A stretch of DNA of 51,407 nt from Girardia tigrina. Taxonomy: Eukaryota. Under the pieces are notes generated by a model. It did no database searches. It worked only from the letters and a program-made list of their open reading frames with translations, and was not told the DNA's origin. Location of the stretch: assembly GCA_001938485.1 (NCBI GenBank), contig MQRK01239951.1, positions 41,287 through 92,693 on the forward strand. Reading direction: 5' to 3'. The position numbers and the translations under genes were made by a program. Shown one piece after another: positions 1-51,407 of the stretch (position 1 is the stretch's first letter; the number at the start of each line of letters is the position of its first letter).

Positions 1-42
<42 letters not shown>
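1..42. repeat. (AT)n microsatellite
   Basis: Perfect AT dinucleotide run at the window start. Confidence 0.95.
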
Positions 43-45
<3 letters not shown>

Positions 46-639
46 ATTTTCTTCAATTTTGCATAAATCTTATTTTGTTCCTTTTTTTAATTTTTTTACA
101 ATGTTTATAAATTTAGATCTTTAGAAATATTTTAATGGACATATCCTGTAAAAAATTCAATTCCTAAATAATTTTCTCTAATTTTAAATTATTCCATTTT
201 AAATTATTTTTTTTAATAAAACTTTCCGTGTACAATAAACATTCTAATTTTATTTTAAATAGTGTTACAAAATATATCAAAATCTTCTTTAACTTCGAAG
301 ATGATATTTTAATTGTGAATTTAACTTAATTTTTATAAAAATTTGTCTCAATTTAATTAAAATATTATCATTACTCTAAAATTTTTACAAAACTTATTTC
401 ATTTTAATTAGTAATATACTATCTGTGAAATATAATTTTTACAAAAATTATTTCAATTTAATTGGTAGAAATGTTACCTATAAAATATATATTTTATAAA
501 ATCTTATTTTAATTAGTCGAACATTATTTTTAATTTATCTAAAATATAAATATGATTTTTAATTTGAAAATATCAAAAATTTAAAGTTTACCAAAAGGAA
601 CCCCAGCAGAGGAATTCCTATAAGTTCCTATAAAAGTTC

Positions 640-830
640 TTATGTCATGAACATTGTGTGTGAAGAAGCTCAATATAATCATTGGCTTGCACAATGTACA
701 TTTATCGCATTCAGAAGTATTTATATCACTTAATCTACACAACCATCAAATTGTCCACTCATATTACAAACCTCTTCGAAGCTCATTAGTCGTAAGTTAT
801 TGAGATCTCTCTAAGAGAATTAGCTTCTGA
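640..830 (-). pseudogene. Degenerate hAT transposase fragment
   Basis: Minus-strand reading VCNMSGQFDGCV..LLNAINVHCAS resembles the hAT DGASNMSG...VHCxxH motif; contains stops. Confidence 0.4.
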
Positions 831-2397
831 AATAACTAAGTTCAGATCAGTAGTGTTAATTTAAAAAAACAAATTTAATAAATTTAAATAAACAAATTTA
901 AAACTGTTTATCTGTTTTAACATCACTCACATTTTTAGAAACTATAGCGACTTGTTACATGCATTAGATTTTCTAAAGCATTTTTGCCTTTTGTTTAGTT
1001 TCGAAATAGAAAAACAATCACTGATTAGCTTGATAATTTCTAAATTACAGATTTAGAAGTAAGTCATTAAATTAATAATTAACTGTAGGAAGAAATAAAT
1101 AAAATAAAAAAATAGTGAAAATTATGCATAATTTAAAGAAACTTAAAAAGTATAATTATTTTGGACAGCTCACATTTTAAACTTAAACATTTCAAACTTT
1201 TTCTATAATTATTCACTTAAAAAGCTTAAAAGTAATTAACATAATAATTTAAATTTCTCGAGACGGCTGTATTAATTCCCCTAATTCCCACTGCTTACGC
1301 TTCTGACAATAATAATAATCATAAAAATCATGATATTTGTTTGTAATAAAAAATAAAAATAATAACTTGATTATTCAATCATTGATTGAATGATAGCTAT
1401 TTCTGAATTCATTTTTTAGTAAATGTTACAATTTTAATCTATTCGCACACGACAATGAAGAATTTTTACAATGTATTTTTGTCAAATTTAATTGTGACGT
1501 TGTCTGATTTTTTTTTATTTTTAATAATTTCTCTTAATAAATATTACTTGAAATTCAAACGACTTTTTTCATTTAATGTTTTTTTAAAGTAAAATTTCTT
1601 TTAATTTATTTAATTATATATATATATATATATATATAATTGATCCGATGTTATTTTTATAAAAAAATTAATTTTATAGTCGTTTCTTTTTGTAGATTTG
1701 TTTTTTTTAGATTTTTCGATTTTATATTTCAGTTTTTTCTTTAACAGCTTGAAAAATTTACAGTACATTTCTTTATTTGTATCAAATTTAGATAAATGTT
1801 GTTTTTTGTAACGTTTTCTACTAATAATTTTTTTGTATAATTTTATTTTTTATTACTTATTTCTATCTGATTATATTATATTTTGTAAGAATTTATCGAA
1901 CATTTTCTCATAAATTTTATTTCAGTATTTATATTTTGACTTATTTCTTTTATTTTCATTGTATTTTTCATGAAAATCGATAACTATTTATGAATATAAA
2001 TATTTATAAATAAATATGTATGAGTAAAACCATTTGTTTTTTCCATTGCCATTCAATTATTATGGCCATAAAGAGGACCATTTTACATTTTCTGGCGCCA
2101 TCGAGCACAATTTGTCTTCATAGGCGCTGAATTCTTCGTAACTGGAATCGTTCAGGTTTTCCTAGTTTTTTCGTGTTGTCTAGTGAAACCATTTTCAATG
2201 CCAATGAAGAACAATTTGCCGATTTGTTGATTGTGAAATTTATCATTTTAGTAATAAATTATATTGATAACACAATATTTCGAAAATTGTATTTCAAATT
2301 CTTTTACAACATCGCAAAAATCCAATCACTAATACTCTAAAACAAAACAATTATTAAATACATATAATTAAAAAATCACTTTTTTTCGATGCTTTAT

Positions 2398-2529
2398 ATT
2401 AGCTTGCTTTCTATGTTTCCATGGAATTTAGAAACCTATTTTTGAAGGCTTTTTACTCAATCAATTTTCTCTAAACTTTCTAAATTTACTCACTTTCGAT
2501 GACAATAAATGATTATGTGAAAATTTGAT
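2398..2529. repeat. Dispersed ~130-bp repeat, second copy at 34861-34994
   Basis: attagctt..tttagaaacctatttttgaa.gctttttactcaatc...tcgatgacaataaatgattatgtgaaaatttgat is shared by both loci in the same orientation. Confidence 0.85.
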
Positions 2530-2677
2530 GAAACTAGTAAATCAATAATTTTGTTTGCAAAAAAAACGTTTTACGATTATCCACAAATGTTTAAACTGTA
2601 TTATATAGATTTTTTGGGGGGTTTCCATATTAGCTTACTTTCTATATATATGTTCATGGAATTAATATTTTTTTTAA

Positions 2678-2788
2678 TAAATTTATTGTTATTAGTAACT
2701 ATTTAAATCTTTTGTGGAAGGGGAGATTTCATAAAAAAAATTTCAACTCTCTTTTGGAATTAAATAGTTACTAATAACAATAAATTTA
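2678..2788. repeat. Perfect 29-bp inverted repeat with 53-nt spacer
   Basis: TAAATTTATTGTTATTAGTAACTATTTAA (2678-2706) and its exact reverse complement (2760-2788). Confidence 0.9.
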
Positions 2789-4489
2789 CTAAAAATGTAA
2801 TTGTAAATTTCACTTCTACAAAAGATAACAAAAAATTTCTGTTGGTCTAGTACAGTTCTGTCCACATAAAGTATGAATATTGTTTGGAGCGCCATTGGTG
2901 GCGTTTATGTTCTGCTCTTCATCCAACATAAATAATTTCATACAAAAAACATTAAAATTTTCCAAATTGTATTTTATGACAATTTTTGAATACTCAAATA
3001 ATTTTTAGGAGATTTTAATATGATTTTTAATTTAACTATATTTTATAAATAAATGATATATGATATAATTAAAATACTGATGATTTAATATAAGAAATTA
3101 AAATATCTACTTTACACCTTATAACTATAATTTTTTGATTTACTAGTTTTCATAAGTATGTATATATAATACATTGAATTTGAATTTCGGAATTCCAATT
3201 TCATTTTTTTCTTTTTTAATTCAAATTCAAACACCATTTATTTTATCAGCTGATTAATATTCGATTAAAGTCACAAAATAGACCATTAAATCCGATGTCT
3301 TAACATTTAGAATATTTTCTAATAGAAAACACGATTGTATTTATAATTTTATATATTTTTAGACGAAGAAATAATAAATATTAAATCATTTACACATTTA
3401 ATAATTCACAATAAAAGTATTTTTAGAAATAGATGTAATTTTGTTTATAGAAAGACATCTTTATTAACAAATAGAAGTTATTTAAAAATATGTCATGACA
3501 TTTTAAGATAAATGTGTTTATGGGGCTATATAGATTAAAAGTCGTGTAACATTAGTGTTCTCGGTATTGATTCCTGGTCTCATTCCACGTTTAACCAACT
3601 TGAGGTTCCTTAATAAACCTTTGTTCTTTGAGCGTATTAAAATGCTTTTAATTCTATTTTAATTTCCCATGATCTTGTATACATTGTTAAAAGTTTTAAG
3701 ATGTAGATATGGTACCTGTAGTCACAGTTAACTGCTCATATCTAATACAATATTAAATGTCTATAATGGTTAAATTGAAAAAGTAAATTGCAAAAGAGAG
3801 ATTTCAAATGCTTTTTTTTGTTACGATACCCATTACAACTCGATTTAAGTATAAAACTTGCAATTTATGTTCCAAAGTGCTTTAAGAATATATGTGTACC
3901 TTTATTCTAAATCGTGAAGTTAATTTTCTCGTTCTCTTGTCATAAAAATATTAAATAACTAAACAGGTGACAATATTTTTCGCCTCTCAATAATAAAAAT
4001 TTAGCATGAATGGGAAAATCTTTGAATATAATACAAAAGGTTTAGTCATAAGACAGCTGTAAAATGAGTATAGTATTCTTAATTGATACTAAAAATGTAT
4101 ATATTGGAAATACTTTGAATTGCTATTGTATATCTTAGTGATTAATTGCTTAACAATTTCAGCTTTTAAATAATTCCACTAAACATGAATTAGCTTAAGA
4201 CAACAAATTTTTGTAGTATAATGTATGTATATATATATATATTGAATTCGGACTTGGATTATTTAAAAAATATATCTCAGAAACTTTATTAGTTCAAATT
4301 AAAATTAATTTTAATTATTTTTAAAAGTACTAAATTGTTTAATTTCTTTAAAAATTTAAAATAAATTAGTAAAACTATTTAAATTTAAAAGTGATTTTAA
4401 AATTTAAAATAACAAAACATAAATATTAGCATTAAAATCCAGCTTAAATTAAATTATTGTCAGGTAAGAATTAAAATATTTTTTGAAAT

Positions 4490-4830
4490 AGCTACCTGTT
4501 AACAGATTGTCGGAAACGAGTGCTGTCACACTTCACTAAAGAGATTGAGTAGATGTGCAGTGCAAGTAACATGGACACCATGGAAGAATACAGCCTTGAG
4601 GTTACTGTTTCAAATCTTGAACATATATTTCGCATTGTCAGTAACAAATGCACTAATTTTTGAAAGCAGAATTTAAAATTTATACAATATATTTAATACA
4701 ACTTCACAAACCCTCTTAAAGTTTGTTGATGGCAAAATAATCCATTCGAGAAGAAATACAGATGGTTTATACTTTTCGTTTGGATCTATCTGTGTATGAG
4801 AGACACAATTCTAAATTAACACGCAACACA
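4490..4830 (-). pseudogene. hAT transposase remnant (catalytic D2 and CxxH region)
   Basis: Minus strand: ISAFVTDNAKYMFKI*NSNLKAVFFHGVHVTCTAHLLNLFSEV. Confidence 0.75.
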
Positions 4831-5796
4831 TCAAACATAAAAATTCCGCACAAAAAGAATAATGAACAATTAAAAAAATCTATAATGAAAATTACAATCC
4901 AAAATAAAAAATATCGAAAATTTGAAAAAATCCTTTTAAAAAGTATTGTAATTAAAAAACATTTATTATCGTATATTTGCAAGACCAAATTTGATTTATA
5001 TAAGTATCGTTTTGCTTCTAATAACAAAATATAATCAACGATTGGGATTCAGAAATAACCGCTTCACCAAAATCTACAATTTTAAGTAATAATAATATTT
5101 TTGAGAAACATATGTGAAAAAATCTAAATAGAAAAGGTTAATAACAGTTATATCATCAACAATAGTTTTAAAAATTTTCTATTTAAATTAAACTCATTTG
5201 TTATTGTTTTTAATTAAACCTAAAATTTTGTTTAGAAAATTTAATTGTTTAATTTTGTAATGATTTTTAAAATAAATAAAAATCAGTCAAAATAAAAGAA
5301 TGTTAATTAGGATTTAAAATATTTTTCTAGGTCTAAAACATTTAATGTTGTCTCTTATTTTGAATATCTATTTTATTACTTTTTAAATCTTAATAACTCT
5401 TTAATAACAATCTAAATATATTAAAGTCTAAATATATAAAAATATGTTCGCATTTCCATAAACAGATTATTGAATATGTTAAGATGTTAAATCGTTCAGC
5501 TCTGTACTTCAAATATTAAATAAACATAATGAAGAATAAGGTGTATACAAGAATAGTCACTCATTTCTGGATATATGTAATTTTGTTTGTATAAAATTCA
5601 GATTTAGAAGATTGATCGCCTTACGTAGCCTATCTAATAAATACTTGAACTGACTTACCGAAGAGGCTTTGAAGTTATATTTTGCTATTTGCTATTTGGC
5701 TATTTATATTTGGGCTGTTTGCGAGGTACCTACTGATTGTGAGGTCAACTAGTCAAAGTTTCGATCACTTTTCTAGCTGTTTTTTCTCTTATAAAA

Positions 5797-5910
5797 ATGC
5801 AAATTGATAAAGAGATAGAACGACTAAACATCAGATTTTTGTTGAAACTTGAGAAAAACTCAAGATATTTATGAAATATTTCCGGCTGTTTATGGAGATA
5901 ATGCATACTT
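5797..5910 (+). pseudogene. Mariner transposase N-terminal fragment
   Basis: MQIDKEIERLNIRFLLKLEKTQDIYEIFPAVYGDNA resembles mariner IKFCVKLGK..E.....AYGDNA. Confidence 0.55.
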
Positions 5911-6065
5911 ATAACATTATAATTTTTTTGAATATATTTAATTATTTTGATATAATGAAAGTCGTACTTATGGAACTTGTTATAGTAAAAATCATTTATT
6001 ATTTTTAATAATTGTTATAATTACAAATTTGTTGAATTAATTTTACAATTTTAAACTTATTTTAG

Positions 6066-6368
6066 TTTTCAAGAAGCCTCTTCATGAAGATGAAATTGCA
6101 TGTGTTGTAATAGAAGTGTTAAAAGGATTAAACTACCTACACAAGCGTAATTTTATTCACAGAGATATAAAAGCAAGCAATATATTGCTAACTGAATCTG
6201 GTCAAGTTAAACTGGGTGATTTTGGTTCAAGCAGTTTTTTAAATCCTGCAAACACATTTGTTGGTACTCCGTTTTGGATAGCACCTGAAGTTATTTTAGC
6301 GATGGAAAGCGGTTTGTATAATTTCAAAGTAGATATTTGGTCTTTGGGTATCACATGCATCGAAATGG
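6066..6368 (+). CDS. TAO: TAO-family STE20 kinase, exon encoding the catalytic loop and activation segment
   Basis: tttag|TT TTC AAG...GAA ATG G|gtatca. Encodes [11 protein letters not shown]...[12 protein letters not shown]...[54 protein letters not shown], matching the TAO signature [35 protein letters not shown]. Confidence 0.95.
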
Positions 6369-6589
6369 GTATCATTTATACTTTTTATTTTGTTTTATTT
6401 AAGTCATTTTCATAATTTCTCTTTTACAATTAAATATATAATGATTTTGATTATTATATTATTTTAAAATTGAAAATTATATTTAAATTTTGTATTTACC
6501 TGCATTTAATCAAATGTATGAAAAATATTCAGATTAGAGAAACAAGAAAGCGAAGTCCCTGTGCAAATGACTCAGAACTTGCAAACTAT

Positions 6590-9500
6590 GGGACTGTACA
6601 GTTAAATGAGTACAATTAATGAGTACAAGATAGAAACTCATGGAGAACCAGTACTGGTAAAACCGTATAGACAACTGAAACATTTTGAAGTGAAACTAGA
6701 TGATATTATAAAAAACTTCGAAGAAAATGATATTATCGGAAAGTGTAGTTCTCCTTGGAACTTTCTCTTGGTATGTGTATGGAAGAAAGAAAAGCAAGAG
6801 TATGTGTATATTTTCGTCAGTTGAATAAAATCACCGTCTGACCAGCGTTTCCAATGCCAAATGTAGACGATATGTTGAATGCACTAAATGGAGCAAAATA
6901 TTTTAGTACAATCGATTTGGGAAACGCTTACCATCAAGTAGAATTATAAGATGAGTCAAAGATTAAGACGGCATTTTCAACAAAGTACGGGCCGTACTGT
7001 ACGGCCAATACTGTTTCAAAAGAATGCCTTTTGGAATTGCTGCGGCCCCAGCAACTTTTCAGGAGCAAATGGTGAAAGTTTTGGAAGATTTGAATTGGAG
7101 AGAAGCAGTCGTATACTGGGTGATATTTTGATTTTTGCAAAAGATAAGAAAGAACATATTCAAAGAGTAAATAATGTATTTGAGAAAATTAAACAATCAG
7201 TTTTGAGAATTGTTGGGTTCTTGATCGAGATTAAGACTCATTAACACCAAAATTTTATTTCTAACACAATTAACAATTATTCAAACAATTTTTAATTAAC
7301 AATTTTTTAATAGCAATTTTTCGTCGAGGAACTTTTCTTCGTTTTCTTTTTGACCCGATTTTTATATAAAAATACGGAAATATAAATACTGATAAGCTAT
7401 TTTAAAATTGAAATTTTTTTATTCTCTTTATTTTGCAAATTTACATTCCACTATTTTATGCAGTTTAATTTAAATTGAAACCAACATAATTTATTGTAGT
7501 CATATTTTTACTAAATTAACAAAAATGATTTTTTATTATTTTAGAATTAGTTTAATGTTATTTTCTTTTATTTGTGAAAACGTTTTTAATTAATAAAAGA
7601 TTTTAACGTTTTATTTATTATCAATATTTCAGTTTAAAAGCATTTTATTATCTACAATTATTTTAAATACAATACAAATTTTAAATACAATTTAAATACA
7701 AAAAATAATTTACAGTATTCAAAATTTTTATTATTATTACGATACATTAATGATAAAAGTTTTAATTTTTATTTTTTTACAAAAACTGTTTAGAATTAAG
7801 TATTTGTCAAATCTTTAATTTGCAGAATTTCAAACTAACTTTAAAATTTAAAATTATCTGTTTTTTTACTTTACATCTCTGGCAACAAAGTTCATTATTT
7901 TATTTTTTAGAATACCTTTTAAAATTAGTACAAACATAATTATCCTTGTCTTTATTTCTTTTAAATCAATTATTTAAAAATCCATTATTTCCCAAATAAT
8001 TTCATTTTAAGTTTTTACTCTACAAATAAAATTCGATTATTTCCGAAGATAACTTTTTAAAATTAATTAAGATATATTTTTTTAAATTATAATTGCTTAA
8101 AAAAACTTTTGATTTTAAATATTAATTGTTTCAAAAATTTTAAGAGTGAGCCTGTCCTTCACAAGAATAAACCCAGAGAAGTGTCAATTTTTTGTAGAAA
8201 ACACTAAATTTTTAGGATATATTTTAACTAAAGATGATATTAAAACAGATAAAACAATGATTGACACGATAAGCAAGTTTCAAAGCCCATCATGCATTAA
8301 ACATTTATGGAGCTTTTTGGGCTTTATAAATTATTGCAGGAAATTTATAAAGGATTACATGTGATATGCAAAAGTATTGGTAGGTTTATGTGGTGAAAAT
8401 AAGGATAAGAAACGGATTTGGACTAAAAAATGTGATGAAGCTTTTCAAAAACTAAAAGAAAGAATGATTAAAATCCAGATTTTGGTATATCCTGATTTTT
8501 ATAAAGACTTCATACTGGATACAAATGCAAGTTTTGATACGATAGGTGCGGTGTTATCACAGAAAGACGAATGTGGAAGAGAAAGGGTGATTGCATATGG
8601 ATCACATAAAATGAATAAACATGAACTAGGCTATTGCATTGCAAGGAAAGAACTACTTGCAATTTATTATTTCATACAGCATTTTAAACATTTCTTGTGT
8701 GGAAAAGGATTTTTGTTGCGAACAGATCATAAAGCTATTATGTTTATGATGACTACAAAGAACCCTATCTCATCACAGTTCCAAACATGTATATATTTTC
8801 TGAGTAGTCTTGACATGAAAATGGAATATCGAAAAGGTGAAAAACATTCAAATGCGGATTCAATGTCAAGAAATTCGTTTGAATTGTGCAATCAGTGTCA
8901 TACAATGCATGAAATGGCTAAGAAAAGAAAGATTAAAACAAGAATACTGGTACTAAACGAAGAATCAAATGGTTTTAAATGACCGAAGAATAATAATGAA
9001 ATATATAGATAATCGAGGACATTAGTAAAGGCAGAAAAAAATGGGCACTAAAACTGATATCGTCATAACTCAAGATAATAAATACTGGATCCCAAAGGCA
9101 GAGCGAGCAAATTTTATTAAAGAAATGTTGTAAAGAAATTGTTGTGTCATGCAAGTAGTAAAAAGGTCTATAACTACCTCCGAGATGATTTAGACATGGA
9201 AGATATGAGAGAATTTATAAAATCAATTGTTCAAAGTTGCTTAAATTGTCAAAAAATGAAGACATTAACAACCAAAACGAAAGAAATGCATATAAAGCAA
9301 TCATATCGGATGAACCTTTCCAGAAATACATTGATTTTACATTGACTGTAGTGAAGCATTCATAAGAAATATAAATGAATGTCAATATATACTTGCATTA
9401 ATTGACCAGTTCAGTAGATATATTAGCCTGAATGTTGCGGCTAGTCAAGATGAAAAAAACAGTTAGAAAATTGTTATTGGATAGATGAATTTGGAAATTT

Positions 9501-9810
9501 GGACCACCAAAAGAAATACATGTAGATAGTGAAAAAACATTTGAATCAGCTTTTTTCAAGGATACGGCGATAAATTTCAAAGTCGAGATATTCTATTCGA
9601 GTTCATATCATCATGATACAAATGCAATCGTGGATAGTTTCGCACGATCAGAGATGCTTTGAATATTAGAATGAAGGATGGAGATCATAAAGATTGGACA
9701 GAAGTTTTATCAGAAATTGAGTTCATGTTAAATAGTACTGTACAAGCTACGACAGGCATGTCACCGGCCGAGATAGTATTTGGAAGAAAATTGAGACATT
9801 GGTGGAAAAC
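6590..9810 (+). mobile_element. Decayed Ty3/Gypsy pol (RT-RNase H-integrase), interrupted by a solo LTR
   Basis: KPYRQ, CSSPWN, FPMPNVDDML..KYFSTIDLGNAYHQ, V(Y)LGDILIF, FILDTNASFDTIGAVLSQ, FLLRTDHKA, HSNADSMSR, integrase H..C..C and FGPPKEIHVD. Many stops and frameshifts; ends approximate. Confidence 0.92.
7211..8163. mobile_element. AT-rich solo LTR (953 bp) with 5-bp TSD AGAAT
   Basis: agaat|TGTTGGG...CTTCACA|agaat. Removing it restores the Gypsy RT reading LRINPEKC. Confidence 0.85.
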
Positions 9811-10249
9811 AATTTTATTTAGAATTTTAAAATAAATAGATTAAATTAATTTTTTTTAAATAACTAATAATTATTTTAATTTTTATCCATTAAGTTTTGA
9901 GTAAATATTTTAACAACTTATTTATTTCTCCAGATATTCAGATAATAAGATTAAAGTCATTAATTAATAGACTGATGCAAAATTACGAAAGCTTTAACAA
10001 AGATTGTCCTGAGGACAATCAAACTAGTTGTAATAATAAAAATGTTTAAAGTCATATTAGTGTTCTTAATAGTCGGTCATGTTCAATCTCACATAGAAGA
10101 ATATTTTTCTTCAAAATAAACTAAATTTTATGAACAGGGAATTGAAACTCCAGAAACATGATGATCAAAGGTCCTTGATAACAATGCAAATTATATAATT
10201 GATTACAAATAAAATTAAATTCTTTTTTTGTTGCCATTTAAATAGTTGA

Positions 10250-11080
10250 ATATTTATTGCTATCCCTAATACATATAGTTGATCCACTACGACCTTTAAT
10301 AACAACTTCAAGATGCTCGGGCATAGTTAATACAAGCCAAGTAAAGTTCCTTTGAGATTTCCTTCACCAAAGATTTCTTTCTCCAACCATTGTTTTCGAT
10401 CGAATTGCATCCCGGAGTTTCCAGACCAATCCAGTAGACAGATGTTTTTTACTCGAAACCAATCTAGACTGCTCTGTGTCACATGAAATGGGGCCAAATA
10501 TTGCATAAGTATAGTACATTCATGATTCTCAATAAAGTCCTGCAGCTTTGTTTTCAACATATCAGTCTGTATCTTGGAATTCATTCGAGTATTGTCCCCA
10601 AGAATGATCAAAGGGATGTTTCATTGTTGGTATTATGAAATGTTCATTGTATCGATATCTAAAAGGCTGTCTAAACTAACAACAACGTTCACCAAACTGT
10701 GCAACCTAAAATTCATCGGAATACATGTCCATCTGCAACTCCTCCACTGACCAATGCTGATGCTGTTGGGCAAACTCGAGTTGTTTCTTTCTTCATTGAT
10801 TTCGTCAGAAATGGTTTCTTATGAGGTCTGTATGTCAACAATTTCATCATTTTAGTTGTCTACTGATTGTAAACCAATACAATGTATCACTTGATAGATC
10901 CAAATGTTGTCTTATGCTTCCAAAAGGGATTCGATTTGAATTTCTCCAGATTTGAATTTGGGTACAGAATTTACATACATTCAGAAATAACACACCACAT
11001 TGTTAGCAACATCAAATTAGGTTACGCTTAACCTTCCGATTAAACTCCATTGAAGTCAAAAAACAGCCAAGACATATGAA
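10250..11080 (-). pseudogene. Degenerate Tc1 transposase
   Basis: Minus-strand LEFAQQHQHWSVEE...YSDE, MQYLAPFH (QDxAPxH), LLDWSGNS (WPGNSPDL); ends approximate. Confidence 0.7.
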
Positions 11081-11912
11081 ATCTCTATTATCTTACATAA
11101 ATAATTTGAATTTTTTTAATTTTAATTTTCCGAGTTTATTTATACGTAGTTTTTAAATGCTTTCTATGCCAAATTTGAGCAACAATTGAAGCATACATCT
11201 GTAATAGTTAACAACTGAGTCTCAGTATAACCTTTCCCGTAAGCCGTATATTTTCAATTATTGATTGAAATAAAATTGGAAATTAAAACAAAATTTATTT
11301 ATTCAAACTATGTTTTAATTCGGTAGATATAAGTTGGGACATTTACTTTTTAAAAAAAACATTGGGAAATATTAAATGTATGAAAATGACTGTTTATAAA
11401 TGATCTACTTATTTATTATATATAAAAAATTATAGCTCCAACTTCTTTGCATCATAAACGTAAACAGATTCTTAAATAGTAAAATAATTATTAAAATAAA
11501 AGTCATTTAATTTCGAAACTCTCTATAAATAAATATTTATTTTCTCACAAAAATCTTATCCAGATCATTTTTCATTACTAGAAATAAATTTAAGGATTAA
11601 TTTTTAAATTACTATATTAGTTTTCCATAAATAAATTTATATTAGAGAGAAGTCTGACCATATTATAAAATATGCAATTTAGATTGTTTACATTTGTGAG
11701 GAATATATTCAAGTGTGTTGTATGATGTATTTTGTAAGTTATATATTGTTTCTTGTCCAAGATGATTAATTGATATATTATATCTTACTGTCATTTACTA
11801 AATTTGAATTTCCAATTTCGATAGAATTAACATTTGTAAACGGCAAAAGTAGTTAGATTTTTTAAGAGTTTTTAAAATTCAAATTTAAATACATTTTGAC
11901 AAATGTGATAAC

Positions 11913-12653
11913 TAGGGCCACTTTTTTTCGCGTTCACGAAAAAACACCACCAATTCGCGGGAAAATGCCAAAATCGCAAAAAAATAAGAAAAAGTATTGT
12001 GAAAATGAAAAATCTCTATATATCAGGTGGGAAATAACCTGGTTTCAAAATTTTGAGAGCTCTGAAGTTATTCGATTTTACTGTTTTAGGCGCAATAGAA
12101 GACATACATAAATGAGTGTACCCACATTCTTGCTTTAAATCACAATGAAGTCACTGGAGCTACCAAAGTATCGTCAACGTGCTTTTGAGATTTCCTCTAC
12201 TATTTCGATTTATGCGTTCTGAAAGTCAGTCACAGATTACGTACCCCTGTTGTATCAATGGACAGTTAATTTTTCACAGTATTCAGTTCTCACTATAGAT
12301 GTCGAACGATCGTTTAGTTGCTACAAGGTAATTTTTGATCCCAATCGAACCACCTTCACAGCAGATAACCTCCAAACTGTTAAAAAGTTGTCATTCAATT
12401 ATGCAGTCAAGTGAACAATGTTTTGGTTGAAAAGGTTTTTTCTATTAATACATTCTGAAACGCTTTTAATTTCTTTTTACATGATTATAATTTTAACTGT
12501 CAAATTATTTTAAAATGAAATTTCAATAAACCTTTTTCGGTGTTAAAAATCGTAGGTATAAAGTTAAAATAATTGGTATCTCTAAATATATATTCAGAGT
12601 GACATAATCGCAAAAAATCGCGAAATTTGACATCGCGAAAAAAAGGGGCCCTA
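11913..12653 (+). mobile_element. Internally deleted hAT element (TAGGG termini)
   Basis: TIRs TAGGGCCaCTTTTTTTCGCG / CGCGAAAAAAAGgGGCCCTA; 8-bp TSD GTGATAAC/GTGATAAT; internal DVERSFSCYKVIFDPNRTTFTADNL (hAT C-terminal catalytic-E/dimerisation region). Confidence 0.88.
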
Positions 12654-12948
12654 GTGATAATTTATCACTGATAAGTTATATTTTTTGTCAATAACCCGGA
12701 TCTATCAATTGAGAACGATGAAATGCAGTGATAATCATACTAAATTTATAGTATAAATCATGCTCTAAGCAGCATTCGTTTTTGAGTTCGCTATTTTTAT
12801 CTTATCTTTAATGTAATTTTTTGATATTATGGTTAAAAATAAAACAAATTTTTGAAATAAGAAAAAGATAAATATCTTCAAAACTTTAATATATATTACT
12901 AAAATTGTTTTATAAAGTATTAATTGAAGCTATTGATTTGTTTTGTAG

Positions 12949-13286
12949 CTGAGATGGAGCCACCTCATTTTAAAACACTCAATCCCATGGCAGCAATGTA
13001 TCATATTGCATCAAATGAGTCCCCACATCTTTCAGATTTGTCTTTATGGACTTATGATTTTGTATCATTAGTTGTTGCATTTTTAAACAAATCACCAGAC
13101 AGTCGGCCTTCTGCAGAAAATGCTCTCCATTTCAAATTTTGTATCATAAAACGGGATCCAAATACTTTACTTCGAATGATAAAAAATGCCAGAAATGCTG
13201 TCGCTGCCAGAGAAAAGTTAAATAAATCAGATAAAATGAAGAAAATTTTACTTCAATCTACTTCGGAAAGTGGTGATCTTCCACAT
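12949..13286 (+). CDS. TAO: TAO kinase exon (end of kinase domain)
   Basis: ttttgtag|CT GAG completes G|CT=Ala (phase 1). EMEPPHFKTLNPMAAMYHIASNESP...DSRPSAE...KMKKILLQ resembles TAO [24 protein letters not shown]...RKMKKLLFQ. Donor CAT|gtaatt. Confidence 0.93.
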
Positions 13287-13330
13287 GTAATTTTTTGATT
13301 TTTTAACAATGAAATTGATAATAAGTAAAG

Positions 13331-13480
13331 AATCAATCCAAACCCCATTCATTTATGGAGAACAGTCTTAATGAAGAGTTGCGTAGATTCGACAGATCTA
13401 AACATTCTTCAAAAAGTTCTGATACATCTACTATATCTTTTGAAGTTCTTGAAAATTTGAGTTCATTGGAATTGTCAACC
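13331..13480 (+). CDS. TAO: TAO kinase exon (Ser-rich linker), after a 44-nt intron
   Basis: taaag|AAT CAA...TCA ACC|gtaatt. 150 nt open, phase 0-0: NQSKPHSFMENSLNEELRRFDRSKHSSKSSDTSTISFEVLENLSSLELST. Confidence 0.7.
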
Positions 13481-13863
13481 GTAATTATTTTTTATATGAT
13501 AATTTTTCATCGAATTATTTGTTCTTTTTAAATCTTAGTTTAATTTAAAATATTTTATCGGATTTCATTTCTTATTCAACGAAATAGGATATATAATTTT
13601 GATTTTTATAACGAAACGGTTAATTATACCTTACATGAATGTTTAAATAAGTCTCTCTAAATCAGGATGTACATTATGTGTCTTTAATTTTATTGTATTT
13701 GAATTAAATTATTAATATGGGTGGAACCCCGATAATTCTATCTACGGATAATTCAATTGTTTTATTCTAATGAAAATTCCATATATATAAACCCTGAAAA
13801 ATCGATTACCCTGTTAATTCGATCTCTCGATATTTCGGATTATGTTTCAATAATAATTTAATA

Positions 13864-13975
13864 TACAGGGTTTTCAGTACAATTTCGTCATTTTTTAGTT
13901 CCATTTCGTCATTTTCAGTTCAATTTAATCTATTTTAATTTCAATTTCGTCAATTTTTTTTCAATTTCGTTAAAA
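13864..13975. repeat. Orphan TE end: TACAGGGTTTT followed by ~19-20-bp degenerate tandem repeats (caatttcgtcatttt...)
   Basis: Same start as 38154 (tacagggtttt) and similar subterminal repeat layout; no partner end found. Confidence 0.45.
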
Positions 13976-14362
13976 AAGCAAAAAGGTATATTATTTTCAA
14001 AATCTATATTTTTACATAGGAATTAATCTGAAAAAACATATTGTACAATTTATAGACAGAAACAGCACCTAAAAATCTTAAAACAAAAAATTTACTACAA
14101 ACCTCTTAGTTCCTGAAAAAATGTTTTCTATCTTAGTTCCTTAGATAGAAAATAAAGAAAATATTAAATAGCGGCAAATAATTAGATGGTGTGCAAAAAC
14201 TAATATCATATTCGTAATCAGCATACTCAAATTGTGTAAGGAACATAGAAATTGTTTTGCGTGAAAAAAATTATTACAAATTGTAATTCATGTAAACATT
14301 AAAAATACTATTTTTTTTACTAAGTTGACTTTTCAAGTTTGATGAAAATCATTTCCTTAAAT

Positions 14363-14754
14363 CCTTGGTTCTCAAACCGTGTTCCGCGAAAAAAATGAAA
14401 TCTAGAATTAACAATTATCGCAAAAGGAAAATCAGTACAATGTAAAATAATGGTAATATAATCAGCAAATGCCAATGATGTAATTTGTAATATACTAGAC
14501 AGAGTGGTACAGTTAGCCATACAAAATATTCTAGTCATCATTTACTTGATTTAAAGTATAACAAAATACATTAATCTGGCAATTTATTCTTTTATAAAAG
14601 AAAATATTTTGAAAAGGGATGTTATTTTTCTGAGCAATACTCTTGTTTTTATTGCATTCTAGAATCCGAGGAGGTTCGCTACCCCTGCATTAAAGTAAGT
14701 GTTCCGCAGGAATAAGTTTAGTGTTCCCGACTTAAAAAAAGATTGAGAAACACG
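14363..14754. mobile_element. Charlie-type hAT MITE
   Basis: ccttGGTTCTCAAAC...GATTGAGAAACAC ends resemble CAGTGGTTCTCAAAC; gtgttccgcg subterminal motifs; degenerate 8-bp TSD ccttaaat/gcttcaat. Confidence 0.6.
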
Positions 14755-16854
14755 GCTTCAATCAACAGTTTTTTTTAGCAATCGAAATTAAGAAATTACA
14801 GTAATCATAAAATTAAAAAATCTTTACGAACAATTAATGAAAATCTTTAATCTTATATTATAAAAGTTGGTTTTCAAAGAATTGATTTTTATATAACATA
14901 CCGAGAATCTCATTGATCCATTCGATACAATTTCTCACATTTACTAGTGATGATCCAATTCAATAACTTACTTTCTTGATTCATTGTAAACTATTTCTGG
15001 ACAATGGCAGTATCATATAGACTTATTTCGATTATGGAAACGTTGAAATCAGTTCCGACCCTTCATCTCACCGATAACACTATTAAAAAATACATTAGTT
15101 ATCATGATTGCAATTGAATCGATAACTAATTTCAAAATACTATGGTGAATTTTAATGTGTCTATTCAGATGTTTAATCTCAAGTTCAACGACTAGATCAC
15201 GATCTTTTGTAAGACTTTTTTAATTCCTAAATTGCAGAAAATTGATTAAATTAGTAAACTGAATAAATATTATCAAATTTACTTTGGTGCTGTTAACAAA
15301 GAAGCTTCAAGATGTTGTTTTTAAATTTTATTGCAATATATGCGAATAAAAATGTAAAAAATAAATAGTTTTTGTGTAAATGCAACATAAAATTAAAATT
15401 CTATTGAAATCTGTAGAAAATTAGGCGTGGATCTAATCACTACACCCCAGAAATATTTCCAAAAATTGCGAATTTTAGGCATTTTTAGTATTATTTTAAC
15501 AACATAAATTATAAAAATACTTTTTAAAATCATTTAAAGAAACAAATTTTGTGACATTTAATTTTCTACTGAATGAAATTATAAATGTCTTTGTTTCTGT
15601 TTGTTAGGAAATAAAGAATAATGAATGCTGTTTATATATTTAACATTGTTTAAGTACAAATTCTTTGAATTATAATATAAAGTAGAAAGAAACAATGTAG
15701 ATCTAAATTATCATAGATTTTTAACAAATTTATTTTTATAAATTACACAAAAGCAAATTAATTACGATTTATTTAAATATTTGATTGATAATAAAATATT
15801 TTTTTTCAAATAAAAATAGAAAATAATTTGTTACATATAGCTTAATTATTCAACCACTATGTAATCTCCATTATTTTTGTATCACCTGTTGCCATTCTTC
15901 ATGTAAACCATTTAGACATTTGCAAAGAAATATTCGGACTTCAAGAAAAGATAAGTTACGATGAGTGTATTGATATCCTTCTAACAATCAACATTTTATG
16001 ATCTAAATAATTTTACAGAAACTACATAAATGGTAGTTCGAGTTAGCTATGTTACACAATACGTAAAGTGATTTAAAACTTACATTCCTGTTTTCTAGCG
16101 TCTGTTGGATCTTATCTACAGTACGTAGTTTGACATTGTCATGTTTTAACATAACGCACTTCAATGTTAAACAAATGTGAACTGTCCTTCTGTATTTTAT
16201 CAGTCAATCTTATCAATTAATATCATTACATCGCATTTGTTTTTTGTCTTATTTTAATAACTCGAAAAAATCTCGTCATCTACAATCAAAGATATAAATA
16301 TCATACACATTTTATGAATATCCGCTTTGGCATACTTGATGCCAGTAGTCTTGATAAAACGTACTCTATTTATTTATCACATTTATTTAACGAATCCACA
16401 TTTCACCTGGCGTTATTAAGTGGTCCTGGAAACTTTCCTTTTCTGGCGCAGAATTATCAATGAATTTACTAATTTCTTTTCATAACTTTCCATTATTTTT
16501 GTGTTATCTGTCGCTATTCTTAAAAAAACATTTATAGACTTTGCCAAGAAATCTTGGCACATCAATGTAAATTTAGACAATTTTTAAACAAAACCAATTT
16601 GACAAATGTTGGTTGTAATGGTTGTACGTGAAACTTTAAACCTGCAAGTTTCTCTCGGAAGGTTTAGTTCAGCTTCTAGCTAATGTTATAAATACCGGAA
16701 CTCCTGTCTGACAAGGTGCATCTGTGAAGCTCAAATCTTTATCTCAGAATCTATTAAATCAAAGTTGGCCTGTGTGAATGGTAACTACATGTTCTTATAG
16801 AAATTTAGTATTTCCCTTAAACTTATAAAAATGTTCAAAATATTAAGACCAAAC

Positions 16855-16915
16855 TCAAGACCTCGTCGCATTAAAGCTGTTTTACAAGCCGATAGAGGCA
16901 AAACTAAATTATAAC
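16855..16915 (+). pseudogene. Tc1 transposase C-terminal fragment
   Basis: PRRIKAVLQADRGKTKL* resembles MPRRIxAVIKAKGGxTKY. Confidence 0.5.
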
Positions 16916-18631
16916 TATGTAAAATGTTCAACTGATGCTTTGTTGATATGTTTTGCCGTTTTGGTATATGTCAGAATCATAACGTTGACTCTCAACGAGT
17001 TTGAATAAGTCATTTATAAAAGTTTAGTCAATTTAAAAACGACGCAATAAGTTTCCTTTCAACTCTATTTAAAATTATAAATAAAATTTTAATTTAATTA
17101 CAGGGTTATTTTAAAATATAAAAAAATAATGAAGATTTTCTAAGAAACATTTTAAAAGAATCATTGAAGAAATTCAATTCTAAATAAATTCATGGATAAA
17201 TTTTTTCAATATATTTTAAATTATTTATAAATCAGCCATTAAAATCTGTAACTTTATTCTTAAAAAAGTTTTTGTATAATACCTTCTAAATTGTAAGTCA
17301 TGAAAATATAATATTCTTGCCTTAAAAAATATAAAGATGGTTATTGTATAATTGATTATAAAAAGTAACAATTAGTAATATTTGCATTAATAAATTAATT
17401 ATAACTCTTCATTTAATATAATAAGAAAGAATATAATAGTATACTATATAATTTGATATTAAAAATATGTTATTACTATTATTGTTATTAATAATTGTGA
17501 TACTCTGAACTTTATCTTCTTTCTATTACTACATTTTTACCTTCTTTATTTTTTTAATGTATCATTCTCAAACATTTTTTATGTAAAGGTATTACATTTA
17601 TTTTTCTTTTATGTGTGAAAGGTTAATTCACTAATAATTGTAAAAGTTTTCCTCGTAGTATTTATTTTTTTATTTCTGTGTATTATTTTTTTAAGATTAT
17701 TTTTAAAGAATTATATTCAGTTTTCCTTAAAAAGAAAGACGGATCAAAGATTTTATTTATTTTTTTAAGAAAGAAGTCAAAAACGGTAAAAGAAGAAATA
17801 ATAATTAATCGTAGACAAGCCATTACGATTAATTATAATTAAAAATTCAAATAAAAATTGATTTTTTTTAATCAATACACATTTATTATGACAATTAAAT
17901 TAAAATATGAACGCGTATCCATAAAGATATCGCGAGGTACTGATACTGAATAAAAAACAATCACTGCTAAACCAGCTTTTCTAAACTTAGAAAATATTTT
18001 TTGAGTAAACGAGGAATCACGCACTAACATTTAAGGAGTGTTATTTTTTATTTCCAAATTTTCTTCAACCTTTCTTTTTTATCTGAAAGATTTCATCATC
18101 CTTGGGTATTTAGAAATTTTAGTTTTAATTTTGTACGTTACTTGTGAACTTATTTCTTCATTATTAATTATCTATTTTATAGAAAAAATTTCTAATTTTA
18201 ATTATTCCAAAGTTTTGTTTTCGCTGTTGTTTTGATTAGAATTTTCGTCCGTTCTAAAATATCGGAAATTTAGAAATTGATCTTTTATTTTTAAAATTGA
18301 ATACAAATAATTACTTATTTAAATATTTTTTAATAATTTTAATTGTTTCGGAATTAGTGAGTCTCCAATATCTTTCAATTGCATTGAGCTATATTCTCTT
18401 TAGAGACACCTGTAGAGAACGACCAACCATGTTCGGATGCTTCATGGGTTTTCATGCTATATTAGTTAGATATTTGTAATTATTATAGATTTTGTTCATC
18501 CTTAAATTTCATCGGATGGTTCTATTGAGCAAAAAAAACAATAATTTATATATATGTCAGACAGAAATACAGAAATAACGGAATTAAATAAAATATTGGT
18601 TCTAATAAAACTTTTCTGTGTATTATATAGT

Positions 18632-19884
18632 TACGCTCAAAAGTATCCGGACATTTTTTTTAAAAAAACATGAATAAATTTGTCTCAAATAGATGGTATT
18701 ACGATACACTTTATTAAAACTGTTGGTTTGCATTTAAGTGATAAATATTAATATGAGTTGTCTATCTTCCTTGTGATAATTAGTTTTGATGATAATTAAA
18801 AAAGTGAAGCATAAAAAATATCCAGACAGATTAAAAAATATACATTTATAGGATATGTTGTCCAGCCTCATTTGTTCGTAATCATAAAATCTATTCTGGT
18901 GGCATTGAAGCTACCGCTATTTCACAGATGTCTCTTGGTATGCTTTCTTTGCATCTTTTCTACATCTCAGGAGAGATTTAATATTAGTTACATTTTTCGT
19001 TATTGTCTTCCTTAACTAAACCTAGAGATTCTCAAAAAGACCAGAAAGATCAGAACTATTTACAGCCAATCTAGAAAACATTTTTGCTGGCTTGCTAACC
19101 AGTTATTGGTATTCTTTGCTGTATGATTTGAATTACTGTCCTGTAGGAACATAAACTCAGACCCAGTTTAAGTAACAATTTAGTTTTTATACTTCTTTGT
19201 GAACTTTAAACGTTGCTTGAAGTGCCTTTTTAAGGAACAGTTTTTACAGGCAAGTTTTTCAGAAAAGTTTAGTCCCATTTAACCTATTCTTGACAGTAGA
19301 AATACTCATACCGATAATACACTTCGTTGAAAGCTGTTTCTTCACATATATGACATTTAGTGTGTTGGAGCTTTCAATAATAAAGACAATTTTACAATCT
19401 ATCATTTTTTGGTTGTTCTTGACTGGCCATATCTTGAAAAGTTCTTCAGTCTATGATATCATATATCGTTGATTTGAGTATGTCTAACTTATCTGTTATA
19501 TCTCTGTAATATAACTTTCATTTCTAAGTGTTATTACTGCTGTTCCCATCATTTTCCGTTAATTTTTATTTTTAGGCATACCATTATTATTCTGGTTGGA
19601 ACAGAAAACAGTGAAGCACAAATATTATTGCAATCAAAGATTTTATTGATATTAGAATAACTATGTAATGTTAAACATCTCTTTATAGCATACTTTCTTT
19701 TCTGGGTGGATACTTTTGATTCATCAGTTTTTTTAATTATCATCAAGGAAATTCGAAAACTCTTATATTAATATGTATTTACACTTAAATGTAAACCAAT
19801 GGCGTTAATAAAGTTTATAAAAGCAACTGTTTGAAACGAATTTATTCATATTTTTAAGAAAATGTTTGCATGGATACTTTTGTA
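18632..19884 (-). mobile_element. Decayed Tc1 element with ~120-bp imperfect TIRs
   Basis: caaaagtatcc...catttaagtgataaatattaatat (18636-18754) is inverted at about 19766-19882. Minus strand: QDSNSNHTAKNTNNWL..FLDW..NSSDL..FENL, IPRDICEIAVASMP. Confidence 0.75.
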
Positions 19885-20079
19885 ATTTATTTTGCGTATA
19901 TATTATTTTTATTTTTTGTCTCGCATTCAAAATTACGACGATCAAAGTAGCGACATATTCCAAATAGCGTCAATCAAAATCACGACAATAAAAAGAGAAA
20001 TAATTATACAAATGCAACTATAAATAAAAAATGAAACAAATAAGGTACATTTATTTCCGAGTTATAGGCAATGGCTTGT

Positions 20080-20740
20080 AAGAATTCTCGTAAATTGTAT
20101 TGATTTTGATTTTGTTATAATACAGTAATTCTTTTATTCAGGGCTGAATATTTTCTCATTTTTTGAACAAAATCTCTGTCTTGTAAAATTTACTTGTTGA
20201 AAAGATTCTTTTCGTTGCAAAGTCTCAGTAAATCTTTAAATGAAAGCATGCAACTTTCAAGCTGGTTGTTTGTGTGAGAAAGTCCCAATTCTTGTCTTGT
20301 TTGTACACTCCACATTTCTATCGGGAGTAGTGGGATTCTTCGCACCCATCTTCTATGTATCCTACCTAGATAATTATCTTCAAAATAATTTATTAAAGGT
20401 ACTAGTGGAGGATAGACTACAACAAGTTCTTAAAAAGCATCATTTACTTCATTTATTGGAATAAAATCTAATGCAAGGAGCATCTGCATTGATATGCGGA
20501 TATTTGCGTTCTGCATATATGAGATTTTTAATCCTTCACCCTGTATTTTTCTCCAAATCGATTGTCCCAAATGAAAGTATTGGCCATAAATTTGGGGTTC
20601 TAGAAATTCTTCTGTTATTGTATTTTTCGAAGCTAATTCAAAATCTATTTCAATACTTCTAGGAGAAAGTTCGGGCCTTAAAAATTGATTTGTCTCCAGA
20701 TTTCACGATAGGTTGATTGTTGCTCATTAAGTCACTATTT
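20080..20740 (-). pseudogene. Mutator (MULE) transposase remnant
   Basis: PRSIEIDFELASKNTITEEFLEPQIYGQYFHLGQSIWRKIQGEGL and HTNNQLES match the MULE DFExA..GCxFH..Q..WRKIQ..GL and RTNNxxE motifs. Confidence 0.8.
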
Positions 20741-20924
20741 AAAATATTTAAATTAAAAAAGTCCTTTTTCGATTATCGATATTTTGACCGTATCCCATAT
20801 TTTATTTATAGACTGCATATTAAAATAAGTATAAAATTATTTCTTTTTTCTATGACTGAAAAGAAAGATAAAATATAATATTTTAGACATGAAATTTGAT
20901 TTTAAACATCGATATAAATACAGA

Positions 20925-21310
20925 AGTCATCCGATGTGTTAGTTGACCATTCAGACTTTTTAATGAAAAAGAATAAATGTTAAGCCAAATAAAATATTCA
21001 TCTTAAAAAGTATCTGGTATCACTTTCTTTTATTTAAAGAAAGTTCAGTTATTGATGCATCATAATACAAATTATTAACACCAGATGTAAAGTACTGCAT
21101 AAACTCCTTGTATCTAAAGTGAAACTTGAATATTTTAGCACCAGGAGGTAATTTATTCCACTGTTTTAATAATTAAACAATAAGGTCCGACTATCCTTCT
21201 ATCAAAGAAAGATCACGTATAAGGTCTGAAAGTTCAGCATTATTTACTAACTGGGTTACATTACTTTCAGGAATGTAGTCCTCATCGATCAATGGCTTTT
21301 TCAAATAAAT
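20925..21310 (-). pseudogene. Chapaev3-like (CMC) transposase remnant
   Basis: AELSDLIRDLSL..SDLIV*LLKQWNKLPPGAKIFKFHFRYKEFMQYF resembles ELNDLVRDLxLSK..AELLxSRLKxWNLL; family name recalled from memory. Confidence 0.5.
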
Positions 21311-21482
21311 GACTATAACATATGAACCAATTCCACGATTTGTATAAAATAAAATTTTTTGCATAATTTCATCCCAGTTTAATAATAATTTAACAATAAA
21401 AACTTGAAATCTCTAAATAACAAATTTTTATTTTAACCTGAAAGCAATTTGTATAGGTTCAAAAGTCACCAGAATAAAACCT

Positions 21483-23055
21483 TCAAATATTAAAATTACT
21501 GCACAATATTTTAAAATTAGTTGTTTTCACCTCCGATTTACAACCCTTCATATGTCCAGCAATATTACTCCCATTACCCAATCGTCCATACTCCTGAATC
21601 CGTTTACAGAGATGACGAGACGTCTCTCCAATGTATGTAGCGTTGCACCCATTACACGAAAATTGATAAACCAGATTGGAACATAAACTCAAAGGAGTAC
21701 GAGATTTATTGCTGAATATACTTTGAATTTTGTAAGATTTAGAAATGATTTTTAAATTCAAATTTTTACTATCGATTGATTTTAAAATAGACGATTTAAA
21801 TTTTTTGTAACCTTCTGAATAAGGAACGATTAGCGTATATCCAATATTAGAATTTTCATTAGATAATTTATCGGGTTTTACTTCGTCTTTACCCTTGTAA
21901 GTAGCGTTTATGCCACTTTCATTATTATCACATTCTAAAGCCATAATTTAACACCACCAAAAATTTATTAATATTTACAATTCATATACTTAAACAAATT
22001 TCTTGTTAATTCAATTATTTCGCCCAAAATTAGTTCATTAGATTTTTCGATTAAATTTTGAAAATATACAAAAATTTAAATCTAAAATAATCTTACATTT
22101 TTTTTACAAAAATTTTACAATAATAAATCTTAATTAATCTTATATTTTTTACAAAGAATTTTACAATATATAATCTTATATTTTTACAAAAATTTTACCC
22201 ATAAATAATTTACATTTTCTTACAAAAATTTACAAATTTTTAATATAACCAAATTTTAATATAACCAAATTCTTACGAAACTTGATCATAAAACTAACTA
22301 ATTTAAATTTACAATAACCATTTTATTAAAAAATTATTTCGGAAAATATTAATCCATTAATTAAAATTTATTTAGCTTATTCTATAACTTTTATTAAAAT
22401 ATGTTAATTGTTATTACTGTAAACATATTTTAAATAAGTATTTATTATCATATTTTTACTTACATTGTAATTGTTAATTTATTTCTTTTAAATTTTCAAA
22501 TTAAAAAAAATAATAAACTATTTTGGCGAAACTTAAAACTAACCCCTCATAACCCTCATGTTCTTTATTCATTAATTTATCTATCGTCTCATTAGTTAAT
22601 TTCTCTAAAAATGATTTCGAATAGCCATTTTTCTGCAATAGTTCTGTTAGTTTATCTATGCTTGCATCTGCTTTTTCATATGTTGATGATAGAGACCAAC
22701 ACATCAGTAACAAACCTTTTATCATACTTCTATTATACTTAAAAGCTTTTAGTAGTAGTATATAGCCCTGTATCTGTTTTCTTTCTATAAATCTCTGCCT
22801 CGTAACGACTCCCTTTTCTCTCAGGTGAAAACAACTAATTTTAAAATATTGTGCAGTATTTTTAAAAAATATGTGGAAAGAGTTACTTGTGAAGCATTAT
22901 TAATTAAATCACTTAATCCGTCCATTAATGTACAAACAAGTTTCTCTTCCAATTTGTTGAAAATATTTAATTAGTTATTACACAAGATGTTTACATAATC
23001 ATCAATTTGCTATATATAAGACAGGGAAATTGTTTCTAATTCAGCCTGAAGATGG
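21483..23055 (-). mobile_element. Penelope-like element 1: RT C-terminus plus GIY-YIG endonuclease (- strand) with an inverted pseudo-LTR (22823-23055, + strand)
   Basis: IYRKKTDTGLY; LLQKNGYSKSF; SNLVYQFSCNGCNATYIGETSRHLCKRIQE. 36 bp at 21497-21532 are inverted at 22823-22858, which continues ..CEALLIKSLNPSINVQ* then TATATAAG and CTGAAGA. Confidence 0.88.
21936..22553. mobile_element. AT-rich insertion splitting Penelope 1, resembling the solo-LTR family
   Basis: Interrupts KEHEG / ECDNNES; ttaacaccaccaaaaatttatt resembles 7241 ttaacaccaaaattttattt; no clean TG..CA or TSD. Confidence 0.45.
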
Positions 23056-23290
23056 TGGCCGGAGCGGCTGCTATTCCGAAAGGCATTCTTTTAAAACAAT
23101 ATTGACCATTCTTTGCCGAGAATGCCGTTTTAATCTTTGATTCTTCATCAAGTTTAACTTGATAGTATGCGTTTCTCAAGTCAATTGTAGTGAAATACTT
23201 TGCACTATTCAATGTGTTCAACATATCATCCACATTTGGCATAGGGAATGCTGGTCTGAGAGTAACTTTATTTAATTGTCGAAAAGATTT
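23053..23290 (-). pseudogene. Gypsy RT fragment (same family as 6590-9810)
   Basis: MPNVDDMLNTLNSAKYFTTIDLRNAYYQVKLDEESKIKTAFSAKNGQYCFKRMPFGIAAAPAT. Confidence 0.9.
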
Positions 23291-23483
23291 TATTGCGACA
23301 ATAAAATTTGATTTTAATGGCGTTCTTAATTATACACCTTATTGTTCAAAAGATTTTAAATACTTAAAAACAACTTGAATATCATTTACTTATTCGTATT
23401 ATTTAGTCTGATTTACATTTATTTTCTATAAAAATGTTATTATTGCTTTAATATAATTATATCATTATTATTCATTATTTAAG

Positions 23484-23628
23484 AAAAAACAAAGTCCAAC
23501 TGAAGTGACTAATGCAAGGCAAAATAATGTTCCTGTGAAATTCGATGCGAAATTATCTCACAGCCAGTCAGACAGTGTTAAACTTATAACCGAGAAGAAT
23601 AATATGCTTTCCAGCTCCAAATCGTCAG
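23484..23628 (+). CDS. TAO: TAO kinase exon (linker)
   Basis: tttaag|AAA AAA CAA...TCG TCA G|gtattc. 145 nt open, phase 0 to 1, which is the phase change needed between the neighbouring exons: KKQSPTEVTNARQNNVPVKFDAKLSHSQSDSVKLITEKNNMLSSSKSS. Confidence 0.65.
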
Positions 23629-24014
23629 GTATTCATTCTTGAATGAAGTTTTATGGCCATTTGTAGCATATTGAATCATTAAGAATTATATATTTTTACA
23701 GAAATAAAAATTTGTATTTTACAGGGGCAATTTTATATTTATTGTTATAATTTCTTGAGATGACCATTTCAACGGGCAATTATATACGAACACTTTTTCT
23801 ACATTTGTGGTACTCGCGTCAATGTCAGATTAATAAAAAAAAATCAAAATTACATTTTTTTGCTTAATCGAACTCAGAAATTAGTGAACATTTGAATTTG
23901 ACTGTAATTGTGAATAAAAAAATTAATGTATTTCTAATCGATTTGAAGAAAATTAAACAAATCAAATTATAATGGATATTGGCAAAGAGACATCTTTTGA
24001 ATTAAGTTCCTTCA

Positions 24015-24503
24015 TTATTTTCGACCCGACTCTGCACGAATGAAACTGAGGAATTAATGAAATCGACCGCTCAAGAAAACAGAATAAAACTCCTTTACAC
24101 CAACAAGCTGCCACGCCACGCGGGAGTAGCACGAATACAAGTTTCACGGATTCACGTGTACTCGGGTACACGGGGCCAGACATTACGGTCGCTACTGCTG
24201 TCGATCGCGGTCCGCACTGAACGGCCCCTCGGTCACACCGGGCATCCGAACGTCGGCGTCGTTACACCGGTGGGACGAGTCTTGGGGGAGTCTACCGAGA
24301 CAGCGGGACGACTACACATATTTGAAGCAGCATCCAATGTAGCCCTTTGGAAAACAGACCTCTCTACAATAGAGTGGTTTGGGACTCGGCTGACTCGAGC
24401 TGTGTCTCGGACTACAATATTATTATCCATGAAATGAATAATTAATATTAATAAATAATAATTAATATAAATAATATTACTGGTTCTAGGCCGTTTCTGC
24501 ACA
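24015..24503. other. GC/CpG-rich island of unknown origin (possible LTR fragment)
   Basis: 39/60 G+C at 24181-24240 against strongly AT-rich flanks; ends in ...TGCACA; no TSD found. Confidence 0.4.
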
Positions 24504-24827
24504 TAAAATTTGTTTCAACTGAATACATAATATTTTAATTATAATTACTATATCTATAAAAAAATTTAAAATAAACAGTATTTTTGGGTAAATATTTCTT
24601 AAATTCTTTTATATATTATTGATAAATACCCAACCATATTTATTCTATTGCAATATCTTTTTAATTCTTTATATGTTCTTAATACAAAAAGAGGATATTT
24701 TTATAGCATAAATGCATCTTAAAAAATTGCATCTTAGCATCTTTATTTTTCAATAAAAGCTTTTTGTTCAACAATACAATTTATATTAATGTATAAAGTT
24801 GTATTGCTGTAGCATACATTTATTTAG

Positions 24828-24956
24828 AAATCAACATTGTTTTATATTTTTAATTACACAAGTAAAAAAATTAGCAATTTGTTTATTGCAAATCAACATT
24901 GTTTTATATTTTTAATTACACAAGTAAAAAAATTAGCAATTTGTTTATTGCAAATC
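24828..24956. repeat. Exact 62-bp tandem duplication
   Basis: aaatcaacattgttttatat...gtttattgc x2 plus aaatc. Confidence 0.92.
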
Positions 24957-24959
24957 TAG

Positions 24960-25435
24960 GTAAATGAGAAACTTTTTCAACCTCATTATAAGTTTCTGCT
25001 ACAGTACAAGCTACTTTTTGTGATAATATTGCATATTCTTTCTTCCGAGGTTCTGGATTTCCATTTCTTCCATTTTTAAGGGTTAGTTTATGAATAGTAA
25101 TATCTTTAATTAATCCACTACAAAGAAACCAAATACTAGGATGCTTAGAAAAGAAAACAAACTTTAGGTAGTGCCTGTTTAGACTTTTGCCTGTTACCTA
25201 ATATCTAATCCCTTGATTCAAATTACTATCTTTGCATAGTTATCATCAACAGGAAATGTTTCAATTAGTATCTGAAACATATCTAATACATCTTCAGGAG
25301 AAACAAATACAATACCAGGTAACATTTATAGTTGAAATTTATAAGAAATTCATAAGTTATTTTAAGCCCAACATCATTAATATATATCTCATGTCCACCT
25401 TTGTATAGGAAGCCATGTATTTTTCGCAGCAGGTT
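24960..25435 (-). pseudogene. Second Mutator-like transposase remnant
   Basis: YINDVGLKITY..MLPGIVFVSPEDVLDMFQILIETFP resembles MULE GL...Y...LxALAFVPxxDV...F..L. Confidence 0.55.
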
Positions 25436-26059
25436 CTAACATGTTTGTGACTCTTTATTTTCATAAAAAAGGTTATCGTAGATAATTAGCATTAATTTAA
25501 AACATTTGTATGTTACACATTCAAAGTAAGAAAGAAGGAAAATTTAAGTGATGTTACAAAATCTTTTTATCAATGTCTCGTTTGAAAAAAAAATATTCTC
25601 AAAAAACCAATGTCGGAAAGCTAAAAAATATTTACATCAATAGTTCAGATTTTTTTTAATGTTTTGAATCAACGTTCAGATAGAAAATTTCAAGGGTCTG
25701 AAATAAACTCTTTTAGAAGTGACAACATATATCGACTCTTGTCACTGAGAAATAGCACAGCTACCTCAAATTAGTCGAAGATGGAATATTTTTGAATCAA
25801 TTTAGAATCTGCTACAATTCCGAAAAATTAATTAAATTTGAATTGAAAGTTTAATTTTAAATTTAATTTAATTTTAAAAAAAGTTTAAAGGGCTATGCGT
25901 ATTAATTTGTGCAACCAACATAAAAATCTTTCACTTGAATATTTATAAAGCTTATATACTCCTTATAAGCGCAAAGTAGAACTTAAATTTTACTTTGGAA
26001 AGTTAGACTACATTGATTTGATAATTAAAGATCAATAGATTTTTGTTACTTGCCGATAG

Positions 26060-26165
26060 TGCAACCAGTAATGATTTGGGGATCATTTAGCAATCGTAAT
26101 ATTGGTTATCTACATCTTTTCCAGAAAACAGTGAATATCGAGGGATATTTGAAAATAATAAAAAA
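26060..26165 (+). pseudogene. Tc1 transposase fragment
   Basis: VMIWGSFSNRNIGYLHLFQKTVNIEGYLKII resembles VMVWGCFS..G.G.L......MN...Y..IL. Confidence 0.55.
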
Positions 26166-26233
26166 AATATAAAAAAATAATAAAATATTTTATATTTCAT
26201 TTAAAATATGTAAAACACATTTACTTGATTTAA

Positions 26234-26455
26234 CCCTTGAATGCATCTTGTATCAAAAATGATACAACAAACGTTTGAAAGTGCCATGCATCCAGTTTGT
26301 GTAAATAATTGCTGTCCTTTGTAAATAAATTATCTTTGTACATTTTTGTCTATGACGATTATAACAAAACATGTCAAAACTCCCAATCTCAAATACATCA
26401 AATCTAAACAGAAAAAAATATTTCATGAAAAAATAAAAAATCATGCATTTAAGGG
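26234..26455. mobile_element. piggyBac-type MITE (222 bp)
   Basis: TTAA|CCCTTGAATGCAT...ATGCATTTAAGGG|TTAA (12/13 TIR match, TTAA TSD). Confidence 0.85.
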
Positions 26456-27981
26456 TTAAAGTCTGATATATTTCTAATTTCTATTTTAAAGCAATGATTG
26501 TTAGAATGTATCTTACCAAAAATAAATATTATTATCTTAGATATTAATAAATATATATTATCTGATACTCGGTTCACGTTTTTACTTTCTTTCGAAATTC
26601 GATACAGAAGGTCATATTAAAAACATTGGCTCATACTTCCCAAAAAGTTATTTTATTAAAAAAAATCAAATCATAATTTTGTATTTACATATTACACTTC
26701 AACGATGTCGATTGGATACCAACTTTTGCATATTTTCATTGACAACATTACCAAATGATGCTTCAGTAGTAGATTGAAAATTATGATCATATCGTATTTC
26801 TAGCAAAATCTCTTACATTACTAACGGTAGTATTTAACTTTCTTTTCTCGAAGATATCCACAATCACGTGCAAAAGGAAAGTATGGACAATAAAAAATTA
26901 GGAATTATCAAATTGAACATTTTTCGAAAATCACTACTATTTCAATATCTCTACATCTACTTTATATCTCGAGTTACTCTTGTATTTTTCTTTCAAAATT
27001 TTTCGTGTCAGTTTAAAGTATGGGTTTGAGTATAATTTAAGTTGTCATTGTCACCTAGAAGAGTGAGACTCAATTGTAATTGTTTAAACACCAAAACCTT
27101 AACAATATAAATATATTGGACATTTAATTAATTTTGTATCAGATAAATTAAATTTGAAGCCCTATATTTAAAATTGAGGTTATCGCGACTTATTAATTAA
27201 TTTCAATTTATTAAGTGTTTCTATTTCTGAATTATCTATTTTTGTCATAAAACAAAATTATTTTGATTTAAGTCATAATAAAACTTCGTTTTACGTCAGT
27301 GATATTTTGTACTTAAGTATAAGTTATTTTTTTCGTAATACAAATTTATTTTGAATTTTTAATCATCAATATGAAAAATATTTTAAATTATGTAAGAATG
27401 TGGTATATTGTTTTTAGTGTGTTGAAATTGGAATAATTCCAATCACAATTATTGTGACTCTTCAGAAAAGAGTTATTCATCTCACAGATGACTCTAATTG
27501 TAATGATAATAAATGTTTTAATAACAACTGTATCAGTGCTCTTAACAATCAAAAAATGATACAAGCAATTTAACTTTGTTTTTTTTTAAATAATGTATAT
27601 CTCAGATTTACATATAATTGCAAAATATTTATTATATTGTATTTAATAATAATCATCAGATTAAGAAGTAAGATTGTAACGCTTTATTCGGTGCAAGAAA
27701 CTATTTGATAATATTTTAATTGTGTTTTTTATCCCCAAGCTTCAAAATAACTTTATTATTTGAAATGTTTTTAAAATAATTATTAATTTTCAGTGATCTG
27801 GGTTTCGGTTTTTATATTAAATTTAATCTTGGTAAACATTGCATTTTTATTACTACATAATTTTATTGCTGTTACAACATGATAAATCATCATTTTTGAA
27901 TCAAAATCGATAGGTTATTAATTATTCTGTTAAAAGGTAATGAAAATATAATAAATAAATAAATACAAAGATTAGAAGACA

Positions 27982-27983
<2 letters not shown>

Positions 27984-28020
<37 letters not shown>

Positions 28021-28669
28021 NNNNNNNNNNNNNNNNNNNNNNNNNNNNNNNNNNNNNNNNNNNNNNNNNNNNNNNNNNNNNNNNNNNNNNNNNNNNNNNN
28101 NNNNNNNNNNNNNNNNNNNNNNNNNNNNNNNNNNNNNNNNNNNNNNNNNNNNNNNNNNNNNNNNNNNNNNNNNNNNNNNNNNNNNNNNNNNNNNNNNNNN
28201 NNNNNNNNNNNNNNNNNNNNNNNNNNNNNNNNNNNNNNNNNNNNNNNNNNNNNNNNNNNNNNNNNNNNNNNNNNNNNNNNNNNNNNNNNNNNNNNNNNNN
28301 NNNNNNNNNNNNNNNNNNNNNNNNNNNNNNNNNNNNNNNNNNNNNNNNNNNNNNNNNNNNNNNNNNNNNNNNNNNNNNNNNNNNNNNNNNNNNNNNNNNN
28401 NNNNNNNNNNNNNNNNNNNNNNNNNNNNNNNNNNNNNNNNNNNNNNNNNNNNNNNNNNNNNNNNNNNNNNNNNNNNNNNNNNNNNNNNNNNNNNNNNNNN
28501 NNNNNNNNNNNNNNNNNNNNNNNNNNNNNNNNNNNNNNNNNNNNNNNNNNNNNNNNNNNNNNNNNNNNNNNNNNNNNNNNNNNNNNNNNNNNNNNNNNNN
28601 NNNNNNNNNNNNNNNNNNNNNNNNNNNNNNNNNNNNNNNNNNNNNNNNNNNNNNNNNNNNNNNNNNNNN

Positions 28670-28702
<33 letters not shown>
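27984..28702. repeat. (TA)n microsatellite spanning an assembly gap
   Basis: TA runs on both sides of the N-run; same pattern at 32044-32158. Confidence 0.8.
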
Positions 28703-28705
<3 letters not shown>

Positions 28706-29228
28706 TAGAACTTCGTTATAACGGACCTTCGGTTAGTACGTACGAATATTTTAATCCTGCCAAACCATGCTACATTCAATTTAATATTTTTCGTATATTA
28801 CGGACTCTGTTATATGGGACTTTCGGTTATAACAAACCAATTCGCAAGTCCGCTGAAAAAATAAACCTGTTAGTACGGATGTTGCTTTGTATGTGTATGT
28901 ATGTATTTTTATAAGATGTAAAATCATAAATAATTTTTTTATCTTTCCGTCTCCATAATAAATTTTACATTTGAATGCAAAGAATTCATATAATTTAAAA
29001 ATGCAGAAATCGTAATTTCCTCACGATCTCTTTATTTAAATGATTATTTTTCGCAAAATTTAATAATAAAGAACATAAATGCTCATCTACTTTTAATGGG
29101 AGCATTTTACCATTTTTTCTAAATTTCTCAATTTTCTCAAATTGAAAACATTCATTTTATTAATATAATCAAAATAATTCAATACAACCAACCCATTTCC
29201 CATATCGAAATCACCAATATTTATCTTT

Positions 29229-29289
29229 TTGAAAATATTTATTAATTTCGACGATTTAACCGTCACCGTCAGAACAAATGATTTTTCAA
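29229..29289 (-). ncRNA. Mirror hammerhead copy with core mutation CUGACGG
   Basis: Reverse complement of 30075-30135 except A to G at the last CUGANGA position. Confidence 0.6.
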
Positions 29290-30074
29290 ACGAAATTTAC
29301 TTATACAGTGCAGTTAATGATTATGTAATCAATACGTAATCAGTACATCATTTAAAAACTCTCAACAAAGTTGTAGAGAGTGCAGTTTGAACGTTAATTT
29401 TAGGATCCAAAGATCTTATATGATAACGGATATTCAAAATCGATAGTGGAGAAATTAACAAAAGAAACTATTGATAAATTAATTGACAAAAAAAGTAATA
29501 CTAAACTTTTAGATGTTCAAGATCAAGAGCAATCTTGCAGCAATAATGATAAAAGTTTGGGAATTGGTTATGTGTTAACTGTNNNNNNNNNNNNNNNNNN
29601 NNNNNNNNNNNNNNNNNNNNNNNNNNNNNNNNNNNNNNNNNNNNNNNNNNNNNNNNNNNNNNNNNNNNNNNNNNNNNNNNNNNNNNNNNNNNNNNNNNNN
29701 NNNNNNNNNNNNNNNNNNNNNNNNNNNNNNNNNNNNNNNNNNNNNNNNNNNNNNNNNNGCCACATACATTGGAGAGACTTCACGTCATCTCTGTAAGAGA
29801 ATCCAGGAACACAGTCGCAATGAAGGTGGAAGTAACATTGCAGGACATAGAAGACAATGTAAAGGAGATATAAATTCCAACACTTTAAAATTCTGTGCAC
29901 TCAATTTAAAAATTATTGGGAGAGTGACATGTGAAGCGTTATATATTAGATTTTTGGATCCTAAAATTAACGTTCAAACTGCACTCTCTACAACTTTGTT
30001 GAGAGTTTTTAAATGATGTACTGATTACGTATTGAATACATAATCATTAACTGCACTATATAAGTAAATTTCGT

Positions 30075-30135
30075 TTGAAAAATCATTTGTTCTGACGATG
30101 ACGGTTAAATCGTCGAAATTAATAAATATTTTCAA
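30075..30135 (+). ncRNA. Minimal type I hammerhead ribozyme (Penelope-associated)
   Basis: ttgaaaa.tgtt-CTGACGA-t-GACG(gttaaat)CGTC-GAA-ATTAAT-A^aata-ttttcaa: intact core, stem II, palindromic stem III, AUA cleavage triplet, stem I. Confidence 0.75.
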
Positions 30136-33100
30136 TTGGCTTTCGAATTTTGATTTTAATAATCTGCCAATTTTATTTCAATTTATTCATATTTATCTTT
30201 TTATTCAATTTTTTTTCAAATAATACTTTTTAAAATTAGATATTCTTTATTACTTTAATTTTCATTTTGTTTTAAATATTTATTTGTACTGTTAAAAAGA
30301 ACGTAATTTAAATTTTAAAATGTAATTTAATTAAATTAATCAATTTCAGTATTACAAATTTGTTTGCTCTATTATTTTATTCTTGTTGGTATTCATGCAA
30401 TGAGTGAAAATCACAAGCGAACTTCATTTACTTTAGAGACACAAAATCAGATTATTCATGAAATTGAGTCGGAAAAAACAATCTGCTGTTTCACTAAGTC
30501 TAAAGTTCTCCAAGCAAACGGTTAATTCAATTTGGTAAGATCGTGTCAGACTACGCCATGTCTATGAGTCAAACTACTACATTGACAGCAAAAGAATGTG
30601 CACTGCTATGTTTGATGATGTTAAGGCAAGCACGAATGATTTCAGTGTAATAGATGGCTGACTGGACAGATTCAAAACTCACCATAATATTGTGTTTCGT
30701 GATATTTGTGGAGAAGCAGCAGTAGTTAATGAAAATGTTGTCACAACCTGAACTTCAACTCACCTACCAGTTCTTCTTTCCTGTTTTGCACCCTGCGATG
30801 TAGTCAACGCTGATGAAACTGGGTTATTCTTCCGTTTACTTCTAGACAAGACTGTCTTTTAAGGGCGACGCATGTCATGGTGGTAAGCAAAGTAAAGTAT
30901 TACTGTTATTGTGTGTGCAAATAGAGACTGTTCCTAAAAGTTTCCGTTGTTGATGATTGGGAAATACGAGCGTCCTAGATGCTTTAAGAATTTCAAAACA
31001 CTTTCAGTGCCATACACGTTTAACAAGAAAGCCTGGATGACATCCCAAATATCTAAAGACTGGGTTCCCAAGTTAGACAAAAAGTTTACAAGTCAACCCC
31101 GCTAAGTCTTGGTCATCGTTGCTAATTGCCCAGCACATCCAAAAATAATCAACCTCAATGCAGGAACCTTAGCATTCCTCCCAAAAAATGCAACATTCTG
31201 TCTGCAGCCATGTGACATTGGTATTATCAAGAATTTCAAGGTCAAATATCGTCAACTGATTTCTAAACGTGTGATCGACAGTATTGAAGGAAATCACTCT
31301 TGTCAGATTAATATTCTGGATACCATGAACATGCTTCAATTAGTTTGGAAAGATGTTACTCCAAAGGCAATTATACTACTGTTTTCGTCACACTGACAAC
31401 ACATCATTATAAACTCTCCGTGATACAGACGATGAAACCAATGCTGATGATATTCCAATGATGCGTCTCTTTACAGACAGTATAAAATTTCTTGAATTTG
31501 CTATGGTTGATGACAACATTTATGTTTGGGATCTACCAAGAGACAGTGATATTCTGAGTGGCATTTTGGTAATGCAAAATTCTAAAGCCGTGACTGAAAA
31601 CGTTGATGAGGAAGAGAGCTCGATGGATGATGAGCAAGGTGCTGCTTCCATTTCAACTGTAAGTGATGTCATGTAAGCTATTTCAACTTTACGTACTTTT
31701 ATGCTTGGTGCGTGTCATAGTGATACTACTCAGTAAAATCTTCTTTCTATAGAATCGTTTGACTTGCAAGGATGTTTGTGAAAAGTGCAGTCGAAGGTAA
31801 CAGACTTTTTTAAACCAAAGCAGAAATTTTAAATCTTAGGTAACTGAAGTGTAATATTGTTGTACGTACATACGGTAACTTTTTGGAACGTGATTTTTTT
31901 GGAAATGTGATGTCAGTTAATAAAGTTTTTTATTTTATATTTAATATTTTATTTAACAAAATTGACGATTTACGTTTATAACGGACCTTGGTTAGTACGG
32001 ACATTTTTTACGGTCTAATGAAGTCCGTACTAACGAAGTTCTGTATATATATATATATATATANNNNNNNNNNNNNNNNNNNNNNNNNNNNNNNNNNNNN
32101 NNNNNNNNNNNNNNNNNNNNNNNNNNNNNNNNNNNNNNNNNNNNNATATATATATATATTAATTTTTTTTGAAAAATAGTTTTGATAAAGCTCTTTGAAG
32201 AAATTAATTATTAAATATGCTTCACCAATTATAATTAATGTTTGTTTTTTATGTTAGTTTTAGAAAAAGTTAATTTTAAGAGAATTATTTTTTTACATAT
32301 TTTAATTATTTAAGATATTATTGGATAATAATGGTAAAATATTTTAAAAATTTAATTCAAGATTTTAAGATTTGAAACGGCTTTATTTTGACCATTCTAA
32401 ATGTTTTTAATGTGTTTCTTATCAATAATGGATTCACAGAACTGCTTCTCATAATGTGAATCAAAGCCCTTTTGTAAAACAGAAAAGTCATCATTTGAAA
32501 CAGAAGAGATTCTATTTTAAATATAAATACTTCTGAATATTTAACTTTGTAATTTTAATGTTCAATCTTTCCTCCTTGTTTAATTTATCAGTGACAAAGT
32601 TTCTACTGTTTTAATTGTGCTTCAAAAATAATATTGAGTAATAAAAATATAAATCTAGAAGGTTTCATTACATAACGAATAGCATCATAGTTTGTGAAAA
32701 ACAAACATAACAAAAATAATCTTCTTTCAAATATTTACTTGTTAATCAGTTAAACTCAATAATGCTATGAAAATATGATGTAAATATTTATTTTATAATA
32801 AAAATGTTAAGATATTATTGCTTTTCAAAAAATTAGTAGACAATTATCATTTGATTTGTACCTCAAACCTCCAAATTTGACCCAAAACATCGTCAATCTG
32901 GAATGTATTCTCTCAGAAATTTCATGTTGAAGATTGAAACTGTCTGTTTTTCTTTTTCGATAATTTCTAGTTTTCTAAAACTATTTTTGTTTTTCTCTTG
33001 ACCATCATTTTTTTATTTTATTACAAGAAGAATATGAAATTAGTTACTTATACTGAATGTACAAGATTATTTTTGAGATTAAAGACGATTGAACACTTTA

Positions 33101-33509
33101 ATCTAATGTGTATGAAAATCGTGGTTTGTTTTTTTCTTCTTTTCAACAAGTTAAATCATATTTATTTGTGATGGTAATAAAATACAGTATTAATAAGAAT
33201 TTTACGAAATAATTCTTTAACAATTTTTTATTCAAAAGTGTTAGGTCAAAGGAATTTTTTAGAAAATGAAACTCATCCTTTTTAAAATATATTATTTTTA
33301 TGTACTTCGACATATCAACCGTTCTCCTTAGTTCATTGAAATATTTGTGATTAATCTGTGTATAATGTACAAATGATTGTTCATGAATTTCTGCACTTAT
33401 CTTTATAAATTTTTTTTAAGATAAGTTTTAAAATATATATTATAATTTTTAAAAGATTGTAAAAATGTATTTTTTTTATGTTTATTATTTTAAAAAAATG
33501 AAGTTCCGA

Positions 33510-33830
33510 ATCATGGAGATGCATTCAAAAAAACTGTAAGGGTCGACTAAGATTACTTATTAATGGTGAAAGAGAAGTGATAGCTAAAAATTCACATGGA
33601 CCGAGTCCAGCTATAAATGAAGCATTGCAGAGTGTCCATTGTACATACCATACGAGAACTAGCTTTGAGTACTGTTGAAAAGCCTAGACAAATATATCAA
33701 AGAGCGAAAAATGGTGTTTTTCTAGAAGCAGCAGTTTTCTTTCCGGCTTATATTCAATTTAAAACTAAATATTTTGTCGGAGCCCTATTATCGGTTGGCG
33801 CTTTATCGGGGCCCTTTTATCGGCTCACCG
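33510..33830 (+). pseudogene. Mutator-like fragment with FLYWCH-type zinc finger and TE end
   Basis: WRCIQKNCKGRL...NSHGP; TIRELALSTVEKPRQIY; followed by ttatcgg repeats ending ..CACCG. Confidence 0.6.
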
Positions 33831-33989
33831 TTAGAATTCCCCGTTCTTTTCGTTAAGGGTATCGGCATTTACACACAATATCATATTAGTATTCAAAGTT
33901 CAGTTTAATATTTTTTTTCAAAAAAATATACATGGATTACATCCTGGGCATCTCAAACAATAGAGTTTGATTCATCTGGAATTTTTCAC

Positions 33990-34250
33990 TCAATTGACCC
34001 GCGTTTAGACTCTGACAGATTCAGTCTGAGATGGATTTCATCTTGCATGATGGTTTTACTCAGGAATGCCTCACAATGCTTTTGAAAAGAAAAGTTTCCA
34101 TAAGAGCACTCCAGCTTCTTCTCACATATCTCTGATGAAAAAAGCCCGAAACATATGTAGATGCCAGCTTTCTCACTTCCAATTTATGCAGATTTACTTG
34201 TATGGTTCTTTGACTCAACTTCATAACATCAACCAATGCTGATGTTGTGA
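33990..34250 (-). pseudogene. Degenerate mariner transposase fragment
   Basis: LSQRTIQVNLHKLEVRKLASTYV (resembles RKLxARWVP) and TIMQDE. Confidence 0.45.
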
Positions 34251-35310
34251 TTCTAGACTTTTCTGGTTGTAAAGATTCGCAATTTTCTTTTATTCTGACA
34301 AAACTTTCACATGGATGCCTAGTCCTGTGGTCATCAAAAACTGACTATATCCCTTGTTTAAACAGTAATGAAGAGTCTTCCTTTTTTTCTCTAATTGGTA
34401 ATAAATGTGGTTATTCGGGACATACTTAACCAGAAAGTTTTATAAATCAGTGATATTCCACTGCATCAATCATTACTTGCTCCAAATTTCAAAATCTCGC
34501 AAATATGAAAATAAATTGTAATAATTAAATAAACTATAGAATTGAATCTATAATACTATGTCGGTCAAATTAATTTTACCAAGCTAGAAAATATAAAAAG
34601 CAACTACTGAGTTCAAATATTACGAATTGTTCAATAATGAGTATGACCACCCTTCATGGCATGCAATTATCGAACGCCATGTTTGAAAATTTTAGCGTGG
34701 CTTTTACTTGTTTATTATTTATTTTTTTATATTTTCAATAAAAATGAATCAAGATACTTCGAGTTTTCACTATTATTAACTTATATTTGAAAATAAATTC
34801 TTTTATTTTTATATTCACTATCAAGCAATCATTGTATTGCGTTCTTTTTCAATTCTTTTCATTAGCTTACTTTCTATATATATACATGGGATTTAGAAAC
34901 CTATTTTTGAATGCTTTTTACTCAATCGATTTTCTTCAAACTTTGCGTATTTACTCATTCTCGATGACAATAAATGATTATGTGAAAATTTGATCACAAA
35001 AAACTTTTTAAGATCCCAAAATGGGAAAAACGGAAAATTCGGAATTCCAGAACAATATTAATTTCAAGATGTCTACTTATAAATTATAAGTTGTTTATAT
35101 TAATTTTTAATGTGTTTTTAATTAAAATTTTTTAAATTTTAAAAAATTTGTTGGTAAAGTAGAGTTCTTTCTGCATAAAGAATGTATATAAAAAATTTAA
35201 TTTTTTTATTTACTAGTTAAATGTTTATGTTATCATTATTCATACAAATAACATTTATTGGATTTATATTATTATTTCATGAAAATCATTTATAATCAAT
35301 TTCTTCGTAG

Positions 35311-35579
35311 GAGACATCTCTAAAAGTGGTAATGATAGCAAAGTTTCCAGACTAACTAGACAACAACAAAGTATGGACTTTAAATCAGTGGAAAATCTGC
35401 ACATAATTACTCTGAAAGTTAGCAGTAACAGAACATTATCATCGTCTTCAGAAAGTTCTGAAGATAAATTTAAAAGTCCTTCAGATATAAATGAAATTTG
35501 GCGTGAACAAATGAATGGATTTAAGAGAATTCGACATCAGCATAAAAAATATCTTCAGCAGTTGGAAGAAAAAAATCAA
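35311..35579 (+). CDS. TAO: TAO kinase exon (start of coiled coil)
   Basis: ttcgtag|GA GAC...AAT CAA|gtaaca. WREQMNGFKRIRHQHKKYLQQLEEK resembles TAO [24 protein letters not shown]. Confidence 0.9.
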
Positions 35580-35834
35580 GTAACACATTATTTATAATTC
35601 TAATTTGGTGAGAGTTTCAAAATAAATTTATCTTTTATTAATTAATTAATTTTATAACACTATTAAAATAAAGAATTTATTTTTGTAAAAATCTCCAGTT
35701 CTAGAAGTAGTTAATGCGTTAATAAGAAAAGCCGCAAATTTCTTAATGACTTCGCTCTTAAAAATATATTAACATTTTATAAATATGGAAAAATGATGAA
35801 AAATCAATAAAATAAATCAAGATATCATTTTTTT

Positions 35835-35960
35835 AAAAAAATTATTTAATCGATTGTCCATTGTCATCGTCAGAATAAATTAACATTAGTTTTAGAAAGA
35901 GATGATTGTGCAGTTAACAGTTTCATCAGGCTATATTTGAAAATATTTAGTCAAGAATGG
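35835..35960 (-). repeat. Degenerate Penelope pseudo-LTR / hammerhead remnant
   Basis: ttaactgcac ..34 nt.. ttCTGACGAtgac, the same layout as element 2 (35 nt); GAAA half decayed. Confidence 0.5.
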
Positions 35961-36016
35961 GAATTTTTATTTTTTTAAAATGTGGAAATATATTAAAATA
36001 TTTTTATTAATGAATA

Positions 36017-37259
36017 CAGCCGAACCCCGATTTAACGAATCCCATATTAACGAAAACCCTGATTTAATGAAAGAATAGTGAAGCCCCTGCCGAAACCCCG
36101 TACATTGTATGTATATAAGCTCCCGCTTTAACGAACCCCATTTTAACGAAAACCTCGATTTAACGAACGTTTATCACATTTTACAAAATCAAAACCCTGC
36201 CTTACCGAAAATTTACCTATGATACACTTGGTCTTTTTAATTTTATCGATGCAGCGAGATCTCCAGTACAATATGCTAGTAGTAACAAAGCTTGGATGAA
36301 TCGCTCTCTTTGGAATGAGTGGCTTACTAAATTCGATCAGCAAATGACACGAAAAAATCGCAAGATTTTACTAATTGTCGACAATGTCTCAAGCCACTCT
36401 GCGCCGCCGCTTTCAACTATTGAATTGGTTTTCCTTCCACGTAATACTACGTCACTTAGTCAGCCTTGCGATCAAGGAATTATTTCAGCTTTTAAGATGC
36501 ACTATAGAAGCTCCCTGGTGAAGTGCCTTCTTCTTCATATTGAATTAAAGAAATCATGGGCAGAATTCCGAGTCAATATTTGGATATTATTTATCTGGCA
36601 GGAAAAGCATGGGAAAGTGACAGTACAGTCACTGTCGCTAATTGTTTTCGAAAGGTGGGATTTCAACAATAAATAATCATTGTTCCTGTAGAATTTACTG
36701 AACCACGGGAAAATTTGGTTGAAATGCAGGTCATCTGGGAAGTTCTAAGCAAGATTTTGGTTCCACGTTCAGTTTAACATCATATATGGAAGAATTTGTT
36801 AACATCGATGAAGATATTACGACGGAAGGAATTCTTACTGATGAAGAGATTCTTAAACAAGCTCGAAGTGAGAATAACGAAGGAGAATATGAAACAAATG
36901 AGTCTCTCTAACCACAAGCAGTATAACAATCTGAAGCAATTGCTGGTCTCTCTGATTCGTCAGTATTGCAATGAACGCGGAATATCCGGAAAAATTTCAG
37001 TCGTAGATTTAGAAGCCACTCTGGCGAGATCTGCCTTAAGTCGACGATGTCAAACCACACTGGATGGTTTTTTGTGTTTTGATTAACGAAATGTTTTTCA
37101 ATAAAGTACATGAATTTTTATTCTTTAAATTTTTAAAATGAAAAGTAAATAAAATTTGGGATGGATAGGCCATTACAGTCAAACCCCGCTTTAAGGAAAC
37201 CCCATTTTAACGAATATTTTCTCGATCATAGTGTTTTCCGTTAAACCCGGGGTTGACTG
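36017..37259 (+). mobile_element. Internally deleted Tigger/pogo element
   Basis: TA|CAGCCGAACCCCG...CGGGGTTGACTG|TA; KAWMN..KILLIVDNVSSH..FLPRNTTSLSQPCDQGIISAFKMHYR; QTTLDGF; N-terminus absent. Confidence 0.9.
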
Positions 37260-38153
37260 TATTAGTTTAAAATGTTTTTAACGAGTATTTGTTTGAATAT
37301 TTTTATATGTTAACAAATTTTGTTTTCAAAATAAGTTGATTATCTCAAATTTACAAAGATATTACAAAGAAATTTAATTCAATCGGTTTTAAAAATTTAG
37401 ATAAAATTAATAATTTTTTAATAGTTTAAAATTTAAAACTGTAATTTAAAATGCAAATCATTTTGGTACAATAACTCATTTGAACATCCAAAATACCAAT
37501 TCTCCATCTGGATGAGCGAAACACATTTCTAAATACCAAATTAAAAATATTCCTCACAACTATATTTATAAAAGAGATAATAACAACAAACCAAATATTT
37601 TTTTGGATTTAGATCTAAACATACCATGAATTTCTAACATCAGCATCAAATATGTGCGATCGTAGTATATACACTATTAGCAACATCACTTTTTGCGTGA
37701 AAACATTTATTAAAAACACAAACAGACTCATTTTCAGCTGCATAATCTGCGGAAAGTATCGTTATTGATTAATATGTTTTTTGTATCTATATTCAAATCT
37801 TTGATTTAATTATTGAGATAAAAATAATTTTAACTTTTAATTTCTCAAAATTTTATTGGATAAAAATGCATTAAGTAAATTTTAAAATAAACATTAGTTT
37901 TAAATTAAAATAAATTCAATAAGTTACAATCGTTTTATTAAAAAATATTATTAAAATTTATAATTATAGAATTTTTTAATTAATTAGTATTTAAACATTA
38001 ATTTCATTAAATTAGTCTCATTAGATTTAAATAATTAATCAATAAAATATCGATCCCATCTGAGTAGGAGAGTCACCAATCTAAACTTCATGCAAACAAA
38101 AAACTTACAACATTCTCAGAATTGATTTTTCTTTAGTTTGCTCATTTAATGTT

Positions 38154-39648
38154 ACAGGGTTTTTCATAAATATAGCGACAGTTTTCATAAATAATTGAAC
38201 AGTTTTCATAAATAAACGGACAGTTTTCATAAATAATTGGATATTTTTCAAAATTAAACGGACAAATTTCCATAAAAAAATAAAAAATAATTAAAAATTA
38301 ATGTATATAAAAATATATAAAGGTTAGAACTGGTTAGAAAATGAGTTTACATAAATAAATTTCCATCGAATATTTTAATTATAAAATTAACTTTATCTAA
38401 TTCATGGTTTCCCAAAAATGCCGATAATATTGACTACATACTGTAAAATCCTGTAAGTTGGAAATTATAGTCGAAATATTTGAAATGAGAATATTTCGGG
38501 AATTTGCTCTCGGTCTTATTCGATCTAAACTTGATTTAATTGTTGAAAAAATATTTTCAATAGGATTTAGATCGGGACTTTATGCAGACAAAAATAGAAT
38601 TTCGATATTTTTCTGAATGCAAAAGTCTGCAATCTCGGCACAGTGATGAAACCTAACATTATCAAGAACAAGTGCTGGATTTTCAACAAAGACTTCGCGC
38701 TCATAACATTCGTTTAGAAATGTAAGAAATATTTCCCTGTTATATGTACCATCAACGAGTTTGAAATGGTCGATTCGATTATTCGATATTATTGAACACA
38801 AAGAAACGTTTCTTCCTTGTGATCTTGGTTGGTACAGAATCGCCTCTTCTGACCCAGCGCTATAACCATAGTTTTTTGATGTGTGTAAATTGAAGCCAGA
38901 TTCGTCCAAAAACAATATTATCCTTCGAGTCATACCCAATATGTTAAAATGTCTGTCTTGCGTTTCGATTCTCATCCGTAACTCGAACAATTGATCTTTT
39001 CTTGAGTCTTTTTTCGAGTAAGATTGACTGTTTTCATTTCTCGATACATTTGAGAAACGAAAATTGGTGATTGTAGCAGATCTATACATCCCTGTAAAGT
39101 TAAAAAATTATCGTTTCACATAATGCTTCGAATCTCCACGTGTAGCTGGTTTTATTTATGATTTTTCGTCCCGCCTTTTTATATAAATTATCATATTTTG
39201 TATCTTCTTCGTCACATTCCGTAATCTTTTTTATTGTGGTATATACGGAATTACGACCCAATAATGTGACCCTACATATATCTTCCACAAAAATCGACAC
39301 ATGTTCTTTTAATAATATTAAATTTTTCTTCGTTCATTACTATTCTCTGTTTCCGTTGATCGTAAGTATTACATTTTGTATTCTGATTTTCCATTTTTAT
39401 TGTATTTGAAAAATTGTATACTTTCTATCGACTTTGTAATAAATTCAATAAAATATATCGAAAGGTTTTATATACTAGAATTTATATTGTTTGTTTCTTA
39501 ATTTTAAAAATAATTTTAAATTATTTTTTATTTTTTTATGAAAATTTGTCCGTTTAATTTTGAAAATGTCCAATTATTTATAAAAACTGTCCAATTATTC
39601 ATGAAAACTGTCCAATTATTTATGAACACTGTCGTTATATACCTTGTA
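38154..39648 (-). mobile_element. IS630/Tc1-like DD34E element with long TIRs built from 21-bp tandem repeats
   Basis: (gacagttttcataaataattg)n at 38170-38270 inverted at about 39535-39639; FLDESGFN, VLDNVRFHH..34 aa..SPDLNPIENIFS (one in-frame stop). Confidence 0.88.
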
Positions 39649-39763
39649 TATAATGGGTGATGAACAGGGACACAACATTTCCATGGTAAATTTTAGTGGA
39701 ATCCGCGGTACATTTTTGCATTTTCCGCAATTATTTATATTAGTATTTTACCTATATAGTTAT

Positions 39764-40438
39764 TATTGGGTTCTTGATCAAAAGACATTATCATGAACTC
39801 AAAAATTTATTTCTATAACAATTTGAATTTTTTAAACAAATATTTTTGAGTAACTTTTGCACTTTCTTTTTTTACACAACCAATATAAATAAAAATAGAT
39901 ATAAATAAAAATTTGGTTAGTATATTTTATACAAATTAAAATTCTATATTCTTTTTAATAAAATTATTATAGTGAATTAAAATTTTGTCACAAAGATTTT
40001 GTTGCGTCTTTTATTAATTTTTCAATTTTATGGTACATTTAAATTTACCTGTTTCTCAATTACATTTTCCAAAATAAAATTATAATTACATTTTCCAAAA
40101 TAAAATTATAACCACATTTTTAATTTACTTTAATTTAAAAGTTACCAAAATGGTTTAGTTTACTTTTATTTCGCAAATAAAATATCAAATTTAAATTACT
40201 TTTTATTTTATTTCAAATAAATATTTTCATCAAATTTGAAATTAACTTTTTTTACTTTATAATAAATCTTTACAAAAGTCTTTTAATAACCCTACCGTAA
40301 AATTTATTTTATTTCTTTCTTAAATTAATTTTTGAAAATCTTATTTTAACATATTTATAGCAATATTACGGATTTTAATTGTTTATTTAATAATTTGATA
40401 AGATTCAAAAATTTTATATTTTATGAACGCTCCCAACA
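39764..40438. mobile_element. AT-rich solo LTR (675 bp) with 5-bp TSD GTTAT, nested in the hAT
   Basis: gttat|TaTTGGGTTCTTGATC...CCCAACA|gttat; 5' end shared with 7211. Confidence 0.82.
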
Positions 40439-40599
40439 GTTATTTTCATCCATATTGTTTAAGTATCTTAAAGAAATTTTTGGCTATGAATATAAACATT
40501 CACATATATTAAAATAAAAAAATCTCATACGACTAATATGGTTTTATTTGTTTTCCATAAGAAGGCATAATTTACTACTTCAAACTTTATTTAAATACA

Positions 40600-41850
40600 G
40601 TGGCAAAGAAATGCGGTGTTTTCCGGATTCATTCACTGTCTGAGAGAGGTAAACACTTGGTTGAAAGCAGTGAATGACCGTTCCACATCACCTCTGTGGA
40701 CAGTGAACTGTAGAAGTAAAACAACACGTGCAGCAAGATTAGAAACACCATTTTGAACAGCTGTGCTGCCTCCTTCTCCCTCACGTTCCTTGCAAATGAA
40801 GGCAGAATAATGCGGAATTAAGGATGCGTGGTAAAGGACCGCTTCAAACAACGTGTTCCACCGCGTTAAAACAGGTTCTGGAGGAAGAGCATGTAATTCA
40901 ACTGCACGTGATTGTAGATGCTGAAGAAATCGATTTCGGCGAGCCGGTGCCATAATGAGACAGAACTTTAATTGTGAGTCGCAATGATCGACGTCAAGCA
41001 TTATCAGTCGCATAGAATTACCAGCAAGAGATAAAATCTGTGCTTGACAGTGCATACGTTGAAAGTTAATCCACAGCAAAGAGAGAATGTTCTTTCACGC
41101 TTTTGCAAAGTACGAGGCACTGACAGATACGAATAACAGCACATTCTAAATATTCATTTGAAAATCGCTGTAGCACTGAATTAGAGCGTGTGATCAATTC
41201 CGTGGTTTACTTTGTCAACGTTAACGGTTTTAACAAGCAGTGGTGCGGACGGCTCATCAAAGCTGTCTGTAAGTTGGTATCCGGGGCACAGTACATTGAA
41301 TTATTCAATGAATAGAATTTGATTTGAATAGAATGTTAAAAACGCGGCGATTTTGGAGATCTATCGTTTTATCGACGATAATGTCGATCCATGGGTATAC
41401 GGAACTTTGCATCATGCCCCAATCGAGGCAAGTAGATGGAGAAGGCTTAGAGAATCCGATTTAGGTACAGCACCTCCACTTGTGGATATGAACTTGCAGA
41501 CTTCAGGATGATCGGCTTTTTCAATGGGGTTGTTAGCGCGCATTGTCATGTCCGCAAAGTCATGAGTTACATTATCTCTCTGTGCTTTAGCAGTGACTTG
41601 CTGTTCAAATAATGTCGTCACCACACCCTGCCTCTTAGCTTGCCAACCCGAGGAAGCTTCTGTCTGATATTTCAGTGTAGCTTCTTCATGTTTTGCGCTG
41701 TTGATGATCTGTGATTATTTGGCGTCGCACATGATCAACAGCCATGTTACAAAATGAGAAGAAAAGGATTTGTCCATCGGTGTGAAATTTATCTTTTCCA
41801 AACTCTGCTACTCGGTTTTTTGCGGATATCTTAGTCGACGTCTTAGATAT
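40600..41850 (-). pseudogene. Frameshifted CGGBP-type hAT transposase
   Basis: KNRVAEFGKDKFHTDGQILFFSFCNMAVDHVRRQIITDH..SAKH; ANNPIEKADHPEVCKFI..GGAVPKSDSL; IIVDKTID; HCQAQILSL; PVLTRWNT; DVERSF. Confidence 0.88.
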
Positions 41851-42049
41851 ACTACGCTTAATACACCTGTCTACAAATTATAAGGGCATTATAAAATTGA
41901 TTAAGTGACTATATACATACTCTATATACTCTATATACATACACAACTCATACATACATTTTTTTACATTGATTTAAGACACTTCAGTTTTTACTAGGGC
42001 CATTTGTAAAATTAAAATAAATTAATGTTCAAAAATATAAATAAAAAAT

Positions 42050-42470
42050 GTCTCCATCATCATTGCTATCTCTAAAAGCGGACCAGTACATTTTAATGTC
42101 AATAGTGTGAATCTAGATAAATATCAAGAGTTTCTTTCTGAACTTGTCCATCACCTTCTCACCAAACATTATCTGATACATGACAGCGCCTCTATTCACA
42201 CAGGCATTGTCAATCCGAAACATAGGTAAGTGGTTCACTTGCCCCCATATTCCCCCTTCTCAAACCCAATCGAATCAGTCTTCAATAATCTGAAGAAAAG
42301 TGTTCGATCGTCGTTAACATTAACGTTAGGGATATCCGATATGAGCCCGTCTCAGAGATAGAACCTGCTATCAAGCTTAATAAGTTATTCTAATCTTAAA
42401 GAATATTATCACAACATTAAAAAAATTCTGTCATCCATTATGAAAATCGACATTAACGGAAATAGATTAA
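42050..42470 (+). pseudogene. IS630/Tc1-like transposase fragment inside the hAT
   Basis: HDSASIH and LPPYSPFSNPIESVFNNLKKSVR. Confidence 0.75.
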
Positions 42471-45109
42471 TTATAAAGTGAATATAAATAAAGAAATTTA
42501 TAAAAACACCTTACTTCTTAATTTTTATATTTGAAAATTCTATATTTCTAAAATTGTGATTTAAATATGATATTCAGTACCCTTTATTAATGTAAAAGGG
42601 ACCTAATAGATTGTAAAGTTGTATATATTTTGAAAAATGCAATGTTTTTAAACAAATGTTAAAACAAATTTGTTAATATTGATTTTAAATTATTATCGCA
42701 ATTTAAATTAAATAAGTTTGTTTTTTTTTATTTTTCGCGAGATTTCTCGGACCGCGGAATTGCAATGTCCCTAATGATGAATCAACTTTTCGATATATGA
42801 TATTGACCAAGCGTTCTTATTTAATAAATTTGTTTGTTTATCATTAAACATTTAACAGATTTTGTATCTACTAAAGAGACCACAATCGTGATATTAAATA
42901 TACTTGCATGTTATACTCATATACCCTTTGTACCTATATTTACAAAAGCCATTCGGAGTTATGAACAATCCTGTATCAGTTTTCTTTCAATAAATATCAT
43001 TTTCGTAGAATTTAGATATTCCATTAATCAATGTGTTAAAGAGTAGTAAATTATTTAATACTCTGATTGTAAATTAAATATAATGGATTAAATTCATATA
43101 TAATGGGAAACGATTATGCATTATGTTTTTTTCAAAAATTGAAAATATGATTTGCATACCATCTTGTGACTTAAATCCTAAAAACAAAAATAAGATTTTC
43201 TTCAATGTTAGACAAAAAATGATGATAATGTTTGTACAATTGGATATAGGATTGCGCCTTCAATAACTGGTTTTACCATTGATTATTGAATTAAAAATGA
43301 ATATTTGATGTAGCGAAGGTCTAAAGTTATCAAAATGATATTTCATTCAAATAATTAACGTAAGTCTAAGTTCTTTGTTCTGTAAATTAATTTTGTTTTT
43401 TGAGAATTTTATTTTTTATTATATACAATTTTATATGAAACACAAAGTCGGTTCTCAGAACAAAAACTAATGGACATGCGTCAATTATTTGACTTTTTTC
43501 CATAGTTATTCGAAACACTGTTTAAATCTAATTTAACGGAAATTTTAAAGAAGAGGAAATGAATTTAAGTTTCGGTCCTAAAATTCATAAATAAGCATAA
43601 ATTTCAATCAAAAATGTATTTAGGATGTAAATAGGATGAATTTAAAAATCATTTCTCGGTCTTATGAAATTTGTTTGATACTGAATTCTAAACATCACTT
43701 GGTTTGTGTTCAGATCTCGTTTATAAATATACATATAAAGATGCAACGCATTTATAAATGATGGGATTGCATTAATGTAATATTACTGATCATAATTTAC
43801 AATGTAAAAATAAAATGATTTTCCAATTCTGTGCAATCGATTTTTAAATTATTGATAGAGAATGATGAGTGTGTCCTTATTAAAAAGAATAATTGATTCG
43901 AGAATTAATATTCAAGCTTCACTTTCCAATTCTCAGCTAAATATTTTCAAATATTATCTAATGAAATTATTGATAACATAATCATTTCTTTGGGATGTTA
44001 ATTTATTCTGACTGGACAATACATCGAAATTCATTATTGAATTAAATTTTTAAAAATGGCGTCTTGATTTTACTTTTATAAATATTTCATTAAATTATTG
44101 TTTATTTTATTACTACGTTGAATGATTTAGAATGAGTTACATCCGTCCTAATATTCTATTTAATTTGTGTTTACACTTTATAATATGAGGTATTTGATCG
44201 ATCTGAATTGTTTAAAATTTTTTAATAATATCTAATGAATTATGGACTTTTGTTAATATTTCTTAAATAAAATTTGGAAGCAATAAACAAAAAAATATAT
44301 TTCAATAAATTAACCATTATCATTGCATGCATTATTGAACTAAATATCGATTCAAATGTAAAATAGGAAAGAAGCTAAGGAATAAATTTAATTATCTGAA
44401 TTGTTATTGTGCTTGAAAATTTAAATGGAAAGTAAAAATTTATGTACAAATAATTATTTTGTATGAAACTACTTTAATCTTTATGAAATCAATAATTTTA
44501 ATATATTTTTGTAACACTATTGTTGCACTAGTGTCACTATAAATCATGGGTTCTGTGTTTAGATTTTGTTAGGGTCAAATGACGTTTTTATATGTATGGA
44601 AAGATAAAAAAAGACAATGGGAAATATTGGGTTTCACCTGTTCTAATGTAATAAACTTGATACAAACTTTATTCTACTTCGTTCCGCACAATTCTTAAAT
44701 AGGGATTGAGAAGCAAAACACTTCCCTTGCTTGATATGTTGGAAATAGATAAAATAGATATTTAATAGATATTAATATATAAGTTAATTTTGTAAAGTAT
44801 CCCCTGGAAAATGTTCCGGAGACCATCTTTCAGGTGCGTAGCTAGGATTTCATTTCGGCGTTGATATTGATGAACATGTCACAATTTCTCCCACACTTAC
44901 ATATATATTCACACACACATAATCATTCACACATACGCATACTGACATCGTTAAGGATTTTTTGGTCCTTTTAAATAGCGTTTCCATATTGTTTATTGTT
45001 TAGCAAGAATGAATAGAGGCTGGTTATATAAATTACAGTGTATTCTACAGAAATAGTACGGAATAAAGAATTTAATAAAGAAAAGAATAGTTAAATTTAT
45101 ATTAAAAAG

Positions 45110-46010
45110 TTCAGTCGTCATTGGTATTGGCCAAATTCTTCCAGAATATCATGAGCACTGACTGAAACGTCCCAGCGCATTTTATAGCATCAACCGACCA
45201 CTTAATGCTTTCACCAGGTATCAGTAACTCATAGTGCATGATACCTGAAATATCCCACCATACACAAGGAAGGACTTTGTTTAACGTTAGTGATGATCGA
45301 GGAGTCGAAAAACCTGCTTCTCCGGAAGAAAGCCATTGTTTTCTTCGATTTGGATTATTATGCAGGACCTACTTCTCGTCTCCTGTAATAATTCGGTCCA
45401 AAAAGGGTCTTCTTCATGTTGATTCAGGAGATTTATGATGATTTTAGCATTTATTTATGAATTTTAGTATAACGTTTATCGCGGGCGTGCTCAGTTAACG
45501 CGTGCAGTACCCAAACTCCTTGTTTGTGAATCTTCCCTATTTCTTTTAAATTCACATGAACAACCCATATATTTATCGATAATTCTTTGATTGTTTGACG
45601 AGGATATGGTTCCACTAGCGCCTTTAAGGTGTTCTGAACTAATTTTCGAGGTTGGCTTGATCTATTTTCATCTAAGAGACTCCTGTTTCCATTTTTAAAT
45701 CTTTTCAACCACCAATGACACTTCTTTAGTCTTAGAATATCACCTTAAGCTTTATTAATTTTTTCCGTTGTTTCTTTTGCTTTAAATCCGCAATCGTAAA
45801 CAGTCAACATTGAGTGACGCACGTGTTGATCGTCTGTCGCTGGCTTGAATATTGTTCCAATTGGTTAAAAACAAGTTTTTTCAGTTTTATTTGTTTTAAA
45901 TAGAATTTACGATCCTGGTTTGAAAAAGAATTAAAATTTACATGTTTGCGACACCGCGTTTCAACACAGGATGACGTAAAATAACGTCATCGAATTTTTC
46001 CAATAACTAA
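45110..46010 (-). pseudogene. Mariner transposase remnant lacking its C-terminal part
   Basis: KRFKNGNRSLLDENRSSQPR, GVWVLHALT, FLDRIITGDEK, CVWWDISGIMHYELL. Confidence 0.8.
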
Positions 46011-47238
46011 ATAAATAATCTAATATATATTACAATTGTAGTTTTAAATATATAACTTTTATGTATGCTTTCCTAAGATCCACTAATATACCAGTTTGTA
46101 TGAATTTTGTCATCAGTCCAGACTGTGGAATTGAGGGTAGCGGTTCATTTAGGTTTCACCGTCTCAAGAAAGCAAGTCGTGTTGCATAATTTGATCAGTT
46201 AATAATAGAAAGCAGCTAAAACTGTTCTCAGCATCAACTTATATTGTCGTTCATAGTTTCTCTTATTTAGCATTCCTACTTCTTAGATACTTTTTTGTAA
46301 TAAACTTATAGAGTAAATTGAATATATAAAATCATACTATGTATGGATTAGTTAAAATATATATTGTTATATTCATTAAAAGGTTTTCAATAACAAGTTT
46401 AATTGATAAACTAAGTTTTTTAGTATAAAAAGTAATTTAAACTTATATTTTCGTGTCGAAATTTTAATAAAAAATAAAGTATACATTACAGATTGGGATT
46501 AGGAAATATAGAGCGAATTTCCTTTTGGAATACGTTTTTCTATTCAATTTAAGACAGATTTATTTTACTTTTACATATGGAATCATCTCCTACTTCATTT
46601 GAAATGTAGGAGATTTTTGAAATGTATTGTTTACCGTGAATAAATTTCTGTGTTTTTTCCTCTCACTATTTTTAATTCATGCAACTAAAATAATTATTAT
46701 ATCATTGATAACGTTCTTGTTCTTTTAGATTAATCTTAAATGATGTTACTATTTTTTTTGATTCTTGTTCCTCCTAACAAAGGGAACTTCATACCATTGC
46801 TTTATCTAATACAGCATTCCATGTGTCACAAAATTTTGCATGTTTCCAGACTCCTTTTTTTAAAATGTTATGTCAATTAACAACAATCTCTTACAATTAA
46901 AATCAAATTTTCTATCAATGTTAAATATGTAACTATTAAAATTCTTCTTAACAAATGATCTTTTTTTGCTAATTATTAACAAAATTAAATTAAAATATTT
47001 TCAAATAATGTGAAATTGTGATGGATCATGTGACATTTCTTACACTGAATGTCAATATACATTTAGTTTAATCATTAATTTAACTGCAACTTTAGCTTAC
47101 TTTTATCTCTACATCTTATTGATAAATCATAATATATTATATTTTATTTTAAATAATAAATTAATTTAAAAATTAAAATGATTTATAATTATATTTTATC
47201 AAAATTCTTAAAGTTTATTCATAAGAATTTATTTTTAG

Positions 47239-47565
47239 AATGAACTTGATGCTTTAAAACTTGTACTGGGCCGGGAATTTGACAATTTCAATAACACAAC
47301 ACAAAAAGATTTAGACAAATTAATTAAAAACAATATAATCGAACTAGAAAAATTTTGTAAAGAAAATCGATCGAAAGAACTAAATTTTATCAAAAATTTA
47401 GACAATATAACAAAAAAAGATATTAAAATTCTGAAAAAGAATTTTAATTCTCAAAATCTGAAAGCTGGTGATTTTGAAACGGAACTTAAAAATGTTCAAA
47501 AACTCAGTGATGCTAGAACCAGAAGGTATAAACGGGATTCTATCAAAAATCGCCATAGATTACAA
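47239..47565 (+). CDS. TAO: TAO kinase exon (coiled coil)
   Basis: tttttag|AAT GAA CTT...TTA CAA|gtaatt. 327 nt open: NELDALKLVLGREFD...RRYKRDSIKNRHRLQ resembles AEMDEHRLRLDKDLE...RRFKRRMLLGRHNLE. Confidence 0.88.
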
Positions 47566-47609
47566 GTAATTACTTTATAATTTAACTTAAAAGTTTTATA
47601 ATCTTTCAG

Positions 47610-47867
47610 ATGAAACATCTTGACTGTGAATTGAATCAAGAACAATCACAGCTGGAACAGAAAAATGCTTTAATTCTTCAACAACATGACAAATTATTGA
47701 ACATGCAATTGAATCACCAAGAAAATATACATCGTTTAAGAATAGATCAGATTCAAAAATTGCAAAATATTGAAATTGATGCACAGAAGCAATATGCCCA
47801 ACAACAAGAAAATCTTCTCAAGAAAAGACATGCTTCTGAAGTTAAGAATTTTCCAAAATATCTTAAG
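47610..47867 (+). CDS. TAO: TAO kinase exon (coiled coil), after a 44-nt intron
   Basis: tttcag|ATG AAA...CTT AAG|gtaata. ALILQQHD...KKRHASEVKNFPKYLK resembles AMLLRQHE...RRKHVMEVRQQPKSLK. Confidence 0.9.
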
Positions 47868-48008
47868 GTAATATACAAATGTTTTTGTATTAAGTTTTGG
47901 TTTTGTATGTTGTTATATCATCTCATTTTTAAGTATATAATGTCTCTAAATGTCAAAAGGTTTTCATTCATTGAAAAAAAGGGGGGGAAACGAACGTATT
48001 TATTTTCA

Positions 48009-48165
48009 TATATACAATTCGTCTATATGCAATTATTACATATATGCAACTTTTCCTGACGCATATAGACGAATTGCATATAGACAATACCTACTGTAAA
48101 GATTTGCCTATATTCAAGTTTTTTTGCGGCACCAAGCGACTTGCATATAGACAATATCTACTGTA
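48009..48165. repeat. Duplicated Tigger/Tc1-type right ends (gcatatagacaata.ctactg|ta x2)
   Basis: Two copies ending CTACTG-TA at about 48097 and 48165, with internal inverted tctatatgcaa motifs. Confidence 0.5.
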
Positions 48166-48436
48166 ATGATAAATATCGGATTTTATCATCGATTTTATTT
48201 GAATCATGAATTACAGTCGTTGAAGAATGTGTGAATTTGATCATTTCAACATCGTATTTTTATTGAATCATTTTCAAATGTTTTCCACCCAATGTATTGT
48301 AAATATTGATCGAATAATCGTGACAAATTAAAATCAATCTATCATTGTTGGTCGTGAAATTGATTGTAGTTACTTAATCAGAGTTGTCTTTAAGACACGG
48401 AAAACATTCGTAACTTCACAGATTTTCGTCATTTAA

Positions 48437-48506
48437 CCTTTTCGATCCTAGCGGTACATATATGTACCACAAAATTATAGAATATTTGTATTCAGAGCCG
48501 AAAGGC
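48437..48506. mobile_element. 70-bp piggyBac-type mini-MITE
   Basis: TTAA|CCTTTTCG...CGAAAGGC|TTAA with internal palindrome GGTACATATATGTACC. Confidence 0.55.
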
Positions 48507-48929
48507 TTAATTTCATTACAATCCTCTTATCACAATTTCTTAAAATTTACAAGCACGATCAATATCAAATTTAAAAATTTTTTTTCTGAAATACAAAAAT
48601 TTAGAATATATTAAAGAAGCAAAATTGAAAATGCCCTAATGTTTTTAATAAAATAGAAAATACCCTAAATTTTATTTTTTTCTATTTTTTAAAAAAAATG
48701 GGGTATTTTCCTTTTTGGTTCTGAATTTAATTAGTAAAATGAAAATTTCGATAGGAAAGGAGTTTTCTTCGCTTGAAGAATTTGATAATTCTATTTTATA
48801 AAAATAATTGAGGTATTTTCTATAGGGGAGTTGAACAATTGGTCTAAAAAACAAACAAAACAAAACAATCAACATAACAATAAGTGAAATTGAAATTGTA
48901 TAAATATCCAACTAAGAATAAACTGTATT

Positions 48930-51407
48930 AACTTAAACAGGAGAAGAAACCAACAAAGATCAACGAATAACAATTACCAAGGAGTGGGTTGCAATCAACG
49001 ACAATATAGAGATAGAGAAGACAGGAGAAGAGGAGACAATAGATGATCAGTAGCGAACATTGAAGAAGAATATGAAGAATCGGTAATAGAGGAAGATTAC
49101 CCAAAAGACAGAGCCTCGACAGAAGTGGAGCCAGTCGGGGCAATAAACTAAAAAATATAAAGGACTCCCAAAATATCGGTATTTATAGTAAAAGTAGTAT
49201 AACAGATATTATAGATGTAATGAGCGACAAATCAGAAAATATTAAAGCGGTAGAATTGAACGTAAATGATAAAATTCGGAAGTTTATAAAAAAAGATATA
49301 TACGGAGATAATTGTGGAAAATGTTTAGTTGAACCAGTAGAGGACAGAAATACTAACGAAGAAACCAAAATTTTAACCATAGAAGAATGGAAAGCTAAAA
49401 AATCGTATACAACAAAATGCAAGGTCGACCAAGTGTAAAAGTAAAAATACAACATATCAAGGAGGACTGTTTATTAGACACTGGAGCTAGAGTGAACGTC
49501 ATGATCAAGACGATTTTTGACAAACTAAAGGATGTGGAATTGGAAGCAGCAGATATTAAATTACACTGTGCTAATAATAGTCCACTAGAATGTATTGGTA
49601 AGATATCAGTGAATGTATATATCAAANNNNNNNAGAGAAATATAACGTTCATAGTGGTAACTGACATTAAACCAGACATAATAGGCAGAATAAATTTTCA
49701 GAGTGAGTTCGGAATTGAGTTATGTTGGAAAAAGGAAAACGATGAAATACCCGATCAAAATTTTCTGGTATGTAATTTAGAAGCAAGATTCGGTCGGAAA
49801 GTGACAGACGAGGAACGATTTCAGAAAGCCAAAAATACGATGCATATCGCTGATAAACCAAAGATAATCAATATCGTAGAGAGGCNNNNNNNNNNNNNNN
49901 NNNNNNNNNNNNNNNNNNNNNNNNNNNNNNNNNNNNNNNNNNNNNNNNNNNNNNNNNNNNNNNNNNNNNNNNNNNNNNNNNNNNNNNNNNNNNNNNNNNN
50001 NNNNNNNNNNNNNNNNNNNNNNNNNNNNNNNNNNNNNNNNNNNNNNNNNNNNNNNNNNNNNNNNNNNNNNNNNNNNNNNNNNNNNNNNNNNNNNNNNNNN
50101 NNNNNNNNNNNNNNNNNNNNNNNNNNNNNNNNNNNNNNNNNNNNNNNNNNNNNNNNNNNNNNNNNNNNNNNNNNNNNNNNNNNNNNNNNNNNNNNNNNNN
50201 NNNNNNNNNNNNNNNNNNNNNNNNNNNNNNNNNNNNNNNNNNNNNNNNNNNNNNNNNNNNNNNNNNNTATTGGGGGATATAGAACAGACAGTAGTTTATT
50301 TGGACGATATCCTAATCTTCTCAAAATCATTAGAAAAGCATTACGAGATTTTAGACAGAGTATTGGATAGAATTGAAAAGGCAGGTTTAAGAATTAATCC
50401 AGAGAAATGTCATATTTTAAAAACAGAAGTCAAATTCCTGGGGCATGTAATCAACGAAAAAGGGATTCAAACAGATCCGTCCAAATAGAAAGCTATTAAA
50501 TCGTTTGAAAAACCGAAATGTATAAAGAATTTAAGAAGTTTCCTAGGGATCTGCAACTATTATAGAAGATTCATCAAAGATTATGCAACGAAAGCAAAGA
50601 CATTAGAGCAATTGTGTGGATTGGACAAGAAGAAATTATTGTGGACAGAGGCGTGTGATATAGCATTTGCTGAGATGAAGGAAGCCTTGACTACACCCCC
50701 AATTCTTGGATTTCCAGACGTGGAGAAGGAATTTATTCTAGATACGGACGCTAGTTTTGATACCATTGGCGCGGTACTGTCACAGAAGGACAGAAAGGGT
50801 CACGAGAGAGTCATTGCATATGGGTCACACTCAATGAGTAATCATGAGAAAGGTTACTGCATAACAAGAAAGGAGTTATTACCAATGTATTACTTTTGTC
50901 AACATTTTAACCACTATTTGTACGGAAAGAGATTCATTCTGCGGACAGATCACAAGGCAATTACATTCATGCTGAAGACAAAGAAACCAATTACAGCGCA
51001 ATTTCAGACGTGGATAAACTNNNNNNNNAGTCTGGATATACAATTAGAATACCGAAAAGGAGTGAACCATTCTAACGCAGATATGTTATCGCGGAACAAG
51101 TGTGATACATGCACACAATGTTTAATGGCACACGAAGAGGCAAAGACGCAGAAGTTCAAGACACGAAGGATAAACGTATTAGGTATCACAGATATATTTA
51201 AATATCAAGGAGTCATGGAAACAATAAAGATGAACATAAAGGCAGGTAAAAATAAAAACCTTGTGATTATAGATGGTATAATAAAGATAAACAAAGGAAA
51301 AGTTTGGATACCGGAATCAAACAGAGAAGAAATGATTATGCAGATACACACGTTGCTTTCTCATGCGGGTGCGGAAAAAGTCACAAAATATATTGCAGAA
51401 AAGTATG
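48930..51407 (+). mobile_element. Ty3/Gypsy gag end plus pol (protease, RT, RNase H, start of integrase), running off the window
   Basis: LLDTGARVNV, VVYLDDILIF, LRINPEKC, FILDTDASFDTIGAVLSQ, FILRTDHKA, NADMLSR, H..LSHAG; gapped, few stops; left end approximate. Confidence 0.93.

Follow-up and report, generated by a model that had tools for sequence, protein, structure and literature searches.

Minimal type I hammerhead ribozymes (min-HHRs) occur in the pseudo-LTRs of metazoan Penelope-like elements (PLEs). A single min-HHR was reported to be without detectable cleavage, and dimers showed low activity (Cervera and De la Pena 2014, PMC4209133). The PLE hammerhead of Anolis cleaves only with the element's protein, and RNA-seq was reported to yield no reads that start or end at its cut site (Frangieh et al. 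2024, PMC11167929). A truncated, inverted and one-tailed structure is typical of PLEs (Craig et al. 2021, PMC8557442). The Cpeb3 ribozyme has a half-life of 2-3 min and modulates mRNA output (PMC10919898). In the 51,407-nt stretch of Girardia tigrina DNA analysed here, referred to as the window, a minimal type I hammerhead motif lies on the sense strand of a TAO kinase intron (Table 1). The kind has been known since 2014; the copy and the subfamilies are new, and there is no sign of host co-option. We consider it very likely that this is the hammerhead of a truncated, 5'-inverted Penelope-like tail that is predicted to be paired with its own antisense arm in the TAO pre-mRNA, and that it probably neither cuts nor alters splicing.

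Following standard hammerhead numbering and the NUH rule (H at position 17), the motif contains all the conserved core residues, namely C3-U4-G5-A6-N7-G8-A9, G12-A13-A14-A15.1, U16.1 and H17. Re-reading of the sequence found CTGACGA, GAA, the palindrome ATTAAT and A30124 at the positions given by the first-pass annotation. The same annotation had described a 4-bp stem II; its pairing of GACG (30100-30103) with CGTC (30111-30114) is present, but the helix in fact has 6 bp, GACGGU/AUCGUC, one of them a G-U; in the family it reads GACGGU/ACCGUC. Its bipartite stem I, composed of TGTT (30088-30091) with AATA (30125-30128) and TTGAAAA (30075-30081) with TTTTCAA (30129-30135), can likewise be read in the sequence, but conservation does not extend beyond the inner 2-3 bp. 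These inner pairs alone covary across families, the fourth pair is formed in 19 of 46 distinct aligned rows, and other subfamilies lack the outer helix. Closure as type I by a short stem I is indicated by the covarying pairs, though disfavoured in the monomer fold. The predicted cut after A30124 was supported by the subfamily comparison. The alternative register with a cut after 30120, which corresponds to the lowest-energy helix of the monomer, was discarded, as the other subfamilies do not allow it and instead keep the register of the 6-nt palindrome.

Table 1. Features of the insertion, the hammerhead motif and the surrounding intron (positions in the window).
Feature	Positions	Strand	Basis or remarks
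TAO kinase intron holding the insertion	23629..35310	+	GT..AG, phase 1; junction in contigs of X12, X1, X5
Pogo/Tigger-type DNA transposon (DDE_1), older	28716..32063	+	Ends approximate; Pfam DDE_1 E 4e-12 at 31106-31393
Candidate target-site duplication, left	29217..29230	+	14 bp; 0/1000 shuffles; empty-site paralogs hold a single copy
Inverted 5' arm	29229..29421	-	193 nt, 5 mismatches to 29943-30135; model R1 47 bits
5'-truncated Penelope-like ORF, 3' end (linker plus GIY-YIG endonuclease)	29416..30016	+	Translation; weak Pfam GIY-YIG below cut-off
3' UTR / pseudo-LTR	30017..30188	+	TATATAA 30057-30063, hammerhead, ~53-nt tail; many family copies end ~30189
Hammerhead motif, minimal type I	30088..30128	+	Sequence; covariation (46 distinct rows); model R1
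Stem I 5' arm	30089-30091	+	Sequence
Core CUGACGA (DNA CTGACGA)	30092-30098	+	Sequence
Unpaired extra U	30099	+	Between positions 9 and 10.1
Stem II arms	30100-30105/30109-30114	+	Sequence
GAAA	30115-30118	+	Sequence
Palindrome ATTAAT (AUUAAU), helix III	30118-30123	+	Sequence
Position 17 = A	30124	+	Predicted cut after it
Stem I 3' arm	30125-30127	+	Sequence
Candidate target-site duplication, right	30189..30202	+	14 bp; 0/1000 shuffles
Cryptic splice donor GTAAGT in pogo element	31659..31664	+	A single minor X1 contig links it to exon 35311

Compared with the min-HHRs of PMC4209133, the motif shares the CUGANGA and GAAA core, the additional nucleotide that separates positions 9 and 10.1 (here U30099) with the G10.1-C11.1 pair, a longer stem II, a short stem I with an ill-defined loop 1 and a small palindromic helix III, which is found there in Drosophila spp., rotifers, shrimp and mosquito. 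The family also resembles them in its thousands of mostly solitary copies and in opposite-strand pairs 100-700 bp apart. Judged by sequence, the motif carries every PLE minimal hammerhead feature that was examined. Unlike those min-HHRs, it belongs to new subfamilies in the Girardia tigrina genome and its stem I covaries over 2-3 bp only; the copy with its core at 30092 also has a minority G-U in stem II, and masking by an inverted arm is not discussed in the accessible part of that paper, whose supplement lists min-HHR consensus families that might include the one found here.

The Infernal search with Rfam models proposed in the first-pass annotation was run on 23000-36000 and returned no hammerhead match at E<=10; its five weak hits were to other models. 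In addition, the fold of the isolated monomer shows no gain in stability over its shuffles (z -0.96). Support for the motif must therefore come from comparison with other copies. The family model R1 scores the copy at 30088..30128 with 56 bits, a value given by construction since the copy is in the training set.

A fixed-length core pattern matched the genome 13,376 times, compared to 6 times for a reversed control, with G at position 17 in 129 of the matches. Exact copies of the common 33-nt form number 1,911 and those of the form at 30092 only 49, making the latter a rare stem II variant. Counting by eye through the 100 matches listed first gave 86 with a palindromic helix III. The search pattern fixed the core, G10.1-C11.1 and A15.1/U16.1. 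Covariation was assessed in an alignment (A2) whose 52 rows, 46 of them distinct, represent several subfamilies. The rows are related and include 20 loci chosen by eye for diversity; 5 of the 36 motifs from one set were omitted (two duplicates, two near-identical family copies and one with a longer stem II). In this alignment, 83.8% of cells were paired versus 64.9+/-1.3 after shuffling, and the covariation score was 0.512 versus 0.199, a value reached by 0 of 500 shuffles and by none of the slid controls (<=0.217). In stem II, five of the six pairs change on both sides. The stem I pairs adjoining the core occur as U-A, C-G or G-C and as U-A, A-U or G-C, respectively, and the palindrome varies by subfamily between ATTAAT, ATATAT and ACATGT with 94.9% of cells paired. 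Lack of conservation and covariation among genomic copies had been named beforehand as grounds for giving up the hammerhead, but the copies show covarying stems and palindromes. The substitutions point to selection on the motif between subfamilies, as far as rows that are related and partly hand-picked can indicate. That the motif is a chance look-alike of a hammerhead or an assembly artefact could be argued from the missing Rfam match, the unremarkable monomer fold and an N gap close by, but the thousands of copies, the near-zero control, the covariation and the fixed place after the GIY-YIG stop leave this reading a vanishingly small probability.

The assignment of the hammerhead to the Penelope pseudo-LTR type was also confirmed, as it follows a GIY-YIG ORF and longer copies carry an RT. 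The motif starts 75 nt past the stop of the + strand GIY-YIG frame, within a 960-bp, 5'-truncated Penelope-like insertion extending from about 29229 to 30188. Two longer family copies (L092 and L093) encode an RT plus, at the C terminus, GIY-YIG in one ORF, with Pfam matches in L093 to RVT_1 (E 6.7e-10) and GIY-YIG (E 3e-4). Endonuclease-bearing Penelope-like elements have this layout. None of the family loci followed yielded a full-length element, and a frame of 968 aa at a further locus (L091) was rejected as a full-length element, being mostly N. At 29583-29758 the assembly is interrupted by 176 N, and family copies have about 183 bases in this place.

The 5' part of the insertion is an inverted copy of its 3' part, which the first-pass annotation had overlooked. 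This arm holds a second, antisense hammerhead copy, whose core at 29266-29272 has G in place of A9, and is the only other strong match to the family model in the window. No second intact sense copy was found in the whole window with this model, and other CTGANGA..GAAA matches in the window score low on it. The tail at 30136-30188 is missing from the inverted arm. An outward-facing inverted pair was observed at 16 of 30 window-like loci, some of which are near-duplicate contigs, and a same-strand pair at 1 of 30. The truncated body, inverted arm, one-sided tail and AT-rich target agree with endonuclease-bearing PLE insertion units (PMC8557442, PMC11167929), although the tail is ~53 nt here compared to 30-40 in those units. 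In contrast to the non-LTR retrozyme (bioRxiv 10.64898/2026.07.22.740005), head-to-tail tandem units are absent and the copies are inverted. The 14-mer of the right candidate duplication occurs in 1 of 67 family tails, the one at 30189..30202 itself, and about 13 further bases separate this duplication from the point where the host repeat resumes. At 9 of 11 paralogous loci, the left flank is joined directly to the right-flank sequence with one copy of the 14-bp repeat, and the Penelope piece was therefore inserted into the older pogo/Tigger element. The insertion appears young, judging by the 5 differences in 193 positions between its arms. Nesting in pogo together with this young age argues against a host-co-opted, locus-conserved ribozyme.

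TAO2/TAO3 are the best matches of the 6068-6370 exon (E 1e-41), and the kinase lies on the + strand; the exon that follows the intron gave no match when used as query in a protein search. Splicing was followed in contigs from four runs (X1, X5, X12 and X13), the "RNA" type of which is a guess and whose individuals may lack the insertion. Contigs from three of the four, belonging to three studies (X12, X1 and X5), join 23628 to 35311, and the intron is therefore real and spliced, which upholds the earlier placement of the hammerhead in sense orientation within this TAO kinase intron. The depth of this main junction is 639 in X1 and 129 in X5; X13 gave no contig on exon 35311. Contigs also join 35579 to sequence at 47239. 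As a separate observation, a low-depth X1 contig skips 67 nt within the TAO exon (35417-35485) with GT..AG ends, its short side measuring 20 letters.

The first-pass annotation went further and proposed a potential self-cleavage site in every TAO pre-mRNA, with possible effects on splicing. That such a site would be usable is not supported by the following results. The inverted arm runs antisense to the entire ribozyme, and transcription reaches it about 520 nt ahead of the sense arm. In the predicted fold of 29150-30300, with the N gap between the arms kept unpaired, the arms form a 193-bp duplex in which 30075-30135 pairs with the left arm at a mean probability of 0.97 and stem II has a probability of 0.0. 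With the arm present, forcing stem II would cost 45 kcal/mol and forcing the open hammerhead 64 kcal/mol at 37 C, in an equilibrium calculation that ignores RNA editing, helicases and proteins able to open the duplex. Read-through from the kinase promoter would make 29229-29421 first, and this arm would zip onto 29943-30135 ahead of the synthesis of the core at 30092. A ribozyme paired in this way would likely neither cut nor affect splicing. Even without the arm, the isolated monomer is predicted to prefer a shifted helix covering the cut site, with the catalytic stem I register at P<=0.006 and the open hammerhead costing 5-8 kcal/mol at 37 C. Furthermore, the window offers no second intact sense copy, and the junction 23628/35311 is spliced at high contig depth. 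Finally, at the density of the 13,376 genomic matches, 0.055 sense copies are expected by chance in the intron and 0.20 in the 42-kb gene span, and about one in five genes of TAO size (~20%) would therefore hold a sense intronic copy by chance.

In active full-length elements, the motif would work as in other Penelope elements, with a weak activity that depends on a partner through the palindromic stem III, and probably on the element's protein, and with transcripts initiated in the pseudo-LTR as its substrates. By analogy with the published PLE hammerheads, the TAO-intron copy would be dimer- or protein-dependent, unlike the Cpeb3 ribozyme. It has in common with the Cpeb3 HDV-like ribozyme (PMC10919898) and the amniote ultraconserved intronic hammerheads (PMC6765202) that a sense ribozyme motif lies in a long intron. 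However, those ribozymes are conserved at their locus and that of Cpeb3 is active alone, whereas the TAO-intron copy is a young nested repeat predicted to be masked.

This comparison bears on a stronger proposal, in which an appreciable fraction of the TAO pre-mRNA is cleaved by the ribozyme, which acts alone or in trans through the palindrome with other Penelope RNAs, and thereby tunes splicing or output in the manner of Cpeb3. The intact core, the sense orientation in a real intron, the thousands of potential trans partners sharing the palindrome and the Cpeb3 precedent (PMC10919898) are consistent with it. Nevertheless, we regard it as very unlikely, considering the predicted masking, the dominance of the spliced junction, the youth and nested position of an insertion that bears no sign of host-level conservation, and the low published activity (PMC4209133, PMC11167929). 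Pairing in trans also appears weak, as the palindrome duplex is worth -0.2 kcal/mol and a two-molecule fold does not adopt a hammerhead dimer, in a method that cannot represent the true dimer topology. Low-level cleavage of the TAO pre-mRNA may occur, but an effect on the kinase is unlikely on the basis of the modelled folds and of the analogy to published PLE ribozymes.

A minor contig of run X1 joins 31658 to 35311 at a depth of 7.2 versus 639 for the main junction (~1%). Its donor is located downstream of the ribozyme, and cut or internally started RNA could also yield it. This contig raises another explanation, in which an internal promoter of the pseudo-LTR (TATATAA at 30057) produces RNA without the antisense arm, so that the hammerhead folds, transcription reads through pogo, and splicing from 31658 to 35311 gives a minor RNA for the C-terminal coiled-coil part of the kinase. 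PLE pseudo-LTRs are known to contain promoters (PMC6765202, PMC2377424), although the Penelope promoter of D. virilis is TATA-less (PMC2377424). In most subfamilies (window 30057-30088; L029, L031-L080), a TATA-like word stands at a fixed distance before the core, peaking 35 nt upstream of C3 and lying within 50 nt in 46 of 74 distinct motifs, counts that carry no control for AT-rich DNA. The word is rarer in the ACATGT subfamily, and we take TCATTT at 30083-30088 to be an initiator-like motif. The explanation is distinctly unlikely, considering that the junction comes from a single contig in a single run and that X5 shows a different minor partner on acceptor 35311, absent from the window, which looks like ordinary cryptic splicing. 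The stem II variant adds a further difficulty, as in short contexts T30110 favours a competing helix in which the core is occluded (P 0.65-0.82 at 37 C); in longer contexts this helix falls to 0.26-0.37 at 37 C and 0.07 at 20 C, and stem II wins (0.61-0.93). Inactivation of the 30092 copy by T30110 was considered separately and found weak, since the competing helix dominates in short contexts alone and both arms carry the T. The source element therefore likely had the T and still moved.

Masking by the antisense arm, our preferred reading, could be extended into a general one, in which the 5' inversion of Penelope insertions is a built-in antisense lock. Whichever way a host transcript runs across an outward-facing pair, the antisense arm would be synthesised before the ribozyme and would silence it. 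RNA from the pseudo-LTR promoter would escape this lock and, at this locus, would be trimmed at 30124 and spliced from 31658 to the TAO exon to give a minor TAO transcript without the kinase. We consider this combination very unlikely. Among the papers listed in a literature search, none dealt with an antisense lock formed by an inverted arm, which is weak evidence. If such a lock exists, inverted arms would shield host genes from ribozymes, and solitary sense copies, but not inverted pairs, would be depleted from introns. Cutting of the TAO pre-mRNA, if true, would provide a rare example of a host gene on which a Penelope ribozyme acts. As it stands, the locus carries little weight, since the motif class has been known since 2014 and this copy is one among over 13,000. 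Its by-products are subfamilies with clean covariation and three palindromes, which provide material for tests of dimer-dependent or protein-assisted cleavage.

Other repeats were observed in the same region. The pseudo-LTR of another Penelope subfamily is located at 23010-23058 (+), after a GIY-YIG fragment at 22759-22974 and upstream of the exon ending at 23628. It contains the 5' half of the hammerhead only (CTGAAGATGGTGG) and directly abuts a fragment of a Gypsy RT that lies on the other strand. Two decayed hammerhead remnants of related families lie antisense in the next TAO intron at 35839-35878 (-) and 44294-44323 (-), with scores of 17.6 and 20.6 bits, respectively. Further transposon remains in the TAO region, at 6600-9840, 36164-36676, 38580-39107 and 49047-50800, consist of Gypsy-type RT/RNase H/integrase pieces and additional DDE transposases, the Pfam scan having covered 36164-36673 alone among them. 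Elsewhere in the genome, locus L029 (1450-2750) holds three Penelope tails from two subfamilies inserted side by side, with a hammerhead in each.
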